DNA of 64,000 bases, from contig OX638335.1 of the NCBI GenBank assembly GCA_951812785.1, positions 1,443,653 to 1,507,652 of the forward strand, in the 5' to 3' direction. Under the pieces are notes generated by a model. That model saw nothing but the letters and a program-made list of their open reading frames with translations. It had not been told where the DNA came from and searched no databases. The position numbers and the translations under genes were made by a program. The stretch is from an uncultured Gammaproteobacteria bacterium (lineage in GTDB: Bacteria; Pseudomonadota; Gammaproteobacteria; UBA4575). Of the stretch, positions 1-64,000 are shown piece after piece (within the stretch, counting starts at the first letter, position 1; every line of letters starts with the position of its first letter).

Positions 1-738
1 GGGTAGTACTGGCAGCACTAACAAGATCATCCATTCAGGTTTATTACCTGACTCGAGCAAGTACTCAACCAGCTTAAGACGTTTAGAGAAACGCTTTAGT
101 TTTGCTTCTGAACGCGTATTTTCAATCTCTTCACGTAATTCAACTTTCTGTGACTTAAGATCGATTTGAAGCATTAATTCATAGATAGCTTCTGCACCCA
201 TGACGGCACGGAACTCATCACCATGCTGCTCAATCGCATCAAGGTACGCTTCTTCTGAAAGTAACTGCTTAACCTCTAGTGTTGTCATACCTGGGTCAAT
301 GACAACAAATGCTTCGAAATAAAGAATGCGCTCAATCTCGCGCAACGTCATATCTAACAATAAACCAATACGCGATGGCAGTGACTTCAAAAACCAAATG
401 TGTGCTACTGGACATGCTAGTTCAATATGTCCCATACGCTCACGACGCACTTTAGTTTGGGTAACTTCTACTCCACACTTTTCACAAACAACACCACGAT
501 GCTTTAAGCGTTTATATTTTCCACACAAGCATTCGTAATCCTTAGTAGGGCCAAAAATCTTTGCACAGAAAAGCCCATCACGCTCTGGCTTAAATGTTCG
601 GTAGTTAATAGTCTCTGGCTTTTTAACTTCGCCAAAAGACCATGACCGAATCATGTCAGGTGAAGCAAGCCCTATTTTGATTGAATCAAAATCTTCGGAC
701 TGGCCTTGTTGTTTAAGTAAGTTTAATAAGTCTTTCAT
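1..738 (-). CDS. rpoC: DNA-directed RNA polymerase beta' subunit, N-terminal part; gene runs off the left edge
   Basis: Minus-strand translation from ATG at 738 reads [12 protein letters not shown]...IGLASPD..CLCGKYK (zinc-finger Cys motif), the typical RpoC N-terminus. It lies immediately downstream of rpoB in the conserved operon. Confidence 0.9.
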
Positions 739-810
739 CGTGTCTCCTACAGAGTCTACGAACGTTTCAATTTAAATCGCAATTCGTCGTTCAGTTCTAA
801 TCGATCTACT

Positions 811-3800
811 CTAGTCGTTTTGCTCTAGCTCAATATTAATACCGAGCGAACGTATTTCTTTCATTAGAACGTTAAATGATTCCGGCATGCCTGCTTCCAT
901 CTGCTGATCGTTATCAACAATGTTCTTGTACATCTTGTTACGTCCAGCAACATCATCCGACTTCACTGTGAGCATTTCTTGCAAAGTGTATGCAGCGCCA
1001 TAGGCTTCTAACGCCCAGACCTCCATCTCACCAAATCGCTGACCACCAAATTGTGCTTTACCACCCAACGGTTGTTGCGTCACCAAGCTATATGGCCCAG
1101 TTGATCTTGCATGCATTTTGTCATCCACCAAGTGATTTAGTTTCAGAATATGCATGTAACCAACCGTCACTCTGCGTTCAAACTGCTCGCCGGTACGTCC
1201 ATTAATTAACTCTGTCTGTCCGTCTTCTGGCAAATCAGCCAACCTAAGCATACGTTTGATTTCATGCTCTTCTGCACCATCAAATACTGGTGTTGCCATT
1301 GGCACACCACCTTGCAAATTCTTCGACAAGGTCATGATTTCATCATCATTGAATTGCTTTAAGTCAACCTTAGTACCTTCATCTTGGTTGTAAACTTCAT
1401 CCAAGAAACTACGCAATTCTGCAGGCTTTCCATTGTTGTCCAGCATGCCTTGAATCTTCAGACCCAACCCTTTCGCGGCCATTCCCAAATGAATTTCAAG
1501 CACTTGTCCGACATTCATACGAGATGGAACACCCAATGGATTCAATACAATATCAACTGGCGTGCCATCTGGTTTATGTGGCATATCCTCCACAGGCACA
1601 ATCATTGAAATAACACCTTTGTTTCCGTGACGACCAGCCACCTTGTCACCTGGTTGCATGCGTCGTTTAACAGCCAAGTAGACTTTGACCATCTTTAACA
1701 CGCCTGGGGCTAAATCATCACCGGCAGTAATTTTTTCTCGCTGTTCAACTAATCGCTCTTCTGCGATTTCACGTTGACTAGCAATACTCTGAGAAAGCTG
1801 CTCTAAATTCTCATTGACAGATTCATCACGCATACGAATTTCGAACCAACGATCTCGTGATAACTCTTGCAAATAACCAGCAATGACTTTCTCACCAGAC
1901 TTCAACCCATCCGGACCACCTTCAGCCACTTTATTAGTAATTAAACGCTCTACACGACTAAAGATATCTTCTTCATGAATTCGCAATTGATCGCGCATGT
2001 CTTTTTTGACCTGCTCAATTTCTGCTTCTTCAATCTGCAATGCACGTCGATCTTTTTCCACGCCATCTCGCGTGAATACACGCACGTCGATGACGGTACC
2101 TTCCATACCTGAAGGAACGCGCAATGATGTATCTTTTACGTCAGATGCTTTTTCACCAAAAATAGCTCTTAGTAGTTTTTCTTCAGGGGTTAATTGAGTT
2201 TCACCTTTAGGCGTCACTTTACCTACCAAGATATCGCCAGGCTTCACTTCAGCGCCTACGTAGACAATTCCAGAATCATCTAACTTAGCCAACAAGCTTT
2301 CGCTGACATTAGGAATATCCACTGTAATTTCTTCAGCGCCAAGTTTGGTGTCGCGTGCCACGCAACTCATTTCTTCAATATGAATTGTTGTGAAACGATC
2401 TTCCTCTACCACACGCTCAGAAATAAGGATCGAATCCTCAAAGTTGTATCCATTCCACGGCATGAATGCAACTAGCATATTTTGACCTAGCGCTAGTTCT
2501 CCCATATCGGTAGAAGGACCATCCGCTAATACATCACCACGTGCAATCACATCACCTGGTCTTACTAGCGGTTTCTGGTTAATACATGTATTTTGGTTAG
2601 AACGCGTGTATTTGGTGAATGCGTATATATCAACACCGGCTTCGTCTGCTCGTGTTTCAGCATCATTCACACGAACAACAACACGACCCGCATCAACGGT
2701 ATCAACAACGCCACCGCGTTTAGCTACTACTGAAGCACCAGAGTCAATTGCCAACGCACGTTCAATCCCAGTACCCACTAACGGCTTATCTGCCCGCAAA
2801 GTCGGTACTGCTTGGCGTTGCATGTTTGATCCCATCAATGCCCGGTTAGCATCATCATGTTCCAAGAACGGGATCAACGATGACGCCACTGATACTATCT
2901 GCTTAGGCGATACATCCATGTACTCCACTTTGTCTGGTGTCGACAAAGCAAATTCATTTAGATGACGACAAGAAACCAACTCATCAATCAATTGACCCTT
3001 ATCATTCAGACTCGCATTTGCTTGAGCGATAACGTATTGGCTTTCTTCAATCGCGGAAAGATAATCAATATCCCCCGTCGCTTTACCTTTGGTTACTTTA
3101 CGGTACGGGGTTTCCAAGAAACCGTAATCATTGGTACGTGCGTAAATCGCTAATGAGTTAATCAATCCAATGTTTGGGCCCTCAGGCGTTTCAATTGGAC
3201 ATACTCGGCCATAGTGAGTTGGGTGTACATCACGTACTTCAAAGCCAGCACGTTCGCGCGTTAAACCACCTGGCCCTAAGGCTGAAATTCTGCGTTTATG
3301 TGTCACTTCTGATAATGGATTGTTTTGATCCATAAATTGCGACAACTGACTTGAACCAAAGAATTCTTTAATCGCGGCCGCAACAGGCTTAGCGTTAATC
3401 ATTTCTTGAGGCATTAAGCCTTCAGACTCTGCAAGCATTAAGCGCTCTTTAACCGCGCGTTCAACTCGAACCAAGCCAACACGGAACACGTTTTCCGCCA
3501 TCTCACCAACGCAACGCACGCGACGGTTACCCAGATGATCAATATCATCTACCATGCCATTATCGTTACGAATATCGATAAGCACACGCATCACGTCAAG
3601 AATATCTTCTTTACTTAGCGTACCTTCGCCAGTGGTTTCTTCACGACCTAAGCGACGATTAAATTTCATTCGTCCCACAGGGGAAAGATCATAACGATCC
3701 GCCGAGAAGAATAAATTATTAAATAGCGATTGTGCTGCCTCTTTTGTTGGCGGCTCACCTGGACGCATCATTCGGTAAATTTCCACCTGCGCTTCCAGCT

Positions 3801-4893
3801 TAGTAGTAGTCGAATCAATCGCTAATGTCTGTGAAATATAAGGGCCACGATCAATTTCATTGGTATATAAAATCTCAAACTCTTTGATGTCACCTTCTTC
3901 AAGCTTATGAATATTTTCTTCACTCAACTCTTCATTGGCATGGAAAATTAACTCGCCCGTTTCTTTATCAACAATATCATGCGCTATTACCTTGCCCATA
4001 AAATATTCTTGGGGAACGACCAAAGTTTTTAACTTCGCTTCCTCAAGTTGACGCACATGACGCATTGTAATTCTACGACCCGCCTCAACTAACACTTCAC
4101 CTTTGATCTCGATATCAAATGCAGCAATCTCACCGCGCAAGTGTTCAGGCGTTAATGCGAGCTCATAACCTTTCTTAGACACTTTAATTTTGTGGGTATC
4201 AAAGAATATGGAAAGAATTTTTTGAGTGTCGTAACCCAATGCACGCATCAAAATAGTTGCCGCTAATTTTCTGCGCCGGTCAATACGAACGAATAAACAA
4301 TCCTTAGGATCAAACTCCATATCCAACCATGAACCACGGTAAGGAATAATTCGCGCTGAATATAATAGTTTTCCAGAAGAATGCGTCTTACCCTTATCAT
4401 GATCAAAAAACACACCAGGCGAACGATGCAACTGAGAAACAATCACTCGTTCAGTACCATTAATCACAAAGGTTCCTGTGTCAGTCATTAGCGGAAGCTC
4501 ACCCATGTAAACTTCTTGCTCTTTTACATCTTTAACTTTCTTCTGGCTGGCTGGCACGTCTTTATCATAAATAACCAAGCGCACTGTCACACGCAATGGC
4601 GCCGCGTAAGTTAGTCCGCGTAGCTGGCATTCTTTAACATCAAATACTGGCTTGCCCAATCGGTAGCTCACATACTCTAAGATAACGTTGCCAGAATAAC
4701 TTTCAATCGGAAATACGGTATTGAAAGCGCCATGCAATCCAGTATCTGCTCTATTGTCAGCACTTGCATCTAATTGCAGAAATTGTCGATAAGATGCCAG
4801 TTGAATCTGAAGCATGTAAGGTACTTCAAGAATCTGTGGTCGCTTACCGAAGTCCTTTCGAACTCGTTTCTTTTCGGTGAAACTGTATTGCAT
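811..4893 (-). CDS. rpoB: DNA-directed RNA polymerase beta subunit
   Basis: 1360-aa ORF with a canonical RpoB sequence ([18 protein letters not shown]...). It sits in the rplKAJL-rpoBC context. Confidence 0.97.
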
Positions 4894-4923
4894 TTAGCCT
4901 CCTCGTATCCGGGCTTTAAACTG

Positions 4924-4978
4924 ATTACTGAAAAACATCCGTAACACCAAACAGCAGCACTAGATGTTTTTCAGTAAT
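4924..4978 (-). terminator. rplL-rpoB intergenic attenuator/processing hairpin
   Basis: A perfect 16-bp inverted repeat (ATTACTGAAAAACATC...GATGTTTTTCAGTAAT) with a 23-nt loop lies between rplL and rpoB. This is the known position of the partial terminator/RNase III site. Confidence 0.5.
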
Positions 4979-5088
4979 CTTTATAACTAATTAATTAAAC
5001 ACAGCGCCACGGGCAAACACATGCTATGGATTCAGCCATAACATGTGTTCGCATCGCGATGCTTTTAACCACGTAAAGTGATGCAGCG

Positions 5089-5463
5089 TTACTTAAGTTC
5101 TACTTCAGCACCAGCTTCTTCAAGCTGCTTCTTCACGTCTTCTGCTTCGTCTTTAGTTGCGCCTTCTTTAACCGTTGAAGGTGCACCTTCTACCATTTCT
5201 TTCGCTTCTTTTAGTCCTAAGCCAGTGATAGCGCGAACTACTTTAATCACAGCAACCTTGTTGCCGCCGAAACTACTCATAACAACATCGAATTCATCTT
5301 TCTCTGCTGCTGCGCCGGCGTCACCGCCAGCTGCAGCTGGTGCTGCTGCGACAGCTGCAGCTGATACACCAAATTTTTCTTCCATTGCAGAAATCAAATC
5401 AACGACTTCCATAACAGTCATGTTGGAAATAGTTTCCAAAATATCTTCTTGTGATACAGCCAT
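5089..5463 (-). CDS. rplL: 50S ribosomal protein L7/L12
   Basis: 124-aa ORF with the Ala-rich hinge and a conserved C-terminal domain (..[11 protein letters not shown]..). Operon position supports the call. Confidence 0.95.
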
Positions 5464-5508
5464 TTCTAAATGCTCCTAAAAATTTTAAAACCGTTAAGTG
5501 ACTTAACT

Positions 5509-6033
5509 TTAAGCTTGCTTTTGGTCGCGTACAGCAGCAACAGTTCGCACCATCTTTCCATGCGGCTCTGCCAAAGTGCGGACGAATTTCTCGACCGGCG
5601 CCTTCATTACTGCCATCAACATACTGATTGCTTGATCCTTCGTCGGTAAGCTTACCAATCGTTCCAGCTCTGATGCTTCTAGAAGCTGGCCACCAATGGA
5701 TAGCATTTTGACATTAAGCAATTCGTTTTCTTTACTGAAGTCCTTGATAACGCGAGCAGCTGAGCCTGGATCTTCTTGCGAAAACGCAAGAATCATCGGG
5801 CCAACTAAACCATCACGCATGCACTCGAATTCCGTTCCTTCTAATGCGCGCTTAGCAAGTGTGTTTTTAACCACTCTCACATACACACCACCTTGGCGTG
5901 CTTTTGTACGCAAATCAGTTAGAGCTTCAACACCGAGTCCTCGGTATTCGGCAGCAACGGCCGAATGTGCTTCAGCAGCAACCGCAGCAACCTCAGAGAC
6001 AACTTGTTTTTTGTCTTCCAGGTTTAGTGCCAC
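5509..6033 (-). CDS. rplJ: 50S ribosomal protein L10
   Basis: 174-aa ORF (MALNLEDKKQVV...) upstream of rplL. Confidence 0.93.
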   Translation of the reverse strand: MALNLEDKKQVVSEVAAVAAEAHSAVAAEYRGLGVEALTDLRTKARQGGVYVRVVKNTLAKRALEGTEFECMRDGLVGPMILAFSQEDPGSAARVIKDFSKENELLNVKMLSIGGQLLEASELERLVSLPTKDQAISMLMAVMKAPVEKFVRTLAEPHGKMVRTVAAVRDQKQA

Positions 6034-6329
6034 AGTATGGTCCTCCTAAGTTGTTCTTAAGCATGACTCACTTATTCTTTAAGTCTGCTCAAGAGTTACA
6101 CTCGCTGATAATTTCTTATCAGCACAATTGCAGTGTTCCAACCCAGAAGTAATTTCTGAATGGATCCACCGTCTACGTAGGATTCCGATCCCTTCTTTTA
6201 AACGACATACTCGCCATTCCTACGGTCTTTGACGGCCGTTCGAAATTAAAAAACAATTTCGAAACAGCCCAAAGTCTTTTATATAGCGCCTAAATTCATT
6301 AAGAATTGCACTACATCTTTACTAAAAAT

Positions 6330-7022
6330 TTATGCTAGTGCTGTTTGATCAACTTGCACGCCAACACCCATCGTTGACGACACTGAAACTTTCTTCAAGT
6401 ACACACCTTTCGCTGAAGATGGTTTAGCTTCCACTAAGTCACCTATCAAAGCTTCTAGATTTTCCACTAATTTTTGCGCATCGAAATCTACTTTGCCGAT
6501 ACTGCAATGCACAATACCAGTCTTATCTGCGCGGTAGCGTACTTGGCCAGATTTTGCGTTTTTAACAGCATCTTCAACGTTAGGCGTCACAGTGCCCACT
6601 TTAGGATTAGGCATTAATCCACGTGGACCCAATATTTGGCCTAATTGACCAACAACGCGCATTGCGTCTGGTGTTGCAATCACAACATCAAAATCCATTT
6701 CGCCTTTTTTAACTGCGTCTGCAAGGTCGTCAAAACCAACAATATCTGCACCTGCTGCTTGCGCTATTTTGGCTTGATCACCTTGCGCAAATACTGCCAC
6801 ACGAACTGTTTTACCTGTACCGTTAGGTAATACAGTTGAACCACGCACGACTTGATCAGACTTCTTAGGGTCAATACCCAAATTGACAGCAACATCGATT
6901 GATTCAACAAATTTTGCGTGTGCATTATCTTTTACTAATTGCATCGCATCTGTTGGTGTATATGCCTGCTCAGGATTAACCTTTTCGCGAGCTGCTCTTA
7001 TATTTTTACCTGCTTTAGACAT
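6330..7022 (-). CDS. rplA: 50S ribosomal protein L1
   Basis: 230-aa ORF ([15 protein letters not shown]...); operon position. Confidence 0.93.
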
Positions 7023-7024
7023 GA

Positions 7025-7456
7025 TTAAACTCCTTCTACCTCAAGCCCCATACTACGAGCACTACCGGCAATCGTACGCACCGCTGCATCCAAGTCTGCT
7101 GCCGTGAGATCGGGTTCTTTGGTTTTAGTAATTTCTTCAAGCTGAGCGCGAGTGACTTTGCCGACTTTATCTGTGTTAGGTGTACCAGATCCTTTTGGAA
7201 CGCCTGCTGCTTTCTTAAGAAGAATAGACGCAGGGGGCGTCTTCATAATAAATGTGAAGCTACGATCGTTATAAACCGTAATTACCACTGGGACAGGCAT
7301 GCCTTTTTCCAAACTCTGTGTTTGCGCATTAAACGCTTTACAGAACTCCATAATATTTACGCCATGTTGACCTAACGCAGGTCCTACAGGTGGGCTAGGA
7401 TTAGCATCCTGCGCCGGAACCTGAAGCTTAATGTAAGCTTCAATTTTCTTCGCCAT
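7025..7456 (-). CDS. rplK: 50S ribosomal protein L11
   Basis: 143-aa ORF ([44 protein letters not shown]...). Confidence 0.95.
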
Positions 7457-7586
7457 TTTTAGCTCCTTACGGGTGCAATCGCGATGGCTCTAGTCCAACG
7501 CTCCCCGTGTAATGTTTAAAATTAGCGTCATCCTTTTTGAGGATTCCACTTTACTTCTTTTACTTCAATCGTTCTCTACTTACGTT

Positions 7587-8120
7587 TTAACCTTTCTCTA
7601 CCTGGCCGAATTCTAATTCAACTGGGGTTGAACGACCAAATATCTGAACCGCCACTAGCATACGGCTCTTTTCATAATTCACTTCTTCCACGATGCCATT
7701 GAAATCATTGAATGGCCCATTGGTGACGCGTACCACTTCGCCCGGCTCGAATAATACCTTCGGACGGGGCTTATCGACGCCATCTTGAATACGCTGCAAT
7801 ATCGCATCGGCTTCACGATCAGGGATCGGTGCAGGCTTATCAGTAGTACCACCGATAAACCCTAATACTTTAGGAACATCTTTCACTAAGTGCCATGAAT
7901 CATCATCCATCTCCATCTGCACTAGTACATATCCAGGGAAAAACTTGCGCTCACTACGCTTTTTCTGGCCTTCACGCATCTCAACCACTTCTTCCATCGG
8001 CACTAAAATCTCACCGAATTTGTCCTGCATTTGCAAACGCTCAATGCGTTCATGCAAATAACGCCTTACCTGATTTTCAAACCCAGAATAAGCGTGGACT
8101 ACATACCATCTTAATGCCAT
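7587..8120 (-). CDS. nusG: transcription termination/antitermination factor NusG
   Basis: 177-aa ORF with NGN and KOW domains (..[10 protein letters not shown].., ..[13 protein letters not shown]..). Confidence 0.93.
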
Positions 8121-8135
8121 ATCGCTACTCCTCGA

Positions 8136-8504
8136 TTATCCAATGATCATGCTCATGATCCAGCCCAGAAAGGTATCCAGCAACCAGAGAAATAACCCCA
8201 CCAGAACCACGACAACCAAAATTACCAAAGTCGTCTGCAGTGTTTCTGCACGGGTAGGCCATACCATTTTGCGAACTTCTGTTCGCGCAGACTGCATAAA
8301 TCCCATTAATGCACGACCTTTTGTCGTAGTTAATGCTATTCCTGCAGCAATAATTACAAACAGTAGTATACCGAGTACACGGTATAACTGAGGCTGATCC
8401 GCAAATTGATAAAACCCGTAAAAACCAACTAGCAAGAGAACGGCGGCCAATATTAGTTTGACTTTATCCATCCCGCTATTTGTTTGTTCAAGCGTTTCGG
8501 CCAT
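8136..8504 (-). CDS. secE: preprotein translocase subunit SecE
   Basis: 122-aa membrane protein lying between tRNA-Trp and nusG, as in the E. coli tufB-secE-nusG arrangement. Confidence 0.85.
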   Translation of the reverse strand: MAETLEQTNSGMDKVKLILAAVLLLVGFYGFYQFADQPQLYRVLGILLFVIIAAGIALTTTKGRALMGFMQSARTEVRKMVWPTRAETLQTTLVILVVVVLVGLFLWLLDTFLGWIMSMIIG

Positions 8505-8536
8505 TTTATTATTCCCTTAAATTCTTCTGCCACTAT

Positions 8537-8612
8537 TGGCAGGCCAGGAGGGACTTGAACCCCCAACCTACGGTTTTGGAGACCGTCGCTCTGCCAATTG
8601 AGCTACTGGCCT
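8537..8612 (-). tRNA. tRNA-Trp (anticodon CCA)
   Basis: Reverse complement AGGCCAGTAGCTCAATTGGCAGAGCGACGGTCTCCAAAACCGTAGGTTGGGGGTTCAAGTCCCTCCTGGCCTGCCA folds as a cloverleaf with anticodon CCA. Confidence 0.93.
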
Positions 8613-8639
8613 ATTTTACTCTTTATTAATCAATCTGGA

Positions 8640-9830
8640 TTATTCAACAATTTTAGACACAACACCCGCACCTACGGTACGGCCACCTTCACGGATCGCA
8701 AAGCGTAAGCCTTCTTCCATCGCGATCGGCGCATGCATACTCACTGCCATCTTCACGTTATCACCTGGCATCACCATCTCGACACCGTCCGGTAATTCAC
8801 ATGCCCCCGTCACATCCGTCGTACGGAAGTAAAATTGGGGTCTGTAACCATTGAAGAATGGCGTGTGGCGGCCACCCTCATCCTTAGACAAAATGTAGAC
8901 TTCTGCTTCAAACTTAGTATGTGGTGTAATCGTCCCTGGCTTACATAAGACTTGACCACGCTCCACTTCATCTCGCTTCGTACCGCGTAGCAAAATACCT
9001 ACGTTATCCCCTGCTCGACCTTCGTCTAGCAGTTTGCGGAACATCTCAACCCCGGTACACGTGGTCTTTGTGGTCTCCTTGATGCCGACAATCTCGACTT
9101 CTTCTCCCACTTTCACGATGCCGCGCTCAATTCTGCCGGTCACCACGGTGCCACGGCCTGAAATTGAGAATACATCTTCCACGGGCATTAAGTAGTCACC
9201 ATCAATGGCGCGCTCTGGCTCTGGGATGTAAGCATCCATCTCTTCCAATAACTTCAGCACTGATGGCACACCAATGTCGCTGGTATCGCCTTCTAATGCT
9301 TTTAATGCTGATCCTGTGACGATTGGCGTGTCGTCACCTGGGAAGTCGTAGCTAGACAGAAGATCACGGATCTCCATTTCAACTAGCTCTAATAACTCTG
9401 CATCGTCCACTTGGTCTGCTTTGTTCATGTACACCACAATGTAGGGCACCCCTACCTGGCGTGACAATAAGATGTGCTCGCGCGTTTGTGGCATGGGGCC
9501 ATCGGCTGCTGAACATACTAAGATCGCGCCGTCCATCTGCGCCGCACCGGTAATCATGTTCTTCACATAATCCGCGTGTCCTGGGCAATCTACGTGTGCG
9601 TAATGACGTCCATCGGTCTCGTACTCTACGTGAGCTGTTGCAATCGTGATCCCGCGCTCGCGCTCTTCTGGCGCATTATCTATGTCGCCATAGTCCTTGA
9701 ACTCGCCACCCTGGGCTTCCGCAGATACCTTCGTTAACGCCGCCGTTAACGTTGTCTTTCCGTGATCCACGTGACCAATCGTCCCCACATTTACATGCGG
9801 CTTATTGCGTTCAAACTTCTCCTTCGACAT
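8640..9830 (-). CDS. tuf: elongation factor Tu
   Basis: 396-aa ORF with [13 protein letters not shown] and NKAD motifs. Confidence 0.98.
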
Positions 9831-9895
9831 CGATCTCTACCTCTTAAATATTATTAATCATTAAATTAAAAACCATTTTGGGCCCAGTATCTATA

Positions 9896-9970
<75 letters not shown>

Positions 9971-10101
9971 AATGTAATCTTGCCTGACCACTCCTATCCT
10001 TGGACGCTAATTCAACTTCCCTATTATATATTTTCGACTATATACAGTGTTTCTAAATTCAAACCAGCTATTTGCCATTACATCTTATATCAGCATATAG
10101 T

Positions 10102-10175
10102 TGGAGCGGGTGATCGGGATCGAACCGACATCATCAGCTTGGAAGGCTGGGGTTCTACCATTGAACTACACCCGC
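10102..10175 (-). tRNA. tRNA-Gly (anticodon TCC)
   Basis: Reverse complement GCGGGTGTAGTTCAATGGTAGAACCCCAGCCTTCCAAGCTGATGATGTCGGTTCGATCCCGATCACCCGCTCCA. Confidence 0.9.
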
Positions 10176-10189
10176 ATCGCACTAATTTC

Positions 10190-10274
10190 TGGTGGAGGGG
10201 GTAGGATTCGAACCTACGAAGGCATAGCCAGCAGATTTACAGTCTGCCCTCGTTGACCGCTTGAGTACCCCTCC
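10190..10274 (-). tRNA. tRNA-Tyr (anticodon GTA), 85 nt with a long variable arm
   Basis: Reverse complement GGAGGGGTACTCAAGCGGTCAACGAGGGCAGACTGTAAATCTGCTGGCTATGCCTTCGTAGGTTCGAATCCTACCCCCTCCACCA. The Tyr-Gly-Thr-tuf order mirrors the E. coli tyrU-glyT-thrT-tufB cluster. Confidence 0.9.
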
Positions 10275-10551
10275 GTACACAAAGCCGGCTATTGTCGATT
10301 AGATACAAGCCAAGTGTCAACAGAATAGTGACATTTATATCGCGTGATTATCCTGTAACTTCTACAATAGACCATATTTATATGCACGCCTGCTTATATT
10401 TTGCATCCAAAAGAGATATTCATGAGGTGATTTTTCAAATTTGATCCCAAATCAATACATTGGCTAATTAATCTAAAAAATGGGAATTATATACTTACAT
10501 TGACCCCAGAATGATTATTTTTTGCGATAACCCTTGATTCCTGGGGTCATT

Positions 10552-11469
10552 ATGAAAACAGCAAAAACAATATCGGTTAAAAAATTCTTTACCCTGTTCC
10601 CAGATGAGGCTACAGCAGTTTCATTTATAGAAAAACAGGTCTGGGGAAGTAATCAAAAATGCCCACATTGTGGTTCGCAAAGACACTATCGCAAAGAAAA
10701 GATACATGGGCATAGGTGTTTAGACTGTAGAAAAAACTATACCGTAAGAATAGGTACTATATTTGAAAAGTCTAAACTGCCATTGCGTGATTGGTTGTTT
10801 GCTATGCATCTAATGCAAACAAGTCGCAAGGGTATATCAAGCCTCCAGTTAAGCAAAGAACTCGGTATTACCCAGAAGTCCGCTGGGTTTATGTTACACA
10901 GATTGCGTGAATCATGCAAAATGGGTAATGGTATATTGCAGGGCATTGTAGAGATTGATGAGACCTATATTGGCGGTAAAGAGGAAAATAAACACGCCAA
11001 CAAGAAACGCAAGGGCTCACAAGGCGGGAGTGGTAAAGCCATCGTACTAGGAATGCGTGAGCGCGGAGGGCGCGTAAAAGCCATGCAGATGCCAATGCCA
11101 GCAATAACACCCTAAACAAGGCATTACAGGGCCATATCAAGCATTCTGCTACCATCTGCACAGACGAATGGCGGGGCTATTCAAGCATTAGTGGCGATAC
11201 CCATCACAAGGTCAATCATTCAGCCAAGCAGTATGTTGATGGATTAGCCCATACTAACGGCATAGAAAGCGTATGGGCGGTATTAAAGCGGGGGTTCTAC
11301 GGCACCTATCATCAATTTAGCACCAAACACCTAGATCGTTATGTTAATGAATTACCCTTGTAGGTTAAACAAGGGTAATTGTGCCATTGATACCATAGAT
11401 AGGATCAGTGCCTTGGTAAGGAATGCAGGCGATAAGAGATTAAGTTATAGGGAATTGATCGGGGATTAA
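10552..11469 (+). mobile_element. IS1595-family (ISXO2-like) transposase pseudogene with two frameshifts
   Basis: N-terminal zinc-ribbon (CPHCGS..HRCLDCRKNYTVRIGTIF) is followed by DDE-domain segments in other frames (..TDEWRGY.., ..GIESVWAVLKRGFYGTYHQFSTKHLDRYVNE.., ..IDTIDRISALVRNAGDKRLSYRELIG). The frame changes near 11085 and again near 11360. Confidence 0.8.
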
Positions 11470-11678
11470 GGTGCTATGAACCCAAAAGAATCAAAAGCCT
11501 TTAAGAAGGCCATTACCGAGATATTACTAGGTAATGGTAAGCGGGCCCAATACCAAAACAAAAAGCCGACTCAACAAGAATTAAAAACCCATTGGAAGTT
11601 GGTATAAGCAAAGAAGCCCCCAAAACGGGGATTTAAAGTATAAACTTCCACCAGGTTGAATGAGGAAATATTATCACA

Positions 11679-11818
11679 ATGGAAAATCACTCTGATTTTA
11701 CATTTATCACGAACGAAAAGGAACAAAATCTTCTTGAACGCTTCAAGGCGCTAATCTGTAGTAGCTCAGACCTGATCGTACCGTTACCGGTTATTGATAG
11801 GAGTCTGTCAGTTTAGAT
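11679..11818 (+). pseudogene. 46-aa N-terminal fragment of an unidentified gene, cut off at the IS481 end
   Basis: ORF MENHSDFTFITNEKEQNLLERFKALI... stops exactly where the IS481-family element begins. No continuation is found on the far side of the IS. Confidence 0.35.
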
Positions 11819-12798
11819 GTGAGCTAAATTCTTTTCAGCCCAAATCAATTTACCATCCATTAACCTGTCCATGGGTGTGCTACCACCGCCCATGTTGCCT
11901 TGATGAGTGCGTTCATTGTGATCAGTTTCTATCCAGTTGTCTCAATCTTGTTGTCAATCCTCCCTGGTTGAGTACCGTTTTTTCCTGAAGGTAATTTGAT
12001 AAAACTCATTCAGAGATGCCATGGGTTTGCGGTGATCAATGTCGTTAATGGCCAGGTATCACCGATCGTCATGATGCTCCACGCGCCCACAAGATTCTGT
12101 GCCTCTGTCGGTTAAACTACGTAGCATCGGCAAGGCATGCTTTTCAAAAAACGGTAGCACCTCATCAAAGAGTAGGTCTGCGGCGGTAATCGGCGTCTTA
12201 GTCGTGTAGAGTGCCGCAAAGGCGATCTTGCTGTAGGTGTCTACGAACGTTTGCGGGTATAGCCGACCAACACCTTTGAGGTGGCCTAGGTAAAACGTAT
12301 CCTGGCTGCCTAAATAACCAGGATGTGCCGTGTTAATCTCACCACAGGCCTCGTCATCCTGTTTCTGTTTCTCAAGGGCGGCGATCTGTGCATCGCTTAA
12401 GATAATGCCCTCCTTGGCAATTTCTTCTTCGAGTGCTTTGAGTCGTTTCTTGAAGTGCTCTCAATGATGGCGCAGCCAAACGCAACGCACACCGCTACCA
12501 GCGATCAACACACCAGTTCATTGCTGCTTCGATGTTGCCCAACCGCGGGCTGTTCAATCGCTGACGTCACCCCTGCATGTGCTGTGGCTTCATCCACACG
12601 GTTTTTAACATCGGCTGTTCTACGACTCTTGTCAATCCGTGAGTCAATGCCACCTTCTTCAACCCGCTCTTGATAACGATAGAATGTGTCTCGCGACACC
12701 CCCATGACTTGACAGGCGCTAGATACGTTGCCCAGTTCTTCTGCTAAGTTGAGCAAGCCCGCCTTGTGTTTAAGGATTGGATTGTTAGTATGAAGCAT
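11815..12798 (-). mobile_element. IS481-family transposase pseudogene (multiple frameshifts, internal deletion)
   Basis: Intact N-terminus MLHTNNPILKHKAGLLNLAEELGNVS.ACQVMGVSRDTFYRYQERVEEGG is followed by fragments (..LKALEEEIAKEGIILSDAQIAALEKQKQDDEACGEI.., ..GRLYPQTFVDTYSKIAFA..) spread over three frames, ending ..NLAHI*. Confidence 0.8.
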
Positions 12799-12887
12799 GA
12801 GAGTTACCTGCCTTTTTGGTTTGATTTAAAGATTTCAACACCTTTATCAAAACGGGTAACTCTCGCTTTTGCAACCCTTGTGGATTG

Positions 12888-14440
12888 CTAATTGTCAGAT
12901 CGGGTCTGAGCTATTACAGCTGAAGCTAATATTGATTGTTTATTTTTTTCTGCTTTTATCAATTGAACATCAAGCTCATTTTCCATATGCGTAATGCTTG
13001 TTATTTTTTCATCAATCAGTCTTATAATTTCTTCTTGCTCTACCCGGTTAGGTATTAATACATTCATATTTCGCACGCCTTGTACATTCACACCTTTAAC
13101 TGCCACCCCACGAGCGACGACTTTAAAATAGTGCTGTGCTACATTGCTATCTATAAATAGCTGAAGATATTCATTTAATATTGGTGATATCGCCGAAATT
13201 CGCACTGTATCTTGAGTGATATTTCCGCCCTCAAGCTCGACTGGTGCGATTGCTGTCCGCCCATACGTTCCTCGTATAGTTAAGAGCAGATCACCTTGAG
13301 ACAATGATGCTCTTTCATACTTTTTAGCGATTTCAGGTGCTGTTCGATTAAGTTGTTCGAGGAGTACTTTCCCTCCTTTGATATCCTTCACCTTGACGTA
13401 AAGAACTCCATCTTTGACGTTCTCTTTTGGCATCAGGATCCCATAACAAATCACACGCACAGGATCAGTAATACTTTCTAATGTTGATATTGCCCATTCT
13501 TCTGGTACATCAAGACTCATATGCGGATTCGGTTCTTCTAATTTATACTTCTCCTTCCACTTTCCATCCTTTGGCATTTTGCCTTTGGCTTTGAATTGTT
13601 CGAGTTGTTGTTCTTCCCATTTTTGGCGGCGTTCTTTGAGGATGCGTTCGAGTAGTTGGGAGGCGGGTTCGAGTTTGGTCGCTCCCGGCGTCCTGCCTCC
13701 CACGACATTAGCACTTCCTTGTGCGTCATCTTTGATTCTTGCTTCGCGCCATTCCTTGGTGAGTTCACCAGTGACGGCGGCTTTGAGAACGAATTGGCGG
13801 TATTGTTTGAGGAGTTTTTTGGCTTTTTTAGGACTTCAATGCCGGCGTCGATATGGGAGAAGAATTCTTCGATTTTGGCAACGATGCGTTTTGTTGTTCA
13901 TACGGTGCAATAGGTAACTGTAAACTTCGCATAAACTTTAAATTTACACGAGGTCTTGTCGTCCCTTTAGTATTCTCTTTAAATTGCTGAATGACTCTGT
14001 GAGAGTTAATTAAATATGCAATATATTTCGTATCAACTTGATCATCTGGCAATCTAGCGCGTACGAGATCAGCAACAATTATTCCTTCTCCAATACTTTT
14101 TGGTGCAATACAAGCTACTCCTAAAGGCGCGCCCAATTTTGTTATTAATAGATCACCAGGTTTAAAACTATGCTTCGAGAGTTGTTCTGCTTTTTCAGGT
14201 GTTACACATCTAATATTCTTACTCTAGGAAGTAATTGCGTTTAATATTCTGTAGACGAACTATTGGTACACCAGATTCAGTGTACTCACTAGCTTTTAGG
14301 TTTGAACCGAATGGTCCATCGATAATGTCCATCTTTGGGTTAACTGATAAATCAGCAAGCTCTGCCAACACCCAACCTTCAGGCAATTCATTCTCCTGGA
14401 TTCCCGCCTGCGCGGGAATGACGGTGTTTGCCTTACTCAT
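12888..14440 (-). pseudogene. hsdS: type I restriction-modification specificity subunit HsdS, broken into at least three frame segments
   Basis: Segments 14219-14440 (N-terminus), 13828-14136 and 12888-13703 carry HsdS target-recognition and conserved-repeat signatures (..GAPLGVACIAP..IIVADLVRARL.., ..LLLTIRGTYGRTAIAP..). Start overlaps the upstream gene's stop as ATGA. Confidence 0.75.
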
Positions 14441-17294
14441 GCAATGAGGTATCCGTTCAATTCTTGTATTAACTTATCTAAATCTTTCCCAAACAACTCC
14501 CTCGCCTTTAACAACCCACCCTCCTGATTAAAGGGGATGTAGTTGAAGTCGTCTACTGTCATTTCGGCATTTTGGGCGATTTGGTCTTTTATTTTGTTGA
14601 GCCAGGCGAGTTGTTCGTTTGTGAAAGGAAGACTATTATCTTACTGGATTCCCGTTTTCACTGGAAACTGCTCCTGCGTTTCCTGTACTTCCGCCATCCA
14701 TGACGGTCGCGCGGGAATAACGAGTAGTGTCGCTCGAATGACGTTGTGTTTCTTGTTGTTTTAGCCAGTTTTCAAAGCGTTCATTCACTAGATCATTAAA
14801 AGGTTCAAGGACATCACTCAGACCTGTTGAAAAACGAATGAGGCTGATGATGTTGGTTAGTAGTTCTTTGGCTGGCACGCCTTTGACTTTGTTTTTTTCT
14901 AATTGCTCGTAGCTTTCCATACTTGTATGGGTGCCAGGTTATAGGGTGGTTGTTGTATTGCCTCGGCGAGTTTTTCGATTTGGTCGTAACTTAAATGGCG
15001 TTGTTGATAAGGTTGTTGGTAGATGAGTTATATGGCATCTAATTCGTTTTGATGATCGTTAATAAATTGTTGGCAGTTTTTAATAAGCCCTTCTGCTTTT
15101 TCTGTGGTGTAGCCACTTTGTTCGTGAATAAGTTCATCGGCGGATTCGTCGATGATTTGTTCGCTATCTTTGCGTAGTGATTCTAGGAGTTCACGCAGTT
15201 TTGGATTATGAATGGCATAAATCAATAAATCTGCTTTAGGTTTGAAAGTAGTTTGAATGTCATCGTCATTGACTTCTTCTTTGCCTGTTTTGGCTTGCGC
15301 TTCTTTACCAGCGCATCTTCATTGGTGCCATGTATTAGATTTGAAGCGATTGCTGTTAGCGTTGTGGGTGGCAATAGGCTTGCATCAAGCTGTTCAGCAA
15401 CTTCTTTGGGTACAGATTCTTTGACTACGTCATCAATTTGTTTGCGTTGATGTTCGTCTAGTTTCATATCTAGTCGCAGCAGGCGATTTCCGAGTGAACG
15501 CAAACTATCACTATGTCGATCTCCTCGGGCAATTTGATGCATAAGTTTTTCTGTGGAGACACTGGGTTTACTTTCTAGTGATTTGGATTCGGTTTTGTCG
15601 CTTTCAGTTACCCCTACACAGTCGAATGAGTACAAATCGTGTTTTAGTTCTTGCATCGGGCGTGACTTTTCTTAATTCGTCTTCACTGAGTATTCGCGTA
15701 CCTCGGCCTTTCATTTGTTCGTAATAGGCTGGGCTTTTTACATCGCACATAAACATAACGATTTCTAATGGTCTGATGTCTGTATCAGTAGCAATCATAT
15801 CGACGGTTACGCCGACACGCAGTTGTGGATTGGTACGAAATTCGGCAATAGTATCTTCAGCGATTTTTTTACCGACTTTATAAGTCACCTTTTTTACAAA
15901 AGGCATTGGATTCAGCAAAGACTTCTCGTACAGTATCGACAATGCGATCAGCATGGTCGTCATCTTTAGCAAAGATTAGGGTTTTTGGTAACCATTCGCC
16001 TGAGCGCTCTGGAAAGATATCTTTATATACACGGTCTTTGAATGATAGTGCGTATTTGATTTGGTGCGATGATCGATTGGTCAATTTGCTTACCGGTATA
16101 TTCTTCAGCCTGGTCTAATTCTTCCAGGCGTTTTTCCTTGGTGGTTTTATCTCGTATTTGCACGGTAGTGCCGGCTTCAATTTTATCTCCTTGAGCGGTT
16201 TTTTTCGTGCGGATACTGTAGACATCGTAACCAACATTCACTTTATCGATGACGGCATCTTCATGCGTGTATTCACTGACGAGATTTTGATTAAAGAAAC
16301 CGATGGTTTTCTTTGTTGGTGTTGCAGTAAGGCCAATTAGAAATGCATCAAAATATTCCAGCACTTGCCGCCATAGGTTATAGATCGAGCGATGGCATTC
16401 ATCGACAATGACTACATCAAAGGTTTCAATGAGAATACTTGAGTTATAGCTGATGTCTCTAGATTTTTGGTTAAAGCTGTTTGCATCGGCTTCATAGCCT
16501 GAGACTTCGTCAATATCATCATCCAGCTCATTGTTCGTTAGTCTTGAATAGAGTCGCTGAATAGTAGAAATGGTCACTTTGATTTCATCACCAATGCCCG
16601 CCTGCCCCAGAATATGTGCATTATAAAGCTCTGTGAATTTACGCCCATCCTCTGGCACAGTGTACTGCTGGAATTCTTTTAATGCCTGACGCCCGAGGTT
16701 ACCTTGATCAACTAAAAACAATACGCGTTTTACCTTAGCAAATTTCGCTAAGCGATAAATCTCGGTGACGGCTGTAAACGTTTTACCTGAACCCGTTGCC
16801 ATTTGTAATAAAGCACGTGGCTTGGCTTGTTTAAGACTATTCTAGATTCCTGTGATGGCTTCGATTTGGCATTTGCGCAGACCCTTTTTGTTTAGATCTG
16901 GTAGTTGTTGCAAACGATCACGCTCATCCCTAAAGCGGACTGCAATATTAGTCGCCTCGTAAAGAAATGGAAGCGGATGATCTTCTGGTAACCAACATTC
17001 TATGTGTTTGGTGTTTGAAGTCGCATAACGGGCAGACTGCTCTGCGACTTTGCCCAAATTTGCACCTTCACGTTTGGCTTCAATGATCCCGCAGGCTTTG
17101 CCTTATATAAAAAGCATGTAATCAGCAGGACCAGTGTCGGTATCCATTTCACGAACCGCTATGCCGTGAATACCGTATTCTCCAGCGACAAGATTCATAT
17201 CTTTCTTATTCTGAATCTCCCAACCAGCAGCGATCAACTTTTCGTCAATTTCTTTGCGTGTTGCAAGTTCGTCTTTGTCGGTTGGAGGAGACAT
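14437..17294 (-). pseudogene. hsdR: type I restriction enzyme HsdR-like helicase/endonuclease subunit, fragmented by many frameshifts
   Basis: N-terminal fragment at 17103-17294. Helicase fragment at 16023-16802 carries motif I MATGSGKT and motif II DECHRS. Further fragments extend to a C-terminal piece ending ..LIQELNGYLIA* at 14437. No hsdM ORF is present anywhere in the locus. Confidence 0.7.
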
Positions 17295-17318
17295 AATTTA
17301 GTTAGTGAATATTAAAGA

Positions 17319-18535
17319 CACCCTGAAGTGTACTGAGTTTAAAGGATACCGAAAGTAAGAGACAATATCTTAGGAGGTATTCGATGACTCAACGCAAGAT
17401 CTACACAAAGGAATTTAAGCTAGAAGCGGTTCGTTTATTAACGCAAAGTGACTGTCCGACCACGGAGTTAGCCTTGGCGCTTGGGGTGAAACGGAGTCTG
17501 CTCTATTGATGGCAGCAACCATTTCAAACACAGGGCGAATCGGCTTTTACAGGGAAACTAGGTCGCCCTAAGAAAGAAGCAATGAGTGAGGCGGCTCGCC
17601 TCAGGCAAGAGGTTAAGCAGCTGCGCGAGGCGAATGAGATTCTAAAAAAGGCCGCCGCATACTTTGCCAAAGACCTCAAGTGAAGTATGCGTATATCAAA
17701 GAATGTCGTCCCCTTCATTCTGTAGCAGCTCTGTGTCGCGCTTTGTGCGTGTCTGAAAGTGGTTATTATGCTTGGTTAAATAGCGCACCTAGCCCTCGTC
17801 AACAAACGTCAATCGAAACAGTGTTATGGCATTCTTAAGTGTTGGAAACAGTTAATGCAGGAAGGGATTAGTGGTGGGCGTGATCGCGTCGCTCGTCTTC
17901 GACGACAACAGGCTATTGATGCAAAACGAAGAAAACGCTTTGTGGTGACGACACGATCTAAACATCGCGACTGGATTGCGCCGAACCGACTGAAACGCAA
18001 CTTTACGGTCACTCAGCCGAATCAAGTATGGGTAGGCGATGTAACGTTTGTTGCAACCCGTCAAGGTTGGTTGTATGTAGCGGTGCTGGTTGATCTGTAC
18101 CGCCGCAAAGTGGTGGGTTGGTCCCTGTCGAAGAACAATAATGGCCCGTTGGTGGAAGATGCGCTAAAGATGGCAATCACGCATCGAAAGCCAAAATCTG
18201 GATTGATTCATCATACAGATCGTGGCCACCTATGCTATGCAGTCGTATCGGAACCTAGTAGAGCAGCAGGGCATGATCTCCAGTATGAGTCGCAAAAAAG
18301 ACTGCTGGGATAATGCGGTGGCAGAAAGCTTCTTCGCTAATTTAAAAAATGCACTAACATACTACCAAACATACAACACACGAGAGGAGGCGCAATCCGC
18401 GATCTTTGAATATATGGAGATCTTTTATAACCGACAGCGGTTATATCAAACTCTCAACTACCAAACACCTGAACAACATGAATTGATGTATCATGCTGCT
18501 TAATTTAATCATCCTTTTTTCTCAGTACACTTCAG
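17319..18535 (+). mobile_element. IS3-family insertion sequence with degraded orfA/orfB
   Basis: 16-bp terminal inverted repeats: CCTGAAGTGTACTGAG at 17319-17334 and CTCAGTACACTTCAGG at 18520-18535. OrfA (17384-17683) has an in-frame TGA at 17507-17509 in the conserved LLYRW motif. OrfB (17690-18503) has the DDE core (..VWVGDVTF..LYVAVLVDLYRRKVVGW..IHHTDRG..) split by stops and frameshifts. Confidence 0.85.
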
Positions 18536-18572
18536 GCTCTGAATATGATCAAATAAACGTGGAGACAGTTTA

Positions 18573-18920
18573 ATGAAAATTAAACCCCTTCGTACCGAAG
18601 CAGAATATGAAGAAGCTTTGGCTGAAGTCGAAAAACTTTGGGGCACTAAACCTGGCACTCCGGAAGGTGACCGCTTAGACGTATTTATTACTTTAGTTGA
18701 AGCGTATGAAAGAGAACATCATAAGATTTCTCCTCCTAACCCTATTGAAGCAATTATTTTTAGAATGGAACAACTGGGGTTAAGCCGCAAAGATTTAGAG
18801 CCTTATTTAGGCAAAAGTGGCAGAGTGTCTGAAGTACTTAATTGAAAGCGAGACTTATCCCTGCGAATGATTAAAACACTGAATCATGAGCTCAATATAC
18901 CGTTAGAGTCTTTAGATTGA
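18573..18920 (+). pseudogene. HigA-like HTH antitoxin with an in-frame TGA
   Basis: MKIKPLRTEAEYEEALAEVEKLWGTKPGTPEGDRLDVFITLVEAYE..LSRKDLEPYLGKSGRVSEVLN*KRDLSLRMIKTLNHELNIPLESLD. TGA at 18843-18845 sits where the family has Arg. No intact partner toxin; the IS3 element abuts upstream. Confidence 0.6.
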
Positions 18921-19273
18921 TAGCCGACCTTAAAGTCACTTAGCTTTAACGGGGTTGGTAATTGCTTAGCGATGATTGATCTGCGAGCTAAACTGGATTT
19001 TCTTCAAAGGAAAATTAGGTATCGCTACGCGATTCAACTTAAGGGTTCAGTACCCTTTAAATATCTTTTGTTGGCCGCCCACATCTAGCTTGGCCCACTT
19101 TTGCTTGCAATATTTCTTCTATCTTTTTTCTAAATCTATTGCTGTCTTACCATCCAAAGCAAGATACTCATTGTGTGGCGTAAGTTTAAAGTCACTATTG
19201 TTAAGTGATCAGAATATCAGCAAACCAACCTATAATTTTCAGTTTGATGCGCACATCGTTTATGGAGCTAAAA

Positions 19274-20476
19274 CTAAATAAAGGGCCTTGACCCACTGCT
19301 GTCCCAGTAACGCGGCGCCAAAGATAAACTAAGTTGAGGTGAACCATGTTTATCTGGTTTTACTTTATTAAATAAACTGAACAAATCGCGCCTAATAAAT
19401 AAATTGGTATGTAGCAGACGAATGATCTGTTGCATGCTTTGTGTTATTTTTGATTGACACTGCATAAATGCAATGAGCAAATAAACACACAATGCTGCTA
19501 GCACTTGAGTCAAGACCGCATTTTTACTGATCCCTAGAAAATTCTTAATCTTTAAGTTTTGTTTAATCCACTTAAAGCATAATTCCACCTGCCAACGTTG
19601 TTTATAGATGTCGGTAATGGTTTGAGCAGACCAATCAAAATGATTGGTGATGAATGCATAATGTTTACCTGTCTGTGGGGCTTGATATCCAACACGACGA
19701 ATGGGGTACAACTGATTGCCGGCACGTTGTTTTGAGGTGTATTTAATGATTTGATCGCGTGTAATGTTGCTGTTTTCAGCGATGGGTTTGCGCTCCACCA
19801 CACGATATAGCGCATTACCTCGAATACGTGTCACCCAATAAATTCCCTTATCTGTTAAGGCTTTATGCCATCGGTAGTGATTGTAGCCCTTGTCAAAGAC
19901 CACTACGGAACCACCAGGAAGGTTTACCACTTCATTTTCAGAAATACAGCTTTCCGTGACCCGCGCGAAGCTTGGAATCAACCCGTCGTGATCTAAGCCC
20001 AGATGCAGTTTGAAGGCGGCTTTCTTGCGATTGTAATCTGCCGAGGGAAACAGTTTCATCAAAGCATCTAGCAAACTACCATCTCACGAAAACAACTTCC
20101 CTTTGCATCGAAACCCATGTCGGGGTGAGTGATGTAAACAACGTTGATAGAGTTGTTCGAACAAAGAAGCATAAAATTGATAATCGCGTTGTTCATTGGC
20201 GCGTGCCAGGGCTGATTTACTGACCGACTGACAACCTAAATGGTAGTGTGTATATTGTTGGTTGATCAGACAACTTTCAATATCACGTAAACTTTGGCGG
20301 CCATTGAGTTGCCCCACGGCTAATGCCACGAATTGGCTCCAACGCGATAGTGCCATCAACCTGATTCGCGAGGCGTTCAAATTCATGTCTCGGGACCATT
20401 TTAAGCATCTGAGATAGGACAGTGTTACAATGCGGCATGGCTTAAATCTCCTTTGTATACAGTGTTTTCTAGACAA
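19274..20476 (-). mobile_element. IS4-family transposase with an in-frame TGA (reads as two ORFs); whole IS spans about 19279-20553
   Basis: ORFs 20084-20476 and 19274-20074 are in the same frame, separated by TGA at 20081-20083. ~30-bp terminal inverted repeats (AAGGGCCTTGACCCACTGCTGTCCCAGTAA at the left end; its near-perfect complement at 20523-20553). Confidence 0.8.
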
Positions 20477-20574
20477 CTACATTGTATCAATTAGTTGAGA
20501 TTTAAGCCTGTTTATCTTCTCCTTACTGGGACAGCAGTGGGTCAACGCCCTTTAATTCTAAAGTGCGTTGTAAA

Positions 20575-23500
20575 TTCCTAAGCTGCCTGTGCGGCAGTAA
20601 ACATTGCGTTGGACTTGTACCGCCCGTTTCGTACTTTCTAAGCTGCCTGTGCGGCAGTAAACGTATGCATCCTTCCGGATGATACCAGTTTAGCTTTCTA
20701 AGCTGCCTGTGCGGCAGCTAACTATCGCGCAGTTCTTTTGAGTCCATGACCCACTTTCTAAGCTGCCTGTGCGGCAGCTAACAAGAATCAGTAGCATTTG
20801 AAGATATACTTGAATTTCTAAGCTGCCTGTGCGGCAGTAAACCTAATGCAGAAATCAACTCACAAGATTTATCATTTCTAAGCTGCCTGTGCGGCAGTAA
20901 ACATCGATCAAGCCGCTGGCCGATTTATATCGCGTTTCTAAGCTGCCTGTGCGGCAGTAAACCACTACCACTTGGTCGCCTCGGCGAAGCAATTTTTCTA
21001 AGCTGCCTGTGCGGCAGTAAACTGGTTAATCATACGACCGACTGACGACTTTGATTTCTAAGCTGCCTGTGCGGCAGTAAACTTCATTTTGTTTCTTCCG
21101 ACTTTCCAATCGTTTTTCTAAGCTGCCTGTGCGGCAGTAAACATGTAAAAAATGCATTAGCTGTTAATGCTGTGTTTCTAAGCTGCCTGTGCGGCAGTAA
21201 ACATCGATCAAGCCGCTGGCCGATTTATATCGCGTTTCTAAGCTGCCTGTGCGGCAGTAAACCACCGAGCAGCCAACACCACGGCCGTTCATCATTTCTA
21301 AGCTGCCTGTGCGGCAGTAAACAATGAAAAACTGGAAAGCAGCAGTGCGAACGTTTTCTAAGCTGCCTGTGCGGCAGTAAACGTACATCGCATATTGAGC
21401 AAGAAGTTATGCAATTTCTAAGCTGCCTGTGCGGCAGTAAACACCCTTGACTTATACCTTGAGATTTTGGTACTGTTTCTAAGCTGCCTGTGCGGCAGTA
21501 AACACTGTCGTAAAATGGTACACGGCGGCGGCGTTTTTCTAAGCTGCCTGTGCGGCAGTAAACGCTACACCACCTGTAATATTGACTTGTGCGCCTTTCT
21601 AAGCTGCCTGTGCGGCAGTAAACTACTTATAGCAACCTCAACTGATGTGGTGTCCTTTCTAAGCTGCCTGTGCGGCAGTAAACTACTTATAGCAACCTCA
21701 ACTGATGTGGTGTCCTTTCTAAGCTGCCTGTGCGGCAGTAAACCTTGTTGTTTTTTGTCGCTCTTAGAGCTGACTTTTCTAAGCTGCCTGTGCGGCAGTA
21801 AACTATTGGCTGTTGTCCAATATGCTGCAACTCTTTTTCTAAGCTGCCTGTGCGGCAGTAAACTAGCGAAGTGGTTCACAGCTGCCCAGTTGGATTTTCT
21901 AAGCTGCCTGTGCGGCAGTAAACGCACCGGTCTAGAAATTATAAGTTTACGAAGATTTCTAAGCTGCCTGTGCGGCAGTAAACCCAACTCGGTCTCAAGT
22001 CAAAAAAATCTACTGTTTCTAAGCTGCCTGTGCGGCAGTAAACGTGATCAAGCAATTGATGTGATCGATAAATTATTTCTAAGCTGCCTGTGCGGCAGTA
22101 AACCGGCGGTGGTAGAGGTGAAGCGATATCAGTGTTTTCTAAGCTGCCTGTGCGGCAGTAAACAATTCTTTTTGTCGCTCATAATTCTTGTCATTTTTCT
22201 AAGCTGCCTGTGCGGCAGTAAACGTTTCTTTCTTTTTATCTCTCTCTCTCCTTTCTAAGCTGCCTGTGCGGCAGTAAACGTTAGCATCACTGCGTTACAA
22301 AATATTACACGTTTCTAAGCTGCCTGTGCGGCAGTAAACAACATGTATATTACCTTTGCCCCAAGCGTTTATTTCTAAGCTGCCTGTGCGGCAGTAAACG
22401 GCTAACGCCGGTGACCAAGATGTCTTTGGATTTTCTAAGCTGCCTGTGCGGCAGTAAACCTGTGCATAGTCAAATAATGCATGGTTTTACATTTCTAAGC
22501 TGCCTGTGCGGCAGTAAACTGCATAAGCATGCCTAAAGACTTTCCTCGTGCTTTCTAAGCTGCCTGTGCGGCAGTAAACGTGGCCGAGGCGAAGCAATAT
22601 CTGTCTGGCTCTTTCTAAGCTGCCTGTGCGGCAGTAAACGGTGGTGGAAAACATGCTCTTAATTTTAGTGATTTCTAAGCTGCCTGTGCGGCAGTAAACC
22701 CGACGCCAGACTACAAAGACCTGAATATTTATTTCTAAGCTGCCTGTGCGGCAGTAAACTCGATACACAGGTGACACAACTCAAAATGTATTTTCTAAGC
22801 TGCCTGTGCGGCAGTAAACTCGTGTCACAGTCAGATAATGCATGGATTTACTTTCTAAGCTGCCTGTGCGGCAGTAAACGTGCAGGAGTAGGTACATTAG
22901 GCGACTATCTATTTCTAAGCTGCCTGTGCGGCAGTAAACGTGGCCGAGGCGAGGCAATATCTGTCTGGCTTTTTCTAAGCTGCCTGTGCGGCAGTAAACG
23001 CAACACGTGAGATCGATGAGATCTTATTAAATTTCTAAGCTGCCTGTGCGGCAGTAAACGTGCGTCTGTTATGCGCGGCACAACAGATAACTTTCTAAGC
23101 TGCCTGTGCGGCAGTAAACTTCGCAGCATCAACACGGGACTACAACACAATTTTCTAAGCTGCCTGTGCGGCAGTAAACGGTTAATGGATTTCTGTGCAC
23201 GCCATTCACCCTTTCTAAGCTGCCTGTGCGGCAGTAAACGGTGCAGGATTTCCCTTTCAGCGAATTGATGGTTTCTAAGCTGCCTGTGCGGCAGTAAACC
23301 TGTTGAGATTTTTGACAATGTCGGCGGTGCATTTCTAAGCTGCCTGTGCGGCAGTAAACACAAAAAGAATTCGCACAAAGTGGCATCAGGTTTTCTAAGC
23401 TGCCTGTGCGGCAGTAAACATGAATACCGGCGAGCTCAATCATCTATCGCATTTCTAAGCTGCCTGTGCGGCAGTAAACTGTCTGTTCGACCGTCTACAA

Positions 23501-26500
23501 TGTACAGCAACTTTCTAAGCTGCCTGTGCGGCAGTAAACGGGCAACTTAGCAACACGTAACACAGTGCAAGTTTCTAAGCTGCCTGTGCGGCAGTAAACT
23601 GGCCAAGAATCGACAACCATCATCTTGATGTTTTCTAAGCTGCCTGTGCGGCAGTAAACAAACAGAAATCAATTTTGAGAAAAATCGCTGATTTCTAAGC
23701 TGCCTGTGCGGCAGTAAACCAAAATTGATGGGAAGTCTAGACCTTCTTGAATTTCTAAGCTGCCTGTGCGGCAGTAAACCGCCTTGTTTTGACATCATCC
23801 AATCGATGATATTTCTAAGCTGCCTGTGCGGCAGTAAACTACCCGGCTCACATCTTGGATCTTTTAGATCGTTTCTAAGCTGCCTGTGCGGCAGTAAACT
23901 CGGAAATACTCAACAAAATGAACAACTTACATTTCTAAGCTGCCTGTGCGGCAGTAAACAGCGAATGCTTCAGACCAGTCAGTATTCGGCTTTTCTAAGC
24001 TGCCTGTGCGGCAGTAAACTGATGCTGTGTTCAAACCCAGTTAGCAAGCATTTTCTAAGCTGCCTGTGCGGCAGTAAACTAAAATTCCCTGTTACTCCAA
24101 ATCCTTTGACTTTTCTAAGCTGCCTGTGCGGCAGTAAACGCATGGACACATAATCAGTCTTATGAGTGTTATTTCTAAGCTGCCTGTGCGGCAGTAAACA
24201 TGCTAGGTTACAACGACCAGAATATTTAGGCTTTCTAAGCTGCCTGTGCGGCAGTAAACCTCTTGCAATACGTTGATCGTCAGTTTCCACCTTTCTAAGC
24301 TGCCTGTGCGGCAGTAAACTGTAACTCTTCAATTTCGCATAATTGATTCATTTTCTAAGCTGCCTGTGCGGCAGTAAACTAAAATTCCCTGTTACTCCAA
24401 ATCCTTTGACTTTTCTAAGCTGCCTGTGCGGCAGTAAACTCTGTCTGATTCGATCAATCCCGAAATCCACATTTCTAAGCTGCCTGTGCGGCAGTAAACA
24501 TAGTCGTTTAGCGAGAGGAGCGATTTGGGGATTTCTAAGCTGCCTGTGCGGCAGTAAACCTAGATATGTGGGTCGCCAAGCTCTGCCATCTTTTCTAAGC
24601 TGCCTGTGCGGCAGTAAACTATCGCAATACAAACTACTCACTACGGATCTTTTTCTAAGCTGCCTGTGCGGCAGTAAACTGAAACTGCCTGTAACGCCAA
24701 AACCTTTGACGTTTCTAAGCTGCCTGTGCGGCAGTAAACAGCAATCGGCGGAGTAGTCTCGACAGTCCTTGTTTCTAAGCTGCCTGTGCGGCAGTAAACT
24801 TGATGTTGCAACTGGATCTGCATTTAATCACTTTCTAAGCTGCCTGTGCGGCAGTAAACGCGCTAACAAATAGCGCTGGGATTTTTTGATCGTTTCTAAG
24901 CTGCCTGTGCGGCAGTAAACTATGATTTAGATCTCACACATGCTGAAAGTATTTTCTAAGCTGCCTGTGCGGCAGTAAACGGCAAATGCGAGTGACCAGG
25001 ATGTGTTTGGTTTTTCTAAGCTGCCTGTGCGGCAGTAAACCGAGTGCTATCAGATCAAGTCGATAAAAATCATTTCTAAGCTGCCTGTGCGGCAGTAAAC
25101 AACCCTGGCTATCCTAACGTTTTCGCTCGTGCTTTCTAAGCTGCCTGTGCGGCAGTAAACTTTCCCTTTGTAATATGTCCAATGCCGCTTCGTTTCTAAG
25201 CTGCCTGTGCGGCAGTAAACATGAATATAGGAGAGCTCAATCATCAATTGCTTTTCTAAGCTGCCTGTGCGGCAGTAAACCAGTTAATGCACGGCCGCCA
25301 GCTTCAACGTAATTTCTAAGCTGCCTGTGCGGCAGTAAACAATCAATTTTGAGGAGTATTGCGCATGAACGCTTTCTAAGCTGCCTGTGCGGCAGTAAAC
25401 CAGATGATCCTGCATTAACGATCTACGCGTTATTTCTAAGCTGCCTGTGCGGCAGTAAACTGCCACCATCTTTTGACTTTAGATGCTGTGCGTTTCTAAG
25501 CTGCCTGTGCGGCAGTAAACGGCTTCTTCTCTGACAAATTGACTTGCCAGGGTTTCTAAGCTGCCTGTGCGGCAGTAAACAGTGAGCATGGTCATATAAT
25601 ATCACTCATGTCTTTCTAAGCTGCCTGTGCGGCAGTAAACGTGGTGCAGTGGCGGATGAGGTTGAGTAAGTATTTCTAAGCTGCCTGTGCGGCAGTAAAC
25701 AGCCCGGACAGTCCGGCCCATCTCCGACAACCTTTCTAAGCTGCCTGTGCGGCAGTAAACATTCTGCTCCTAAATAATATCTGATTTTTGTTTTTCTAAG
25801 CTGCCTGTGCGGCAGTAAACATGATCGATGCGCAGTTAGCAAGACTGCGCGCTTTCTAAGCTGCCTGTGCGGCAGTAAACTACATATAGGTGAAATCAAT
25901 TCACATTCCCTCTTTCTAAGCTGCCTGTGCGGCAGTAAACTGTCTCATGTTGTACTGCAAGATTTCTGGCGCTTTCTAAGCTGCCTGTGCGGCAGTAAAC
26001 TTCGTGCTCGTCGTCTTGTCAGCAAATCAACTTTTCTAAGCTGCCTGTGCGGCAGTAAACGTTGTTGATCGTCGCTCTTGGATGCGACGATCTTTCTAAG
26101 CTGCCTGTGCGGCAGTAAACGAAGGTCTTGCAATTGATATATGCACGCTCTCTTTCTAAGCTGCCTGTGCGGCAGTAAACGCAGCACTGCTACTGGTGCG
26201 AGATAACTAAGTTTTCTAAGCTGCCTGTGCGGCAGTAAACTTTTTATCTCAAGCGCCGATGCTGCGCGGGCATTTCTAAGCTGCCTGTGCGGCAGTAAAC
26301 TAAGCTGTAAGACGAGGAAATAATTATGTCATTTTCTAAGCTGCCTGTGCGGCAGTAAACGAATATTCCTTCGGAACGTGTCACCGCATTTATTTCTAAG
26401 CTGCCTGTGCGGCAGTAAACGTGCTGTGACAGCATTAACAATTAACAATAATTTTCTAAGCTGCCTGTGCGGCAGTAAACTTTTTATCTCAAGCGCCGAT

Positions 26501-29500
26501 GCTGCGCGGGCATTTCTAAGCTGCCTGTGCGGCAGTAAACTAAGCTGTAAGACGAGGAAATAATTATGTCATTTTCTAAGCTGCCTGTGCGGCAGTAAAC
26601 GAATATTCCTTCGGAACGTGTCACCGCATTTATTTCTAAGCTGCCTGTGCGGCAGTAAACGTGCTGTGACAGCATTAACAATTAACAATAATTTTCTAAG
26701 CTGCCTGTGCGGCAGTAAACTAAATTTAGCAATGAGAATTGCAGCACTTGTTTTTCTAAGCTGCCTGTGCGGCAGTAAACGACAATTTGTCGAGCAAGCG
26801 TATGAAGAAATCTTTCTAAGCTGCCTGTGCGGCAGTAAACTCATTGCGCCTGCAACTGCGATTGCAATTGCATTTCTAAGCTGCCTGTGCGGCAGTAAAC
26901 AGCAGCCAGAAATGTCAGGGATTGCGTTATTTTTTCTAAGCTGCCTGTGCGGCAGTAAACCAAATGGCAATGTTGGTAAAATGTTCGGTCATTTTCTAAG
27001 CTGCCTGTGCGGCAGTAAACTTTGAAAAACTCAGGTATTAAAGCAAAAAATTTTTCTAAGCTGCCTGTGCGGCAGTAAACCGATCGAGGCGGTGGTAGAG
27101 ATGAAACAGGAGTTTCTAAGCTGCCTGTGCGGCAGTAAACGGACTAATGAGACCAGCAGCTACTAATTCGCTTTTCTAAGCTGCCTGTGCGGCAGTAAAC
27201 TTGCAAAGTGGTTTACTGCTGCACAGTTAGACTTTCTAAGCTGCCTGTGCGGCAGTAAACATAACAACACAAGAAGTAATGAAATTAGTAGTTTTCTAAG
27301 CTGCCTGTGCGGCAGTAAACTTGAAGTCAAATTTACATTGATGCCGGAAAGCTTTCTAAGCTGCCTGTGCGGCAGTAAACTGAAATTTCCGGTAACGCCG
27401 AAGCCTTTGACGTTTCTAAGCTGCCTGTGCGGCAGTAAACATATAATTCTGACATTATTTTTTACCTCGTCTTTTCTAAGCTGCCTGTGCGGCAGTAAAC
27501 GCACGCTTTCAATTCATAAACAGACAATGCACTTTCTAAGCTGCCTGTGCGGCAGTAAACCAACAGACAGTCAGACAGTCGCAGATCAATATTTTCTAAG
27601 CTGCCTGTGCGGCAGTAAACGTACGTCTTTTTTACACAAACTATTATCAACGTTTCTAAGCTGCCTGTGCGGCAGTAAACTCGACTTCCATTGTTTGCAT
27701 TCGAATTTTGTCTTTCTAAGCTGCCTGTGCGGCAGTAAACGCCGAGCGGTAACGATACTGCCGGACCCCTCTTTTCTAAGCTGCCTGTGCGGCAGTAAAC
27801 ATAAAATTAATTACATGCGCAAACACTATAATTTTCTAAGCTGCCTGTGCGGCAGTAAACACACGCTTTCGATTCATAAACAGACAATGCATTTTCTAAG
27901 CTGCCTGTGCGGCAGTAAACATAAAATTAATTACATGCGCAAACACTATAATTTTCTAAGCTGCCTGTGCGGCAGTAAACTTTTTGGTTAGCACCAAGAG
28001 CCCGCGCACGCGTTTCTAAGCTGCCTGTGCGGCAGTAAACATGTTGTCATTGATGAAAATACACATGTTTTTTTTCTAAGCTGCCTGTGCGGCAGTAAAC
28101 AAACACTCGCGACTATCGCGGCTCCGCCAACATTTCTAAGCTGCCTGTGCGGCAGTAAACGAACAAAATTAGGTATCAAAGGCTTGCTAGAATTTCTAAG
28201 CTGCCTGTGCGGCAGTAAACTCGATTTTGATGTTGCGAAGTTGCCGCCTCTTTTTCTAAGCTGCCTGTGCGGCAGTAAACCTCCGACTGATGGCGGCATG
28301 CCAAGATAATCTTTTCTAAGCTGCCTGTGCGGCAGTAAACTGTCGCGATACTAGTGATTCTAGAACGTAGATTTTCTAAGCTGCCTGTGCGGCAGTAAAC
28401 TGTCGCGATACTAGTGATTCTAGAACGTAGATTTTCTAAGCTGCCTGTGCGGCAGTAAACAGGTAATCTTCCTGCATTATTGCCATGGATTCTTTCTAAG
28501 CTGCCTGTGCGGCAGTAAACGCAACTGGTACAAATAACCACAAATATTGAATTTTCTAAGCTGCCTGTGCGGCAGTAAACTGAAATTGGTGCAGGAGTTG
28601 GGCGAAGAGATGTTTCTAAGCTGCCTGTGCGGCAGTAAACGCAACTGGTACAAATAACCACAAATATTGAGTTTTCTAAGCTGCCTGTGCGGCAGTAAAC
28701 ATACTACAGATAACAAAAATTAATAAGCAACTTTTCTAAGCTGCCTGTGCGGCAGTAAACCGTGTGTTTTTTTGTTTTGTTGTGACTGATTTTTTCTAAG
28801 CTGCCTGTGCGGCAGTAAACGGAACTGCAGCATATCGGACAACAACCAATTCTTTCTAAGCTGCCTGTGCGGCAGTAAACCGGCACAACTGACAACGGAC
28901 TTGAGCTTGTGTTTTCTAAGCTGCCTGTGCGGCAGTAAACGCTTATTACCCTGGCCCGCGGGTAGATCTTCGTTTCTAAGCTGCCTGTGCGGCAGTAAAC
29001 TATCAAATGCAGAATCAGTATCGCCGCCGAGATTTCTAAGCTGCCTGTGCGGCAGTAAACATGTTGCGATTACTAATGTTGCATCGCAACAGTTTCTAAG
29101 CTGCCTGTGCGGCAGTAAACTGCTCTTCGTTCTCTGTCTTTTCGTTCTTCTGTTTCTAAGCTGCCTGTGCGGCAGTAAACTTTCTTGACGCATTTCTACA
29201 ACAGCTTCAACCTTTCTAAGCTGCCTGTGCGGCAGTAAACATGAAATTAGTGGTGGAATTAGGAGAAGAAATTTTCTAAGCTGCCTGTGCGGCAGTAAAC
29301 GCAATTAGTACAAATAACCACAGATATAACATTTTCTAAGCTGCCTGTGCGGCAGTAAACCAGGAAGGGATTTTTTTGACCAGCCCGTTGGCTTTCTAAG
29401 CTGCCTGTGCGGCAGTAAACTGAGTTGGGGAGCAATCGGCGGCGCTATAGGTTTTCTAAGCTGCCTGTGCGGCAGTAAACGTAACTTAGATTTTGTAGTT

Positions 29501-32500
29501 CAAAAACGAGGCTTTCTAAGCTGCCTGTGCGGCAGTAAACACACGCTTTCAGTACATAAACAAACGATGCACTTTCTAAGCTGCCTGTGCGGCAGTAAAC
29601 TTTTAGAAGGATGTGGATTATGTGTTTTAATCTTTCTAAGCTGCCTGTGCGGCAGTAAACGCACAAAATTAGGTATTGCTGGTCTATTAGAATTTCTAAG
29701 CTGCCTGTGCGGCAGTAAACTATTCGAGATTCAGGTGTTTCTTTTGACCTGATTTCTAAGCTGCCTGTGCGGCAGTAAACGACGCGCGTTAACTGCGCAA
29801 GAAGAATTGGTCTTTCTAAGCTGCCTGTGCGGCAGTAAACTTGTCATCGCGCTGCGCAAAGCGCGAGTGGTTTTTCTAAGCTGCCTGTGCGGCAGTAAAC
29901 GTCGTTCGAGTGCTTCAGCACCAGCAACACCCTTTCTAAGCTGCCTGTGCGGCAGTAAACACAATGTCAATAATCTCTGTACGACAATTAACTTTCTAAG
30001 CTGCCTGTGCGGCAGTAAACTGAAATTAGTGGTAGAATTAGGTGAAGAACTGTTTCTAAGCTGCCTGTGCGGCAGTAAACTCTGTCTGATTCGATCAATT
30101 CCGAAGTCCACATTTCTAAGCTGCCTGTGCGGCAGTAAACTCTGTCTGATTCGATCAATTCCGAAGTCCACATTTCTAAGCTGCCTGTGCGGCAGTAAAC
30201 TCTGTCTGATTCGATCAATTCCGAAGTCCACATTTCTAAGCTGCCTGTGCGGCAGTAAACACAGTGTGCATCTCATAACTAAGCAAGACACTTTTCTAAG
30301 CTGCCTGTGCGGCAGTAAACATAGTCGTTTAGCGAGAGGAGTAATTTGGGGATTTCTAAGCTGCCTGTGCGGCAGTAAACAGATGCTCAAAAATATGCAA
30401 CTTAGTAAGTTATTTCTAAGCTGCCTGTGCGGCAGTAAACGCGGTACTGCTGCTGTACGCGTGTAATCAACTTTTCTAAGCTGCCTGTGCGGCAGTAAAC
30501 ATTCAGCCTATCAACACATTACAACAGCAATCTTTCTAAGCTGCCTGTGCGGCAGTAAACGGACTTTACCGCGCGGACGAAAGCGATAGCGCCTTTCTAA
30601 GCTGCCTGTGCGGCAGTAAACTACCACAATGTGACCTTCATACTAACGGGGCATTTCTAAGCTGCCTGTGCGGCAGTAAACAAGATTTACATTAGCATTA
30701 CCAACGATCTGTTTTTCTAAGCTGCCTGTGCGGCAGTAAACCAAATGATCCTGTTACTCCGAAGCCCTTGACTTTTCTAAGCTGCCTGTGCGGCAGTAAA
30801 CGAAATCTAGATTTCGTAGTTCAAAGACGCGGATTTCTAAGCTGCCTGTGCGGCAGTAAACGTTACTGGTTAAGACTCTTTCAACAGATTGTTTTTCTAA
30901 GCTGCCTGTGCGGCAGTAAACGCCCCGAAAGTGGTCGATAACGACAAAAGTGCTTTCTAAGCTGCCTGTGCGGCAGTAAACGTCTATTACGTACCTAGAC
31001 TTGCCCCGAAAGTTTTCTAAGCTGCCTGTGCGGCAGTAAACTCAATACAAACAGAAAACGAATGAAACCAAAGTTTCTAAGCTGCCTGTGCGGCAGTAAA
31101 CGAATCTGCTTGGTTGCGTACGAGACGCGCTGATTTCTAAGCTGCCTGTGCGGCAGTAAACTCCCTGCGCGATTTCGTTGCCTGATTGATCCTTTTCTAA
31201 GCTGCCTGTGCGGCAGTAAACTAATGTTTGTCGTTTTGCTTGCGTCATACTGCTTTCTAAGCTGCCTGTGCGGCAGTAAACTCCGCGCAAAGATTTTCAC
31301 GTCGTGCCGCGCGTTTCTAAGCTGCCTGTGCGGCAGTAAACATTTTGAAAATGTCAAAAAAGGTGATTTGGGCTTTCTAAGCTGCCTGTGCGGCAGTAAA
31401 CCAATACCGCGCTCTGTATTCAAACTGGATCATTTTCTAAGCTGCCTGTGCGGCAGTAAACATAGCTAAACTTGGTAATGTAAATGAAGCTCATTTCTAA
31501 GCTGCCTGTGCGGCAGTAAACTTAGATGGTCAGTCGAAGACGCAAAAGCGGCTTTTCTAAGCTGCCTGTGCGGCAGTAAACGTGTCAGAATATATGGAAA
31601 AATTTGGCCGCTTTTTCTAAGCTGCCTGTGCGGCAGTAAACCTAGCAAGCCTTTAATACCTAACTTCGTCCGATTTCTAAGCTGCCTGTGCGGCAGTAAA
31701 CATATCACGAAGCAGCATTGGACATATTGGTAATTTCTAAGCTGCCTGTGCGGCAGTAAACTTTTAATGGCATTTAAAGATTCATTCTTGTCATTTCTAA
31801 GCTGCCTGTGCGGCAGTAAACACAATTAGTAAGAATAACCACAAATATAGAGTTTTCTAAGCTGCCTGTGCGGCAGTAAACTGGCAAGTCTATATGTAGA
31901 AGAAGAAGCGAAATTTCTAAGCTGCCTGTGCGGCAGTAAACTTAGTCAGTACAAACTACTTACGACCGATCTTTTTCTAAGCTGCCTGTGCGGCAGTAAA
32001 CATTACACAATCACGATTATGCAACTGTAGAGATTTCTAAGCTGCCTGTGCGGCAGTAAACTTTCTATAACAGCTTCAACTGAAGCAGTGTCATTTCTAA
32101 GCTGCCTGTGCGGCAGTAAACGCTATAGAACTAGAACAAGAAGAATTAGAATTTTTCTAAGCTGCCTGTGCGGCAGTAAACCAACTAGAGAGTGATACTT
32201 AAAAAATTAGGGTTTTCTAAGCTGCCTGTGCGGCAGTAAACTTTGTTATTGTCGCTTTCTGATGCGACTGGATTTTCTAAGCTGCCTGTGCGGCAGTAAA
32301 CATATCATCAATTATTTACAGTTAGGCACAGATTTTCTAAGCTGCCTGTGCGGCAGTAAACGTAACGAGACTGCTGGACCGCGCTGCGCCCAGTTTCTAA
32401 GCTGCCTGTGCGGCAGTAAACCATAGCACAGCACTAATACGGTGCACGCCGATTTTCTAAGCTGCCTGTGCGGCAGTAAACGAAATCTCGATTTCGTAGT

Positions 32501-34822
32501 TCAGAAGCGCGGCTTTCTAAGCTGCCTGTGCGGCAGTAAACTTGCAAAGTGGTTCACAGCAGCGCAGTTAGATTTTCTAAGCTGCCTGTGCGGCAGTAAA
32601 CAGCAACCGGAAATGTCAGGGATCGCGTTATTCTTTCTAAGCTGCCTGTGCGGCAGTAAACGAGTCGACAGCGCCAGATTTTGGTGCTGTCGATTTCTAA
32701 GCTGCCTGTGCGGCAGTAAACATGAAAGATTGGAAAGCAGCGGTACGAACCTTTTCTAAGCTGCCTGTGCGGCAGTAAACGGATTTCAAATCCCAGATAC
32801 GGCGGCAGTCGATTTCTAAGCTGCCTGTGCGGCAGTAAACCTATGATTATCGGATAAATTTTCATCATTATATTTCTAAGCTGCCTGTGCGGCAGTAAAC
32901 GGCATTTCAATGGGCTCGGAAGGCATGAAATATTTCTAAGCTGCCTGTGCGGCAGTAAACGTAACGAGACTGCTGGACCGCGCTGCGCCCAGTTTCTAAG
33001 CTGCCTGTGCGGCAGTAAACCATAGCACAGCACTAATACGGTGCACGCCGATTTTCTAAGCTGCCTGTGCGGCAGTAAACTGATGCCTGAGAGCGGGGCT
33101 GTTGTACCAAGTTTTCTAAGCTGCCTGTGCGGCAGTAAACACGTTCTCCCGCATACCCGTCAACTTCACCACTTTCTAAGCTGCCTGTGCGGCAGTAAAC
33201 TAAGAAAGAAGCAATGAGTGAGGCGGCTCGCCTTTCTAAGCTGCCTGTGCGGCAGTAAACTCGTGCCGATTAGTTGCACAGAAGTACTGCCTTTTCTAAG
33301 CTGCCTGTGCGGCAGTAAACAACTACTTAGATATGATAAGCGATTAGATAAATTTCTAAGCTGCCTGTGCGGCAGTAAACCCCGTCAAGTTATTATAACT
33401 GGTCCGCGCGGCTTTCTAAGCTGCCTGTGCGGCAGTAAACACTATGAGAGACAAAAAGAATTTGCGCAGAGCTTTTCTAAGCTGCCTGTGCGGCAGTAAA
33501 CGCCCGTCAAAACTTTGTGCAATATAAGGCATCTTTCTAAGCTGCCTGTGCGGCAGTAAACCGAAAAAAACAGATACACGTCTGTATTATATGTTTCTAA
33601 GCTGCCTGTGCGGCAGTAAACGTATCGTGCGCCGTATCTGGCGCGAGCCTCTTTTTCTAAGCTGCCTGTGCGGCAGTAAACTGAGCGCATGTTTACCGCC
33701 ACCTAAGTATTCTTTTCTAAGCTGCCTGTGCGGCAGTAAACGTGCAGTAGTGCCAAGCGGCAACGAAACTGCATTTCTAAGCTGCCTGTGCGGCAGTAAA
33801 CTGAGTGCGTGTTTGCCTCCGCCAAGGTACTCATTTCTAAGCTGCCTGTGCGGCAGTAAACCCAAAACTGGATGCATGAGCGGAGCAGCCATGTTTCTAA
33901 GCTGCCTGTGCGGCAGTAAACCAGTTAGTAAAAATGGTATGACATTCGGTTGCTTTCTAAGCTGCCTGTGCGGCAGTAAACACGCGGTCGAATGTCCAAG
34001 TATAGAGTCGCCATTTCTAAGCTGCCTGTGCGGCAGTAAACTTCTGCGTTTTGCCGCATCGATGACATCTGCGTTTCTAAGCTGCCTGTGCGGCAGTAAA
34101 CGCTTTGTTGAGCCTTTTTTTCGGCCAGCACCTTTTCTAAGCTGCCTGTGCGGCAGTAAACGGCTCTCAAATACGAGATAACACATCAATTGATTTCTAA
34201 GCTGCCTGTGCGGCAGTAAACCTAGCAACTTGCTTGCAAGTTGCTAGCCTAGAGTTTCTAAGCTGCCTGTGCGGCAGTAAACATGGCTAGTAATAAGATA
34301 CGAGCTCGTCGACTTTTCTAAGCTGCCTGTGCGGCAGTAAACCGGAGATAATTATGAGTTGGGGTAGTGCAATATTTCTAAGCTGCCTGTGCGGCAGTAA
34401 ACTGTGGATAGACGGCTATTTTTTAGCGACCGATTTTCTAAGCTGCCTGTGCGGCAGTAAACATGGTTTAGAGCAAGTTACAGATCGCGACTTATTTCTA
34501 AGCTGCCTGTGCGGCAGTAAACTCTGTCTGATTCGATCGATGCCAAAATCCACATTTCTAAGCTGCCTGTGCGGCAGTAAACTTAGCGAGAGGAGCAATT
34601 TGGGGCGGATTGGCTTTCTAAGCTGCCTGTGCGGCAGTAAACAAACGCAGAATGTCAGCGCGACAATACAAGCATTTCTAAGCTGCCTGTGCGGCAGTAA
34701 ACACCAGGGAGGATTGACCAAAAGATCGAGACAATTTCTAAGCTGCCTGTGCGGCAGTAAACCTTAAACACTACTATTATAGTGTTTGCGCATATTTCTA
34801 AGCTGCCTGTGCGGCAGTAAAC
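20575..34822 (-). CRISPR. type I-F CRISPR array, ~238 repeats and 237 spacers, transcribed right to left
   Basis: 28-nt repeat (minus-strand reading GTTTACTGCCGCACAGGCAGCTTAGAAA) on a strict 60-nt period with mostly 32-nt spacers. The distal repeat at 20575-20602 carries one substitution. The leader-proximal repeat ends at 34822, next to cas6f. Confidence 0.98.
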
Positions 34823-34952
34823 ACCAAGTATAATGCGCAAAAAAACAGCTACAACAAACACTTAACTCCAATCGATATAAAATATCAATGAAATCAAGGC
34901 TTGTTGTAACTCATTGATTTTATTGAGCGTTAAAGAACGGTAAAAATAAAGG
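34823..34952 (-). promoter_or_regulatory. CRISPR leader (AT-rich) between cas6f and the first repeat
   Basis: 130-bp AT-rich segment directly upstream of the leader-proximal repeat in array orientation. A TATACT -10-like box sits about 10 nt before the repeat. Confidence 0.6.
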
Positions 34953-35504
34953 TCAAAACCAGGGGACGGTGGCAATTTTGGATAATCCAAATAAGTCAAA
35001 TTTTCCCGTGATGGGCTGACTGGTTAAATCACTAAATTTAATGTAGCGCCTGTGTTTATGTTTGTTCGATCCACTGATGAGTTCGATATAGGGATTCTCT
35101 AATCCTTGGGTAAACATCTTTGCACGGTATTGTTTAACCTCTTCCTCTGTGATTGAACCACGTTTTATCAATCGATTCAGTTTGGCTTGGCTCATGTTGG
35201 CTTGCACTCGGCTAACGGTGCGGTATTGAACGTTATCCGGTACAGGTTGAATCGCTGACACCTGACAGTAACCGCTCATGCCGCCAACCCAGTTTTTATC
35301 CTGTAATTGAGTCAATGCAGTTTGTGTTCCATGTATGCGCAACTGATCGCCCAACGTCTTTTGATAGGCTGGAAAGCTCACGCCAATGTCGGTGCTGTTC
35401 AGGTCACACAGGGCTTTGTGGAATTTGGCGTACAACGAATCCATAAGTATCCTGGATCGGAATTCCGGGTCGGGTAATAACGTGATATTCAAGTAGTTAT
35501 CCAT
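34953..35504 (-). CDS. cas6f: Cas6f (Csy4) crRNA endoribonuclease
   Basis: 183 aa; MDNYLNITLLPDPEF...GLSKIATVPWF matches the Cas6f N- and C-terminal signatures. Last gene of the operon, next to the leader. Confidence 0.93.
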   Translation of the reverse strand: MDNYLNITLLPDPEFRSRILMDSLYAKFHKALCDLNSTDIGVSFPAYQKTLGDQLRIHGTQTALTQLQDKNWVGGMSGYCQVSAIQPVPDNVQYRTVSRVQANMSQAKLNRLIKRGSITEEEVKQYRAKMFTQGLENPYIELISGSNKHKHRRYIKFSDLTSQPITGKFDLFGLSKIATVPWF

Positions 35505-35512
35505 ATATCTAC

Positions 35513-36538
35513 CTATTTATCACTTTCACCGAATACACCGCCACGTACCAATACCGCCATCACGTAATGTTCATCTTCCACGCGTTCCAATGCACCACCA
35601 CGCGCCCAATGATCAAAAAAGCTATAGAAGTCTTGTTTTTCTGCGGGTGTACGGAAGGCTTTACCCTGATTGGTCACTGCACCATAGGGTTCGATAGCGA
35701 TTGGGCCAACCGAAGCTTCCGGGTCAGCAAACTCTCCATACCAAGTATCAATGGTACGGATGGCATTACCTATTTTTTGCGAGTGCATGGCAGCAATATT
35801 ATTTACATGGTAAAGAATTTTGCTTTTCTCACCTTTACCTTTATCCAGCACGAGTTCTTCGCTGGGATAGACATCTTGTGCTTTACCCACTTTGGCATAG
35901 CAGGTGATATCGAGCATAAGAAAATCATCTTCACTGGCTAATGCTGTTGCAATGCGTTCTGCCAAGATAGTAACTTCCGCATCACTTGCTGACAGGTCAC
36001 GCGGATTAAACTCCAAAGCATTAAATTGCCAACTCTGCTCTGCACCCTGGTTTAAGGCGCTGACTTCGACCTGGATGTTTTCGGCTCCAAAGCGGTTGCG
36101 CCAAAGGAATCGTGCATTGGCGATGTTCAAGGCATAACGCTTTGCCAGTTCTCTCATACCCCGTGTTTGCAGATAGCCATTGACTGCTGCTTGGTAGCTT
36201 TGTTTGAATAAGGCATTGTTGCAGGCTGAAGGCTGTTGCAAGCCACCCAATACTTTTAAGGTAAAGTGTAATTTAAGCGTGTCTTGTTCTGTACCCAAAG
36301 CACAGGCATCTATCGTTTGTAAATTGGGTTTTTCAACTTCTGCGTTTAATTTTTGCGGGTCTTTTTTTATCGCCTCCTTTAGGCGGTTAGCGATCGTCCC
36401 CCGCACTGATTTCTCTTGCAGTTTCAGCGGTGTCACTTCATTTTTATTATCCCAACTTGTGCCATACATATAGCCATCACTGGGTACCAGTTTTTTTTCA
36501 AATGCGAGTACAGATGCAATATTGTCTTTCTTAGCCAT
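35513..36538 (-). CDS. cas7f: Cas7f (Csy3) Cascade backbone subunit
   Basis: 341 aa, in the conserved I-F gene order. Confidence 0.9.
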   Translation of the reverse strand: MAKKDNIASVLAFEKKLVPSDGYMYGTSWDNKNEVTPLKLQEKSVRGTIANRLKEAIKKDPQKLNAEVEKPNLQTIDACALGTEQDTLKLHFTLKVLGGLQQPSACNNALFKQSYQAAVNGYLQTRGMRELAKRYALNIANARFLWRNRFGAENIQVEVSALNQGAEQSWQFNALEFNPRDLSASDAEVTILAERIATALASEDDFLMLDITCYAKVGKAQDVYPSEELVLDKGKGEKSKILYHVNNIAAMHSQKIGNAIRTIDTWYGEFADPEASVGPIAIEPYGAVTNQGKAFRTPAEKQDFYSFFDHWARGGALERVEDEHYVMAVLVRGGVFGESDK

Positions 36539-36556
36539 AGCTATTCTCCTGATATG

Positions 36557-37489
36557 TTAAAAATCAAATTCACTTGACGGATCTTTTGCAACCGTATTAA
36601 GGGCTACACATTGGTAAAAGTTACTAGCCTTATCAACTTGATAGCACCACAACATGTCGCTTATTGATTCAAAGCGATGAGGCATTTTGAATTCACCTAA
36701 GGTCACCAGGCTTTCAGCGAAGCAATGTGGTTGATCTGGGTCACGTTGGTTTTTGGCTTGGCCTAATTCACTAATACCGTGGAAGCCTGTAGCAATGGGT
36801 ACAATCCAGCCTAGGGGCTTGTCAGTTTGGCTTTTGCGGCGTTTTTTCCATAACACGCCATCTTTTGTTTGTTCGCAACGATGATGAATTGCCACATAGT
36901 CAATTAACGCAGCCATAGCATCATCCTGGCCTTGCCCCATCGCTTCAATCATTAGGTCGCGGCGCTCAATCAGCACATAACCTGGCATAATTTTTCGCGT
37001 AAACCGACGTAAATCCTCTTCGTTGTTATCTTCAAGTACAAAAATAGCAGGTGGGCTAAAGCTTTGAATATCCCCACCCGCCATTTTTATTTTGCTGTTG
37101 AGTAAATGGCTTATTTGCGCTTTTATTGCATCTTCTTGCTCCTGGCTTATCCCCTGCAATTCCAGTAATAAAGACACCTCAAGATGGCAACGAGCTTCCT
37201 CAATAAACGATGAACGCGATCCGGTTTTATCTAAGGGGTTACCGGTACCTATAATGGATGACACAAAATCATTTGTTCCACGATAGGTTTGTAAGTTCAT
37301 TTGGTGGCTCACCACACCGGTTGCCGTCACCTTTACATCTATGCCACCCTCATTTAATTTACGTTGTAGGGCGTGAGTCGCCCCTAACCATGCGGTCATC
37401 GCGGGAAAGCCAATGGTAAAAGGGCTGGAGAGGGCATTAGCGTTATGAATGTGAAGATGTGGAATCAGCAGTATCTTTTTATAGCTCAT
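36557..37489 (-). CDS. cas5f: Cas5f (Csy2)
   Basis: 310 aa; overlaps cas8f stop as ATGA; I-F order. Confidence 0.88.
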   Translation of the reverse strand: MSYKKILLIPHLHIHNANALSSPFTIGFPAMTAWLGATHALQRKLNEGGIDVKVTATGVVSHQMNLQTYRGTNDFVSSIIGTGNPLDKTGSRSSFIEEARCHLEVSLLLELQGISQEQEDAIKAQISHLLNSKIKMAGGDIQSFSPPAIFVLEDNNEEDLRRFTRKIMPGYVLIERRDLMIEAMGQGQDDAMAALIDYVAIHHRCEQTKDGVLWKKRRKSQTDKPLGWIVPIATGFHGISELGQAKNQRDPDQPHCFAESLVTLGEFKMPHRFESISDMLWCYQVDKASNFYQCVALNTVAKDPSSEFDF

Positions 37490-38802
37490 CGTAACGCCTC
37501 CTTGTGTTTCACGACCTGCTTATGGATATGCTTAAATTCGCCGTCTGAAAATATAAAAGTTTTTTTGCCGAGCAATTTTTCATAACCATTAAAGATAAAT
37601 TTAGCGATGTCAGTGCATAGCATATCTAACCAGTCATTTTCATCTTCTCGTTGCGCTTCATTGGCCATACAGAGCCATATTTTTTGAGTAGGGTTTAACT
37701 GGCTAGTATCTGGGTTGTATTGCGCTTCGCTTACGCTTCTTACTCGCCACATTCTTTCAATAATTCGATCCATGATGGCCTGGTAATATTCATCGCGCGC
37801 ACTCCGGATATGCCTATTATTTTTGTGGTTAAGAAATATTAAGTCATGCAAGGCATAAAACAAATCTCTACATTGAAAATAACTGAACGATTGGCTAAAA
37901 AAGTCCACTGTTGGAAAGTGGATGTCACGCTTGATTAATTTGGGTGGCTCGCTCGGTAGCAGATGCACTTTGCCACCGTTTTGATTGTTCAAAACGCTAA
38001 TATTCTGCGGCTTGGTACCGCCATAACCCATCGTGGTTAAGTTGGCCAGTTGCTTATAACCCCCTATATACATTTCATTGTTCTTTTCACATTTCGCAAA
38101 GTCTCTTGCGCCCGCATCCGGACCTATATACATTTCATTGTTCTTTTCACAAGTTCTGGCAATTTTTGTTTCTTCAGAAAAACGGATGGTATCAATCCTT
38201 TTTCTCAGCTCGAATACTATGCCAGATGCAGACAGTATCGATAATTGGTGGTAGCCATTTTCTACAGGAAAGTAGACCTGTTTAATTTTGGAACTCGTTA
38301 TGCTATCAGCATCGCTATTCGTCATGGCTAAAAAGCCTTCTTTTAAAGTGCTGTATGACTCTGCTTTAATCTTGAGAAGTTGTTGTGCTAAATCAGAATC
38401 TTGCTCGATGTGGCTAAGTAAGGTTTGCCCATCTTGCATATTAAGCGTCAAAAATTTATAGACATCTAATGCGGCAGCATTGCCCAGTGCATCGGCCTCC
38501 ACAACAACGTTGCCACTGCGTAAATAGCCATCGTTGCTTGCTTGGCTATCGGCAATAATTGATGAGGCATAGCCATTCTTATTTTTACGTGAACTAGGAT
38601 GGCTGAAAGTACATGGATGCGTGGATATGGACATTTGCCCCGCTCGCTTGGCGGCATTTGGCAACCAATTTTCCAAACTAAATTGCTCGGAGCACTCCTG
38701 TTCCTTAGCCTGGATCATCGTTTCATCTGCACCAGCATGAAGATTTTTCTTTAACCAAGCCGCTTTACGCTTGTCAAAGAATTCAGCTATTACTTTCTCC
38801 AT
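37486..38802 (-). CDS. cas8f: Cas8f (Csy1) large subunit
   Basis: 438 aa, first gene of the csy operon. Contains an internal 29-bp perfect direct repeat (see findings). Confidence 0.88.
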   Translation of the reverse strand: MEKVIAEFFDKRKAAWLKKNLHAGADETMIQAKEQECSEQFSLENWLPNAAKRAGQMSISTHPCTFSHPSSRKNKNGYASSIIADSQASNDGYLRSGNVVVEADALGNAAALDVYKFLTLNMQDGQTLLSHIEQDSDLAQQLLKIKAESYSTLKEGFLAMTNSDADSITSSKIKQVYFPVENGYHQLSILSASGIVFELRKRIDTIRFSEETKIARTCEKNNEMYIGPDAGARDFAKCEKNNEMYIGGYKQLANLTTMGYGGTKPQNISVLNNQNGGKVHLLPSEPPKLIKRDIHFPTVDFFSQSFSYFQCRDLFYALHDLIFLNHKNNRHIRSARDEYYQAIMDRIIERMWRVRSVSEAQYNPDTSQLNPTQKIWLCMANEAQREDENDWLDMLCTDIAKFIFNGYEKLLGKKTFIFSDGEFKHIHKQVVKHKEALR

Positions 38803-39013
38803 CTACATTATCCTTTTTACGCTAATAATTTTAGCCAAAAGCCAGTTATAAAAACTTTGCAGAAGCATCTTTAGGTGATGATACTTGCTGGTTGAATCCT
38901 GAGACATCTCATCAAGAACGAGTACTTCTTGCTGGCGAGAAACCGTTAGTGTCTCTTTTCTCACATACCGCTTAGCCATATTTTTTATACCCTACTTTAT
39001 CATTGATAGGTCA

Positions 39014-39042
39014 AGCATAAGCATAAAGATCAATATTTTCAA
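39014..39042 (-). promoter_or_regulatory. candidate sigma70 promoter for the csy operon (TTGAAA-17-TATGCT)
   Basis: -35 TTGAAA (complement of 39037-39042), 17-nt spacer, -10 TATGCT (complement of 39014-39019). It directly abuts the CC PAM of the psi-spacer target. Confidence 0.45.
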
Positions 39043-39077
39043 CCATTTAACTATTGGTATAAAATACTCCAACTACT
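39043..39077 (+). promoter_or_regulatory. CC PAM plus seed-matched target site of the adjacent psi-spacer; overlaps an extended -10 (TGgTATAAA, 39055-39063) that faces the mini-CRISPR
   Basis: Positions 1-14 of the site match psi-spacer 39096-39128 except at positions 6 and 12; 22/33 overall; CC immediately 5'. Confidence 0.55.
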
Positions 39078-39156
39078 GAAAAAGCAGCTTAGAAAATTTA
39101 CCTATTCGTGGTTATTTATCCATTTACTGCTTACTGCCGCATAGGCAGCTTGAACC
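39068..39156 (+). ncRNA. degenerate mini-CRISPR (psiR1-psiS-psiR2), candidate crRNA-like regulator of the CreR/CreA type
   Basis: psiR1 at 39068-39095 matches 19/28 but ends in a perfect GCAGCTTAGAAA 5' handle. 33-nt psi-spacer at 39096-39128. psiR2 at 39129-39156 matches 22/28 and keeps the intact hairpin CTGCCGCATAGGCAG. Orientation is opposite to the cas genes. Confidence 0.6.
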
Positions 39157-39182
39157 ATCTACCTTGATCTCCAGTAGGTGGT

Positions 39183-42100
39183 TCACACTCTCACCAATCC
39201 GAATTGGTCGTTATATTTATATTTAGCGCTTTCATCGTGCCAAAAACTTAACTCGCCATAGCGCAACGATGCCCTACGCATACTCATATCTTGTGCGTCT
39301 GCCATACTTGCTATTTCTGCTTCAAAGTCGCGTTGTAGCCATAGCCGTTTGCTTGCTTCTGTAGCCAACTGCACACGATCAATACCAAGCGGTAGTTCAC
39401 GTGGCACAGGAAAGCCTTTTTCGTTTTTTTCACAAAAGGTACATGCCTGCTTATTTTCATCAAAGGCCAAAAACACTTTCAAGCTCGGCGGAGATTTTCT
39501 AAACGACACTATGTGTTGCGGGTATGCCGTCAAAAACCAGGCTTCACGCAAATAGCCTTGTAGCTGAGCAGGGCCGTTACCGTCTCGTCCATAGTTAGCC
39601 AATAACTTGCAAATAACATAATGTTCTAAATCTGCCAATTGTTTTTTAGGCTGTAGATCTTTTGATTTTTGGATACGTGCAATAGCATCTACACGCTGTA
39701 ATAAGGCATCCGCATCCAGCAAGTCATTCAAGTTGTGGCTTGCCAACCTGATTTGGTCTTCAAAACCTGGCCTGTTAAATACTTTACCGTTTTCAAGGTG
39801 TTTATCGCGTACCCCCCGCCAGTTGTATTGCAGCAAACTGATGTTAGGCACTTCCACGCCGATTTTACGATGACGACGCACACGTCCTGCCAATTGGATA
39901 ATTGAACGATACGAAGATGGTTCCACAACTGCCCAGTCAAAATCGTGGTCGCGACCAACCTCTTCTACGGGAGTTGCCACTAACACAAACAGCACATGTT
40001 TAACCTGTGGTTCGGTTCGCTTTATATGCTCAAGGTGTTGACGAATAACAGTGTTTAGAAAAGCTTTGGGTTGTTCATCTATGTCTTCTTTACGTTTTAA
40101 TACTTGGCCTAGGTGCTGTTCTTGTTTATGGCGCATCAGCAAGACTTGCTGACTGTGGTACGGCATCGTTCTTATCTGAACGTCTGCTGGCAGATCCATC
40201 TTTAGCAAGTAACGGGCTAAGGCTATGCAGGGTTGAATATTCGCCATGCGCACCACGCCAAACGACACCGCCAATTGGCTTTGTTGATCAACCATGTGAT
40301 GGTGCTGATGTTTAGTGAGAACACTATCAGTAATGATTTTAAAATAGGCTTGTTGTTTACTCGCTATAACGTTTTCATCGTTAGGGCTATGGGTAAAATC
40401 AGCAAAGATTTGTTCACAAGGAGTAATGTCAGCTTTGCGCTTAACCGGTTGTTTGACTAATTTAGCAACGCGTTTTTCGACAAATTTCACGTGTTCACTG
40501 CGGTAAGCAGGTATTGCATCCCGCACTTGCAAGCCATGATTACTTGCGACGACTGTGTTAAATTCATCTATCCATGCACAGCCCACCGTCGCACTGGCAT
40601 CACGGCTTTTACAGTAGATTAGCCATCCATCTCGGTACGCTTTGAAGTAGCCTTCAGCTAAATCAGGCGTAATGGTTGCCGAGGAGATCATCACCTTTCG
40701 ACCTAACATACCTGCTAAGTGAATGAGGCGTCCAATAGCGACTAAATCCTCACCGGTAAAATCGTCAACTTCATCAATTACTAGATCAGAAGACATTAAC
40801 CGTAGAGTAGGCAAAATATAGCGCCCCCCACGCTTAGTCTCAGTTGCCGCCATAAGATGGTCGATGGTGCAGGCTAATACCGGCGCATAGAGGAATTTTT
40901 TATCACGTTGTTCACGCAGTACGGTAGTCATACCTTCTTCAGGAATAGCGCAATCGTAATCGACTTCTTCATCCAACAATGTTTCTTGTGACTCTGAACC
41001 ACTTGCTTCAAAACTCAGTTCTTCTGTCTCAGTTTTTGCTTGCTGATGTAACGCCATGACGGCACGCGAGCCGATCAGTACCGCCAGTTCGGTTGCATCC
41101 AAACCCACTCGCTCACGGTATTCATCACCTGTTTGTAATGTGAGGGTACGTAAGCCCAGAGCCAAAATAAAACGCAGGCTATTCCCATCATTTGATACAG
41201 CCTGCATCACTTTGGCATTGGCAAAGGTTTTACCGCAGCCCGTACTTGCCATATTCACAGCGAAAAAACCTTGCTTTTGCGTATTATTCTTGCGCCAATG
41301 TTTAATGTTATCTACGGCTTTATCTTGCCAACGAAATTCGCCAGGGCTTAGTTTTTTCAATGCTGTGATGTCTTGCGCTATGGGTGGTTCAGCTTCAAAT
41401 GCCGGTAGCAAATGTGCAGTGTTTAAACCATGCCTTGCAACACCAACCAAATGCTCATCCAGCTTTTGCTTTAAAGCTTTAGTTTTAAAATCGGTATTGG
41501 CAAATAAGCCGAGCTTGTCTTGCCATTTTTTATCGGCATTTTGTGATGAGTAATAATGATCACCCAGCATTACGCATAACCGCGCATAATTTAATACTGA
41601 TCGGTAACTGCCATCATTGAGTGATTGCAATACCTGCGATTCACAAGCTAGTAAGCGTTGTGACCATTTTTTAATTTGCTTTAACCAAGGTTGCGAAGCG
41701 CTGAGTAGCCCATTAGGAAAATTAAAACATTGTTCAACCCGCTGCTTATATTCAGCCTGATCATAGTTGTTTTCGTAACCCCACTGCTGAGTAACCAGGC
41801 ATAAAACATTATCAATGTTAGGACAGCATTCAGCCCGCATATCCACATCTTTATTTAGCGGTAAACGATGATGGGAGACAACCAGCCAAGCCACTAGTTT
41901 AGCTATCGGTGGTAAATTTTTTAGCGGATTAGTCTGCTGTTTACTGGCAATGGCTTTTATCTTGGCTTCATCAATGTCGCCTTTTGCTAAGGTCTCAAGC
42001 CAACCACTATCGTTTACATTGTTTGTATCGCCTTGATGCATTTGAATAAGTGCATTCAGCAATAAACACGAAATCCATTCATGCCGAATAGGGTCACCTT

Positions 42101-42545
42101 TAAAGCCCATTTTATTCTTAGGCTTCAATTTTTCCTGGAACAGTTGGCTGGCTTTACCCCAATCATGCAAAAGCGCGGCAATAGCCACCAAGGCTTTAAT
42201 TAAGGGTAAATACGCCCAGTCATTTTCAATATGAGAATTTAATAAATTTCGCCTCGTCGTGTTAACGGGCACGGCTCCTTCGCGATCAAATTTCTGACGA
42301 TTACCCACCACCCAAACCAACTCACTACGCGCACGGCTGCGTATCCAATGACAGCTTACCGCAGTGTTTTTACTGGCAGTTTTTCTAAGTAATTTTTTTA
42401 CTGCCAGTAAGCCTTCCTGGGTGATAATTGTTTGCCAGGTGTTATCGCCAATGCGGTTGGCGAAGGCATCAAGCACACGGCGACTGCGGGCGTGGGCTTT
42501 TTTTTCGCATTGACTAACAAAGGTAACCATCATGACCAAAGACAC
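39183..42545 (-). CDS. cas3: Cas2-Cas3 fusion (Cas3f) helicase-nuclease
   Basis: 1120 aa with an N-terminal Cas2 domain (..VSQCEKKAHARSRRVLDAFA..HWIRSRARSELVWVVGN..), HD nuclease and SF2 helicase. The ORF-track start is GTG at 42545; ATG codons 4-5 codons downstream are more likely the real start. Confidence 0.93.
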   Translation of the reverse strand: MSLVMMVTFVSQCEKKAHARSRRVLDAFANRIGDNTWQTIITQEGLLAVKKLLRKTASKNTAVSCHWIRSRARSELVWVVGNRQKFDREGAVPVNTTRRNLLNSHIENDWAYLPLIKALVAIAALLHDWGKASQLFQEKLKPKNKMGFKGDPIRHEWISCLLLNALIQMHQGDTNNVNDSGWLETLAKGDIDEAKIKAIASKQQTNPLKNLPPIAKLVAWLVVSHHRLPLNKDVDMRAECCPNIDNVLCLVTQQWGYENNYDQAEYKQRVEQCFNFPNGLLSASQPWLKQIKKWSQRLLACESQVLQSLNDGSYRSVLNYARLCVMLGDHYYSSQNADKKWQDKLGLFANTDFKTKALKQKLDEHLVGVARHGLNTAHLLPAFEAEPPIAQDITALKKLSPGEFRWQDKAVDNIKHWRKNNTQKQGFFAVNMASTGCGKTFANAKVMQAVSNDGNSLRFILALGLRTLTLQTGDEYRERVGLDATELAVLIGSRAVMALHQQAKTETEELSFEASGSESQETLLDEEVDYDCAIPEEGMTTVLREQRDKKFLYAPVLACTIDHLMAATETKRGGRYILPTLRLMSSDLVIDEVDDFTGEDLVAIGRLIHLAGMLGRKVMISSATITPDLAEGYFKAYRDGWLIYCKSRDASATVGCAWIDEFNTVVASNHGLQVRDAIPAYRSEHVKFVEKRVAKLVKQPVKRKADITPCEQIFADFTHSPNDENVIASKQQAYFKIITDSVLTKHQHHHMVDQQSQLAVSFGVVRMANIQPCIALARYLLKMDLPADVQIRTMPYHSQQVLLMRHKQEQHLGQVLKRKEDIDEQPKAFLNTVIRQHLEHIKRTEPQVKHVLFVLVATPVEEVGRDHDFDWAVVEPSSYRSIIQLAGRVRRHRKIGVEVPNISLLQYNWRGVRDKHLENGKVFNRPGFEDQIRLASHNLNDLLDADALLQRVDAIARIQKSKDLQPKKQLADLEHYVICKLLANYGRDGNGPAQLQGYLREAWFLTAYPQHIVSFRKSPPSLKVFLAFDENKQACTFCEKNEKGFPVPRELPLGIDRVQLATEASKRLWLQRDFEAEIASMADAQDMSMRRASLRYGELSFWHDESAKYKYNDQFGLVRV

Positions 42546-42699
42546 CCGTTACCCAGATAGGTTAGAATCCGGTTGTCGTCTGGCCAAGAATCGACAACCA
42601 TCATCTTGATGTTTACAGCACAAACGAAATGCTGCATCCAAAGGGATTTGCGAGTGACATTGCTTACCACACAATGTTTCAGCTCACCCCTTAGGCGAC

Positions 42700-42728
42700 A
42701 TATTAGAAGCAATCTAAAAATATTTCAA
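42700..42728 (-). promoter_or_regulatory. candidate sigma70 promoter for cas2-3 (TTGAAA-17-TAATAT)
   Basis: -35 TTGAAA (complement of 42723-42728), 17-nt spacer, -10 TAATAT (complement of 42700-42705). It is separated by one nucleotide from the CC PAM of the psi-spacer target. Confidence 0.45.
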
Positions 42729-42730
42729 TC

Positions 42731-42752
42731 CCTATAAAGAGTTATTTTAGCA
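42731..42752 (+). promoter_or_regulatory. CC PAM plus seed-matched target of psi-spacer 42800-42819
   Basis: CC at 42731-42732; the next 10 nt (tataaagagt) match the psi-spacer perfectly; 15/20 overall. Confidence 0.55.
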
Positions 42753-42771
42753 AATAATCTGCTATACTTTG

Positions 42772-42847
42772 AATATCTGCCGTATAGGCAGCTTAGAAAT
42801 ATAAAGAGTCGTTTTACACGTTCACTGCCGCACAGGCAGCTTATTGA
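42772..42847 (+). ncRNA. degenerate mini-CRISPR with a 20-nt psi-spacer, second candidate CreR/CreA-like crRNA-like gene
   Basis: psiR1' at 42772-42799 (22/28) keeps a perfect hairpin plus handle CTGCCGTATAGGCAGCTTAGAAA. psi-spacer tataaagagtcgttttacac at 42800-42819. psiR2' at 42820-42847 is GTTCACTGCCGCACAGGCAG with an intact hairpin, then degenerates to cttattga. Sits in a 345-bp gap between cas1 and cas2-3, in the opposite orientation. Confidence 0.6.
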
Positions 42848-42890
42848 TTCGGCAGAGATTATGGTTGTATGCATATTTGGCCTGCTATAG

Positions 42891-43829
42891 CTATTCGCCA
42901 AGACTAACTTGCTTCACCTGTTCAAACATAAAATCCAGTGCTTTGTGCTGGGTAAAGTTTTGCAGACATTGTTGGCGAAACTCCTGTTCGCTGGAGTTTT
43001 CCTTAGCACAGATAAAAGCCCAGGGCAGAATCAATGTGTCCTTTACCAAATCGGCAATATCAAAGACCAATGCACCACGACGAGTTTTACCATGCATCAC
43101 GGCAAACCCATGTGGAATGCCCAGTACCCAAAGGGTGGTTGCGGCTAAACCATAAGCCAGGTAATTGCCATGATTGAGAAAGGCATTGGCAGTATCTTCG
43201 GCTTCGTGGGTGCGGGTGAAGTCGCCATACTCGGTGCGGGTAGCGGCCAGTTTATACAACCATTTGGTGAGCTGGGCTTCGGTGTTGAGTAGTTCACTGA
43301 CTCTGGTGCAATGTTTTATTCTGTTGATGGCGTTATCTAATGCGCTTTTTATTGATGGGTCGTCGCTTGAAAAGCCTTCGCTCTTGAGATCGCGGTCACG
43401 TGACCAAACTTGTTGTAAAAATTCAATTCTTGCCTGCTGGAATTGTTTAGCAGCTTGCAAGCGCTTACTGTCGTCAAACCAGAATTGCATCCACCCTTGC
43501 ATATATTCGGTGGGACGATATTCGCTTTGTGGTGTCAGCCATTCAATTTCATTAGCCATAAGTAATGGTGTGCCACCTCCACCACAAAAACCAACTAATA
43601 CACCAGCTTGTGCGAGCATACGCATAGCTGCTTGAGTAATAGATGTGCCTGTTCCCAATAACAAGCAGGTGGTATTGGCAATCGGGATATTCCAATACTG
43701 GTTTTCTTCTTTGGCTTCAGTAAGGTACAAAACACGGCCATCTTTTTGCATGACGCGACATTTTTCAAGGTAATAAATGTTCGCTCGCTTAGAATGGAGG
43801 ATGGCTTTCAGGTCAGTCAGTTGATCCAC
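42891..43829 (-). CDS. cas1: Cas1 integrase (I-F type)
   Basis: 312 aa, MDQLTDLKAILHSKRANIYYLEKCRV...; first gene of the cas operon. Confidence 0.93.
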   Translation of the reverse strand: MDQLTDLKAILHSKRANIYYLEKCRVMQKDGRVLYLTEAKEENQYWNIPIANTTCLLLGTGTSITQAAMRMLAQAGVLVGFCGGGGTPLLMANEIEWLTPQSEYRPTEYMQGWMQFWFDDSKRLQAAKQFQQARIEFLQQVWSRDRDLKSEGFSSDDPSIKSALDNAINRIKHCTRVSELLNTEAQLTKWLYKLAATRTEYGDFTRTHEAEDTANAFLNHGNYLAYGLAATTLWVLGIPHGFAVMHGKTRRGALVFDIADLVKDTLILPWAFICAKENSSEQEFRQQCLQNFTQHKALDFMFEQVKQVSLGE

Positions 43830-44052
43830 GATATTAGGTGATGTTCATGCTATTGTTGAACCTGATATTACATTGTTACAATTTTTTATCAAACCATTAT
43901 GCTTCCCAATATCCAGAATATAGAGAGCACCAAAATATAGCTCTTTTAGAAATAATGATATTAGGCCACCTCAAAGAGACAGAAAATATTGCCAGGACTT
44001 AAGGACTTACCTAGACTTTATGGTTGGTAGAGCAACATTTTATCGGTGGAAT

Positions 44053-44140
44053 TTGAATGATCGCGCAGGCGATGAAAACTGCAGAAACGCGCAAGCAAAA
44101 TCTTATTGAAAATTGAATGATCGCGCAGGCGATGAAAACT
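44053..44140 (+). repeat. orphan two-repeat CRISPR-like unit with a non-I-F repeat
   Basis: Identical 28-nt repeats TTGAATGATCGCGCAGGCGATGAAAACT at 44053-44080 and 44113-44140 flank a 32-nt spacer at 44081-44112. The repeat carries a 5-bp stem ATCGC/GCGAT with a 4-nt loop and a GAAAACT tail. Confidence 0.5.
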
Positions 44141-44151
44141 TTTTAAAAAAT

Positions 44152-44509
44152 TTAATGTAAAGAGATAAATTCTTCTTCACGCAATTTAGTGAGTTGTCTT
44201 TGCCACAGAGTAATATTTCCAGGGTTTGATCCAGATGAAAGTGCATCCAGCCATTTGTCATGGCATAACATTAACAGCTCCAGCCCTTCTTCCGTAAAGT
44301 CAGAAATTTTCAATTCAAACTCTATCCAATCGTTTTCTTTCCATTCCTTATCGTCTAAATACTGGCCGATTCAGAAGGCCTGCTTCTTCAAAGAAATGTA
44401 GTAATGGTCTATACCTGTTTTTAAATTCTTCCGCTGCTTTGTGGCGAATATTGGCTTCAGACTTTTCATCAATATACCATTTACATGCATCAATCACCAT
44501 GTCTTTCAT
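44152..44509 (-). pseudogene. hypothetical ~118-aa protein interrupted by a frameshift
   Basis: Good SD (GAGAGG) before the ATG at 44509. MKDMVIDACKWYIDEKSEANIRHKAAEEFKNRYRPLLHFFEEAGLLNRPV... then continues in another frame as ..YLDDKEWKENDWIEFELKISDFTEEGLELLMLCHDKWLDALSSGSNPGNITLWQRQLTKLREEEFISLH*. Confidence 0.4.
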
Positions 44510-44593
44510 ATTATTTGCCTCTCACAAGCCCTGAAATAAAATCAGTAAACTTTGTTGGCGGGTTGTGGCAATTTAATGTCAGCTAAGTATCAA

Positions 44594-45427
44594 ATAACCA
44601 TTGTTGTATCTCTTTTTTATTAGCTAACACTAGTTGTTGGGCTTCTGGTTGGGCATCGTGAAATTTAATATTCACTTGCATTTCTTGCAGTAGATAATGG
44701 GTGAGTGTAGCACGAGTAGGAATAACAATTCACCTTCTTGCATCATATATTCTTGTTGAATCACATTTTTTTGTTCGCGGCTTAAACGACTGTCTGGTGC
44801 AAGTTTTACATCAATGAATGTGTTCCAAGCTACATCATCGGTACTAGTGTGAGTCGCATTGTCTAACAAGCCAGCTTGACCTACAAAACGGCTAAGTACA
44901 AAGTCTCTAAATGCCTTATTTTTTTCGTCGTAAGCACGCAAATGCCACCTTAGCCCAGTTTTGACAAACACATGAGGCTGAATAACTCGACCCTGATTAT
45001 TTGGATTGCTTAAGGAAAGATATTCCACGTCTACCCGCTTCTTTTGTTTAGTAGCTTGCACCAATAAGCACATAACTTAGGGAGTAACGTAACGTCTAGG
45101 CAAACTTAGAGAGGAGCTGGTTACTCGATGATTTCCTTTAGGCTCAGCAGCTAAAATTAAACCATTATGATCTAACCAATCTAAGTATTCGCTGGCATCA
45201 CAACTAATAAAAACTGGAGAGAAGTTTTGTGAAGCAACAAACCCTTTTAAACTAGGTTGATACACTAGGTTTTCAGGGTGTTCTTGTTGGTAATAAGAAA
45301 GATATTTCTGGGCTTGTGTTCTACTAATACCAAAGTATTGGCTTACTTGTGTACTATTAATTGAACCTTGCCAAAATGCCAATAACTCAATGAAATAACA
45401 CCTAACGTCCGTATTGGATTGACTCAC
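44594..45427 (-). pseudogene. WYL-domain transcriptional regulator of the BrxR/CapW type, with an in-frame TAA and a C-terminal frameshift
   Basis: N-terminal wHTH segment (45077-45427), WYL-like core ..VKTGLRWHLRAYDEKNKAFRDFVLSRF.. (44672-45073, same frame, separated by TAA at 45077-45079), and a WCX-like tail readable only after a frameshift (..IVIPTRATLTHYLLQEMQVNIKFHDAQPEAQQLVLANKKEIQQWLFDT*). Confidence 0.55.
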
Positions 45428-45488
45428 TTTAATGCTTCCTTGTACAACACTAGAGCAAATAAATACTGTATTAAATAGAGGGAATTAA

Positions 45489-46223
45489 TCAACTATACAA
45501 TGATTTGATTTTTGATCTGTAGTGGTCGAATAAAACCGCGAGATAACCATGCCCATCTAGCTGCTTTTTTATCTCGTCAAGAACCGCCTTCCTCTCAGGG
45601 GTAAACCTACCTAATATCAAAACAACTTTTGACGTTATCGTTTCTATTACTTGATGGAGGTTCTTGCTATTGATTAATAAGGAAATGAATTGTGCTAATT
45701 CTATTGTGGGCACTGTAATAGAGTTGTTTGACTCTGACATAGCGATATTTGATTGCTGACTATCATTTAGATTTAAATCCCATGCAGAAATACCGTAAGC
45801 GCAAGTGCTTTCAATGCAAGCATTGCTAAAATCTGTTTTAACCAAACTCATATTACTTAGATTTGTACCCACCAAAACTGATCCAGAGAAGCTGGTTTCT
45901 TCAGCGCTGCAATATGAAAGATCGACGCCTGTGAAATTACATTTTAAACAGTAGGAATCAACTAAATCTGAAAAGTGAAAATGACTATTCGAAAAATCGC
46001 AATCTATAAATGTACTGTTTCGCATAGAAACACGATCCATATTCATTCCAGAGAAATTAAATCCTTGGAAGAGTGGTAAATCGTAGAACTCTTCACCACT
46101 AGGACAATCTCTCACGAAATCAGTATCACTTAAGTCAACGCTTCTCCCCTCATCTGTAAGGCGCCACTTGTTCCAGGATTTCGCACCAGATTTTAACTTT
46201 TCTAATACTTGTGACGATAGCAT
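45489..46223 (-). CDS. pentapeptide-repeat protein with an uncharacterised C-terminal domain
   Basis: 244 aa; the N-terminal two thirds are tandem pentapeptide repeats (..FSGMNMDRVSMRNSTFIDCDFSNSHFHFSDLVDSYCLKCNFTGVDLSYCSAEETSFSGSVLVGTNLSNMSL..). Confidence 0.65.
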   Translation of the reverse strand: MLSSQVLEKLKSGAKSWNKWRLTDEGRSVDLSDTDFVRDCPSGEEFYDLPLFQGFNFSGMNMDRVSMRNSTFIDCDFSNSHFHFSDLVDSYCLKCNFTGVDLSYCSAEETSFSGSVLVGTNLSNMSLVKTDFSNACIESTCAYGISAWDLNLNDSQQSNIAMSESNNSITVPTIELAQFISLLINSKNLHQVIETITSKVVLILGRFTPERKAVLDEIKKQLDGHGYLAVLFDHYRSKIKSLYS

Positions 46224-46461
46224 ATATTTCCCTGAATGAATCTAACACCCGCATCAGCGGCGCGGCTTTTCCGCGTCCGACTGTATGCGTTTGTTAGCGT
46301 GATTTTGGGTAAGTTGCAGCCATCGCTCAAACGAATTCATTAGCTGATTTTATCGACCTGACTTTTTAGTTCGCCTGTAACCATTATTTATTTTATTTGG
46401 GCAATTTAGCTTTGACCGTAGTATATCGTGTACGAGCTATATCTAACTCTTTGGCTGATAA

Positions 46462-47004
46462 TTAACTATCTTTTGCTATCACAGCTTTGGTCGTTATTAG
46501 TGGCAGACTTGCTTGATTTATGAGCAATTTTACGATTGCTTTGGGATCATAGAACTTTTTAGTTGGAATCCTGATGAGTACATGATGTGAATTTAAAGCT
46601 TCATTAACATATTCATCCCTTTTTACTCTCTTTCTTCTTTTATGTGTTGAGTCGTCTAGCTCTATCACTGCGATGACTTTTGTTGTTTTATCTGTTATGA
46701 CGAAATCCATGCGTTTTGACCACGCTTTAGATTTGTATTTGAATTCAACTGGCTCAACTAAAGCGATTAATGAGGTTTGGCAATGGACGAGATATTTTCC
46801 ATCTAGCGCAACTTGAAGTGCATAGAATAGTTTCTTCTCGCTTTCGGTACAGAGTGATTCTCTTTTTTTGTGGAGGATTGAGGGTTTTGCTGGGTTTTTA
46901 TCAGTAGGTTTATTTTTTTTATCAGTAGGTTTATTTACTGTGAAATATATTCTTGCGATTGCGAGCAATGCAAATACAACGAATACAGTGATTAATAATT
47001 CCAT
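46462..47004 (-). CDS. DUF2726-family membrane-anchored protein (nuclease-like fold)
   Basis: 180 aa; N-terminal TM helix; core ..YALQVALDGKYLVHCQTSLIALVEPV..RMDFVITDKTTKVIAVIELDDSTHKR.. typical of DUF2726. Contains a 21-bp tandem duplication (KPTDKKN-KPTDKN). Confidence 0.55.
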   Translation of the reverse strand: MELLITVFVVFALLAIARIYFTVNKPTDKKNKPTDKNPAKPSILHKKRESLCTESEKKLFYALQVALDGKYLVHCQTSLIALVEPVEFKYKSKAWSKRMDFVITDKTTKVIAVIELDDSTHKRRKRVKRDEYVNEALNSHHVLIRIPTKKFYDPKAIVKLLINQASLPLITTKAVIAKDS

Positions 47005-47227
47005 TCAGCAATCATAATCACAATAGACAAATATTGGAATTATTAATTGTGTTTTGTAGATACAACTTGCAGAATTTTTTACAGACTAGCACCTGATTTT
47101 ATTCAGAGATTTTTTCGGTATCGCTAACGGCGATAATTGATTTGTAAGCTAAACCGGCTCTTTCTCAGAAACAATTATGGAATGGCTGTACCATATTTAA
47201 TTTGCGTGTTAAACCAACACGCAATGT

Positions 47228-47314
47228 TGGTGCCCGGGGCCGGAGTCGAACCGGCACGCCCGTGAAGGCGAGGGATTTTAAGTCCCTTGCGTCTACCAAT
47301 TCCGCCACCCGGGC
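47228..47314 (-). tRNA. tRNA-Leu (anticodon TAA)
   Basis: Reverse complement GCCCGGGTGGCGGAATTGGTAGACGCAAGGGACTTAAAATCCCTCGCCTTCACGGGCGTGCCGGTTCGACTCCGGCCCCGGGCACCA. Confidence 0.9.
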
Positions 47315-47349
47315 ATTGGGTATTGCGGTAATTTTTATTCAAAGTAACT

Positions 47350-47423
47350 TGGAGGCGAGTAGCGGAATCGAACCGCTGTACACGGCTTTGCAGGCCGCTG
47401 CATCACCACTCTGCCAACTCGCC
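47350..47423 (-). tRNA. tRNA-Cys (anticodon GCA)
   Basis: Reverse complement GGCGAGTTGGCAGAGTGGTGATGCAGCGGCCTGCAAAGCCGTGTACAGCGGTTCGATTCCGCTACTCGCCTCCA. Confidence 0.9.
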
Positions 47424-47726
47424 GTGGTTTTTACTGATTAATCTGTCTGCAAGTTCTGTGCTTGCCCAGATTATTATATTACAAGTTACTTTATGAAGTA
47501 TTAGTAACCTCATATTTTTACTAATTTTTTATCTTAATTCAGGCTAAAGATTTGTCGTTAACCTGTTTTGCGAAGCTGCGAATTATAACCAAAATTTTTC
47601 TGACTGTTTGGTTTATTTAAAACCTTATTTCTATTTCACTGTCATATGGATTGACAAGGCCGCATCTGTAATTGTCTCTTACAGCGATTGTTTTAAACGG
47701 CTTTTTTGGCTGTGAATTATTTGATT

Positions 47727-47783
47727 TGGAGCGGGAAACGAGATTCGAACTCGCGACCCCAACCTCGGTAAGGTTACGCTGTT
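47727..47783 (-). repeat. partial 3' copy of tRNA-Gly(GCC), a likely att-site duplication
   Basis: 39 nt are identical to the 3' end of the intact tRNA-Gly at 49310-49384 (TGGAGCGGGAAACGAGATTCGAACTCGCGACCCCAACCT), followed by about 11 similar nt. Confidence 0.7.
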
Positions 47784-47897
47784 AAACCTGATTTTTCAAG
47801 TTTTTCCATAGACTTAGATGGATTTTCACACATGCAAAATAGTCATACATCGACACATGAGCATTATGTAATTTAGCCAAACATATATGTATTTAAA

Positions 47898-48323
47898 CTA
47901 TAAAAGCTTCGACTCTTCTAACTTTTCAATCACTTTCTTTGTAGAACATATACAAGTTTTAGCTTTATCTATAGTAAATTCTCTATCCAGATGATAATCA
48001 GCATCAACTCGATTCTGTCTAGCCTGATCTAAAATATATGATATTCCGAGTAATTTTATTTGTGTTTCTTGTGGCAGATGACTTGTACAATTTTGGAATG
48101 CACCGATTAACCTTCTATGGACGCCACCAACATTTTGATGTGGTTTAGTCGGAAAATTTGACGCTACGTTGTTACATATATGATAGACACAATAATAAGC
48201 TCTACTTGCCGCAACTCGCGCGCAGGATTCTGCATGTAATACTGTTGAATCATTAAGAATTGATTGTGCAAAGTCTAGAAATAACTTTGGATCAAATGAC
48301 GTTTCAGACATCTCCAGGCGCAA
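47898..48323 (-). CDS. hypothetical 141-aa protein, downstream gene of a two-gene islet cassette
   Basis: ORF overlaps the upstream gene by 20 nt. No recognisable family from sequence alone. Confidence 0.4.
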   Translation of the reverse strand: MRLEMSETSFDPKLFLDFAQSILNDSTVLHAESCARVAASRAYYCVYHICNNVASNFPTKPHQNVGGVHRRLIGAFQNCTSHLPQETQIKLLGISYILDQARQNRVDADYHLDREFTIDKAKTCICSTKKVIEKLEESKLL

Positions 48324-49080
48324 ACTGAATTGTAAAATTATTCAACGTACACTTGCTAAGACCACTTTCGGCTAAAGCGTCAGCAATTTTAAAATTCAAA
48401 TCTACAACTTTATTAATACTTGCTGAAATATAATACTTAAAGCTAACCCACGAAGAATCATCATCTTCCTGGATATTTACTTCCAGACCTCTAAACAAAT
48501 AATTAGACTCTACTTTTATATCATCAGTAACTATTGTTTCCACAATATTCAACATATTAATTATGTCATTTTCCGCCAAATCTTGGTCTTCAATGTAAGA
48601 TCTAACAGAATTTATTTGATATTCAAAATCCTTAAATGTTTCATCAGTCAGCTTTTGGAGCTTAACAAAGTGATCACTAGCTTCTTTAAATTTTCCAGAT
48701 TTAATAGCATAGTCAATTACATCATATAAAACTTTAATATTGCCAGGATCTCTAGCATTCACTCGTTTTGCAATCTCATACGCTTTTCCAAAACAACCAA
48801 AATATGACAAAAAAACAGCATAATTACTGTTAGCATTTTGATCGTATTGAGCAAGCTTCAATGCTTTCTCATGATTATCAACCATACTATTATAATCACG
48901 TGAAACTGCACCTAACATTCCATAAAGCTCGTATGCATTTTTGGAATCTACTCTCATTAAGTCACTAATCTGCTTTTTAATACGTAAAATTTCAAGTTCA
49001 GTAATATCGCGCTTAGAATTAAAAATTCCTTGTAGTTCAGTGTGAATGCCACTGTAGATTGTTGCAGGCTCTTGGCTCAT
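48304..49080 (-). CDS. hypothetical 258-aa protein, upstream gene of the two-gene islet cassette
   Basis: Helical, repeat-like composition. Sits between the tRNA-Gly partial copy and the intact tRNA-Gly. Confidence 0.4.
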   Translation of the reverse strand: MSQEPATIYSGIHTELQGIFNSKRDITELEILRIKKQISDLMRVDSKNAYELYGMLGAVSRDYNSMVDNHEKALKLAQYDQNANSNYAVFLSYFGCFGKAYEIAKRVNARDPGNIKVLYDVIDYAIKSGKFKEASDHFVKLQKLTDETFKDFEYQINSVRSYIEDQDLAENDIINMLNIVETIVTDDIKVESNYLFRGLEVNIQEDDDSSWVSFKYYISASINKVVDLNFKIADALAESGLSKCTLNNFTIQFAPGDV

Positions 49081-49309
49081 ATTCTTTAGAAATAATATTG
49101 ATGAAATAGTTTCTCAGTTCAACTGAAGCTATCGGCCTTATATATGACTTAGCCACACCAGACATCTGATACAAGAATCTATTTTGATAATTATTGCAGA
49201 TGGCTTATATCAATTTGATCACAATACCAATGAAAAAGACACAGATACTGTTTTCGTATCCACTTACTTTTCAAATGGATACTTAAGCTATTGACTTATA
49301 ATGAATTCT

Positions 49310-49384
49310 TGGAGCGGGAAACGAGATTCGAACTCGCGACCCCAACCTTGGCAAGGTTGTGCTCTACCACTGAGCTATTCCCGC
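49310..49384 (-). tRNA. tRNA-Gly (anticodon GCC)
   Basis: Reverse complement GCGGGAATAGCTCAGTGGTAGAGCACAACCTTGCCAAGGTTGGGGTCGCGAGTTCGAATCTCGTTTCCCGCTCCA. Gly-Cys-Leu order downstream of pgsA matches E. coli glyW-cysT-leuZ. Confidence 0.92.
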
Positions 49385-49514
49385 AATTTGGTGTAGGCGG
49401 CTATTCTAGTGCAATTCGTAAGTCTGTCAACGAAGTGTTTGTTTATATTTGTAATTTTCGTGACGGACTTGCTGCAAATTGTGTCGTTTTTGCTTTTAGC
49501 CAAAACATTTGGCG

Positions 49515-50063
49515 CTATTCTGCTCTAAATGCTGCTCTTAGGTAGCCAATCATTGAAACTACGGTAAGTACGGCGGCAATATCCAGTAACCACAATCCGG
49601 TTTGGTAAGTGGAGATCCCAAGTATTGGCTGATACCAAAGTAAAAATAGAATGGCGACTATTTGTGCAGTCGTTTTGATCTTACCCAGGTAAGACACAGA
49701 CACTTTACCTTGATTGCCAAGTTCGGCCATCCACTCACGCAACGCTGAGACGGTAATCTCGCGCCCTATTATTATGAGCGCCGGTATCAGCACATGCATG
49801 CTGGGATGACGGTAGACAACAATCACCAAGGCACAGGTCACGATAAGTTTATCGGCCACCGGGTCTAAGAACGCACCAAAGGCTGAGGTTTGATTTAGCT
49901 TTCTTGCCAGGTAGCCATCGAGTAAATCAGTAAGCCCGGCAACACCAAAGATAATAGCCGCAATAGGCATGGCATAGGGAATAGAAGAGAAATACACCAC
50001 TATCAACAACGGTATTAAGGCAATACGTAATAACGTGAGTATATTTGGAATGGTGTAAGACAT
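49515..50063 (-). CDS. pgsA: CDP-diacylglycerol--glycerol-3-phosphate 3-phosphatidyltransferase
   Basis: 182-aa membrane protein with the CDP-alcohol phosphatidyltransferase motif (..DLLDGYLARK..DPVADKL..), in the uvrC-pgsA-tRNA context. Confidence 0.88.
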   Translation of the reverse strand: MSYTIPNILTLLRIALIPLLIVVYFSSIPYAMPIAAIIFGVAGLTDLLDGYLARKLNQTSAFGAFLDPVADKLIVTCALVIVVYRHPSMHVLIPALIIIGREITVSALREWMAELGNQGKVSVSYLGKIKTTAQIVAILFLLWYQPILGISTYQTGLWLLDIAAVLTVVSMIGYLRAAFRAE

Positions 50064-50071
50064 TATTTCAT

Positions 50072-51904
50072 TTAATGGCTATGCAGTATTTCATGTATGG
50101 ATTGCGCCAATTGTTTGCTAATACCCGTGACTTTGGCTAACTCTTGTTCGCTTGCTCTTTCGATGCCACGCATGCCCCCAAAATGTTTTAGTAAACTTTG
50201 GCGGCGTTTAGGACCCAGTCCGGCAATCCCTTCTAGTGGGGACATTGTACGCGATCTATTCCTGCGTTTCCGGTGGCTTGTAATCGCGAAGCGGTGTGCT
50301 TCATCACGAATTTGTTGAATTAAGTGTAGTGCGAGTGAGTCTGCACCTAAATGTATCGGCTGTTTGTCACCCAATATAAATAATTGTTCCATACCTGGTC
50401 TTCTCTCTACTCCTTTAGCCACACCTACAACTAACACGTCCTCAATTTGTAACTCTTGCATCACCTGGCCTGCTTGAGTCAGCTGGCCTTTGCCTCCATC
50501 AATAAACAAAATATCCGGTAGCCTGCCCTCACCTTTTTTAATTCTTGTATAACGACGGGTCAACGCTTGCAACATGGCCGCATAGTCATCACCGGGCGTA
50601 ATATCTTCAATATTAAATTTACGGTATTCGCCTTTATTTGGCCCTTCTCTATTAAATACTACGCATGAAGCCACGGCTAATTCGCCGGAGGTATGACTAA
50701 TATCAAAACACTCCATGCGTCGAATGGGATTTTTTAATTTAAAAATACTTTCTAGTGCTGTGAATCGTTGTTCCATACCGGCTTGGCTGGCTAAACGTGA
50801 TTCAAAAGCCGTCACGACATTTTTACTAGCAAATTCTAACCAGCGAGCGCGCTTACCTCTGACTGATGATGTAATTTTAACTTTTGCACCACGTTGATTA
50901 GAGAGCATTTCTGCAAGCACATCACTTTCTGTTGGTTCGTGCGCCGTAATGATTTCTTCTGGAGGTCTGCGATGTAAATAATATTGCCCTATAAATGCTG
51001 ACAGGAATTCTTGCTCATTATAATGCGCTGGCGTTTTAGGGAAAAAACATTTGTTGCCCAAGTTCATTTTATTGCGTACCTGGAATACCTGCACACAAGC
51101 TAAAGAATCACGCATACGAGACGTAATAATGTCACAGTCGCCAGACAAGTCACTGACGTATTGCTGTTGAGAAACTTGTCTTAATGCATCTATTTGATCA
51201 CGAAGCTTGGCGGCATGCTCAAATTCTAAATTTTCTGATGCCCTTTCCATTTCAGACACCAAATGATTAATGACCTGTTCACTCTTCCCTTGCAAAAACT
51301 TACGTGCAAAATCTACATCTTTGGCATAAATTTTTTCACTCACCATGTTGACACAAGGAGCTGTGCACCTTTCAATTTGGTATTGCAAACACGGGCGCGA
51401 ACGATTCCGATAATAACTTTCACTGCACTGACGCACTTTGAATGTTTTTTGCAACAAACTTAATGTTTCACGCACTGCGCCGACACTGGCATAGGGGCCA
51501 AAATATTCGCCTTTCTTTTTCTTCGCGCCACGATAAAAACTTAAGCTGGGAAATTCCTGCTGGGATAATAATATGTACGGGTAGCTTTTATCATCGCGCA
51601 ATAAAATATTATATTTTGGGCGGTGTTCTTTAATCAGGTTATTTTCCAGTAACAACGCTTCCGCTTCAGTATTGGTCACAGTGACTTCCATTGTGGTCAC
51701 TTGCTGAACCATTTGCTTGATGCGCGGGCTGATACTACTGCGATTAAAATAAGACGAGACACGCTTTTTAAGGTTTTTAGCTTTTCCCACATAGATGATA
51801 GTGGCATCACTATTTAACATACGATACACACCGGGCTGATGTGTCAGCGTTTTTAGAAACGCCTTATCGTCAAATTGGTCAAATTGGGGAGGTACCTCAG
51901 GCAT
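50072..51904 (-). CDS. uvrC: excinuclease ABC subunit C
   Basis: 610 aa; N-terminal GIY-YIG (..GVYRMLNSDATIIYVGKAKNLKKRVSSYF..) and C-terminal endonuclease plus HhH domains. Confidence 0.95.
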   Translation of the reverse strand: MPEVPPQFDQFDDKAFLKTLTHQPGVYRMLNSDATIIYVGKAKNLKKRVSSYFNRSSISPRIKQMVQQVTTMEVTVTNTEAEALLLENNLIKEHRPKYNILLRDDKSYPYILLSQQEFPSLSFYRGAKKKKGEYFGPYASVGAVRETLSLLQKTFKVRQCSESYYRNRSRPCLQYQIERCTAPCVNMVSEKIYAKDVDFARKFLQGKSEQVINHLVSEMERASENLEFEHAAKLRDQIDALRQVSQQQYVSDLSGDCDIITSRMRDSLACVQVFQVRNKMNLGNKCFFPKTPAHYNEQEFLSAFIGQYYLHRRPPEEIITAHEPTESDVLAEMLSNQRGAKVKITSSVRGKRARWLEFASKNVVTAFESRLASQAGMEQRFTALESIFKLKNPIRRMECFDISHTSGELAVASCVVFNREGPNKGEYRKFNIEDITPGDDYAAMLQALTRRYTRIKKGEGRLPDILFIDGGKGQLTQAGQVMQELQIEDVLVVGVAKGVERRPGMEQLFILGDKQPIHLGADSLALHLIQQIRDEAHRFAITSHRKRRNRSRTMSPLEGIAGLGPKRRQSLLKHFGGMRGIERASEQELAKVTGISKQLAQSIHEILHSH

Positions 51905-51922
51905 ATTACCGTGGTGAAATTG

Positions 51923-52561
51923 CTACGAGTCAATTAGCTCTCTGATTTTAGCGAATACTGCCTCAAATTGATCTACTGTCAGACGTTTGGTGGATGTGTT
52001 ATAGCGGCTGCAATGGTATGAATCGACCAAAATAAATTGGTCTGGTAGCTCATGCACTGCGCCATGACCAAATGGGTAATCTTTAAGACGCAAGCTTAAC
52101 GATCGAAGTGTGGTCTCATGAGCGATTCGCCCTAGTGCCAAGACAATATTATCTGGCGATAAAGCAAGTAATTCTTGCTGAATATATTGGTTGCAAGTTT
52201 TTATTTCTGCGGGTGTCGGTTTATTTTGTGGTGGGACACATTTCACTGCATTGGTAATACGCGCATCTATCAATTTCAAACCATCTTTAACATGCTTAGA
52301 TTCAGGTGCACTAGAAAAACCAAATTTATGTAACGTGTTGTATAACAGAATACCGGCATAGTCTCCGGTAAAGGGTCTACCTGTGGCATTCGCACCATGC
52401 AATCCTGGTGCTAACCCTACAATCAATAATTTTGCATTGGCATCGCCAAACGGTGGGACTGGCTTACAGAAGTAATCAGGGAATTTTTTTTTAGATTCTA
52501 CAAGAAAATCTGCAAGACGTTCGCAGTCCTTGCAACGTGTTGAGAATTTTTTAGTGGCCAT
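51923..52561 (-). CDS. uracil-DNA glycosylase, family 4
   Basis: 212 aa with Cys-rich N-terminus and ..LLIVGLAPGLHGANATGRPFTG.. motif. Confidence 0.75.
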   Translation of the reverse strand: MATKKFSTRCKDCERLADFLVESKKKFPDYFCKPVPPFGDANAKLLIVGLAPGLHGANATGRPFTGDYAGILLYNTLHKFGFSSAPESKHVKDGLKLIDARITNAVKCVPPQNKPTPAEIKTCNQYIQQELLALSPDNIVLALGRIAHETTLRSLSLRLKDYPFGHGAVHELPDQFILVDSYHCSRYNTSTKRLTVDQFEAVFAKIRELIDS

Positions 52562-52576
52562 CGTTGTAATGGCACA

Positions 52577-53545
52577 TTAAAAAATAAGTAACGCAGAACC
52601 CCAGGTAAAGCCGCCGCCAAAGGCTTCTAATATAACTGACTCACCTTTCTTAATTCTTCCATCACGTACGGCAGTATCCAGTGCCAATGGAATTGATGCT
52701 GCTGATGTATTGCCATGAAGGTCAACGGTCACGACTACTTTTTCCATCGGCAGCTTTAATTTTCTTGCAATGGCTTGGATAATTCTCGTATTCGCTTGAT
52801 GTGGCACTAACCAGTCTATTTGCGATTTATCAAAGTTATTAGCCTCCAAAGTTTCATCGGCAATTTTACCTAAGGTATTGACTGCCATTTTGAACACTTC
52901 ATTGCCTTTCATGTAGACATAGGCCTCGCCTTTTTTCAGTAAGTCATAGCCTTCAGAAATACCACATGGCACTGTTAATAGATGTTCGTAGCTTCCATCT
53001 GCATGCAAATGAGTAGACAAAATACCCGGCTCATCGCTAGCTTCTAAGACTACTGCTCCGCCACCGTCGCCAAATAACACGCAGGTATCACGATCTGTCC
53101 AATCGACAATTCTTGAGAATGTCTCTGCCCCAATGACCAATGCTATTTTGACTGTCCCTGCTTTAATAAAGTTATCTGCAATCGCTAGCGCGTAAACAAA
53201 CCCTGTACATACTGCCTGCACATCAAATGCTGGGCATCCATGAATTTCTAATCGTTTTTGAATTAAACATGCAGTACTAGGAAAGACTTTATCTGCGGTC
53301 GTGGTAGCAACAATAATTAAATCAATATCACTATTCTTTTTGCCCGCCATGTCCATCGCACGGCGCGCGGCTATTACACCTAAGTCAGACGTTGTTTCCC
53401 CTTCTGCCGCTATATGACGCTCACGAATACCTGTACGGTCACGAATCCATTCGTCTGAGGTCTCAACCATTGTTTCTAAATCTGTATTGGTGAGTATCTT
53501 TTCAGGTAGATAACTACCTGTTCCTGTGATTTTCGAATATTTCAT
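52577..53545 (-). CDS. fabH: 3-oxoacyl-ACP synthase III
   Basis: 322 aa; active-site Cys context ..[15 protein letters not shown]..; in the plsX-fabH operon. Confidence 0.93.
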
Positions 53546-54558
53546 TTCGTATTGGCCAAGTAATTTTCTAGTTGTTTATCAATCAACGTCGGTACACTTT
53601 TCTGTACTTCTATATAAGCAATTGAAATGGCATGCTCAAATGAAAATGCATCTGCACCCCCATGGCTTTTAATTACAATACCTTTAAGCCCTAGCAATGA
53701 CGCCCCATTATAGCGCCTTGGATCGATAGAGTTTTTAAATTCATTCAGTATTGGTGTTGCCAATACTGCAATGAATTTTGTAAATAAGTTTTTAGTAAAT
53801 GATTTTCTAGCATAGCTGGAAATAAGTTTAGCCACACCTTCGCTGGTTTTAAGCGATACGTTACCAACAAAACCATCGCAGGCAATCACATCAACTTCAC
53901 CGCAAAAAATATCATCACCCTCAACATAGCCAATATAATTTAATGGGCTACTCTCTAACAAGACATTAGCTTCTTTAACTTGATCATTACCTTTTATCGC
54001 TTCTGAACCCACGTTAAGTAAACCGACTCTTGGCGATGCAATATCATCGACTGCACTCGCTAATACTGACCCCATCACAGCAAACTGAAATAAGTTCTCA
54101 GCTTTACAGTCAACGTTAGCGCCTAAATCCAACATATGAGTATGGCCATCCATAGCCGGCAAAGTTGTATTAATTGCAGGGCGATCTATGCCTGCCAAGG
54201 TGTTTAGCACATATCTCGCTGTCGCCATGAGCGCACCAGTGTTACCTGCACTCACGCATGCTTGAGCCTGGTCTTCTTTGACTAGATTTATGGCTACGCG
54301 CATTGAGGAATCTTTCTTGGAACGTAATGCTTGTGCGGGTGGTTCATTCATTTCCACCACTTGTGTCGCATGATGAATTTTAAGCCGATCAGATTGACTG
54401 CTAGAGGCTTGCTCTAATTCATATTCTATCTTTGCTTGATCTCCAACCAAGACAAGATTCAAATCATCATGTTTTTTCAATGCGCTTAACGCGGCAGGCA
54501 CAACGACCATAGGACCAAAGTCCCCGCCCATCGCATCTAATGAAATTGTATTATTCAT
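53542..54558 (-). CDS. plsX: phosphate acyltransferase PlsX
   Basis: 338 aa; overlaps fabH; rpmF-plsX-fabH order. Confidence 0.92.
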
Positions 54559-54643
54559 GACAATAGAAACAAGTAACGCAACACTATGTAAGTGTTGCGT
54601 TAAGAATAATTAACACTGAATTTAAAGCAGTTCGAGAGACGAA

Positions 54644-54832
54644 TTAATCTTCGTCTATTTCGTCTTGCTTGATAACCTGGCGACCACGATAGAAACCGTC
54701 AGGGCTGACGTGATGTCTACGATGCGTTTCACCAGTAGTAGGCTCGATAGAAAGAGTTTCAGATTTTAATGCATCATGTGCACGACGCATGCCTCTTTTC
54801 GATGGTGTTTTTCGATTCTGTTGTACTGCCAT
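54644..54832 (-). CDS. rpmF: 50S ribosomal protein L32
   Basis: 62 aa, [22 protein letters not shown].. Confidence 0.93.
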
Positions 54833-54852
54833 TGGTGATCTCCGGTCTATCT

Positions 54853-55428
54853 TTAAAGTTTTAAGTCTTTCAGTTTAGCAAACGGATTATCTTTCTCATC
54901 CGTTGGCACTTCATCAAATTCATGCATCCACTGTTTCACAGGGGATTCACACTTTTCTATATCCGCATGCTTCGCAACAATCGGTATAGAAAGAATAATT
55001 TCATCTTCGATAAAACTAGCAGTGGTAATTACCTGCCCCGTGTATTCAAAGATTTCATGCCCTTCCTCACTTGCCAGCTCTAGTGAGTCTGGTGTAATCA
55101 ATAACAACTGAAACTGACTACTAATGGGTACCGCTGTATTTCCCATACACCGTTGACATGTTTGCCCGACCTCGCCTTCAATAGTACCTTTGACCATTGG
55201 AAATTTTAACGATGACATTGAAAAGGTCATTGTTACGTAAAATTCACCGTCTGAGTTAGATGCCAATTCGATAATTCTTGGCATATCCTTGACGGGAATA
55301 TTTCCTGCGAATTGGCGCCCCCGATTGGCGAATAATACGGGGTCAAATTGCAAAGATAGATCGTTGCTCATTCGGCGGACAAGTGTATAGTTTGGCTTAA
55401 GTTTCGTCAAAGTTTTTACTGAAATCAA
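54853..55428 (-). CDS. yceD: YceD/DUF177 large-subunit assembly protein
   Basis: 191 aa with a Cys pair ..CQRCMG..; immediately upstream of rpmF as in the E. coli yceD-rpmF arrangement. Confidence 0.8.
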
Positions 55429-55472
55429 CCACTTCTTAGGCCTGTTTCACTCAATAAATTGGAAAATAACTC

Positions 55473-56051
55473 ATGACCCGTCTAATTCTGGCTTCAAGCT
55501 CTCCCTATCGTAAGGAATTACTAGAAAGACTACATGTCGAGTTTGAGTGTATTTCCCCCGATATTGATGAAGCTAGCCTCGAAAATGAGCAACCTAGGGC
55601 CTATGTTCAACGATTAGCAATAGAAAAAGCAGCTAAAATTGGCAAAACACAGGTGGATAGCTTAATTATTGGCTCTGATCAGTGTTGTGTGAACAATAAT
55701 ATCATTCTCGGCAAGCCTAAAGACCGTGATAATGCTATCGAGCAACTCAATGCAGCGTCAGGCAAGTACATAGAATTTCTGACAGGCGTTTCTATTCAGC
55801 ACCCCCAATCGGGTTGGCATCGGGAATGGATGGATAGATTTACAGTGGAATTTAGAGAACTATCATTGGCTGAAATTGAGCGTTACCTAGATACTGAACA
55901 ACCTTTCAATTGCGCGGGAAGTTTCAAATCGGAGAAATTGGGCATTTCTTTATGCAAATCAATGCGCGGAGATGACCCCACGGCATTGATTGGTTTACCA
56001 CTAATTAGGGTTGCACAATGTTTGAGAGAGTTTGGGCTGCAGGTGCCTTAA
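55473..56051 (+). CDS. maf: Maf-like nucleotide pyrophosphatase (YceF type)
   Basis: 192 aa, MTRLILASSSPYRKELLERL.. N-terminus typical of Maf; divergent from yceD. Confidence 0.85.
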   Translation: MTRLILASSSPYRKELLERLHVEFECISPDIDEASLENEQPRAYVQRLAIEKAAKIGKTQVDSLIIGSDQCCVNNNIILGKPKDRDNAIEQLNAASGKYIEFLTGVSIQHPQSGWHREWMDRFTVEFRELSLAEIERYLDTEQPFNCAGSFKSEKLGISLCKSMRGDDPTALIGLPLIRVAQCLREFGLQVP

Positions 56052-56195
56052 GTTTTAAAACACGCCATCCTCGTGAAAACGAGGATCTAACAGCAATAAA
56101 TTTTGTACTTCACTCTAACTTCAGTTTGATTCCCGCCCCTGCAATTGCTCTACCTTCTGCACCTATACGGTCGCACATAGGAAGACAACTGTTAC

Positions 56196-57137
56196 TTAAC
56201 GTAGCCTTACACCTTCTAACCAAAGCCTTAACTGCGAGCCCATAGAACTACCTATACGTCCAGCTAAACGTTGGAAGATATCTTCTTGATACGAGTAATC
56301 AACAATATCTTCTACACCAACGACTTCACGTGCAACATAACCTGCACTGCCTAGACCATCAATCAAACCAAGTTCCATCGCTTTAGTGCCCGTCCAGAAT
56401 AAACCACTAAACAGTGTTGGATCATCAGACAAATGCTCTCCACGCCCTTCTTTCACCACTTCTATAAACTCTTGGTGAATTTCATTTAACATTTTTTGCA
56501 CATGTTGTTTTTCAACTGGGTTTTCAGGGGAGAAAGGGTCAAGCGCTGCTTTGTGTTCACCCGCTGTTAACAAGCGTCTTTCAATACCTAATTTTTCAAT
56601 CGCCTCTTCAAAACCAAACCCATCCATGCGCACACCTATAGAACCAACAATACTGGACTCATTGGCAAAGATTTTATCGGCAGCCACTGCAACATAAATA
56701 CCACCAGATGCGCAGATATCTGATATCACTGCGTATATAGGTTTAATTGGATACATTTCTCGCAATCGTTTAATTTCAGAATTAATATAAGCAGATTGGA
56801 CAGGCGAACCACCGGGACTATTAATACTTAAAATAACCGCTGCTGAATTTTCATTTTCAAACGCTGAACGCAACCCAGACACTACATTATTGGCACTGGC
56901 ATTCTCACCATCTGCGATCACACCAGCTAAATTAACTAATGCGGTGTGACGTTTATTAGACATCAAGGTTCCTGTGCTCTTTGAACCAACAAGTGCAACT
57001 AAAAATATAATCAGGTAAGCAGCGAAGAACAGTTTAAAGAATATTCCCCAACGCCTCGCGCGGCGTTGTTCTTTGAGTCCGGCATTTGCCAGCTCAACAA
57101 TGACATCACGTTCCCAATTCGGTTTTGATTCATCCAT
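56196..57137 (-). CDS. sppA: S49-family signal peptide peptidase (SppA/SohB-like)
   Basis: 313 aa; N-terminal TM segment; ..INSPGGS.. and ..ASGGYY-like.. motifs of the S49 family. Confidence 0.75.
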   Translation of the reverse strand: MDESKPNWERDVIVELANAGLKEQRRARRWGIFFKLFFAAYLIIFLVALVGSKSTGTLMSNKRHTALVNLAGVIADGENASANNVVSGLRSAFENENSAAVILSINSPGGSPVQSAYINSEIKRLREMYPIKPIYAVISDICASGGIYVAVAADKIFANESSIVGSIGVRMDGFGFEEAIEKLGIERRLLTAGEHKAALDPFSPENPVEKQHVQKMLNEIHQEFIEVVKEGRGEHLSDDPTLFSGLFWTGTKAMELGLIDGLGSAGYVAREVVGVEDIVDYSYQEDIFQRLAGRIGSSMGSQLRLWLEGVRLR

Positions 57138-57225
57138 GCGGCTAAGTTACCTCGAATAAAAATTTAGTGGATGGCAATCTATAATTATATAAATTGTAGC
57201 ATGTGTACGGCTAAATCTGCTTTCT

Positions 57226-58197
57226 CTATTTCCCTTTCCGTAACAGTTTACACAGATTTTTTAGCTCTTCAGGAAGCGGTGCCTGGAACTCCAAGGTTTG
57301 ACTCAAGCTAGATAAATGAAGCTTCAAATAACTCGCATGTAAAAACATTCGTTGTAAACCTTGTTTTTGCAGTGCTCGATTATATTCAAAATCTCCATAG
57401 CGTTTATCGCCCGCAACAGGATGCCCCTCAAGTTGCGCATGCACTCTGATTTGGTGTGTGCGCCCAGTCAAAATACTAGCCGACATTAAAGTATGTTGGC
57501 CAAAACGCTCCTTAGTAGAAAATATTGTCAGCGCTTGCTTGCCAGTTTCTGCTCCAATCATTTTAGAACTAACGCTATTATTAGTTTGCTTCTCCAGCGC
57601 ATGCTCGACTGTCCGCTTTTTAACCTTCCAGTCTCCTTTTGCAAGAAACACATATTCCTTTTCTGATTCTTTAGCATGTAAACCATTTTGAACATCAAGC
57701 AATGCCCGCCTTGTTTTAGCCAGAACCAAGCAACCACTGGTTTCTTTATCAATGCGATGGGCTAATTCTAAAAACGGTTGATTCACTCTACTTGCACGAA
57801 AAACTTCAATTATCCCCCAATATTCGCCGGTGCCACTATGCACTGCCAACCCTGCTGGCTTATTGATCACCAACAAATGTTCATTTTCGAACACAATCTG
57901 ATTTTCTAGGCGTTGAATAAGATCAGGAGGAGCTTGACGCACTTTATCGCTAGAATGTTCGACTGAAATTGGTGGCAATCTAACCATATCACCTAGTTTG
58001 ACTCGATACACCGGTTTAACGCGGCCTTTATTAACGCGCACCTCACCACTACGCAGCGCTCTGTAGATTCTGCTTTTGGGTACTTTAGTAAAATGAGCGA
58101 GTAAAAAGTTGTCTATACGCTGGCCTGCATGACCTTCATCCACTTCCACTAATTTTGCTTTGCTTACAGTCACTATGTATTTAAAACCTGAGGTCAT
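57226..58197 (-). CDS. rluC: 23S rRNA pseudouridine synthase (RluC-like, RluA family, S4 domain)
   Basis: 323 aa; N-terminal S4 domain; catalytic ..HRIDKETSGCLVLAK..; divergent from rne as in E. coli. Confidence 0.85.
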   Translation of the reverse strand: MTSGFKYIVTVSKAKLVEVDEGHAGQRIDNFLLAHFTKVPKSRIYRALRSGEVRVNKGRVKPVYRVKLGDMVRLPPISVEHSSDKVRQAPPDLIQRLENQIVFENEHLLVINKPAGLAVHSGTGEYWGIIEVFRASRVNQPFLELAHRIDKETSGCLVLAKTRRALLDVQNGLHAKESEKEYVFLAKGDWKVKKRTVEHALEKQTNNSVSSKMIGAETGKQALTIFSTKERFGQHTLMSASILTGRTHQIRVHAQLEGHPVAGDKRYGDFEYNRALQKQGLQRMFLHASYLKLHLSSLSQTLEFQAPLPEELKNLCKLLRKGK

Positions 58198-58574
58198 TGC
58201 CGCACATTGAAATGATTGATATAGTTAGGGCGTTAAGTTGTTTGAGAATAATACTTTAGTACTACTCAGACCACTCTCAGTGCACCCAAAACTGGGGCCA
58301 TGCAAGAGAGCTAAAAAGCTTAATTACCTTACTTCTGAATGTAATAACACAATCAGAGTTTAAATAGATTTTACTACCGTCATGACGGACAAAGTAAATT
58401 AATAAAGAATGTTCATTCTACTTTCAATCTGCAATCTAATAATGCTCTCTCACAGAGAGACCGTTACGTTGTGCATAGATAACCTGTTTGGGCTCCCTGG
58501 AGTTGGACACATTAAGCACGGCGGGTTGACGCCCTACCAGCAATTGAAAGCGGAAGTAGAAAACCGAGACCAAT
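58198..58574 (+). promoter_or_regulatory. rne 5' leader (candidate autoregulatory 5' UTR)
   Basis: 377-bp gap between divergent rluC and rne. Enterobacterial rne has a long structured autoregulated 5' UTR at this position; no specific hairpins were verified here. Confidence 0.3.
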
Positions 58575-60779
58575 ATGAAAAGAATACTAGTCAATGCTAC
58601 ACAGCAAGAAGAATTGCGTGTTGCGATGGTCGATGGCCAAAAGCTATACGATCTCGATATCGAAGTTCCTTCACAAGAACAAAAGAAAGCCAACATATAC
58701 AAAGGCATTATCACTCGTGTTGAACCGAGTCTAGAAGCAGCATTTGTTAACTACGGCGTAGATCGCCACGGCTTCCTGCCCTTCAAAGAAATATCCAAGC
58801 TTTATTTCAAGGAAAATAATACTCCTGCGGGCGAACGCCCGGCAATTAAAGACCTTATCAAGGAAGGACAGCAACTCATCGTTCAAGTTGAACGAGAAGA
58901 GCGTGGCAATAAAGGCGCAGCACTCACAACTTTTATCAGCTTAGCTGGACGTTATTTGGTATTAATGCCAAATAATCCACGTGCTGGCGGTGTATCTCGT
59001 CGCATTGAAGGCAATGACCGTAAAGAAGTTCGCGAAGCTTTAAATCAAGTCAAAATTCCTGACGGCATGGGCGCCATTGTACGTACCGCTGGTGTTGGTC
59101 GCACCAGTGAAGAACTAGGCTGGGACATCGCCTACTTAGAAAAAGTTTGGACAGCAATTGAAGCGGCTGCCGCACAAAAAAATGATCCTTTCCTGATTTA
59201 CCAGGAAAGCAACGCAATGATTCGTGCGCTACGTGACCACTTCCGCAATGACATTAATGAAATTATTATTGATGATGCCAAGGTTTATAAAGATGCGTAC
59301 AACTTCTTAGAGCAAGTGATGCCTAATGAACTTCGTAAACTTAGTTTGTATGAAGACCATGTACCTTTGTTCAATCGTTACCAAGTTGAAGCTCAAATTG
59401 AATCGGCCTTTCAGCGCGAAGTAAATTTACCATCAGGTGGCGCAATTGTTATCGATCATACCGAAGCATTGCTTTCAATTGATATTAACTCTGCGCGTGC
59501 CACTAAAGGCAGCGACATTGAGCAAACTGCTTTACAAACAAACTTGGAAGCTGCTGATGAAATTGCTCGTCAATTACGTTTGCGTGACTTGGGTGGATTA
59601 ATTGTTGTCGATTTCATCGATATGTTGGCTAATAAGAACCAGCGTGAAGTTGAGAATCGTTTACGTGATGCAATTGAAGTTGATCGCGCCCGCATACAGT
59701 TAGGACGAATTTCACGCTTCGGACTATTAGAAATGTCGCGCCAAAGACTTCGACCTTCATTGGGTGAATCTAGCCAGATCGTTTGTCCTCGATGTACTGG
59801 CCACGGAACAATTCGCACCAGCGAGTCACTTGCTCTAGCTATTTTAAGATTGCTAGAAGAAGAAGCAATGAAAGACAAAACGGGTAAAGTGATTGCACGC
59901 GTCCCCGTTGATGTTGGCACATTTCTGCTTAATGAAAAACGTTTGTCCCTACAAGAAATTGAACAACGCCATAAATTTGATTTAGTTATTGTTCCACAAG
60001 CCAATTTAGAAACACCACACTTTGAAGTACAACGTATACGTAATGACGATACAGAAGTCAAAGATAAGACCAGTTACGAGTTAAGCACTAGTGAAGAAGA
60101 AAATGCAGAAATCACTACGACAACGCGTAGACCTGTCGACAAACCTGCTGTATCTACTGTCACTATGGATGCACCTACTCCAACTCAGAGCAACACAAGT
60201 AACAAACCCTCGAAGAGTATCCTTGCAAAACTATTTGGTTGGTTGTTTGAAGACACAACTAAGAAAGAAGAGACTAAAACCAAAGAAAAATCTGACGGTA
60301 ATCAACGCCGCAGACGACACAACAATAACAATCGTAATCGCAACAATAATAATAGACGCAGGAACCCTAATCAGCGCGGATCTAATCGTAAAGGTGGTCG
60401 CAGTGGAAATAGAAGTGACCAACCACGTGCAGATGATGGTGGCAAAGGTCAAACGGATAATCGTAATTGCAATAACAACCGTTCTGACTCACAGCAAAAG
60501 CAAGGCCAGAATGCTGAGCAATCAGATAGTTCGCAAAGTAATGAAAATAAGCAGTCAAGCCAGTCTGGGAATACACGAAACAGAAATTCACGGTCCCGCC
60601 AACAAGCCAGGCAGTCAAAAAGCGAACAAAATAGAACTGAGCAACAGGCCGCACCACGATCAGGAAATACACAACCTAGCAAATCTCAAGGGAGTGAGCC
60701 ATCTGGTAATACTCAGACAAGCACTGCTGAATTGAGCAAGCCTCAAACAGAAACTAAACCAACAAATACTGAAGGCTAG
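58575..60779 (+). CDS. rne: ribonuclease E
   Basis: 734 aa; N-terminal S1 and catalytic domain ([30 protein letters not shown]..). C-terminal Arg/Asn/Gln/Ser-rich low-complexity scaffold tail. Confidence 0.95.
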
Positions 60780-60796
60780 AACTTTCAGCAATCCTA

Positions 60797-61288
60797 TTAA
60801 AGGTGATGACGTTTGCGCATCACCTTTAATAAATTCCAACAGCACTCTTCTATCGTGTTAAATACCTCATTGAATAAATCACTATCCTTGTAATAAGGGT
60901 CGGGCACTTCTTCGCCCACTTTGTCAGGGTGATAATTCAAGAACAGTTCGATTTCATCCCGATGAGATAATGGGGATTTAACTTGCAAGCAACTTGAATT
61001 GGTATTATCCATTGGTAGGATATAATCAAACCCATCAAAATCCTCAACTTTTACCTCACGTGCTTCGGCGAATGAAATATCATAACCTTTTTCTAGTGCT
61101 GCTGCGCATGCTCTAGGATCTGGTTTCTCTCCCAGATGATAAGCGTGAGTTCCTGCTGAATCGACACGAATGACATCTTCCAACCCATGTGTACGTACCA
61201 AGTGATTAAATACACCTTCTGCTGTTGGCGAACGACATATATTCCCCATACACACAAATAATACATTAAATTTTTCAGCTTCAACCAC
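60797..61288 (-). CDS. low-molecular-weight protein-tyrosine phosphatase
   Basis: 163 aa with P-loop VLFVCMGNICRSPTAEG (CX5R) and a downstream DPYY motif. Confidence 0.88.
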   Translation of the reverse strand: MVEAEKFNVLFVCMGNICRSPTAEGVFNHLVRTHGLEDVIRVDSAGTHAYHLGEKPDPRACAAALEKGYDISFAEAREVKVEDFDGFDYILPMDNTNSSCLQVKSPLSHRDEIELFLNYHPDKVGEEVPDPYYKDSDLFNEVFNTIEECCWNLLKVMRKRHHL

Positions 61289-61298
61289 AATTGCGTCC

Positions 61299-61550
61299 CT
61301 ACTCTTGTGGTTTAATAGTTGCTGTTGCTAATGCCCACAAAATCGCTTTTCCACACCATAATGCCAAATAAAAAATAAATACTCGTTTCCATATTTCTAT
61401 AGATTCGAAATTAAGATTATTAATAATATGTTGCTTGATTTCAGTAAATGGCTGGCCACCAGCTATCATTTCATATGCTGGAATTAACACAAACGAAATT
61501 AATAGCGCGATTAGTAGAAATAAAAATACTCGCTTAATAAATATAGCCAT
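61299..61550 (-). CDS. small hypothetical membrane protein
   Basis: 83 aa with two predicted TM helices, tightly packed between neighbouring genes. Confidence 0.4.
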   Translation of the reverse strand: MAIFIKRVFLFLLIALLISFVLIPAYEMIAGGQPFTEIKQHIINNLNFESIEIWKRVFIFYLALWCGKAILWALATATIKPQE

Positions 61551-61556
61551 AAAGAT

Positions 61557-62891
61557 TTAGCGTGAAAATTCTATGCGCTGACCAAGATACTCTTGCGTGG
61601 TTATTTTATTATCAGCATATACGATTTTTCCATTGACGATTGTAGTGTCTATTTTAGATCGGAACTTAAAGCCATCGAATGGAGACCACCCACATTTATA
61701 TAAGAGCTTATCTTCCGTATCAACGCATGATTGATTCATATCTACTAGAATAATGTCAGCCCAATAACCTTCTCTTAAGAATCCTCTATCTATTATACCA
61801 AATCGTTTAGCCACACTATGACTAGACGCTTCTACAAGGCGTTCGATTGTTAACTTTTTGTCTTGTACTAAATCTAAAAGACTTACAAAAGCATATTGAA
61901 CCAGAGGCAATCCCGCCGCGACTTCAAAATAACTACCAGTTTTTTCTGTCAATGTATGAGGTGCATGGTCGGTTGCTACTACATCTATCCTACCTTCAGC
62001 CAAGGCTTGAACCAGAGCATCTCTATCTTTCTCTGTTTTAATCGCAGGATTACATTTAATAAACCCACCCCGTTGCGCATAATCTTTTTCACTAAAGAAT
62101 AAATGGTGCGCACATACTTCTACGGTAATTTGTTTATCTTCAATAGGGCGAGTACTGAAAAACTCTAACTCTTTAGCGGTAGTGAGGTGCAACACATGCA
62201 GTTTGGTACCATGTTTTTTCGCTAGATTCGTCGCCTTCAAAGAAGACAAGTAACATGCCTGCTCTGAACGAATCGTAGGATGAAGCTGCATAGGAATATC
62301 ATCACCATATTGCTGTTTATATTTATCTTCATTGGCGTAGATTGTGGGGCTATCTTCACAGTGTGTAACTACTATAGTCTGCGCATCAGCAAATATGTTT
62401 TCTAACACTTGATCATCATTCACCAGCATATTGCCAGTTGAAGCACCCATAAAGATTTTTATACCGCAAGTAACACCGCGAGTTAATTGACGTAACTCAT
62501 CTATATTGTCATTGGTAGCACCAAGGTAGAAAGCGTAATTGCCTGCACACTTACCTGAGGCATATTGAAATTTTTCTTCTAAACGCTGCAAACTAACCGT
62601 AGGAGGTTTTACATTAGGCATATCAAAGAAGCTGGTAATGCCGCCGACAATTGCAGCTCTAGATTCTGAAGCAAGGTTGCCCTTATGATTTAGCCCAGGT
62701 TCACGGAAATGCACTTGATCATCAATCATTCCAGGCATGATCATTTTACCTTTTGCATCAATGACTTCAGATGCAGGCCTGGATTGTAAATTACCACCTA
62801 TTTCGACGATTCGCCCGTCTTCTATTAGAATATCTTGCTCAGAAATAGTGCCTTCGTTGACAACAGAACCGTTAATTATAAGTATGGACAA
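61557..62891 (-). CDS. pyrC: cyclic amidohydrolase, dihydroorotase-like (class I PyrC/allantoinase fold)
   Basis: 444 aa; metal-binding ..MPGMIDDQVHFREPG.. and a downstream ..VATDHAPH.. motif. Confidence 0.75.
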   Translation of the reverse strand: MSILIINGSVVNEGTISEQDILIEDGRIVEIGGNLQSRPASEVIDAKGKMIMPGMIDDQVHFREPGLNHKGNLASESRAAIVGGITSFFDMPNVKPPTVSLQRLEEKFQYASGKCAGNYAFYLGATNDNIDELRQLTRGVTCGIKIFMGASTGNMLVNDDQVLENIFADAQTIVVTHCEDSPTIYANEDKYKQQYGDDIPMQLHPTIRSEQACYLSSLKATNLAKKHGTKLHVLHLTTAKELEFFSTRPIEDKQITVEVCAHHLFFSEKDYAQRGGFIKCNPAIKTEKDRDALVQALAEGRIDVVATDHAPHTLTEKTGSYFEVAAGLPLVQYAFVSLLDLVQDKKLTIERLVEASSHSVAKRFGIIDRGFLREGYWADIILVDMNQSCVDTEDKLLYKCGWSPFDGFKFRSKIDTTIVNGKIVYADNKITTQEYLGQRIEFSR

Positions 62892-63218
62892 GATTGCACC
62901 TATATTTATGAGCTAAATTAAATAATTCTTAGAATAATATTATTCGGCTTATGAAACATTGTTAATTCGCTTTTTATTGATCACCAATAAGCTTAATTTG
63001 CCCTCCAGACTAACACACTCGAAAACAAAGAATAAGCCTTAAGCAACTACAAATCACTTCAAATCAGCACTAAGTTAAGTGTAACTGTACAGAACAGCTT
63101 ATTGCTGTAACCATAGAAGAAGACTCTAAACAAAACCCAGGTTATGAGTTCTCATTCAAAATCGTTCTCGCGATCGATTATATACAAGCGTAAAATCATC
63201 GCATGAATTAATTAGTAT

Positions 63219-64000
63219 TTAGGTGCCACAGAAAGTTTTATATTCACCAAATTCTTTAGGTGCAGGCTGTTCATATTCACCTTTCCCGAATTGCTGTAGA
63301 TAAGGCCGATTAAGAACATCTACAAGCATTTCAAATTTAGAATAATCAGAAACAGAAATAGCAGCTTCTAATGCTTCTTCAACTTTGTGGTTGCGTGGGA
63401 TATAAATAGGATTGACTTGATTCATCAACTCAATACTCGCAGTAATAGTTAACTCACTGCTTGCTAAACGATCACGCCAGCGATCAAGCCACTGTTCAAA
63501 CTTCATCGTATTTGAAAAGTGCTTGTGCGCAGCTTTATTGTCACCTGTTAACACATCAGCCAAATCACGGAATAGCGATGTGTAATCAACATGATACTCA
63601 TGCATTTCAGCGAGTAAATCATTGACCAAATCCAAATCATTCTGTTGTGTACTCTTGATACCAAGCTTGCAGCACATACCTTGCAACCAATACGTTGAAT
63701 ATTTTTCTGGAAACTCATTTAAATTTTTAGTTACTAATTCAACTGCACGTTCTTGATCAGTATCGATTACTGCAAGCAGTGACTCAGCTAATCTAGTCAA
63801 ATTCCATTGAGCAATAGGTGGTTGATTTTGAAATGCGTAACGACCCTGCTTATCAATCGAGCTATAAACTGCAGCAGGATTGTAACTATCCATAAATGCA
63901 CATGGACCATAATCAATAGTTTCGCCTGATATAGTCATATTGTCCGTGTTCATTACTCCATGCACAAAGCCAATTAACATCCATTTCGAAACAAGCAATG
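63219..64000 (-). CDS. selO: protein adenylyltransferase SelO (YdiU/UPF0061), C-terminal part; gene continues past the window edge
   Basis: ..GFVHGVMNTDNMTISGETIDYGPCAFMD.. is the SelO catalytic-region signature. ORF is open to the right edge. Confidence 0.8.
   Translation of the reverse strand, partial: LLVSKWMLIGFVHGVMNTDNMTISGETIDYGPCAFMDSYNPAAVYSSIDKQGRYAFQNQPPIAQWNLTRLAESLLAVIDTDQERAVELVTKNLNEFPEKYSTYWLQGMCCKLGIKSTQQNDLDLVNDLLAEMHEYHVDYTSLFRDLADVLTGDNKAAHKHFSNTMKFEQWLDRWRDRLASSELTITASIELMNQVNPIYIPRNHKVEEALEAAISVSDYSKFEMLVDVLNRPYLQQFGKGEYEQPAPKEFGEYKTFCGT

What the first reader, a model, noticed from the sequence alone, without database searches (positions are those of the whole stretch)
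20575..34822. Exceptionally large I-F array (~238 repeats, 14.2 kb) with near-invariant repeats
Typical I-F arrays hold 10-60 spacers. This one is about 237 spacers long, with essentially identical repeats. The only exceptions are the distal repeat (one substitution) and a few spacers of 28, 31 or 33 nt. An array of this size implies sustained, probably primed, acquisition. It makes this locus a dense record of the strain's mobile-element encounters.
Basis: seen in the sequence. Interest (0 to 1): 0.55.

Follow-up and report, generated by a model that had tools for sequence, protein, structure and literature searches.

The report
Very long ordinary I-F CRISPR array
This is a real, intact, unusually long (237-spacer) but otherwise standard type I-F CRISPR array; the only invaders its memory can be traced to are small single-stranded DNA phages (Microviridae), sampled again and again, and arrays this long have been reported before.

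Summary
There are 238 copies of a 28-nt repeat at 20575-34822 and 237 spacers: 230 of 32 nt, five of 33, one of 31, one of 28. crRNA sense is the minus strand. The array follows a 130-bp leader and a complete cas1, cas2-3, csy1-4 operon. Two details need correcting. Three repeats vary, not one, all at the far end. Only 224 spacers are unique.

The size is top-of-range for I-F (median 14, third quartile 52), but not unprecedented. Published I-F arrays reach 248 spacers and 304 repeats.

The content is redundant. Eighty-one spacers fall into 33 families. Most families are independent re-acquisitions of the same site from diverged coding homologues, because 75% of mismatches share one codon phase. 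Both strands are sampled.

The only identifiable targets are gokushovirus-like Microviridae, at roughly 30-45 of 224 unique spacers, with a 5'-CC PAM at 53 of 53 homologous sites. No plasmid matches were found.

This fits recurrent, probably primed, acquisition. Priming itself is inferred, not shown.

Separately, both cas intergenic regions hold CreA/CreR-like mini-arrays with PAM-flanked partial targets.

Verdict: a new member of a known kind, of modest interest.

The parts
20575..34822 (-). CRISPR array: 238 x 28-nt repeat GTTTACTGCCGCACAGGCAGCTTAGAAA and 237 spacers. Spacer 1, the newest, is at 34763-34794. Spacer 237 is at 20603-20634.
20575..20602 (-). Terminal (oldest) repeat, 1 substitution (…CTTAGGAA)
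20695..20782 (-). Two distal repeats (20695-20722 and 20755-20782) that share the same 2-substitution variant, GTTAGC…
34823..34952 (-). Leader: 130 bp, AT-rich, between the csy4 stop and the first repeat. One sigma-70-like site runs 34944->34917. An IHF-like AATCAATGAGTTA was seen by eye.
   Evidence: The promoter call is no better than the shuffle expectation, so this is inference only.
34953..35504 (-). cas6f / csy4
   Evidence: TIGR02563, 192 bits
35513..36538 (-). cas7f / csy3
   Evidence: TIGR02566, 446 bits
36557..37489 (-). cas5f / csy2
   Evidence: TIGR02565, 210 bits
37486..38802 (-). cas8f / csy1
   Evidence: TIGR02564, 169.8 bits against a cut-off of 169.4. There are 2429 homologues at E<=1e-20, and the listed ones carry the Csy1 Pfam domain PF09611.
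39043..39156 (+). Mini-array 2 in the cas2-3/csy1 spacer. PsiR1 is 39068-39095, PsiS2 is 39096-39128 (33 nt) and PsiR2 is 39129-39156. Its CC-flanked partial target lies at 39043-39077.
39183..42545 (-). cas2-3 fusion (Cas3f)
   Evidence: TIGR02562, 976 bits
42731..42847 (+). Mini-array 1 in the cas1/cas2-3 spacer. PsiR1 is 42772-42799, PsiS1 is 42800-42819 (20 nt) and PsiR2 is 42820-42847. Its CC-flanked partial target lies at 42731-42752.
42891..43829 (-). cas1 (Cas1f)
   Evidence: TIGR03637, 499 bits
26241..26692 (-). Exact 4-spacer block duplication: spacers 136-139 = 140-143
33622..33893 (-). Run of adjacent spacers 16-20, all with Microviridae similarity. Four map to VP1 at protein level and the fifth hits another microvirus ORF.
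22700..24231 (-). Spacers 177 (24200-24231) and 202 (22700-22731). These are the best database matches, to the Microviridae major capsid gene, with a conserved CC PAM.
17569..17600 (-). Perfect in-window match to spacer 27. There is no 5'-CC; GG lies on the 3' side.
42581..42612 (-). Perfect in-window match to spacer 187, inside the cas1/cas2-3 intergenic region. No PAM in either orientation.

Best explanation
This is a canonical, probably active, subtype I-F1 CRISPR-Cas locus in an uncultured gammaproteobacterium with a 2.16-Mb contig.

How it works, by inference from established I-F biology. The array is transcribed on the minus strand from the leader next to csy4. Cas6f cuts after the 5-bp-stem hairpin in each repeat. 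Each crRNA then has an 8-nt CUUAGAAA handle, a 32-nt spacer and a 20-nt hairpin. The Csy complex finds targets with a 5'-CC PAM, and Cas2-3 degrades them. Cas1 with Cas2-3 adds new spacers at the leader end.

The array reached 237 spacers mainly through many independent acquisitions, plus 13 duplications of spacer-repeat units. Much of that sampling came repeatedly from a few recurrent invaders.

The only invader class that can be named is gokushovirus-like Microviridae. Their capsid (VP1), pilot (VP2) and replication (VP4) genes were hit on both strands. The same protospacers were re-acquired from diverged virus variants.

That pattern is what primed, mismatch-triggered adaptation plus conserved-PAM hot spots would give.

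Shown: anatomy, subtype, PAM, redundancy, independent re-acquisition and the Microviridae share. Inferred: activity, priming and the processing details.
For: Repeat count and spacing.

Hairpin: -8.6 kcal/mol, 5-bp stem.

All six cas genes are full-length hits to the I-F equivalog models.

PAM: CC lies immediately 5' of the protospacer, in spacer sense, at 30/30 and 23/23 homologous microvirus sites for spacers 177 and 202.

Families: 33 families covering 81 spacers. A shuffled control gave no pair at the score threshold used.

Independent acquisition: 122 of 163 mismatches between related spacers fall in one codon phase. The null mean is 91.5 and the maximum of 2000 simulations is 104. Seven families include opposite-strand overlaps, and several others are shifted by 1-16 nt.

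Repeated order: the F3-then-F2 pair was acquired three times in the same order, as spacers 173/172, 77-79/75 and 5/4.

Microviridae share. Phage-database hits are only to Microviridae capsid genes, apart from one chance-level hit to an E. coli phage. Against 122 microviruses, 23 spacers reach >=23/32 identity, versus 2 reversed controls. By blastx, 26 spacers reach >=21 bits versus 1-4 controls, and 43 reach >=20 bits versus about 11.5. Sense and antisense are 13 and 13.

Precedent: Legionella arrays, including I-F, target Gokushovirinae, mostly VP1, with adjacent spacers read as priming (10.1101/2021.03.08.434514).
Against: No spacer has a perfect external protospacer; the best are 29/31 and 28/30. 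The true targets are therefore not in hand.

About 80% of unique spacers have no detectable source.

Clustering of microvirus-like spacers along the array is only marginal, at P~0.06.

Naive acquisition with strong hot spots, or selection for spacers in conserved sites, could give the same families.

Activity is inferred only from intact genes.

The sequence appears to come from a metagenome-type assembly. The tandem duplicates (77=78=79 and others) could not be checked against reads.
Confidence: 0.78

Rival explanations
1. The array grew by naive (unprimed) acquisition and an unusually low spacer-loss rate. The families reflect acquisition hot spots, and selection for spacers at conserved Pro/Gly-coded CC PAMs, rather than priming.
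For: Mismatch phase is mostly position 0 of the spacer. The CC PAM therefore sits at codon positions 1-2, a conserved-PAM effect that needs no priming. Adjacency clustering is only marginal.
Against: Opposite-strand overlapping spacers, and the newest spacer (1) overlapping older spacers 115/117 on the other strand, fit the bidirectional, strand-independent pattern described for I-F priming (PMC4117759, title and abstract listed). The same ordered pair was acquired three times.
Confidence: 0.25
2. The length is inflated by duplication within the array, or by assembly error in a repetitive region.
For: There are 13 exact duplicate spacers, including a triple tandem copy and a 4-unit block.
Against: 224 spacers are distinct. 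Even with every duplicate removed, the array stays above 220 spacers. The diverged families cannot be duplicates, because of the codon-phase pattern and the 1-16 nt register shifts.
Confidence: 0.05
3. The array is a mosaic joined by recombination between the arrays of related strains, each of which had sampled local variants of the same viruses.
For: Ordered motifs recur at distant places: F3/F2 three times, F30..F31 twice, and F14/F17 twice.
Against: Variant repeats occur only at the distal end, with no internal junction signature. No spacer is shared with any other fetched I-F array. Relatives with 94-97% identical RpoB showed no close Cas8f homologue; the next best is 77%.
Confidence: 0.08
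4. The array is a fossil: the system no longer acquires or interferes.
For: A decayed IS and restriction-modification graveyard adjoins the distal end. Perfect self-matches are tolerated. The WYL regulator upstream of cas1 is split into two ORFs.
Against: All six cas genes are full-length. 235 of 238 repeats are identical. The self-matches lack a CC PAM, so they need no inactivation to be tolerated.
Confidence: 0.12

Closest known systems
Acinetobacter subtype I-Fb arrays (Touchon et al. 2014, PMC4224351)
   Same: 28-nt I-F repeat, very long arrays ('up to 304 repeats'), highly conserved repeats and highly variable spacers, most with no database match.
   Different: Different host lineage and repeat variant. 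The identifiable targets there were Acinetobacter phages, plasmids and conjugation genes. Here they are Microviridae, with no plasmid hit.
Legionella pneumophila CRISPR arrays that target Gokushovirinae (Deecker et al. 2021, bioRxiv 10.1101/2021.03.08.434514)
   Same: Spacers against VP1, VP2 and VP4 of uncultured gokushoviruses. Matches are imperfect. Adjacent spacers are read as priming.
   Different: There, 35 spacers are spread over 11 arrays and about 1500 unique spacers. Here, an estimated 30-45 sit in one array of 224 unique spacers.
Model I-F1 systems (Pseudomonas aeruginosa PA14, Pectobacterium atrosepticum)
   Same: Gene order cas1, cas2-3, csy1-4 then the array. 28-nt repeat with a Cas6f hairpin, 32-nt spacers and a CC PAM. 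The comparison with the model systems rests on general knowledge of I-F biology.
   Different: From general knowledge, the model arrays hold roughly 10-30 spacers. This locus also carries long intergenic regions with mini-arrays. PA14 lacks the cas2-3/csy1 intergenic region (10.64898/2026.06.02.729485).
I-F CreTA modules (Acinetobacter sp. WCHA45, PMC10097628; P. aeruginosa, bioRxiv 10.64898/2026.06.02.729485); applies to the two mini-arrays only
   Same: Two degenerate repeats flank a short pseudo-spacer, 20 nt in mini-array 1 as in WCHA45. Each has a partial, CC-flanked target nearby. One sits in the cas3-csy1 intergenic region.
   Different: The second copy sits between cas1 and cas2-3, a position not reported in the passages read from those two papers. 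No toxin was identified. An autoregulatory (CreR-type) role is equally possible.

Membership tests
Type I-F (I-F1) CRISPR-Cas array | 28-nt repeat of the I-F family | tested here: met
   The CRISPR-DR4 (RF01317) hits listed score 46.8 bits against a gathering score of 35. By count (245 hits minus 7 tRNAs), all 238 copies are matched.
Type I-F (I-F1) CRISPR-Cas array | Repeat forms the Cas6f hairpin, leaving an 8-nt 5' handle | tested here: met
   Predicted 5-bp stem and 5-nt loop at positions 6-20, -8.6 kcal/mol, with CUUAGAAA 3' of it. Cleavage itself was not tested.
Type I-F (I-F1) CRISPR-Cas array | Adjacent cas1, cas2-3 fusion, cas8f, cas5f, cas7f and cas6f | tested here: met
   All six match the NCBIfam I-F equivalog or exception models above their cut-offs.
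Type I-F (I-F1) CRISPR-Cas array | 32-nt spacers | tested here: met
   230 of 237 are 32 nt.
Type I-F (I-F1) CRISPR-Cas array | 5'-CC PAM on the strand identical to the spacer | tested here: met
   53 of 53 homologous microvirus sites for spacers 177 and 202. CC also appears at the best hits of spacers 17, 29, 55, 154 and 190. This rests on imperfect matches.
Type I-F (I-F1) CRISPR-Cas array | Leader with a promoter and an IHF site next to the first repeat | tested here: inconclusive
   A 130-bp AT-rich leader. One promoter-like site was found, which equals the shuffle expectation. The IHF-like motif was seen by eye only.
Type I-F (I-F1) CRISPR-Cas array | Interference and adaptation activity | not testable with these tools
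   Needs expression data or an assay.
Primed adaptation signature | Several spacers against one element, from both strands | tested here: met
   At least 26 microvirus-like spacers, split 13 sense and 13 antisense. Seven families overlap on opposite strands.
Primed adaptation signature | Older, partly mismatched spacers to the same site as newer ones | tested here: met
   About 24 diverged families, for example 173 -> 77 -> 5. The mismatches are codon-phased.
Primed adaptation signature | Same-target spacers lie next to each other in the array | tested here: inconclusive
   There is a run at spacers 16-20, but the permutation test gives P~0.06.
CreA/CreR-type crRNA-like regulator (the two mini-arrays) | Two repeat-like elements with the hairpin, flanking a pseudo-spacer | tested here: met
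   Mini-array 1 at 42772-42847: both elements keep the hairpin. Mini-array 2 at 39068-39156: only PsiR2 keeps it; PsiR1 is degenerate, with 9 mismatches, and retains the CTTAGAAA handle. Mini-array 2 is conserved in three related loci.
CreA/CreR-type crRNA-like regulator (the two mini-arrays) | PAM-flanked partial match to a nearby site | tested here: met
   PsiS1: CC plus 10 contiguous matches, 15/20 overall, reached by 14 of 5000 shuffles. PsiS2: in the first 14 nt, mismatches occur only at positions 6 and 12, reached by 2 of 5000 shuffles.
CreA/CreR-type crRNA-like regulator (the two mini-arrays) | Target overlaps a promoter, and repression of a toxin or of cas genes | tested here: inconclusive
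   The targets overlap or abut consensus promoter-like sites. These are pattern matches only. No toxin family was found for the 41-aa or 58-aa ORFs.

The most novel reading that the evidence does not exclude
The array is a multi-epoch record of an arms race between one uncultured marine-type gammaproteobacterium and a single lineage of gokushovirus-like Microviridae. On this reading, the same orthologous protospacers are re-acquired, in the same order, each time the virus drifts, which is natural 'spacer updating' by priming against an ssDNA phage. The locus is also guarded or regulated by two crRNA-like RNAs. One sits in an unreported position between cas1 and cas2-3, and its neighbouring sequence is matched by the array's own spacer 187.
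Probability: 0.35. Interest if true: 0.5.

Novelty: new member of a known kind. Interest (0 to 1): 0.3.

Why it matters
The locus gives a host link for orphan marine-type Microviridae. The nearest matches are microviruses from Ciona gut samples.

It is also an unusually deep natural sample, about 24 diverged families, of repeated acquisition at orthologous protospacers. That bears on how priming and conserved PAMs shape long-term CRISPR memory.

It does not change what is known about I-F systems or about array size limits.

Tried and rejected
Plasmid targets: all 224 unique spacers searched against PLSDB gave no match at E<=1.

Exact targets in IMG/VR and JGI metagenomes. Codon-degenerate patterns for the most re-sampled families found nothing useful. 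These were F22 (VKGFGVTG), F3 (VDFGIDRIRQ) and the peptide EYLGGGKHAL. The few hits found were matches by construction, in unrelated contigs.

The GPAVSLPLGTTA pattern fetched five more microviruses, but none is closer than about 80%.

Finding the source record by exact protein look-up failed. The cluster look-up gave only 'NCBI, ENA, one contig of 2,158,385 bp'.

The exact repeat occurs in 26 stretches of the one-genome-per-species set, with at most 39 copies in any stretch. The source genome is therefore not a representative there.

Sharing of spacers with other fetched I-F arrays: none.

The cas1/cas2-3 intergenic region has no phage match. Its plasmid matches are to I-F CRISPR arrays only, through the repeat-like part.

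In-array mutation as the origin of the related spacers was rejected on the codon-phase test and the register shifts.
Full report
OBSERVATION. The interval 20575-34822 holds 238 copies of a 28-nt repeat. On the + strand it reads TTTCTAAGCTGCCTGTGCGGCAGTAAAC. Three counts agree: a fuzzy-match script, the DNA search with up to 3 mismatches (238 matches, 0 in 100 shuffles), and Rfam (245 gathering-threshold hits, of which 7 are tRNAs and the rest CRISPR-DR4, all on the minus strand). The 237 spacers are 230 x 32 nt, 5 x 33, 1 x 31 and 1 x 28. Two details are not. Three repeats deviate, not one: 20575 carries one substitution, and 20695 and 20755 share the same two. All three lie at the low-coordinate end. 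Also, only 224 spacers are distinct, because 13 are exact duplicates, including a triple tandem copy (77-79) and a four-unit block (136-139 = 140-143).

ANATOMY AND ORIENTATION. In crRNA sense (the minus strand) the repeat is GTTTACTGCCGCACAGGCAGCTTAGAAA. It folds into a 5-bp stem with a 5-nt loop followed by CUUAGAAA. Directly upstream in that orientation lie a 130-bp AT-rich leader (34823-34952) and six genes on the minus strand. These are csy4 (34953-35504), csy3 (35513-36538), csy2 (36557-37489), csy1 (37486-38802), cas2-3 (39183-42545) and cas1 (42891-43829). Each is a full-length match to its NCBIfam I-F model. The degenerate repeats sit at the far end, as expected for the oldest units. 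This is the standard I-F1 layout. A frameshifted IS4 transposase (19274-20476) abuts the distal end. The 10 kb beyond it is a graveyard of IS fragments and broken type I restriction-modification genes.

SOURCE. Cas8f, NusG and RpoB of the window are each on record once, on a single 2,158,385-bp contig held by NCBI and ENA. RpoB relatives at 90-97% identity are all unnamed, or labelled 'MAG: Gammaproteobacteria bacterium'. The nearest cultured organism is Thioalkalivibrio, at 78%. A 94%-RpoB relative with a 2.7-Mb contig has ordinary genes, not this island, next to its tuf operon. The nearest Cas8f is only 77% identical; Coxiella burnetii's degraded I-F locus is at 74%. The system therefore looks like an island specific to this lineage.

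IS THE SIZE EXCEPTIONAL? Against the typical I-F array, yes. In 91 chromosomal I-F systems the mean was 33 spacers, the median 14 and the third quartile 52 (PMC5575924). It is not unprecedented. The same table gives a maximum of 248. [quoted passage not shown] Other types reach 587 spacers (PMC8047081). Among loci fetched here for other reasons, a Pseudohongiellaceae MAG with 75%-identical Cas8f has at least 95 repeats and runs off the fetched stretch. An Amphritea locus has at least 98 and a Shewanella locus at least 72. Near-invariant repeats in a long I-F array are the published norm.

SPACER CONTENT: REDUNDANCY. An all-against-all comparison, allowing any register and either strand, links 81 spacers into 33 families. 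A shuffled control gave no pair at the score threshold used. Eight families are pure exact duplicates, that is, unit duplications within the array. About 24 are diverged. Among the diverged pairs, 122 of 163 mismatches fall in a single codon phase. The null mean is 91.5, and the largest of 2000 simulations is 104. Some members are shifted by 1-16 nt or lie on the opposite strand. Mutation inside the array cannot produce this. These are independent acquisitions of orthologous protospacers from diverged protein-coding homologues. The favoured phase puts the CC PAM at codon positions 1-2, which is my inference. That would keep the PAM conserved across virus variants. Ordered motifs recur: F3 then F2 three times (173/172, 77-79/75, 5/4), and F31..F30 twice. 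The newest spacer (1) overlaps older spacers 115/117 on the opposite strand.

SPACER CONTENT: TARGETS. The 224 unique spacers found nothing in 72,556 plasmids. In 50,697 phage records they found only Microviridae major-capsid genes, plus one chance-level hit to an E. coli phage at E=0.06. The best matches are spacer 177 at 29/31 and spacer 202 at 28/30, in microviruses from Ciona gut samples. I fetched 120 IMG/VR microviruses that share the VP1 motif encoded by those spacers. Against these plus the two GenBank records, 23 spacers reach at least 23/32 identity, versus 2 reversed controls. At protein level against microvirus ORFs, 26 spacers reach at least 21 bits versus 1-4 in four controls. 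Forty-three reach at least 20 bits versus about 11.5, and 69 reach at least 19 bits versus about 27. That gives an excess of roughly 30-45 of 224, or 14-20%. It is a lower bound, because only conserved regions can be detected with such distant references. Recognisable peptides tile VP1 (W-QRGPAVSLPLGTTAPLSGI from spacers 31, 118, 18 and 29; EYLGGGKHAL; DARLQRPEYLG; DYLGMPPSV). Others tile VP2 (NDKNYERQKEFAQSGIR from spacers 211, 23 and 191) and VP4 (EYMEKFGR). Sense and antisense spacers are equal, 13 and 13. Thirteen of 27 lie in spacers 1-60, including the run 16-20. Adjacency is marginal at P~0.06. No near-identical virus was found in IMG/VR or JGI metagenomes. Legionella arrays show the same target class on a smaller scale.

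PAM AND SELF-MATCHES. At every homologous microvirus site for spacers 177 (30/30) and 202 (23/23), the two bases 5' of the protospacer in spacer sense are CC. This is the I-F PAM, as described in PMC10097628. It also confirms the strand assignment. Three spacers match the window outside the array. Spacer 27 matches perfectly at 17569-17600. Spacer 187 matches perfectly at 42581-42612. Spacer 2 matches with 3 mismatches at 11937-11968. None has a 5'-CC. Spacer 27's target has GG on the 3' side, as a spacer inserted in flipped orientation would; that is my inference. Lack of a PAM is enough to explain why these matches are tolerated.

MECHANISM. The processing, surveillance, degradation and integration steps follow from established I-F biology and were not tested here. 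What the sequence adds is this. The memory is dominated by repeated sampling of a few invaders. Partly mismatched older spacers coexist with newer versions of the same site. Both strands are used. That is the expected footprint of primed adaptation in I-F (title and abstract of PMC4117759; PMC9602844). Hot-spot naive acquisition with selection for conserved sites remains a live alternative.

NOTICED OUTSIDE THE FINDING. Both long intergenic regions inside the cas operon carry a mini-array on the + strand, antisense to cas.

Mini-array 1 lies between cas1 and cas2-3. PsiR1 is 42772-42799, the 20-nt PsiS1 is 42800-42819 and PsiR2 is 42820-42847. PsiS1 matches CC+TATAAAGAGT… at 42731-42752, with 10 contiguous PAM-proximal bases and 15/20 overall. 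That site overlaps the -10 of a minus-strand promoter-like site pointing at cas2-3.

Mini-array 2 lies between cas2-3 and csy1. PsiR1 is 39068-39095, the 33-nt PsiS2 is 39096-39128 and PsiR2 is 39129-39156. PsiS2 matches CC+ATTTAaCTATTgGT at 39043-39077. Within the first 14 nt, mismatches fall only at positions 6 and 12, the positions that do not pair in type I complexes (general knowledge).

Shuffled pseudo-spacers reach these scores in 14 and 2 of 5000 trials. Mini-array 2 is conserved in three related loci. It sits where I-F CreTA modules have been described (PMC10097628; 10.64898/2026.06.02.729485). Spacer 187's self-match lies in the roughly 200 nt between mini-array 1's target and the cas2-3 start. 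These are candidate CreA/CreR-type regulators, a known kind. Function and any toxin are untested.

VERDICT. This is a very long but conventional I-F1 array, a new member of a known kind. Its modest interest lies in the microvirus-heavy, re-sampled content and in the two mini-arrays, not in its size.

Noticed in passing
window 42731-42847 (+): A mini-array lies between cas1 and cas2-3: a degenerate repeat, a 20-nt pseudo-spacer and a repeat-like element. A CC-flanked partial target (10 contiguous matches, 15/20 overall) sits 48 bp upstream, over a minus-strand promoter-like -10 box. It is a CreA/CreR-like candidate. The two I-F CreTA papers read place their modules between cas3 and csy1, not here.
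   Followed up: partly
window 39043-39156 (+): A second mini-array lies between cas2-3 and csy1, with a 33-nt pseudo-spacer. Its CC-flanked target has mismatches only at positions 6 and 12 within the first 14 nt. The repeat-like parts are conserved in three related I-F loci (L161-L163).
   Followed up: partly
window 42581-42612 and spacer 187 (23600-23631): An array spacer matches the locus's own cas1/cas2-3 intergenic region perfectly, with no PAM in either orientation. The match lies inside a 41-aa ORF (42549-42674) preceded by a strong Shine-Dalgarno-like AAGGGGTGA, and it overlaps an 8-bp-stem hairpin.
   Followed up: partly
window 17569-17600 (spacer 27) and 11937-11968 (spacer 2): Spacer 27 has a perfect self-match with GG on the 3' side instead of CC on the 5' side, as a flipped spacer would. 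Spacer 2 has a 3-mismatch match with no PAM. Both lie in the IS and restriction-modification graveyard.
   Followed up: partly
window about 10300-20476: Between the tRNA cluster next to tuf and the array lies a decayed region. It holds fragments of IS1595, IS3-type (rve), IS4 and HTH transposase genes, together with broken type I restriction genes (hsdS and hsdR pieces).
   Followed up: partly
window 44672-45427 (-): Upstream of cas1, an HTH ORF (116 aa) and a WYL-domain ORF (133 aa) lie end to end. In relatives (L161, L162) a single WYL/WCX protein of 287-314 aa occupies this place, so the regulator may be split here.
   Followed up: no
L161 5426-6308, L162 2936-3818, L163 5454-6308: In related I-F loci the cas1/cas2-3 junction holds inserted genes, either ORF6N/pRha-like plus Fic-like_C, or Bro-N. 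This junction seems to be a cargo site in this clade.
   Followed up: no
L029-L032 (Coxiella burnetii): Coxiella burnetii genomes carry a decayed I-F locus with split cas1, cas2-3 and sometimes csy2. A single I-F repeat follows csy4 in the two loci scanned (L029, L031). Their Cas8f is 74% identical to the window's.
   Followed up: no
window 38803-38979 (-): A 58-aa ORF ends immediately before the csy1 start codon, preceded by a TTGACC-17-TATAAA promoter-like site. It matches no Pfam family and is absent from the aligned intergenic regions of relatives.
   Followed up: partly
array-wide (diverged spacer families): Mismatches between related spacers fall mostly at spacer positions 1, 4, 7 and so on. 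The CC PAM therefore occupies the first two positions of a codon (Pro CCN, or Gly GGN on the other strand). This may explain why these sites stay acquirable across virus variants.
   Followed up: partly

What the first reader, a model, noticed from the sequence alone, without database searches (positions are those of the whole stretch)
24061..30752. Families of near-identical spacers hit the same protospacer with synonymous variants
Five spacers target one site with third-codon-position differences and encode the same peptide on the reverse strand, VKGFGVTG(N/S)F. They lie at 24061-24092, 24361-24392, 24661-24692, 27361-27392 and 30721-30752. Other variant families are tctgtctgattcgatcaat[ct]ccgaa[ag]tccaca (24421, 30061, 30121, 30181, 34501), gaaatct[ac]gatttcgtagttca[ag]a (29461, 30781, 32461), gcaa[ct]t[ag]gtacaaataaccaca[ag]ata (28501, 28621, 29281, 31801), acacgctttc[ag]attcataaacagacaatgca (27481, 27841, 29521) and ttgcaaagtggtt[tc]ac[ta]gc[ta]gc[ac]cagttaga (21841, 27181, 32521). 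This pattern is expected when related mobile elements that differ at synonymous sites repeatedly re-prime acquisition. It points to a few conserved genes of a diversifying invader family being targeted again and again.
Basis: seen in the sequence. Interest (0 to 1): 0.55.

Follow-up and report, generated by a model that had tools for sequence, protein, structure and literature searches.

The report
CRISPR array re-sampling diverged tiny phages
A very long bacterial CRISPR array has stored the same target sites again and again from diverged relatives of its invaders, at least one of which is a tiny single-stranded-DNA phage family (Microviridae); it is a clear example of a known kind of host–virus arms-race record, not a new mechanism.

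Summary
The array is a type I-F1 CRISPR array with 238 repeats and 237 spacers (20575-34822), read on the minus strand. Its leader and cas genes lie at the high-coordinate end.

58 spacer pairs share at least 20/32 bases in the same register; shuffling gives about 0.2. They form 29 families of two kinds:
- Exact copies: 13 redundant spacers, always within 10 units of each other. These are local intra-array duplications.
- 20 diverged families: 112 of 168 variable sites fall in one codon phase (null 79.8±3.2), the peptides are conserved, and the flanking repeats are invariant. In-array drift is excluded; these are independent acquisitions from diverged coding genes.

The codon phase places the GG/CC PAM inside Gly, Pro or Trp codons, so only PAMs fixed by protein constraint can be hit again across variants.

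About 30 spacers, including five diverged families, map to Microviridae VP1, VP2 and VP4.

Priming is plausible: same-strand runs and repeated co-adjacent pairs point to it, but it is not shown. Precedents exist in Legionella (gokushoviruses, LME-1). Verdict: a new member of a known kind.

The parts
20575..34822 (-). Type I-F1 CRISPR array: 238 repeats of 28 nt (GTTTACTGCCGCACAGGCAGCTTAGAAA in crRNA sense) and 237 spacers (230 of 32 nt). The oldest end is at 20575.
   Evidence: Rfam CRISPR-DR4 RF01317 on the minus strand. The three degenerate repeats are at 20575, 20695 and 20755.
34823..34952 (-). AT-rich leader between cas6f and the first (newest) repeat
   Evidence: sequence; position relative to cas6f
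34953..43829 (-). cas operon: cas6f 34953-35504, csy3 35513-36538, csy2 36557-37489, csy1 37486-38802, cas2-3 39183-42545, cas1 42891-43829
   Evidence: NCBIfam type I-F equivalog models, all above their cut-offs
24080..24111 (-). Family 9 member (idx58), encodes (P)VKGFGVTGNF; identical to 24380-24411
24380..24411 (-). Family 9 member (idx63), exact copy of idx58 five units away
24680..24711 (-). Family 9 variant (idx68), VKGFGVTGSF
27381..27412 (-). Family 9 variant (idx113), VKGFGVTGNF
30742..30773 (-). Family 9 variant (idx169), VKGFGVTGSF
24440..24531 (-). Family 10 (idx64, VDFGIDRIRQ) directly followed by family 11 (idx65): first occurrence of a recurring adjacent pair
30081..30352 (-). 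Family 10 as three identical tandem copies (idx158-160), then idx161, then family 11 (idx162): second occurrence of the pair
34523..34614 (-). Family 10 variant (idx232) followed by idx233, which overlaps the family 11 site shifted by 8 nt: third occurrence, 4-5 spacers from the leader
21864..21895 (+). Family 4 (AKWFTAAQLD + Gly from the PAM); other members at 27201-27232 and 32542-32573. All 8 variable sites are third codon positions and no amino acid changes.
29481..29512 (+). Family 25 (NLDFVVQKRG); other members at 30802-30833 and 32482-32513
28521..28672 (.). Families 23-24-23 (idx132-134). idx132 and idx134 differ by one base at crRNA position 2 (seed). The 24/23 pair recurs at 29241-29332; other members are at 30021-30052 and 31822-31853.
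27501..27532 (+). Family 19 (TLSIHKQTMH); other members at 27861-27892 and 29541-29572
22640..22731 (+). idx34 (GGGKHALNFS) and idx35 (DARLQRPEYL): adjacent spacers that are also adjacent in Microviridae VP1. idx34 starts at the PAM of idx35.
24200..24231 (+). idx60, VP1 motif ARLQRPEYLG; 29/32 nt to GenBank microviruses, followed by GG in all 11 genomes tested
33622..33893 (-). idx217-221: five consecutive spacers, all mapping to VP1 and all in the same orientation. idx218 and idx220 (family 29, EYLGGGKHAL) are two variants of one site with 9 synonymous differences.
23420..23451 (+). Family 8 (idx47; partner idx77 at 25221-25252): both encode EYRRAQSSIA of VP1 with 6 synonymous differences, including CGN/AGR arginine codon switches
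24620..24651 (+). Family 12 (idx67; partner 31942-31973): SQYKLLTTDL(G), matching the VP1 N-terminus (residue 9)
22400..22431 (+). Family 5 (idx30; partners 23960-23991 and 24981-25012): ANA(G/S)DQ(D/S)VFG + Trp (T+GG), matching the VP1 C-terminal part
21804..21835 (-). idx20, and idx137 at 28821-28852: the same VP1 site (ELQHIGQQPI) captured from opposite strands
23360..23391 (+). idx46 together with idx182 (31522-31553): contiguous peptide QKEFAQSGIRWSVEDAKAA of the microvirus pilot protein VP2
26241..26720 (.). Exact tandem duplication of a four-spacer block (idx94-97 = idx98-101; 240-bp unit)
32362..32453 (.). Two-spacer block (idx196-197) repeated exactly at 32961-33052 (idx206-207), ten units away

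Best explanation

The diverged 'families' are separate acquisitions of the same protospacer from diverged relatives of the same invader genes. The register is identical because the I-F adaptation machinery measures 32 nt from a CC/GG PAM. A site can be hit again across diverged variants only if its PAM is conserved. That holds when the PAM sits in codon positions 1-2 of a Gly or Pro codon, or in a Trp codon, and this is where the codon phase places it. Family members differ mainly by synonymous changes because the target genes are under purifying selection.

At least one invader family is Microviridae (gokushovirus-like, 4-5 kb). It is hit mostly in the capsid gene VP1, and also in VP2 and VP4. 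Such a tiny genome offers only a few hundred PAM sites, so dense sampling re-hits sites often.

Primed adaptation, in which an older mismatched spacer triggers a burst of new acquisitions, probably adds to this. That step is inferred, not shown.

The 13 exact duplicate spacers are a different thing: local duplications inside the array by slippage or unequal recombination between identical repeats.
For: System identity:
- All six Cas proteins match I-F equivalog models.
- The repeats match RF01317 on the minus strand.
- The degenerate repeats lie at the end distal to the leader.

Similarity and its coding origin:
- 58 same-register pairs against about 0.2 expected.
- 112/168 variable sites in one codon phase, z about 10.
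- 109 variable nucleotides give 10 variable amino-acid columns.
- 235/238 repeats are identical.

PAM position:
- 12 families have the phase that puts GG/CC at codon positions 1-2. Two families have the other phase and both end in T, giving TGG.
- The PAM can be read directly from the overlap of idx60 with family 29.
- The expected PAM is present in 49/80 hits in distant relatives, against a 3-9% dinucleotide background.

Microviridae targets:
- blastn hits to VP1.
- 25 spacers score at least 36 in a peptide scan, against 1.5 for shuffled spacers.
- Two IMG/VR microviruses and four metagenomic microviruses match the same ~20 spacers.
- A 151-aa pseudo-protein made only of spacer translations retrieved 41 proteins, all carrying Pfam PF02305 (Phage_F), best E = 9e-11.

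Bursts of acquisition:
- idx217-221 all map to VP1 in one orientation.
- Orientation runs test, P=0.014.
- Family pairs 10/11, 23/24 and 6/7 are co-adjacent in at least two places, P=0.02.
- idx132 and idx134 differ only at seed position 2.

Two kinds of repeat:
- Exact duplicates are 1-10 units apart; diverged pairs are 2-190 units apart.
Against: - Searches that found nothing. The metagenome scan gave one chance hit. Their invader, and its genome size, are therefore unknown.
- Even for VP1 the best nucleotide match is 29/32, so the true target viruses are not in the databases. Mismatch order between old and new spacers cannot be tested.
- The orientation-run and co-adjacency tests are only moderately significant. 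Recombination between arrays could also produce them.
- The source is probably a metagenome-assembled contig, so exact block duplications could be assembly effects.
Confidence: 0.8

Rival explanations
1. Pure re-sampling without priming (a birthday effect). Naive acquisition from a very small replicon with few PAM sites hits the same sites repeatedly by chance when different variants infect at different times.
For: - 44 distinct-variant same-site pairs among 224 unique spacers would be expected for about 570 equally likely sites.
- Microvirus relatives have about 360-790 GG+CC sites, from the frequencies.
- Within the detectable conserved parts of VP1, about 28 spacers give 6-8 same-site pairs. 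That is near my rough uniform expectation of about 5, which assumes about 75 usable sites.
Against: - It requires that nearly the whole array derives from one tiny replicon family. Only about 30 spacers can be assigned to Microviridae.
- It does not explain the same-orientation runs (P=0.014).
- It does not explain the recurring adjacent family pairs (P=0.02).
Confidence: 0.3
2. Intra-array duplication followed by mutational drift of the copies.
For: - Real exact duplications exist: tandem copies (idx17/18, idx129/130, idx158-160), a 4-spacer block and a 2-spacer block.
- All exact duplicates lie within 10 units of each other.
Against: - Drift in untranslated array DNA cannot be period-3 or preserve peptides.
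- Spacers in families differ at 6-37% of positions, while the repeats between them show zero substitutions.
- Diverged pairs are spread up to 190 units apart.
- Arginine CGN/AGR switches in family 8 keep the peptide unchanged.
Confidence: 0.02
3. Array mosaicism. Segments of arrays from related strains, each immunised by its local virus variant, were joined by recombination between identical repeats. This produced co-linear blocks of variant spacers in one array.
For: - The same ordered pairs recur: family 10 then 11 at idx64/65, 160/162 and 232/233; family 24 then 23 at idx133/134 and 144/145; families 6 and 7 at a spacing of 6.
- A dispersed exact 2-spacer block (idx196-197 = idx206-207).
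- The array is unusually long.
Against: - Co-linearity covers only 2-3 spacers, not long blocks.
- The order is reversed in other cases: family 18 then 4 at idx105/110, but 4 then 18 at idx199/200.
- Acquisition from diverged invaders is still required, so this is an addition rather than an alternative.
Confidence: 0.15
4. Assembly artefact. A metagenome assembler concatenated or collapsed array variants from a mixed population.
For: - The window's RpoB is identical to a protein on a single 2.16-Mb NCBI/ENA contig.
- Its named relatives are labelled as metagenome-assembled gammaproteobacteria.
- Exact tandem blocks are a typical weak point of repeat assembly.
Against: - Variant spacers are interleaved with about 150 unique spacers at perfectly regular 60-nt spacing.
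- Concatenation of strain variants would give long co-linear repeats of the array, and these are absent.
Confidence: 0.05

Closest known systems
Legionella pneumophila CRISPR arrays (I-C, I-F, II-B) targeting Gokushovirinae (Deecker et al. 2021, bioRxiv 10.1101/2021.03.08.434514)
   Same: - Spacers map mostly to conserved parts of microvirus VP1, fewer to VP4 and VP2.
- Adjacent microvirus spacers within an array are read as multiple exposures and priming.
- The true phage is not in the databases.
- The type I-F repeat is nearly the same.
   Different: - The host here is not Legionella (RpoB best named match is Thioalkalivibrio at 78%).
- A single array holds about 30 assignable microvirus spacers, compared with 35 across 600 Legionella isolates.
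- Several sites here are stored as multiple synonymous variants in the same register.
Overlapping old and new spacers against LME-1 in L. pneumophila (Rao et al. 2016, PMC5071653, Fig. 7)
   Same: Two spacers of different age target the same region of one element. The authors read this as escape followed by primed re-acquisition.
   Different: - There the target sequence is known, and the older spacer carries PAM or seed mismatches.
- Here the targets are unknown, so the direction of updating cannot be read.
- There are 20 families here rather than two pairs.
Primed adaptation in type I-F and type I systems (established knowledge, as I recall it: Richter et al. 2014 and Staals et al. 2016 for Pectobacterium I-F; Fineran et al. 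2014 for tolerance of many mismatches)
   Same: - CC PAM and 32-nt spacers.
- Bursts of spacers from one target with strand bias.
- Mismatched spacers can still prime.
   Different: No experiment or target genome here links an older mismatched spacer to a later burst. Priming is inferred only.
Regulatory mini-arrays (crRNA-like RNAs) in I-F1 loci (Shmakov et al. 2023, bioRxiv 10.1101/2023.03.03.530964)
   Same: This applies to the side observation.
- A degenerate repeat-spacer-repeat lies between cas2-3 and csy1, transcribed opposite to cas3.
- A nearby CC-flanked partial target has mismatches at positions 6 and 12.
   Different: This locus has a second such element, between cas1 and cas2-3. 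None of this bears on the spacer families themselves.

Membership tests
Type I-F1 CRISPR-Cas locus | cas1, cas2-3 fusion, csy1, csy2, csy3 and cas6f in that order next to the array | tested here: met
   NCBIfam equivalogs TIGR03637, TIGR02562, TIGR02564-02566 and TIGR02563, all above their cut-offs
Type I-F1 CRISPR-Cas locus | 28-nt repeat of the CRISPR-DR4 type and 32-nt spacers | tested here: met
   RF01317 at 46.8 bits against a 35-bit gathering score for the listed repeats; 230/237 spacers are 32 nt
Type I-F1 CRISPR-Cas locus | CC PAM 5' of the protospacer (non-target strand) | tested here: met
   The overlap of idx60 with family 29 shows CC/GG directly. 49/80 homologous sites in distant microviruses keep it, against a 3-9% background. 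The codon-phase inference agrees.
Spacers targeting Microviridae | Spacer translations match the capsid protein F/VP1 family | tested here: met
   25 spacers score at least 36 against 1.5 for shuffled spacers. The pseudo-protein of spacer peptides hits only PF02305 proteins.
Spacers targeting Microviridae | Near-identical protospacer (at most 5 mismatches, correct PAM) in a sequenced virus | tested here: inconclusive
   Met only for idx35 and idx60 (29/32 with GG). These lie in the most conserved VP1 motif, so no specific virus is identified.
   No significant match in 15 microvirus genomes (P>0.4), IMG/VR, phages or plasmids, or 5.8 billion proteins
Record of primed adaptation | Several spacers against one target, acquired consecutively | tested here: met
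   idx217-221, idx34-35, idx46-48 and idx59-60 all map to microvirus genes. Recurring adjacent family pairs, P=0.02.
Record of primed adaptation | Strand bias of the spacers acquired in one episode | tested here: inconclusive
   9 orientation runs among 30 mapped spacers, P=0.014. The geometry relative to a priming site cannot be reconstructed.
Record of primed adaptation | The older spacer is mismatched and the newer one matches the contemporary target | not testable with these tools
   No target genome is available; the best nucleotide identity is 29/32
Intra-array duplication with drift | Substitutions random with respect to codon phase, and also present in repeats | tested here: not met
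   Period-3 excess, P<5e-5; no repeat substitutions outside the trailer end
Intra-array duplication (without drift) | Exact copies, adjacent or in blocks | tested here: met
   14 identical pairs, all 1-10 units apart, including a 4-spacer tandem block and a 2-spacer block

The most novel reading that the evidence does not exclude
The array may be an almost single-purpose, chronologically ordered record of more than 200 acquisitions in an arms race with one or two tiny fast-evolving replicons.

On this reading the retained, repeatedly re-acquired protospacers are those whose PAM lies in Gly, Pro or Trp codons, so the PAM cannot escape by synonymous mutation. Priming would then 'update' the very protospacer that primed.

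The unmatched families would belong to hypervariable genes of the same microvirus lineage, or to a wholly unsampled element of an uncultured gammaproteobacterium.
Probability: 0.2. Interest if true: 0.5.

Novelty: new member of a known kind. Interest (0 to 1): 0.3.

Why it matters
- It links an uncultured gammaproteobacterium with a small genome (2.16-Mb contig) to gokushovirus-like Microviridae as a recurrent enemy. Most such phages have no known host.
- One array stores up to four synonymous variants of the same site in time order. This is a natural sample of how much an invader population diverges while a host lineage persists.
- It shows in natural data which protospacers stay re-usable: those whose PAM is locked by an amino-acid codon.
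- None of this changes how CRISPR adaptation is understood. Its value is as a clean, data-rich example and a host-virus link.

Tried and rejected
Searches for targets that found nothing useful:
- megablast of the whole array against phages gave nothing. Against plasmids it gave only repeat-like hits in Legionella, Serratia and Aeromonas.
- blastn of the concatenated spacers against plasmids gave nothing.
- Degenerate codon patterns for families 9, 10, 4, 25, 19 and 21, and for EYLGGGKHAL, gave 0 hits in IMG/VR.
- The single metagenome scan (family 10 pattern) gave one hit. It lies antisense to an outer-membrane protein gene on a 124-kb contig, which is the chance level I estimated of about 0.5. 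I rejected it.
- A pseudo-protein of the unmatched family peptides hit nothing meaningful in PHROGs apart from the known VP1 stretch. It also hit nothing in 5.8 billion proteins.
- HMMER profiles of microvirus proteins against 10-residue spacer peptides had no power.
- The family peptides are not encoded elsewhere in the window.

Host identification:
- Exact-protein look-ups for Csy3, EF-Tu and RpoB returned no contig.
- The cluster look-up gave no names.
- The genome scan with Cas6f found only 57-66% relatives.
- I considered a Legionella host because of the repeat and the literature. RpoB rules it out.

Other:
- A weak hit of idx202 to a DUF4373 gene of Vibrio phages (E=8) was treated as chance.

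Full report
**What is there**

The region is a CRISPR array of 238 repeats and 237 spacers at 20575-34822. 235 repeats are identical. The three degenerate ones sit at the low-coordinate end.

Directly beyond the high-coordinate end lie an AT-rich leader and a complete type I-F1 operon on the minus strand: cas6f, csy3, csy2, csy1, cas2-3 and cas1, all above the NCBIfam cut-offs. Rfam calls the repeats CRISPR-DR4 on the minus strand. So crRNAs are read from the minus strand. The newest spacers are at high coordinates and the oldest at low coordinates.

The sequences and groupings it gave are right.

**Is the similarity real?**

Yes.
- 58 spacer pairs share at least 20 of 32 bases at offset 0. 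Composition-preserving shuffles give about 0.2 per array, and every other offset gives at most five pairs.
- Single-linkage clustering gives 29 families with 73 spacers. 224 of the 237 spacers are unique.

**Two different phenomena**

*Exact duplicates.* 14 identical pairs are all 1-10 units apart. They include:
- tandem copies: idx17/18, idx129/130 and the triplet idx158-160;
- a four-spacer block duplicated in tandem (26241-26480 = 26481-26720);
- a two-spacer block repeated ten units away.

These are best read as slippage or unequal recombination between identical repeats. Assembly effects cannot be excluded.

*Diverged families.* Twenty families hold 2-4 distinct variants that differ at 1-12 positions. 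Their members lie 2-190 units apart.
- 112 of 168 variable sites fall in a single codon phase. The null is 79.8±3.2, with a maximum of 94 in 20,000 permutations.
- In the 14 families with a clear frame, 109 variable nucleotides change only 10 amino-acid columns.
- Family 8 includes CGN/AGR arginine switches that leave the peptide EYRRAQSSIA intact.
- An array is not translated, and the repeats between these spacers show no substitution. In-array drift is therefore excluded.
- The variants were copied from diverged, protein-coding homologues.

**Why the same register?**

In window orientation the I-F PAM is GG, immediately 3' of the spacer. This is CC 5' of the spacer in crRNA sense.
- In 12 families the variable phase puts that GG/CC at codon positions 1-2. 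This makes a Gly codon when the gene runs with the plus strand and a Pro codon when it runs the other way.
- The two families with the other phase both end in T, giving TGG (Trp).
- With a random phase, 12 of 14 in one given phase has my own estimated probability of about 1e-4.
- The simplest reading is ascertainment. A site can be re-acquired from diverged variants only if its PAM survives divergence, and that holds when the PAM is fixed by an amino acid.
- The PAM is also seen directly. idx60 (…CGA CCA GAA TAT TTA GGC) overlaps family 29 (A GAA TAC TTA GGT GGC…). This shows CC before the latter and GG after the former.
- In distant microvirus relatives the expected dinucleotide is present at 49 of 80 homologous sites, against a 3-9% background.

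**Targets**

Nucleotide searches of the array found no phage. In plasmids they found only repeat-like matches or nothing.

A sensitive blastn of the concatenated spacers hit the major capsid gene of many Microviridae. Follow-up:
- I scanned six-frame spacer peptides against nine GenBank microviruses. 25 spacers scored at least 36, against 1.5 for shuffled spacers.
- A degenerate pattern for one motif retrieved two 4.4-4.5 kb IMG/VR microviruses that match about 20 spacers.
- A 151-residue pseudo-protein built only from spacer translations retrieved 41 proteins from 5.8 billion. All carry Pfam Phage_F, best E = 9e-11.
- Four 4.4-4.9 kb contigs encoding such proteins match the same spacers.

The spacers tile contiguous VP1 stretches:
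- DARLQRPEYLGGGKHALNFS
- WAQRGPAVSLPLGTTAPLSGI
- SEHGHIISLMSVRPSTMYSN
- AGVGTLGDYLGMPPSVG

They also cover a VP2 stretch (QKEFAQSGIRWSVEDAKAA) and one VP4 site.

Families 5, 8, 12, 26 and 29 belong to VP1. Family 26 is an exact duplicate pair rather than a diverged family.

They also match nothing in IMG/VR, the phage and plasmid collections, PHROGs, the 5.8-billion-protein set or the rest of the window. The one metagenome hit is a chance match antisense to a porin-like gene. Their invader is unknown. It may be hypervariable genes of the same viruses or something else.

**Priming or chance re-sampling?**

Microvirus relatives have roughly 360-790 GG+CC sites. 44 distinct-variant same-site pairs among 224 unique spacers is what uniform sampling of about 570 sites would give (my calculation). 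So a birthday effect alone could suffice, but only if most of the array came from such a tiny replicon. That is not shown.

In favour of episodic, probably primed, acquisition:
- five consecutive spacers (idx217-221) all map to VP1 in one orientation;
- mapped spacers form 9 orientation runs where about 15 are expected (P=0.014);
- the same family pairs are adjacent in separate places: 10/11 three times, 23/24 and 6/7 twice (P=0.02);
- idx132 and idx134 differ only at seed position 2, the classic escape position.

These signals are moderate. Recombination between arrays could mimic some of them. I regard priming as likely but unproven.

**Comparison with what is known**

Deecker et al. 2021 reported that L. 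pneumophila arrays of types I-C, I-F and II-B hold 35 spacers against Gokushovirinae across 600 isolates: 25 in VP1, 5 in VP4 and 4 in VP2. They read adjacent spacers as priming. Rao et al. 2016 showed pairs of old mismatched and new perfect spacers against overlapping sites of LME-1.

The present array is the same kind of record in a different host. It is denser, and it has many same-register synonymous variants.

The host is not Legionella. Its RpoB is identical to a protein on a 2.16-Mb NCBI/ENA contig. The named close relatives are labelled only 'MAG: Gammaproteobacteria bacterium', and the best named species match is Thioalkalivibrio at 78%.

**Verdict**

- It is a new member of a known kind, of modest interest.

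Noticed in passing
window 39079-39156 (target 39043-39077); L007:6622, L008:6529, L009:1039: A crRNA-like mini-array lies on the plus strand, antisense to the cas genes, in the cas2-3/csy1 gap.
- Structure: truncated repeat ending in the handle CTTAGAAA, then a 33-nt spacer-like ATTTACCTATTCGTGGTTATTTATCCATTTACT, then a repeat with an intact hairpin.
- 51 nt upstream on the same strand is a CC-flanked partial target. It matches positions 1-5, 7-11 and 13-14, with mismatches exactly at positions 6 and 12.
- The target overlaps a sequence resembling an extended -10 promoter element (TGGTATAAAAT).
- Reverse-oriented isolated repeats sit at the same position in three related I-F loci.
- It fits the I-F1 regulatory mini-arrays of Shmakov et al. 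2023.
   Followed up: partly
window 42772-42847 (target 42731-42749): A second mini-array, also on the plus strand, lies in the unusually long 345-bp gap between cas1 and cas2-3. It has two degenerate repeats around a 20-nt spacer-like TATAAAGAGTCGTTTTACAC. A CC-flanked 15/17 match lies 67 nt away. This position is not the typical one described for I-F1.
   Followed up: partly
window 23600-23631 and 42581-42612: Array spacer idx50 matches the chromosome 32/32, 36-67 nt upstream of the cas2-3 start codon and about 120-150 nt from the target of the cas1/cas2-3 mini-array. The flank is AA, not CC, so no interference is expected. The site includes a hairpin (GGTTGTCG…CGACAACC). It may be a survivor of self-acquisition triggered by the regulatory crRNA-like RNA; that is speculation.
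   Followed up: partly
window 33201-33232 vs 17569-17600; 34703-34734 vs 11937-11968: Two more spacers match the host chromosome without a PAM. idx210 matches 32/32 just upstream of an IS3-type integrase-core ORF (17855-18313). idx235, the second-newest spacer, matches 29/32 at 11937-11968. Both sites lie in the IS-rich stretch next to the array, which suggests that some invaders carry the same insertion sequences.
   Followed up: partly
window 10300-20574: Between the tRNA-Thr/Gly/Tyr-tuf cluster and the array trailer lies a decayed defence island.
- hsdS fragment: 12888-13703.
- hsdR fragments (ResIII and helicase C): 15604-16802.
- Pieces of IS1595 (10534-11115), an IS3-type element (17855-18313) and IS4 (19274-20476).

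   Followed up: partly
window 21804-21835 / 28821-28852; 28161-28192 / 31642-31673: Some sites were captured from both strands. idx20 and idx137 cover the same VP1 motif in opposite orientation. idx126 (family 21) and idx184 overlap in reverse complement, 26/30 at an offset of 2.
   Followed up: partly
window 22224-22251: One spacer is only 28 nt long and of low complexity (GTTTCTTTCTTTTTATCTCTCTCTCTCC). Five spacers are 33 nt and one is 31 nt.
   Followed up: no
window 45489-46223: A pentapeptide-repeat protein (weak HetL/Qnr-like matches, below the cut-offs) is encoded about 1.7 kb beyond cas1, in a stretch of lower GC (about 37%).
   Followed up: no
window 811-4893: The window's RpoB is 100% identical to a protein on a single 2,158,385-bp NCBI/ENA contig. 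Many relatives at 90-97% identity exist in metagenomes, so sister populations are available for comparing arrays.
   Followed up: partly

Follow-up and report, generated by a model that had tools for sequence, protein, structure and literature searches.

In CRISPR-Cas systems of type I-F, the side of the spacer that carries the crRNA 5' handle must face a 5'-CC on the non-target strand, a PAM written in an older notation as GG 3' of the protospacer. Chromosomal targeting by the type I-F system of Pectobacterium was reportedly found to be lethal by Vercoe et al. (2013), GG-flanked targets leading to death or to the deletion of a genomic island. According to Stern et al. (2010, Trends Genet), self-targeting spacers are reportedly tolerated where the PAM is missing, the repeats are degraded or the cas genes are inactive. 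Flips, in which a prespacer enters the array in reverse orientation, were reportedly recorded in the type I-E system of E. coli by Shmakov et al. (2014). Self-matching spacers devoid of a PAM are a known phenomenon, as are acquisitions that were flipped or slipped.

For native type I-F adaptation in Pectobacterium, 90-93% of the protospacers carry GG, whereas flipped spacers, with CC at the 5' end, account for less than 0.5%, and 40-47% of these keep the exact CC (PMC5059440). In Acinetobacter, an I-F CreTA module has been placed in the cas3-csy1 spacer region (PMC10097628).

The DNA considered here, hereafter the window, is a stretch of 64 kb carrying a type I-F locus in which spacer 211 is identical to a segment of an IS3-family insertion sequence (IS) located in the same window. 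As in the cases of Stern et al., an exact match to a resident mobile element is associated with a target having no functional PAM, but in this locus the cas genes and the repeats look intact. The system shares its subtype and probably its PAM logic with that of Vercoe et al., which shows the cost of a competent self-spacer, whereas for spacer 211 a consequence of this kind is neither expected nor seen.

The type I-F locus and the orientation of its array

Beside the array, a type I-F (I-F1) gene set is found, including cas1, a fused cas2-3, csy1, csy2, csy3 and cas6f (Table 1). The matches of the cas genes to Pfam and NCBIfam cover the models over their full length, and csy1-4 are intact, with Pfam E-values for Cas_Csy4, Cas_Csy3, Cas_Csy2 and Cas_Csy1 ranging from 1e-62 to 1e-151. 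The start codon of cas2-3 is probably the ATG at 42533. The 28-nt repeat reads TTTCTAAGCTGCCTGTGCGGCAGTAAAC on the plus strand and GTTTACTGCCGCACAGGCAGCTTAGAAA on the minus strand, the latter being the type I-F repeat of the CRISPR-DR4 type with the 3' handle CTTAGAAA. Identical repeats amount to 235 of the 238, and the leader-proximal spacers are unique. Most spacers are 32 nt long (230/237), and five are of 33 nt.

Table 1. Coordinates of the features of the window related to spacer 211 and its match
Feature	Coordinates	Strand	Description
Degraded IS3-family insertion sequence	17322-18536	+	NF033516, 360 bits on repaired OrfAB
orfA (HTH_Tnp_1)	17384-17683	+	Premature in-frame TGA at 17507-17509; A6G motif at 17644-17650
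CC, PAM complement	17567-17568	+	Abuts the 5' side of the protospacer; bases 1-2 of the Pro62 codon (CCT)
Protospacer	17569-17600	+	Starts with base 3 of the Pro62 codon and ends with base 1 of the Leu73 codon (P-KKEAMSEAAR-L)
PAM-side flank TCAGG	17601-17605	+	TC (17601-17602) at the PAM position; GG at 17604-17605, offset by 3 nt
CRISPR array	20575-34822	-	238 repeats, 237 spacers; degenerate repeats at the low-coordinate (trailer) end
Two type I-F repeats flanking spacer 211	33173-33200 and 33233-33260	-	28 nt each, both perfect; CRISPR-DR4, 46.8 bits
Spacer 211	33201-33232	-	No. 211 of 237 from the trailer, 27th from the leader; crRNA sense 5'-GGCGAGCCGCCTCACTCATTGCTTCTTTCTTA-3'
Leader	34823-34952	-	130 bp from the cas6f stop codon to the first repeat
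cas6f/csy4	34953-35504	-	Pfam Cas_Csy4
csy3	35513-36538	-	Pfam Cas_Csy3
csy2	36557-37489	-	Pfam Cas_Csy2
csy1	37486-38802	-	Pfam Cas_Csy1
cas2-3 (Cas3f), full length	39183-42545	-	TIGR02562 over positions 1-1109 of 1110, 976 bits
cas1 (Cas1f), full length	42891-43829	-	TIGR03637 over positions 1-306 of 307, 499 bits

Five independent lines of evidence fix the orientation of the array and its PAM side. The Rfam model CRISPR-DR4 (RF01317) matches every repeat unit on the minus strand, with 46.8 bits for a gathering score of 35. The cas operon is also carried by the minus strand, with the 130-bp leader lying beside cas6f, and degenerate repeats are restricted to the far, low-coordinate end. Transcription of the array thus proceeds from the minus strand. 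The fourth line is the depletion of G at the last base of the plus-strand form of the spacers (27 of the 217 unique 32-nt spacers), a bias known for the PAM-adjacent spacer base of type I-F systems (PMC5059440). Finally, overlaps between spacers show GG directly after the plus-strand form of spacers 66, 163, 112 and 174, whereas three of the eight internal overlaps lack it, displaying AG, GA and TA for three other spacers, from diverged targets. In window coordinates, the PAM expected of type I-F corresponds to a GG directly following the plus-strand form of the spacer. Comparison of the entire array with INPHARED phages and PLSDB plasmids yielded no external protospacer for any spacer, nor did degenerate patterns built from multi-variant spacer families match IMG/VR or the JGI metagenomes, and the PAM of this system therefore rests on the internal overlaps and on general knowledge of type I-F.

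An exact match between spacer 211 and a resident IS3-family element

Exactly two copies of the 32-mer TAAGAAAGAAGCAATGAGTGAGGCGGCTCGCC are present in the window, one at 17569-17600 and the other at 33201-33232, 15.6 kb apart and both on the plus strand. All 32 bases are identical and, as 100 shuffles lead to an expectation of zero matches, chance is ruled out as the cause of this identity. The copy at 33201-33232 forms exactly one spacer enclosed between two perfect 28-nt repeats, whereas the other one belongs to the orfA gene of a degraded IS, as a sequence-only reading of this DNA had already pointed out. That reading also derived the spacer from the IS, which holds. Indeed, the 32 nt encode in frame a conserved segment of OrfA, so that the IS is the source of the sequence and the array its recipient. 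A transfer in the opposite direction, by recombination of array sequence into the IS, or a transfer unrelated to adaptation, has virtually no probability: nothing speaks for it beyond the identity itself, the encoded peptide PKKEAMSEAARL is in frame and common to distant IS3 homologues, and no repeat sequence accompanies the protospacer in the IS.

The element belongs to the IS3 family, with an orfA encoding an HTH_Tnp_1 domain, an orfB encoding an rve domain, and the -1 frameshift motif AAAAAAG at 17644-17650. It is bounded by 38-nt imperfect terminal inverted repeats (17322-17359 and 18499-18536), and its ends read TGAAGTG...CACTTCA, consistent with the TG...CA termini of the family. No target-site duplication of 3-4 bp was found at its flanks, which read CAC versus CTC, or CCC versus GGC, according to the placement of the ends. 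Among public data, the closest relative that is intact is L001, a 1221-bp Logan contig with 74% nucleotide identity, which shares the left end and keeps the AAAAAAG motif. Compared with L001, orfB of the window copy has lost 38 nt near 17808 and 2 nt near 18225. With these two deletions and the TGA within orfA, the transposase is not intact and the element is not autonomous.

Other copies of the IS are known at the protein level, from the catalogue of the 2,158,385-bp NCBI/ENA contig to which the window belongs. Two further orfB stubs of 216 aa, P0001 and P0122, share 99% identity and the starting Met with the window copy, and two distinct orfA stubs of 41 aa, P0259 and P0260, both terminate at the premature stop of the window copy. 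The IS is thus present in the 2.16-Mb genome at least three times. The near-identical orfB products of the catalogue are all truncated stubs, and none of its OrfA proteins is more than 76% identical to the window OrfA. Whether intact copies are depleted from the strain, a check proposed along with the sequence-only reading, is thereby partly answered, intact copies being absent from the protein catalogue. As a common truncation point is found in several stubs, the lesions appear to be older than the spread of the copies.

Flanks of the protospacer and origin of the PAM mismatch

On the plus strand, the protospacer is preceded directly by CC and followed by TCAGG. In the sense of the crRNA, GG is thus found directly 3' of the protospacer and GA directly 5' of it, i.e., no canonical PAM stands on the crRNA 5' side. 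The sequence-only reading was right in placing the PAM side at the plus-strand 3' flank, reading TC and not GG, and in stating that this copy is not interference-competent, insofar as TC at the PAM position means that it is not a canonical target. In concluding that the CRISPR system has targeted this mobile DNA, it overlooked the exact CC at 17567-17568, which points to a flipped or slipped spacer. This PAM complement abuts the PAM-distal end of the protospacer, as is characteristic of a flip. An exact 5' CC is encountered by chance in 3.3% of random 32-mers taken from the IS.

Spacer 211 is thus likely to have been derived from the IS3 element by capture at a normal PAM, followed by integration in reverse orientation, which would render it inert. 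According to this mechanism, Cas1 and Cas2-3 would have taken a prespacer from DNA of this IS3 lineage, capturing it at the CC of the plus strand, a normal PAM, and would have put it reversed into the array. The crRNA transcribed from the minus strand would then read the protospacer from the wrong end, and Cascade, which needs 5'-CC on the non-target strand, would meet GA instead. Without a PAM, Cascade would leave the target closed and Cas2-3 would not be recruited, leaving the spacer inert, although in type I-F systems priming can still be set off by targets whose PAM departs from the consensus. The mismatch would date from the integration of the spacer, being neither an escape mutation nor a feature specific to the window copy. 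As donor, one of the chromosomal copies is conceivable, as is a mobile element, since lost, on which this IS was carried.

The codons surrounding the protospacer leave little freedom to its flanks. The TC at the PAM position corresponds to positions 2-3 of the Leu73 codon (CTC), and Leu73 is invariant in an alignment of 121 OrfA homologues, whereas Pro62, whose codon provides the CC, is kept in at least 90% of them. A GG at the PAM position would need CGG (Arg) in place of Leu73. Therefore, GG is not expected at this position in any functional copy of this IS family, nor would the TC mismatch be specific to the copy of the window. L001 itself shows the flanks CC and TA, with eight mismatches inside the protospacer. 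A spacer flipped or slipped in this way has probably never been interference-competent against any copy of the IS.

An escape mutation from GG to TC, by which the non-permissive PAM would have protected the resident copy, was considered and rejected, Leu73 being invariant in the 121 homologues. Unlike the missing PAMs discussed by Stern et al., the one observed here is imposed by codons conserved in the IS, and it is therefore not an escape mutation. The same constraint bears on the origin put forward by the sequence-only reading, in which the spacer was acquired from, and active against, a GG-flanked copy carried by a plasmid or a phage, the resident copy being spared by its flank or by its inactivation. 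Such a course of events would agree with the non-GG resident flank and with the general knowledge that IS elements travel on plasmids and phages, but it is extremely improbable. Indeed, it demands an Arg codon at the invariant Leu73, and the nearest relative has TA at the PAM position. Moreover, no match was found in PLSDB, INPHARED, the GTDB representatives, IMG/VR or the JGI metagenomes: a search for the donor with a degenerate pattern allowing synonymous changes found none in the GTDB representative genomes, IMG/VR and the JGI metagenomes, and nothing close appeared when the IS was compared with PLSDB in distant mode or the whole array with INPHARED and PLSDB. As for the proposal that inactivation of the IS offered an escape route, type I-F interference is directed at DNA irrespective of the state of the gene, and inactivation cannot serve as a shield.

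The TCAGG flank calls for another explanation to be weighed, a -3 slip, in which the prespacer would have been captured in normal orientation at the GG of 17604-17605 and cut 3 nt short on the PAM side. A flip would ideally leave no consensus PAM within 3 nt of the nominal PAM side, whereas this GG stands there. In Pectobacterium, almost all the non-GG protospacers of the type I-F system have GG within ±3 nt, but slips are mostly of ±1 nt and minus slips are prone to yield spacers that deviate from the proper length (PMC5059440), whereas spacer 211 is of exactly 32 nt. Furthermore, GG is found somewhere within ±3 nt for 27% of random 32-mers of the IS, far more often than an exact 5' CC, although a GG at the exact 3-nt offset is limited to 5.5%. 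Flip and slip were termed ambiguous in such cases by Staals et al. (PMC5059440), and for spacer 211 the two are formally ambiguous, the GG at 17604-17605 preventing a clean separation. Using rough priors that were assumed rather than measured, the flip is given the larger share of the probability, the slip is considered rather unlikely, and a small remainder is left for the other explanations. A slipped spacer would be inert too, and whichever of both events took place, spacer 211 would be non-canonical from its integration onward.

The frequency of flips is compatible with their presence in this array. With a rate below 0.5%, about one flipped spacer is expected among 237, and a single 32-nt spacer out of 237 fits the rate determined for P. 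atrosepticum (PMC5059440). The flips and slips of that bacterium likewise display a random-looking dinucleotide at the PAM position and CC on the opposite side (Staals et al. 2016, PMC5059440). Unlike that work, the present case relates to a single natural spacer, for which flip and -3 slip are not statistically separable, and the donor is also present in the host chromosome. Because of this presence, spacer 211 probably owes its survival to a selection that acts against self-spacers able to interfere. With a competent spacer, several sites of the chromosome would be hit, and therefore only an inert one could persist. A flip would thus account for the fact that an exact match to an element of at least three copies can sit beside intact-looking cas genes.

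Other self-matches, mini-CRISPRs and meaning of spacer 211

Degraded copies of four IS families are found in the window, in which three self-matches are present in total, all of them devoid of a canonical PAM. Spacer 236 resembles an IS481-family pseudogene with three mismatches, this family having at least ten copies in the genome. Spacer 51 matches exactly 42581-42612, just upstream of cas2-3 in a mini-CRISPR region, with no PAM in either orientation. The possibility that 42581-42612 represents a buried fragment of array was rejected, because no more than 11/28 and 6/28 positions of its flanks agree with the repeat. Among the 1131 spacers of 45 related I-F loci, no genuine self-match was found within about 20 kb per locus, the sole matches being to other spacers inside the own array of one locus (L040), and no spacer of these loci matched those of the window.

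Self-matches that all lack a PAM are what a purging of competent self-spacers would leave. They also bear on the idea that tolerance is independent of the PAM, the system being switched off, inhibited by an anti-CRISPR encoded elsewhere or tightly autorepressed. Two CreA/CreR-like mini-CRISPRs inside the cas operon, suggesting regulated expression, and the fact that 64 kb of the 2.16-Mb genome are visible lend it some weight. A silent system is nonetheless improbable, given that all cas genes are of full length, that the repeats are almost uniform with unique leader-proximal spacers, and that the three self-matches lack a canonical PAM, as a purging of PAM-competent self-spacers would predict. 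No anti-CRISPR-like gene was recognised in the 64-kb window.

The two mini-CRISPRs of the cas operon are antisense and CreA-like, each with a CC-flanked partial target nearby, and units of a comparable kind are found again in related loci. They are similar to the I-F CreTA module of Acinetobacter (PMC10097628) and more notable than the self-match of spacer 211.

Two of the newest 27 spacers match IS families. One might imagine that adaptation preferentially samples extrachromosomal transposition intermediates of IS3- and IS481-type elements, the flipped or slipped survivors persisting as harmless priming "sentinels". If this highly improbable scheme were true, such sentinels could prime a rapid adaptation against any plasmid or phage that brings this IS into the cell.

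The self-match of spacer 211 is most likely ordinary and harmless, and it has little significance beyond this genome. It provides a clean natural example that an exact self-match need imply neither autoimmunity nor a dead CRISPR system, the spacer being so oriented or positioned that no copy of the IS would present a PAM to it, and the conserved codons of the IS indicating that this absence dates from integration. For surveys of self-targeting, both flanks and both orientations should be checked before escape mutations, anti-CRISPRs or external donors are invoked.

Mini-CRISPRs within the cas operon

The intergenic region between cas1 and cas2-3 harbours a mini-CRISPR composed of two repeat units (psiR) flanking a psi-spacer, and a second mini-CRISPR is found between cas2-3 and csy1. 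The former displays the CreA/CreR architecture. Its 20-nt psi-spacer matches a CC-flanked partial target at 15 of 20 positions, the first 10 being contiguous. This partial target overlaps a predicted minus-strand promoter and is adjoined by a second predicted one, both promoters being directed toward cas2-3. The published I-F CreTA position is the cas3-csy1 spacer region of Acinetobacter (PMC10097628). The location of the first mini-CRISPR, at the cas1 to cas2-3 junction, differs from that of the published CreA/CreR, which stands at the cas3-csy1 site. The second one occupies the same position as the Acinetobacter I-F CreTA. The partial target of the second mini-CRISPR, also CC-flanked, is matched by the psi-spacer at 22 of 33 positions, including 12 of the 14 at the start.

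Positions of the mini-CRISPR components between the cas genes
Feature	Position	Orientation	Location or description
Mini-CRISPR with partial target	42731-42847	antisense to cas genes	inside the cas1 to cas2-3 intergenic region, 42534-42890
psiR1 CTGCCGTATAGGCAGCTTAGAAA	42777-42799	+	first unit, cas1 to cas2-3 mini-CRISPR
psi-spacer TATAAAGAGTCGTTTTACAC, 20 nt	42800-42819	+	between psiR1 and psiR2, cas1 to cas2-3 mini-CRISPR
psiR2 GTTCACTGCCGCACAGGCAGCTT	42820-42842	+	last unit, cas1 to cas2-3 mini-CRISPR
Partial target of 20-nt psi-spacer	42731-42752		
Predicted promoter, -10 element	42749-42744	minus strand	
Second predicted promoter	42728-42700		
Second mini-CRISPR with partial target	39043-39156	antisense to cas genes	inside the cas2-3 to csy1 intergenic region, 38803-39182
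psiR1, degenerate	39068-39095		cas2-3 to csy1 mini-CRISPR
psi-spacer, 33 nt	39096-39128		cas2-3 to csy1 mini-CRISPR
psiR2 GCTTACTGCCGCATAGGCAGCTTGAACC	39129-39156		cas2-3 to csy1 mini-CRISPR
Partial target of 33-nt psi-spacer	39043-39077		

Units similar to the second mini-CRISPR are found after cas2-3 in the related I-F loci L050, L067, L074, and L076, and as single units in L031 and L069. Comparable units are located after cas1 in L018, L068, and L070.

Array structure and other self-matching spacers

Some features of the array (20575-34822) point to rearrangement within it and to the same elements having been targeted repeatedly. Spacers 95-98, numbered from the trailer, are duplicated as 99-102, and spacers 197-198 as 207-208, while spacers 159, 160, and 161 are identical. 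Families of nearly identical spacers are numerous, each of them corresponding to one site in diverged targets. A low-complexity spacer of 28 nt is located at 22224-22251.

Spacer 51 (23600-23631) perfectly matches positions 42581-42612, a site that precedes the start codon of cas2-3 by about 50-80 nt. Neither CC nor GG occurs within 3 nt of either end of this match, and therefore neither a flip nor a slip accounts for its origin. The sequence flanking the match is not repeat-like. Spacer 236 (34703-34734), the second from the leader, matches positions 11937-11968 with 3 mismatches. Its target is an IS481-family transposase pseudogene on the minus strand (approximately 11.8-12.8 kb), in which a CC sits 2 nt off the PAM position. 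At least 10 distinct copies of this IS481 family are present in the same genome, most of them being equally truncated.

Regions flanking the CRISPR-Cas locus and the IS3 lineage

Upstream of cas1, a low-GC block (44000-49100, 37-38%) includes WYL-domain, pentapeptide-repeat, DUF2726 (nuclease-like), and weakly HEPN-like ORFs together with tRNA-Leu, tRNA-Cys, and tRNA-Gly genes; it may constitute an accessory defence or regulatory islet. On the other side, the region extending from a tRNA cluster (Thr, Gly, Tyr) to the array trailer (10300-20560) mostly consists of gene remnants. An IS1595 fragment, the IS481 pseudogene, and the IS3 element are found there, along with pieces of the type I restriction genes hsdS and hsdR, a HigA-like ORF that is truncated, and an IS4-family transposase that is split.

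The premature stop that closes the truncated orfA of the IS3 element (17384-17509 in the window) is common to different IS3 copies of the genome, as seen in the catalogued orfA stubs P0259 and P0260, and the orfB stubs of different copies (P0001 and P0122) begin at the same Met. These shared features suggest that the IS3 lineage spread, or was homogenised, after becoming defective. The element may be non-autonomous and mobilised in trans.

Follow-up and report, generated by a model that had tools for sequence, protein, structure and literature searches.

What is a two-repeat CRISPR remnant doing between cas2-3 and csy1, in the very gap from which the effector genes of a type I-F system would be read? 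The locus lies in a 64-kb stretch of DNA, the whole of which we refer to as the window, and a preliminary description of it had interpreted the remnant as a guide of the CreR/CreA kind, with a seed-only match at the promoter of the Cascade operon. Comparison with other I-F loci supports that interpretation: in our assessment, the unit at 39068-39156 quite probably encodes a regulatory guide that resembles a crRNA and belongs to the CreR/CreA class, and judging from sequence its most likely role is to let the CRISPR complex shut down the promoter of its own operon. What heads that operon is a separate matter, to which we return below.

The mini-CRISPR lies on the plus strand of the cas2-3/csy1 gap, and its coordinates and sequences hold when re-read from the letters of the window. 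Its repeats can be compared with the true repeat, GTTTACTGCCGCACAGGCAGCTTAGAAA, of the 238-unit array (20575-34822, minus strand). The downstream degenerate repeat, psiR2 (GCTTACTGCCGCATAGGCAGCTTGAACC, 39129-39156), agrees with the true repeat at 22 of 28 positions; its Cas6f-type hairpin (39134-39148) is intact, with a folding energy of −8.6 kcal/mol that the true repeat shares, and the handle has degenerated, just as first described. Rfam recognizes this unit as a sub-threshold CRISPR-DR4 match (22.4 bits at 39134-39151, plus strand; true repeats score 46.8 bits). The upstream repeat, psiR1 (TCCAACTACTGAAAAAGCAGCTTAGAAA, 39068-39095), begins 61 nt before psiR2 and agrees with the true repeat at 19 of 28 positions, with its last 12 bases perfect; the final 8 nt (CTTAGAAA, 39088-39095) are the predicted 5′ handle of the guide. 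The hairpin of psiR1 had been called destroyed, which is fair in that the fold (−1.3 kcal/mol) is no better than that of shuffled sequences, although four of the five stem pairs are kept and only one A·C mismatch interrupts them. The suggestion that this loss is part of the design does not stand, however, as it is peculiar to the window: the hairpin is retained in 22 of 30 related psiR1 units and in L081, a close relative, making the psiR1 of the window atypical. The upstream hairpin normally directs the 5′ cut; with it lost, Cas6f may make the 5′ handle inefficiently, in which case the 5′ end of the guide would need another route.

The segment between the repeats (39096-39128, plus strand) does have the 33-nt extent given for it, but it is not one spacer: it comprises a 26-nt core (39096-39121), the spacer form carried by L081, and a remainder that stems from a tandem 7-nt duplication (TTACTGC, at 39124-39130 and 39131-39137), which also disturbs psiR2. 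It is because of this duplication that the guide, at 33 nt, is one nucleotide off the 32-6n lengths of its relatives. Cas6f is known to cut at the foot of the repeat stem, on its 3′ side, and on this basis we predict a mature crRNA-like RNA of ~61 nt (39088-39148, plus strand) that would start with CUUAGAAA and consist of the 8-nt handle, the 33-nt guide and a 20-nt hairpin. Directly after psiR2 follows a 12-bp hairpin (39152-39184, plus strand) that takes in the degenerate GAACC handle and overlaps the stop codon of cas2-3; by inspection, it is kept in L081 via compensatory changes and its G·U pairs work on the plus strand only. The guide transcript may end or be terminated here, and the 135-nt fold has a z-score of −4.0.

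The sequence 5′-CC is the PAM of type I-F, and such a dinucleotide (39043-39044) immediately precedes the proposed target of the guide on the plus strand (39043-39058 with the PAM; paired target, 39045-39058). The reported match over positions 1-14 save 6 and 12 is borne out by the sequence, with identity at positions 1-5, 7-11 and 13-14. The overall identity of 22/33 between the spacer and the site at 39045-39077 is likewise accurate as a count, but the matches at positions 24-33 are not guide-target pairing; they reflect repeat-to-repeat similarity between the start of psiR1 and the duplicated start of psiR2. Pairing in the window ends at position 14, and most relatives pair to about position 17; given this and the off-length guide, the window copy of the mini-CRISPR could be partly decayed. 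An equal CC-flanked match within the gap is obtained with only 0.15% of shuffled seeds (P ~0.0015), and the pattern of CC plus seed occurs once in 64 kb vs 0.04 expected; no further CC-flanked site in the window has more than 8 of 10 seed matches. A handle-plus-seed scan of IMG/VR for phage-borne guide mimics (Cracr) returned 13 exact matches, none of them with repeat-like flanks, and these were rejected as chance occurrences in AT-rich sequence (flank scores of 7-13, vs at least 15 for real units).

Promoter-like sites occur at this target on both strands, and a consensus promoter scan recovered the two that had been proposed; these calls are consensus matches only, at 9 of 12 positions. The minus-strand site (39014-39042) has a −35 of TTGAAA (39042-39037), a 17-nt spacer and a −10 of TATGCT (39019-39014), and its −35 abuts the PAM of the target. 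The plus-strand site (39036-39065; TTTTCA-18-TAAAAT, or alternatively TGgTATAAA at 39055-39063) is a candidate promoter for the mini-CRISPR itself; through its spacer and −10 region it overlaps what the guide itself targets, and the −10 region is conserved in L081. No other minus-strand promoter was detected by the scan between the target and csy1. The minus-strand promoter had been thought to point straight into cas8f, and its direction is correct, but the first cistron that it meets is a conserved ORF of 58 aa (ORF58), which had been missed, so that the gap is not empty. The target adjoins a promoter-like site that is predicted to face the effector cas genes by way of an ORF58-csy1-4 operon, a placement characteristic of CreR; csy1 (cas8f) occupies 37486-38802 on the minus strand and csy2, csy3 and csy4 come next, ending at 34953, with Pfam matches to Cas_Csy1 to Cas_Csy4.

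Evidence that this arrangement matters comes from other loci. Across 24 I-F loci with a mini-CRISPR in the cas2-3/csy1 gap, 23 have their own CC-flanked match at 9-10 of 10 seed positions even though the spacers all differ, in agreement with the co-conservation that had been anticipated among orthologous loci. The match rate is 80-100% of loci at positions 1-5, 7-11 and 13-17, whereas positions 6, 12 and 18 match in 17%, 43% and 29% and are thus preferentially mismatched. In L081 the guide and the target share a T>A change at seed position 3, a compensating substitution. The geometry of the promoter recurs as well, as a TTGnnn-16/18-TAnnnT element lies within 0-3 nt of the PAM in 15 of 21 loci, vs 4% of control GG sites. 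The PAM is 58-66 nt from the first ATG in the evaluated ORF-bearing loci (46 nt in one locus, L102) and 60-66 nt from csy1 in most ORF-less loci. The preliminary description had further noted that the repeats retain selectively the parts needed for one mature crRNA, and the same profile is found family-wide: among 30 related units conservation is 0.98 for the psiR1 handle and 0.93 for the psiR2 hairpin, compared with 0.61 for the psiR2 handle and 0.41 for the psiR1 flank. In Campylobacterota we observed the same guide logic with a same-strand layout. The best Cas8f matches in the genome collection, at 66-67%, come from Arenicellales and Methylobacter MAGs, and many close Cas8f relatives lack the whole gap. 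By Cas2-3, the closest relative is L111, at 84% identity.

These comparisons bear on whether the unit is functional at all. That it is an inert relic with an accidental match, left by an old array in decay or by a spacer acquisition that failed, would accord with the broken hairpin of psiR1, the disturbance of psiR2 by the 7-nt duplication, a pairing shorter than that of relatives, and the patchy presence of the gap just mentioned. The decay is selective, however, with handle and hairpin kept where a mature guide needs them; the seed match is improbable within the gap and its pattern unique in 64 kb, the guide-target-PAM-promoter arrangement recurs in 23/24 loci with different spacers, and pairing is maintained in L081 by the compensating substitution, all of which make a relic very unlikely. 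We find it hardly credible that the match is instead an artefact of duplication, in which target plus psiR1 and spacer plus psiR2 are tandem copies of one spacer-repeat unit and their pairing is unselected. The target does precede psiR1 by roughly the length of a spacer, the likeness at the 3′ end (positions 24-33) comes from the repeats, and by inspection the ..CAACC just ahead of the PAM resembles the ..GAACC with which psiR2 ends; yet the identical positions are PAM-proximal only and leave out precisely 6 and 12, which neutral decay of a duplicate would not produce, and the covariation seen in L081 shows that selection is still at work. Duplication of spacer plus repeat was also rejected as a general origin of the target, given that no third repeat relic or other repeat-like unit is detectable upstream of it and that in other loci target and psiR1 are anywhere from about 36 to 126 nt apart.

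The regulatory guide that we favor would be transcribed on the plus strand from a promoter overlapping its own target. Cas6f would cut at the intact psiR2 hairpin, the 5′ handle would come from the conserved end of psiR1, and the processed RNA would load into the Csy (I-F Cascade) complex. This complex would then recognise the CC PAM at 39043-39044 and pair over 12 of the first 14 positions, which we infer to be enough for stable binding and too little for a full R-loop and recruitment of Cas2-3. Bound in this way, the complex would sit both against the −35 of the divergent minus-strand promoter and on the −10 of the mini-CRISPR, and we therefore propose that the guide gene and the operon ORF58-csy1-csy2-csy3-csy4 would be repressed together. 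The net effect would be negative feedback on Cascade synthesis, lifted by anti-CRISPRs that inhibit Cascade or by a large number of crRNAs that titrate it. Repression that depends on Cascade and the guide, without Cas3, has been reported on the same architecture in P. aeruginosa YL84 (PMC10120712), and also for CreTA of Acinetobacter WCHA45 (PMC10097628) and CrePA of A. baylyi ADP1 (bioRxiv 10.1101/2024.01.05.574328).

The first cistron after the promoter-like site, ORF58 (38803-38979, minus strand), has its ATG 63 nt from the PAM and a TAG stop that abuts the ATG of csy1. Its dN/dS values of 0.27 and 0.21, vs 0.96-0.98 in control frames, are a protein-coding signal, and a profile HMM built from five other loci matches it at E = 1.6e-8. 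The family is detected only by such a profile made from the ORFs of the loci; a word-indexed single-sequence search found 1 homolog and exhaustive phmmer found 4. It has 17 database members, all annotated as 'hypothetical'. The family occurs in marine Gammaproteobacteria, among them Marinomonas, Pseudoalteromonas, Endozoicomonas, Pseudidiomarina and Methylomarinum; its proteins are 55-74 aa long and combine an N-terminal motif, K-K/R-Y-V-K-K-E-T-x-T-x-x-R-T-E-E, with a C-terminal amphipathic helix. A family ORF occupies the same position in 13 loci, and a matching guide is present with all 13 evaluable members; guides also occur without the ORF. Searches with 15 family members gave no significant match in Pfam, PADLOC or PDB sequences and only noise in PHROGs (E = 0.064), with no similarity to KilAC/CreP or to a toxin family in any of these. 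An AlphaFold model of ORF58 predicts a single helix and a disordered N-terminus (pLDDT 69.6); the helix is predicted to be long, amphipathic and Trp/Lys-rich, and the maximum Kyte-Doolittle value over 19 residues is at most 1.07. We conclude that ORF58 is a conserved small protein and the predicted product of the same promoter as csy1-4; its possible roles are those of a toxin under CRISPR repression or of an accessory subunit. We also considered, and rejected, a mini-ORF of the CreT kind in the leader: the candidate has three codons (ATGATAAAGTAG, 39003-38992), lacks a Shine-Dalgarno sequence and is not conserved in L081.

With ORF58 as the first cistron, the element could be a CreR, serving pure autoregulation, or a CreA that guards a toxin. 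The latter reading amounts to a CrePA-like addiction or abortive-infection module in which ORF58 is the toxin payload and the guide its antitoxin (CreA), so that disabling Cascade by an anti-CRISPR or by mutation would derepress ORF58 and lead to arrest or death of the cell. It shares the guide and the repression with the explanation that we prefer and differs on the purpose of the circuit. Among the observations in its favor, CreT and CreP occupy the same position, between the creA target and csy1 (PMC10097628; bioRxiv 10.64898/2026.06.02.729485; bioRxiv 10.1101/2024.01.05.574328), and toxin-type cargo is found there in other loci, namely a PBECR3 nuclease-like ORF and a DUF4258 protein with an HTH antitoxin. 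ORF58 is under selection as a protein, close relatives have gained or lost the module as a whole, and the predicted amphipathic, Trp/Lys-rich helix would resemble that of many small toxic peptides. The association of ORF and guide also fits, as every evaluable family member has a matching guide and guides exist without the ORF, although this co-occurrence could reflect shared ancestry. Set against these points, ORF58 resembles neither KilAC/CreP nor any toxin family, and its helix is too little hydrophobic for a classical membrane toxin. Moreover, the ORF abuts or overlaps the start of csy1 and no terminator or second promoter was detected between them; the synthesis of ORF58 would therefore accompany that of Cascade at all times, as one would sooner expect of an accessory or coupling cistron than of a potent toxin. 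On balance we regard an addiction module as possible but rather unlikely, and autorepression of the Cascade operon by the guide as the better account of this locus.

The window holds another mini-CRISPR, also overlooked in the preliminary description, in the gap between cas1 and cas2-3 (42772-42847, plus strand). It consists of psiR1′ (42772-42799), a 20-nt guide (42800-42819) and psiR2′ (42820-42847), and the two repeats agree with the true repeat at 22/28 and 24/28 positions, respectively. The target of this guide (PAM 42731-42732, site 42733-42752, plus strand) is paired at positions 1-10 and 13-17, a match reached by 3 of 2000 shuffles, and it adjoins a minus-strand promoter-like site that faces cas2-3 (42700-42728; TTGAAA at 42728-42723, a 17-nt spacer, TAATAT at 42705-42700). 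This suggests that the supply of the nuclease can come under the same control. Among the relatives checked, the second unit was seen in the window only: it is absent in three ORF58-family loci, where cas1 overlaps cas2-3, and in five metagenomic relatives of Cas2-3. One may postulate, tentatively and with more doubt than confidence, that the ORF58 family represents a new class of small proteins under CRISPR repression, toxins or effector-associated factors, that heads the Csy operon in marine Gammaproteobacteria, and that in the window a two-guide circuit also polices cas2-3. If true, one effector would sense its own inhibition and control both arms of interference together with a payload.

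Guide-directed self-repression of Cascade, together with the toxins that it guards, is now regarded as a layer of defence against anti-CRISPR phages, for which the I-F examples so far come from Acinetobacter and Pseudomonas. The locus in the window and 30 comparable ones point to the same logic in many marine Gammaproteobacteria, and the ORF58 family, which in evaluated loci is found only under such guides, is a candidate for a new CRISPR-repressed payload. The culturable Marinomonas mediterranea carries the ORF58 module.

Regulators that resemble crRNAs (CreR/CreA, "mini-arrays") are already published for the cas2-3/csy1 gaps of I-F systems, and the closest counterparts are the I-F1 regulatory mini-arrays between cas3 and cas8f, which were validated for P. 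aeruginosa YL84 (Shmakov et al. 2023, PMC10120712). As in those mini-arrays, two repeat-like units lie in the gap with transcription, here predicted, opposite to cas3, the spacer partially matches a CC-flanked site at the promoter, again a predicted one here, of the cas8f operon with mismatches at 6 and 12, the seed-adjacent unit has the better-conserved handle, and occurrence among close relatives is patchy. The window differs in that its organism is unrelated to Pseudomonas or Acinetobacter, its guide sequence is another, its psiR1 lacks the hairpin, and a protein ORF lies between the promoter and csy1. CreR, which has been shown for I-B, I-E and V-A and predicted for I-F (Liu et al., bioRxiv 10.1101/2023.03.10.532045), is likewise a degenerate mini-CRISPR in which complementarity between the guide and the promoter of the effector cas genes is limited, and it too predicts autorepression relieved by anti-CRISPRs or by competition among crRNAs; CreR is defined by having no co-occurring toxin gene, however, whereas here a conserved ORF heads the putatively repressed operon at the position of CreT or CreP.

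Among the toxin-guarding systems, CreTA of WCHA45 and P. aeruginosa (PMC10097628; bioRxiv 10.64898/2026.06.02.729485) has the same gap, a divergent creA and a PAM-flanked partial match, with guides of 20 or 26 nt that can be compared with the 26-nt core in the window. Its payload is a small RNA toxin in which a mini-ORF of 5-11 codons is combined with a Shine-Dalgarno sequence and a hairpin, and no conserved element of this kind is present in the leader of the window. CrePA of A. baylyi ADP1 (Shu et al., bioRxiv 10.1101/2024.01.05.574328) is similar in that creA is divergent from an ORF placed between its target and csy1, the PAM is CC, the −35 of the repressed promoter adjoins the target, and the module is confined to I-F loci. 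CreP, however, is 103 aa long, carries a KilAC domain and lies ~120 bp from the target, whereas the 58-aa ORF58 has no KilAC or other domain and directly abuts csy1. Type I-F systems with a switch of this type were known before, but here the operon under putative control begins with a conserved and hitherto undescribed protein of 58 residues.

A complete type I-F system, delineated by Pfam matches and ORFs, is encoded on the minus strand of the window and comprises cas1 (42891-43829), cas2-3 (39183-42545), csy1/cas8f (37486-38802), csy2 (36557-37489), csy3 (35513-36538), and csy4/cas6f (34953-35504). The closest Cas8f proteins in the genome collection share 66-67% identity and belong to Arenicellales and Methylobacter MAGs. 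After csy4 lies an array of 238 repeats (20575-34822; repeat GTTTACTGCCGCACAGGCAGCTTAGAAA), whose repeat Rfam identifies as CRISPR-DR4 (46.8 bits). Its repeats are spaced at 60 nt 230 times and at 61 nt five times, with spacings of 59 and 56 nt also present; the three most distal variant repeats are at 20575, 20695, and 20755, and adjacent units found by TRF to be 100% identical (21594-21743 and 28312-28460) indicate duplicated spacers. The CRISPR-Cas region lies between two clusters of tRNA genes (8540-10274 and 47231-49384), one with four genes and the other with three. Locus organization varies even between near relatives, since the closest metagenomic Cas2-3 relative (L111, 84% identity; positions 1100-1500) has upstream of cas2-3 not cas1 but an unrelated ORF that terminates just ahead of the Cas2-3 start.

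In the gap between cas2-3 and csy1, two degenerate repeats enclose a pseudo-spacer, and a sequence check recovered all features of this unit that the preliminary description had listed. The upstream repeat, psiR1 (39068-39095, plus strand), keeps its final 12 repeat bases perfectly; an A.C mismatch interrupts its stem, and its fold is no better than those of shuffled sequences. The downstream repeat, psiR2 (39129-39156, plus strand), forms a hairpin of -8.6 kcal/mol, equal in stability to that of a true repeat, has a degenerate 3' end, and matches DR4 in Rfam below threshold on the plus strand. Directly 3' of psiR2, a 12-bp hairpin (39152-39184) includes the degenerate 'handle' GAACC and shares bases with the cas2-3 stop codon. 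A direct comparison was possible with a close relative (L081 and L082, both ENA metagenome contigs, with about 88% identity to the window here): in L081 this hairpin is kept by compensatory changes, with G.U pairs that are functional on the plus (guide) strand alone, and the psiR1 stem is intact (-6.0 kcal/mol). The relative's pseudo-spacer measures 26 nt vs 33 nt in the window, where the extra 7 nt are a tandem TTACTGC duplication at the 5' edge of psiR2 (39124-39137); the length of 33 nt reported earlier is correct, but it represents the 26-nt form plus this duplication.

Positions 1-14 of the pseudo-spacer match a target at 39045-39077 perfectly except at 6 and 12, and CC precedes the target. 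An equal match within the gap was reached by only 0.15% of shuffled seeds, and the combination of CC PAM and seed-only match proposed previously occurs once in the 64 kb against an expectation of 0.04. The overall count of 22/33 was reproduced, but the matches at positions 24-33 reflect the likeness of repeat starts and not guide-target pairing, because the duplication lies at the start of psiR2. Consensus scans placed promoter-like sites on both strands around the target, TTGAAA-17-TATGCT (39042-39014, minus) and TTTTCA-18-TAAAAT (39036-39065, plus). The former is the promoter described as pointing into cas8f; the site stands, but cas8f is not the first gene behind it, as a 58-aa ORF (ORF58) precedes csy1.

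We compared this arrangement across 80 I-F loci gathered through Cas8f. The cas2-3/csy1 gap was at least 220 bp in about 30 of them, and in 24, including the window, it contained a pair of repeat-like units at a spacing of 42-61 nt; in Gammaproteobacteria these lie opposite in strand to the cas genes, and in Campylobacterota they share the cas strand. Although the spacers all differ, 23 of the 24 loci have, within that gap, a site flanked by CC that matches 9-10 of the 10 seed positions, as co-conservation of guide and target would predict. Guide and target match at positions 1-5, 7-11, and 13-17 in 80-100% of loci vs 17%, 43%, and 29% at positions 6, 12, and 18, respectively, and matching is random past about position 19; the anticipated floating of positions 6 and 12 beside a co-varying seed was thus borne out, and these dips are the footprint of the flipped-out every-sixth base in Cascade. 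At seed position 3, guide and target both carry T in one of the two loci, window and L081, and both carry A in the other. Conservation over 30 units is selective: the handle is conserved at 98% in psiR1 vs 61% in psiR2, the 5' flank at 75% in psiR2 vs 41% in psiR1, and the hairpin at 93% in psiR2 vs 83% in psiR1, with stems preserved by compensatory variants (e.g., CTGCT/AGCAG, CTACC/GGTAG, CCGCC/GGCGG). Across all mini-CRISPR loci, pseudo-spacers fall into length groups of 14-15, 19-20, 25-27, and 31-33 nt. These values correspond to 32 minus multiples of 6, a pattern that loss of entire Cas7f subunits from shortened Csy complexes would produce. Lastly, the PAM is followed after 0-3 nt by TTGnnn-16/18 nt-TAnnnT in 15 of 21 loci vs 4% among the full set of GG sites from these regions.

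Taken together, the recurrent seed matches, the dips at 6, 12, and 18, the covariation at position 3, and the conserved PAM-promoter geometry lead us to infer that the window mini-CRISPR is a functional guide with a promoter as its target. Its interpretation as a relic is argued against by the cross-locus guide-target matching, the selective conservation, and the PAM-promoter geometry, although the window copy does bear signs of wear (a disrupted stem in psiR1, the 7-nt duplication, and pairing that stops at position 14). The best-supported model for such a guide is autorepression, in which the mini-CRISPR would be transcribed from the plus strand, cleaved by Cas6f at psiR2, and loaded as handle plus guide into Csy; the complex would then bind the CC-flanked site by pairing 12 bases, which is insufficient to recruit Cas2-3, and would occlude two promoters arranged back to back, one for the ORF58-csy1-4 operon and one for the guide gene. 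The predicted outcome is negative feedback on Cascade that is released once Cascade is inhibited or titrated. This model leans in part on established I-F biochemistry. It also leans on experiments with systems of the same architecture (PMC10120712; PMC10097628; bioRxiv 10.1101/2024.01.05.574328; 10.1101/2023.03.10.532045).

ORF58 (38803-38979, minus strand) starts 63 nt past the PAM, and its TAG stop abuts the csy1 ATG. In one class of loci csy1 itself begins about 60-66 nt from the PAM, and in a second class (the window, L009, L010, L019, L022, L025, and L028) a 55-74 aa ORF that overlaps or abuts csy1 is found there. With an HMM built from five second-class ORFs, window excluded, ORF58 was the best non-training match (E = 1.6e-8) in a set of 11,289 six-frame pieces. 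When 5.8 billion proteins were searched with a profile, 17 members emerged, each annotated 'hypothetical' and lacking Pfam domains, and exhaustive phmmer found only four. The family, which also occurs in L081, L083, L086, L087, L102, and L103, shares an N-terminal KKYVKKETxTxxRTEE motif and a C-terminal amphipathic helix, and in-frame dN/dS for ORF58 is 0.27 and 0.21 vs 0.96-0.98 in the two other frames. AlphaFold predicts a single long helix (residues 28-57), amphipathic and not a classical transmembrane segment, after a low-confidence, highly conserved N-terminal segment. ORF58 has no significant similarity in Pfam, PADLOC, or PDB, with PHROG and Pfam matches only at noise level, and the literature available to us yielded no account of the family. 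In the loci examined, the gene always lies directly upstream of csy1, which it overlaps or abuts, and downstream of a guide target, gene order is identical in every context, including a complete Marinomonas mediterranea genome, and each locus with uncut sequence has a matching opposite-strand guide. In the Cas8f tree, most ORF-bearing loci group in a single clade, intermingled with almost identical relatives from which the entire gap is missing; guide and ORF are gained or lost as a unit.

One explanation is that ORF58 may be a CRISPR-repressed toxin analogous to the protein CreP. It occupies the position where CreT and CreP occur, a family ORF was never seen without a guide, and the same position elsewhere holds toxin-type cargo: in two Campylobacterota loci (L046 and L064) a same-strand mini-CRISPR is followed, before csy1, by a PBECR3 (Barnase/EndoU/RelE-like nuclease) ORF of about 135 aa, and the gap ORFs of L061 (123 and 147 aa) are a DUF4258 and HTH/MqsA-like pair. 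However, ORF58 runs directly into csy1, and neither a terminator nor a second promoter was detected between them, so that it would be made whenever Cascade is made; it may instead be a benign first cistron of the csy operon.

A second mini-CRISPR (42772-42847, plus strand) lies inside an unusual 345-bp gap between cas1 and cas2-3. Its psiR1' (42772-42799, plus strand) has an intact hairpin and handle and is separated from psiR2' (42820-42847, plus strand) by a 20-nt plus-strand guide (TATAAAGAGTCGTTTTACAC) that pairs at positions 1-10 and 13-17 with a CC-flanked site at 42733-42752, a match equaled in 3 of 2000 shuffles. The PAM is 2 nt from a minus-strand promoter-like TTGAAA-17-TAATAT facing cas2-3 (site and unit together, 42700-42847); no such unit was found among the relatives examined. 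The roughly 160-nt leader from the predicted promoter to the cas2-3 start includes, on the minus strand, a mini-ORF of 15 codons (42660-42613) and a hairpin of 7-8 bp (about 42571-42599), which may be a payload of the second guide. In Marinomonas-type loci (L108, L109, and L110), a BrxR/WYL-domain regulator gene lies directly upstream of cas1 (about 1330-2300), placing a protein regulator beside the guide-regulated system.

Because the mini-CRISPR in the cas2-3/csy1 gap has every sequence-level feature of the I-F1 mini-arrays described by Shmakov et al. (PMC10120712), CreR, and CreA, it appears to belong to this already-described class, in agreement with the CreR/CreA-like identity initially suggested. 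Published work on these systems had already described the location between cas3 and csy1, a CC PAM, mismatched positions 6 and 12, guides of 20 and 26 nt, and a patchy distribution.

What the first reader, a model, noticed from the sequence alone, without database searches (positions are those of the whole stretch)
39014..42847. The two intra-operon modules share one blueprint: -10 / 17 nt / TTGAAA / CC PAM / seed target / divergent mini-CRISPR
Both modules have the same order and spacing. A minus-strand -35 TTGAAA lies 0-2 nt from a CC PAM. The CC is followed by a seed-only target. A plus-strand mini-CRISPR begins 25-40 bp further on. The mini-CRISPR's own putative -10 overlaps the target. 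The pseudo-spacers themselves are unrelated in sequence (33 nt versus 20 nt). The repeats also differ in hairpin loop: GTATA or GCATA in the modules versus GCACA in the main array. This argues for selection on function rather than recent duplication. It suggests the csy operon and cas2-3 are each placed under independent crRNA-guided feedback. A two-node design of this kind would be new if confirmed.
Basis: inference. Interest (0 to 1): 0.6.

Follow-up and report, generated by a model that had tools for sequence, protein, structure and literature searches.

The report
Two crRNA-like switches in I-F locus

Summary
Both intergenic regions of a complete I-F1 locus (cas1 | cas2-3 | csy1-3, cas6f, 238-repeat array, all on the minus strand) carry a plus-strand mini-CRISPR. 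Each also has a CC-flanked site matching the guide seed, with mismatches mostly at the flipped positions 6/12/18. The PAM lies 0-2 nt from a minus-strand TTGAAA/17 nt/TAnnnT promoter. Each CC+seed site is unique in the 64 kb window.

The same blueprint recurs in 12 modules from other genomes with unrelated guides that co-vary with their targets. In the closest relative of module A, guide and target both changed at seed position 3.

Module A (cas2-3/csy1 gap) therefore belongs to the published I-F1 CreR/CreA mini-array class. It drives a conserved 58-aa ORF plus the csy operon.

Module B (cas1/cas2-3 gap) is a second, orthogonal cassette. Its 140-nt structured leader is homologous to csy1 leaders of related loci, but here it sits before cas2-3. 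None of 39 related loci has a repeat there, and no paper I could search reports a crRNA-like RNA aimed at a cas3 promoter.

Verdict: real, and a new variant of a known kind. It rests on one genome with no expression data. A toxin-antitoxin reading is not excluded.

The parts
39014..39019 (-). Module A: -10 hexamer TATGCT of the promoter reading into orfX-csy1
   Evidence: The hexamer is conserved in L041.
39037..39042 (-). Module A: -35 hexamer TTGAAA, 17 nt from the -10 and 0 nt from the PAM
39043..39044 (+). Module A: CC PAM
39045..39077 (+). Module A: target of guide A. Effective seed is 39045-39058; mismatches fall at positions 6 and 12.
   Evidence: Seed position 3 co-varies with the guide in L041.
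39055..39063 (+). Module A: extended -10 (TGgTATAAA) of the mini-CRISPR's own promoter, lying inside the target
   Evidence: Sequence reading. This is an inference.
39068..39095 (+). Module A: psiR1. The 8-nt handle CTTAGAAA is intact; the stem is weakened by an A-C mismatch.
39096..39128 (+). Module A: 33-nt guide (pseudo-spacer). It is 26 nt in L041; the window has a 7-nt insertion.
39129..39156 (+). Module A: R2 with intact hairpin, loop GCATA
39151..39185 (+). Module A: terminator-like hairpin after R2. It is conserved in L001, L038, L039 and L041.
38803..38979 (-). orfX: a 58-aa ORF between promoter A and csy1. Its TAG stop abuts the csy1 ATG.
   Evidence: Homologues: P0121/L041 at 73% identity, and L006, L026, L043. 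No Pfam family.
34953..38802 (-). csy1, csy2, csy3 and cas6f, the operon downstream of promoter A
   Evidence: TIGR02564, TIGR02565, TIGR02566, TIGR02563, all full length.
42700..42705 (-). Module B: -10 hexamer TAATAT of the promoter reading into the leader and cas2-3
42723..42728 (-). Module B: -35 hexamer TTGAAA, 17 nt from the -10 and 2 nt from the PAM
42731..42732 (+). Module B: CC PAM
42733..42752 (+). Module B: target of guide B, matching at positions 1-10 and 13-17
42760..42768 (+). Module B: extended -10 (TGcTATACT) of the mini-CRISPR's own promoter
   Evidence: Sequence reading. This is an inference.
42772..42799 (+). Module B: R1 with intact hairpin (loop GTATA) and intact handle CTTAGAAA
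42800..42819 (+). Module B: 20-nt guide (32 minus 2 x 6 nt)
42820..42847 (+). Module B: R2, with a hairpin identical to the main-array repeat
42558..42700 (-). Structured leader RNA of about 140 nt with three hairpins, between promoter B and cas2-3
   Evidence: nhmmer homology to csy1 leaders. 12 compensatory pairs. Covariance-model hits, including the independent hit in L044.
39183..42533 (-). cas2-3, the gene downstream of promoter B
   Evidence: TIGR02562, 976 bits, full length.
42891..43829 (-). cas1, upstream of module B
   Evidence: TIGR03637.
20575..34822 (-). Main CRISPR array with 238 repeats, the source of crRNAs that compete for Csy proteins

Best explanation
Both elements are genes for crRNA-like regulatory RNAs (CreR/CreA class). 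They reprogram the locus's own Csy (I-F Cascade) complex into a sequence-specific repressor of two promoters inside the cas locus.

Shown from sequence:
- Each mini-CRISPR keeps the 8-nt handle CTTAGAAA and a Cas6f-type hairpin.
- Each guide has a CC-flanked, seed-matched site in the same gap.
- The PAM lies 0-2 nt from the -35 of a 17-nt-spaced sigma-70-like promoter that reads into the downstream cas gene.

Inferred mechanism:
1. An extended -10 promoter transcribes the plus-strand mini-CRISPR.
2. Cas6f cuts after each hairpin. For B this gives a 48-nt RNA: handle, 20-nt guide, hairpin. It would assemble a shortened Csy complex with about four Cas7f subunits instead of six.
3. The complex binds CC plus the seed. 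The guide is short (B) or matched only in the seed (A), so the R-loop cannot complete and Cas2-3 is not recruited. The result is binding without cutting.
4. Cas8f sits on the edge of the -35 and blocks RNA polymerase. It also covers the mini-CRISPR's own divergent promoter.

Predicted outputs:
- Module A throttles orfX-csy1-csy2-csy3-cas6f, which is autorepression of the effector.
- Module B throttles the structured leader plus cas2-3. The nuclease/adaptation gene would therefore be set by how much free Csy-guide complex exists.
- Anything that drains that pool, such as anti-CRISPRs or a flood of crRNAs from the 238-repeat array, would derepress both.
- The two guides are orthogonal in sequence but share one sensor.
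For: - The locus is a complete I-F1 system with a 238-repeat array.
- Each CC+seed site is unique in the window.
- In 14 modules (2 here, 12 in other genomes) the guide scores 12-15 of 15 informative positions against its own gap. The mean against other gaps is 7.9. In 13 of the 14 the PAM complement GG is followed within 0-2 nt by TTGnnn (TTTACT in L006), 17 nt, then a TA-initial -10 hexamer (TAnnnT in 12, TATATA in L016).
- The closest module-A relative, L041, differs at seed position 3 in both guide and target. The guide-to-target stretch is the best-conserved part of the gap.
- Module B has every functional part intact: two perfect hairpins at -8.0 and -8.6 kcal/mol, an exact handle, and a 20-nt guide, the length favoured by P. 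aeruginosa CreA1.
- Module B's leader is homologous to the leaders that follow CreR-targeted promoters before csy1 in L001, L038, L039 and L044.
- Published experiments on the class show repression without cleavage by I-F1 mini-arrays and tolerance of mismatches at positions 6 and 12 (bioRxiv 10.1101/2023.03.03.530964; 10.64898/2026.06.02.729485; 10.1101/2024.01.05.574328).
Against: - There is no transcript, TSS or binding data. Both promoters are consensus matches only.
- Module B has no orthologue. 0 of 39 related loci have any repeat-like sequence between cas1 and cas2-3. The nearest Cas1 and Cas2-3 in 5.8 billion proteins are only 85% and 83% identical. Conservation of B itself therefore cannot be tested.
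- Guide B has a mismatch at position 11.
- cas2-3 may also be transcribed by read-through from cas1, and it has no obvious Shine-Dalgarno sequence.
- Module A in this genome shows wear: an A-C mismatch in the psiR1 stem and a 7-nt insertion that makes the guide 33 nt.
- Both promoters first transcribe a conserved non-cas element, so the primary target could be that element rather than the cas genes.
Confidence: 0.6

Rival explanations
1. The modules are CRISPR-repressed toxin-antitoxin safeguards (CreTA/CrePA type) rather than cas regulators. The guide RNAs would be antitoxins. The real cargo would be orfX (a protein toxin, module A) and the structured leader (an RNA toxin, module B). Both would be released when the Csy complex is lost or inhibited. 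Co-regulation of the downstream cas genes would be a by-product of sharing the promoter.
For: - In published I-F CreTA and CrePA modules the toxin lies exactly here, between the CreA-targeted promoter and csy1, and can share its promoter with cas genes.
- orfX is a conserved small ORF in five loci.
- The leader is a conserved structured RNA with compensatory changes.
- The leader's conserved AUG runs straight into hairpin 2, which loosely recalls the Acinetobacter CreT, where the start codon sits in a stem.
Against: - orfX has no KilA-C or any other Pfam domain. Its stop abuts the csy1 start, which fits an operon member.
- The leader has no conserved Shine-Dalgarno plus mini-ORF. The ORF after the conserved AUG is 2, 12, 23 or 35 codons long in different members.
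- L040 has lost the guide RNA gene and the PAM yet keeps the promoter and leader. That would be hard to survive if the leader were a toxin.
- No terminator separates the leader from cas2-3.
Confidence: 0.2
2. Only the csy1-side module matters. Module B would be a passenger: a leader-type cassette displaced into the cas1/cas2-3 junction by recombination between I-F loci or with a mobile element. It would have no selected effect on cas2-3.
For: - Module B is found in a single genome. Its closest relatives have cas1 and cas2-3 overlapping (ATGA) or carry cargo genes in that position.
- The cassette family otherwise always sits before csy1.
- The array holds a perfect spacer against this leader, as it does against neighbouring IS-rich DNA. 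This hints at a foreign origin.
Against: - Every functional part of B is intact and better preserved than in module A.
- An element with an active promoter and a Csy-binding site directly upstream of cas2-3 would affect its transcription whatever its origin.
Confidence: 0.15
3. The elements are decayed array fragments, and the seed matches are chance.
For: Short AT-rich seeds can match by chance. Promoter-like hexamers are common here.
Against: - Each CC+seed site is unique in the window.
- The geometry recurs in 14 modules with co-varying guides and targets.
- There is a compensatory change at seed position 3.
Confidence: 0.02

Closest known systems
I-F1 regulatory mini-array / CreR between cas3 (cas2-3) and csy1 (Shmakov et al. 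2023, P. aeruginosa YL84; Liu et al. 2023 CreR)
   Same: A degenerate two-repeat mini-CRISPR antisense to the cas genes. A CC PAM and a seed-only match that tolerates positions 6 and 12. The target sits at the csy promoter, and the guide is short. Module A fits in place and design; module B fits in design.
   Different: Module B lies between cas1 and cas2-3, and its promoter drives cas2-3, not the effector operon. Two orthogonal guide genes sit in one locus. Published targets are the cas8/csy1, cas10d, cas6 and cas12a promoters.
CreTA (Acinetobacter WCHA45; P. aeruginosa CreTA1/2) and CrePA (A. baylyi ADP1) of I-F systems
   Same: The same gap, the same guide/target/PAM logic, and a small element transcribed from the targeted promoter before csy1. 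P. aeruginosa CreA1 likewise favours a 20-nt guide.
   Different: There is no SD/mini-ORF/GC-hairpin toxin and no KilA-C protein. orfX and the leader are unrelated to the described toxins, and no toxicity has been shown. In P. aeruginosa the -35 lies about 30 bp from the target, against 0-2 bp here.
CRISIS: crlRNA-supervised cargo defence genes inside type I-C cas operons
   Same: A crRNA-like RNA inside the cas operon represses the promoter of whatever lies downstream.
   Different: Here the downstream gene is a core cas gene (cas2-3), not a cargo defence system. The subtype is I-F, not I-C.
tracr-L autoregulation of type II-A cas9 operons
   Same: A natural guide with partial complementarity turns the effector into a repressor of a cas promoter and is relieved by anti-CRISPRs.
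   Different: It is a class 2, single-protein system with one node. This comparison rests on abstracts seen and on general knowledge.

Membership tests
Type I-F1 regulatory mini-array (CreR/CreA crRNA-like RNA) | Two repeat-like sequences flank a spacer-like sequence inside a cas intergenic region, separate from the adaptive array | tested here: met
   A: 39068-39156. B: 42772-42847. Identity to the main repeat is 19-24 of 28, and Rfam CRISPR-DR4 hits three of the four repeats.
Type I-F1 regulatory mini-array (CreR/CreA crRNA-like RNA) | The 8-nt 5' handle and a Cas6f hairpin are preserved so the RNA can be processed and loaded | tested here: met
   The handle CTTAGAAA is exact in both. Hairpins are intact in B-R1, B-R2 and A-R2. 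A-psiR1 has one A-C mismatch in its 5-bp stem. Actual processing was not testable.
Type I-F1 regulatory mini-array (CreR/CreA crRNA-like RNA) | The guide is partially complementary, in the PAM-proximal seed, to a nearby site flanked by 5'-CC | tested here: met
   A matches at 1-5, 7-11 and 13-14. B matches at 1-10 and 13-17. Each site is unique in the window. Guide and target co-vary across loci.
Type I-F1 regulatory mini-array (CreR/CreA crRNA-like RNA) | The target lies at or next to the promoter of the effector (csy/cas8f) operon | tested here: inconclusive
   Met for A on a predicted promoter. For B the adjacent promoter faces cas2-3, not the effector genes. No TSS data exist.
Type I-F1 regulatory mini-array (CreR/CreA crRNA-like RNA) | Csy-dependent repression of the target promoter without DNA cleavage | not testable with these tools
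   Needs reporter, EMSA and interference assays.
CreTA / CrePA (CRISPR-repressed toxin-antitoxin) | A toxin gene lies downstream of the targeted promoter: SD + mini-ORF + hairpin RNA, or a KilA-C protein | tested here: not met
   orfX has no Pfam domain. The leader has no conserved SD/mini-ORF. Neither matches a described toxin. A new toxin type is not excluded.
CreTA / CrePA (CRISPR-repressed toxin-antitoxin) | Loss of the guide RNA or of the Csy complex is toxic | not testable with these tools
   Indirect evidence against, for the leader: L040 lost the guide gene and the PAM but keeps the promoter and leader.
Ordinary adaptive CRISPR array | A leader-driven array of identical repeats that acquires spacers matching foreign DNA | tested here: not met
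   There are two degenerate repeats only. The guide matches the neighbouring DNA. The mini-CRISPRs are on the opposite strand to the 238-repeat array.

The most novel reading that the evidence does not exclude
In this lineage the Csy surveillance complex, loaded with a dedicated 20-nt guide, directly gates transcription of the cas2-3 nuclease/integrase-partner gene. This would be a second node, separate from effector autorepression. Destruction and adaptation capacity would rise only when free Csy-guide complex falls, for example under anti-CRISPR attack or crRNA overload. The node would have arisen by moving a portable cassette (guide gene, target-promoter and structured leader) from the csy1 junction to the cas1/cas2-3 junction. 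The perfect but PAM-less array spacer against that leader could be a trace of guide-primed self-acquisition, or of the cassette's foreign origin.
Probability: 0.4. Interest if true: 0.65.

Novelty: new variant of a known kind. Interest (0 to 1): 0.5.

Why it matters
Known crRNA-like regulators tune the effector genes, or guard them with toxins. How the amount of Cas3 nuclease is matched to the amount of Cascade is largely unexplained, although excess Cas3 risks autoimmunity and runaway priming. A natural guide RNA aimed at the cas2-3 promoter would show that the effector itself can set nuclease and adaptation levels. It would also show that these guide/promoter cassettes are portable parts that can be placed before different genes. 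The locus gives a compact, testable two-guide circuit, and two new conserved cargo elements (orfX and the structured leader) whose roles are unknown.

Tried and rejected
1. Leader peptide. An apparent run of synonymous changes between the window and L001 (KHCVVS) suggested a conserved peptide. With five sequences the changes proved to be compensatory stem pairs, and no frame is conserved.
2. Remnant of the cas1 3' end. I tested whether the DNA just upstream of cas2-3, including the ATGA overlap, is left over from cas1. There is no real similarity.
3. Deletion in A-psiR1. My first reading was that it had lost 3 nt. Alignment with L041 shows equal length and two substitutions.
4. Orthologues of module B.
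   - The genome scan gave 32 loci.
   - The metagenome scan with the Cas2-3 N-terminus gave 3 loci.
   - Protein searches with Cas2-3 and Cas1 found nothing above 83-85% identity apart from the source itself.
Those for P0001 and P0014 returned nothing.
   - No locus has a repeat in the cas1/cas2-3 junction.
5. Phage or plasmid mimics. Exact handle+seed scans of viral contigs found none. BLAST of the leader against phage and plasmid collections found none.
6. Known RNA family for the leader. Rfam has none. A covariance model found only the training members and L044.
7. Source organism. It could not be named. The exact Cas2-3 sits on an unnamed 2.16-Mb NCBI/ENA contig.
8. Structure prediction of orfX. 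Not run, because only two admissible sequences were available.

Full report
SETTING

The window holds a complete type I-F1 CRISPR-Cas locus on the minus strand. The genes are cas1 (42891-43829), cas2-3 (39183-42533), csy1 (37486-38802), csy2, csy3 and cas6f (34953-35504). All are full-length matches to the NCBIfam I-F models. A leader follows, then an array of 238 repeats (GTTTACTGCCGCACAGGCAGCTTAGAAA) at 20575-34822. Two gaps interrupt the operon. One is 345 bp, between cas1 and cas2-3. The other is 380 bp, between cas2-3 and csy1.

CHECKING THE OBSERVATION

Both gaps contain a plus-strand mini-CRISPR, antisense to the cas genes. The only repeat-core matches outside the array are at 39134, 42777 and 42825. 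Rfam calls them CRISPR-DR4.

- Module A has a psiR1 (39068-95) that keeps the handle CTTAGAAA, a 33-nt guide (39096-39128) and an R2 (39129-56).
- Module B has an R1 (42772-99), a 20-nt guide (42800-19) and an R2 (42820-47).
- Each guide has a CC-flanked match upstream on the same strand.
  - Guide A matches 39045-77 at positions 1-5, 7-11 and 13-14.
  - Guide B matches 42733-52 at positions 1-10 and 13-17.
  - Most mismatches fall at positions 6, 12 and 18. These bases are flipped out in I-F Cascade and do not pair, as the I-F1 mini-array papers also note.
- Each CC+seed string occurs exactly once in the window on both strands. Shuffles give 0.04 and 0.27 hits per window even with one mismatch allowed.
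- Directly beside each PAM on the other strand lies TTGAAA, then 17 nt, then TATGCT (A) or TAATAT (B), reading towards csy1 or cas2-3.

The described order and spacing are therefore real. Three details need correction.

- B-R2 has the same GCACA loop as the main array.
- A-psiR1 has a weakened stem.
- The mini-CRISPR's best -10 overlaps the target in A, but in B it lies just beyond it.

IS THE BLUEPRINT MEANINGFUL?

I collected 44 loci: 32 from one-per-species genomes, 3 from metagenomes and 9 from contig look-ups.

An antisense mini-CRISPR sits between cas2-3 and csy1 in 11 of about 35 loci that show that junction, and also in the short contigs L041 and L042. This fits the 25-29% reported for I-F1.

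I read out 12 foreign modules (L001, L004, L006, L016, L019, L024, L026, L038, L039, L041, L043, L044). Their guides are unrelated between families. Each has a CC-flanked site in its own gap that matches 12-15 of 15 informative positions. The mean against other gaps is 7.9.

In 13 of the 14 modules, counting the window's two, the PAM complement GG is followed within 0-2 nt by TTGnnn (TTTACT in L006), exactly 17 nt, and a TA-initial -10 hexamer (TAnnnT in 12, TATATA in L016). L004 is the exception; its target is on the other strand.

The closest relative of module A is L041, an ENA metagenome contig at 89% identity over the gap. It differs from the window at seed position 3 in both guide and target. 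The stretch from PAM to R2 is the best-conserved part of the gap.

This co-variation is strong evidence that guide-target pairing is under selection. It also shows that the blueprint is a property of the whole class, not a peculiarity of this locus.

WHAT EACH MODULE DRIVES

Promoter A is followed by a 58-aa ORF, orfX (38979-38803). Its TAG stop abuts the csy1 ATG. orfX has a 73%-identical homologue in L041 and L042, and recognisable relatives in the same position in L006, L026 and L043. It has no Pfam domain.

Promoter B is followed by about 140 nt of leader before cas2-3.

- This leader is homologous to the csy1 leaders of L001, L038, L039 and L040 (nhmmer E = 1.5e-6).
- The alignment folds into three hairpins with 12 pairs kept through double changes.
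- A covariance model built from it finds an independent member before csy1 in L044 (115 bits) and nothing else in 0.55 Mb.
- Rfam has no such family.

The two modules thus belong to two different cassette families, an orfX type and a leader type. In other genomes both types occupy the cas2-3/csy1 junction. This locus has one of each, with the leader type displaced to the cas1/cas2-3 junction.

HOW UNUSUAL IS MODULE B?

- In 39 related loci that show the cas1/cas2-3 junction, none has any repeat-like sequence there.
- In the nearest relatives the two genes overlap by ATGA (L036, L037, L040, L043).
- In others the gap holds cargo genes such as Bro-N, KilA-N or toxin-antitoxin pairs.
- No closer relative exists in the protein collection. 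The best are 83% for Cas2-3 and 85% for Cas1.
- The papers I could search report crRNA-like guides aimed at the cas8/csy1, cas10d, cas6 and cas12a promoters, at creT/creP toxin promoters and at cargo defence genes. None reports a cas3/cas2-3 promoter as target, or two guide genes controlling two cas units in one I-F locus.

MOST LIKELY MECHANISM

The anatomy is shown; the steps below are inferred.

1. An extended -10 promoter transcribes each mini-CRISPR (TGgTATAAA in A, TGcTATACT in B).
2. Cas6f cuts after each hairpin. Guide B becomes a 48-nt RNA with a 20-nt guide. That is 32 minus two 6-nt Cas7f steps, and is the length favoured by P. aeruginosa CreA1.
3. The shortened Csy complex recognises CC and pairs through the seed. 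It cannot complete the R-loop, so it binds without recruiting Cas2-3. This behaviour has been shown experimentally for an I-F1 mini-array.
4. Sitting 0-2 bp from the -35, the complex blocks RNA polymerase at the cas-facing promoter. It also covers its own divergent promoter.

Module A is then effector autorepression. Module B makes cas2-3 output depend on the free Csy-guide pool. The guides are orthogonal, but both nodes read the same sensor. For cas2-3 this is cross-regulation rather than feedback.

CAVEATS AND RIVALS

- No expression data exist, and module B is a single instance.
- Module A shows some wear: an A-C mismatch in the psiR1 stem and a 7-nt insertion in the guide.
- cas2-3 could also be read through from cas1.
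- The main rival is that orfX and the leader are CRISPR-repressed toxins, which occupy exactly this position in Acinetobacter and Pseudomonas.
  - Against this, neither element resembles a described toxin.
  - The leader has no conserved SD/mini-ORF.
  - L040 has lost both the guide gene and the PAM while keeping promoter and leader. The guide gene was apparently lost by recombination between target and guide.
- A second rival is that module B is a passenger from a recombination event.
- Chance is excluded.

VERDICT

Module A is a member of a known class. Module B and the two-guide layout are a new variant of that class. The case rests on intact anatomy and on homology of its parts, not on conservation or experiment.

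Noticed in passing
window 23600-23631 (spacer 187 of the main array) versus 42581-42612: One array spacer matches the locus's own cas2-3 leader at 32 of 32 positions, covering the 5' half of hairpin 3. The 5' flank is AA, not the CC PAM, so it should be harmless. It lies about 120 bp from the guide-B target. It could be a trace of guide-primed self-acquisition or of a foreign origin for the cassette.
   Followed up: partly
window 33201-33232 versus 17569-17600; window 34703-34734 versus 11937-11968: Two more array spacers match the window itself, at 32/32 and 29/32, and both lack a CC PAM. Their targets lie in an IS-rich stretch next to the array's distal end. That stretch holds IS1595, rve and DDE_Tnp_1 transposase fragments and broken type I restriction genes.
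   Followed up: partly
window 44589-45427 (minus strand): The BrxR/WYL-type regulator that sits upstream of cas1 in close relatives (L036-L039, L044) is a pseudogene here. It has an in-frame stop and a frameshift (42% identity to the L037 protein). The protein regulator is broken in the one locus that has two guide-RNA modules.
   Followed up: partly
window 38803-38979 (minus strand); also L041, L042, L043, L006, L026: orfX is a small ORF family of 50-70 aa with a basic N-terminus (K-R-Y-V-x-K-E-T-L-T) and a Trp-containing C-terminal helix. It is always the first gene after the guide-targeted promoter and just before csy1. It has no Pfam match, and only one homologue cluster turned up among 5.8 billion proteins.
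   Followed up: partly
window 42558-42700 (minus strand); L001 9548-9685; L038 6541-6679; L039 6551-6688; L040 6461-6602; L044 6609-6746: This is a structured leader RNA family of about 140 nt with three hairpins and 12 compensatory pairs. It is absent from Rfam and always follows a guide-targeted promoter. Its function is unknown.
   Followed up: yes
L040 6358-6470: The guide gene appears to have been deleted by recombination between the target and the near-identical guide. The PAM has changed from CC to TC. Promoter, leader and R2 remain. This looks like a natural escape from repression.
   Followed up: partly
L001 5122-6004; L003 4610-6004; L007 4836-6004; L033 4024-5004; L038 2150-3004; L039 1372-2997; L044 2144-3004; L022 5451-5994: In relatives the cas1/cas2-3 junction is a hotspot for cargo: Bro-N or KilA-N/ORF6N-type proteins, a VapBC pair in L039 and two small ORFs of 76 and 97 aa in L022, which I read as a toxin-antitoxin pair without running a domain search. 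None has a nearby repeat-like sequence. The published CreP toxin is a KilA-C domain protein.
   Followed up: no
L044 6355-6560: The mini-array here has three repeats and two guides. The first guide matches the csy promoter site. The second has a degenerate handle and no target that I looked for.
   Followed up: no
window 20575-34822: The array is very large, with 237 spacers of which 224 are unique. It contains internal duplications, including a four-spacer block (spacers 136-139 repeated as 140-143) and a triple copy (spacers 77-79).
   Followed up: yes
L001, L038, L039, L044 guide/target pairs: In the leader-type family the guide and target consistently differ at seed position 8 or 9. Such a mismatch would normally weaken I-F binding, so this may be a built-in attenuation of repression.
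   Followed up: no
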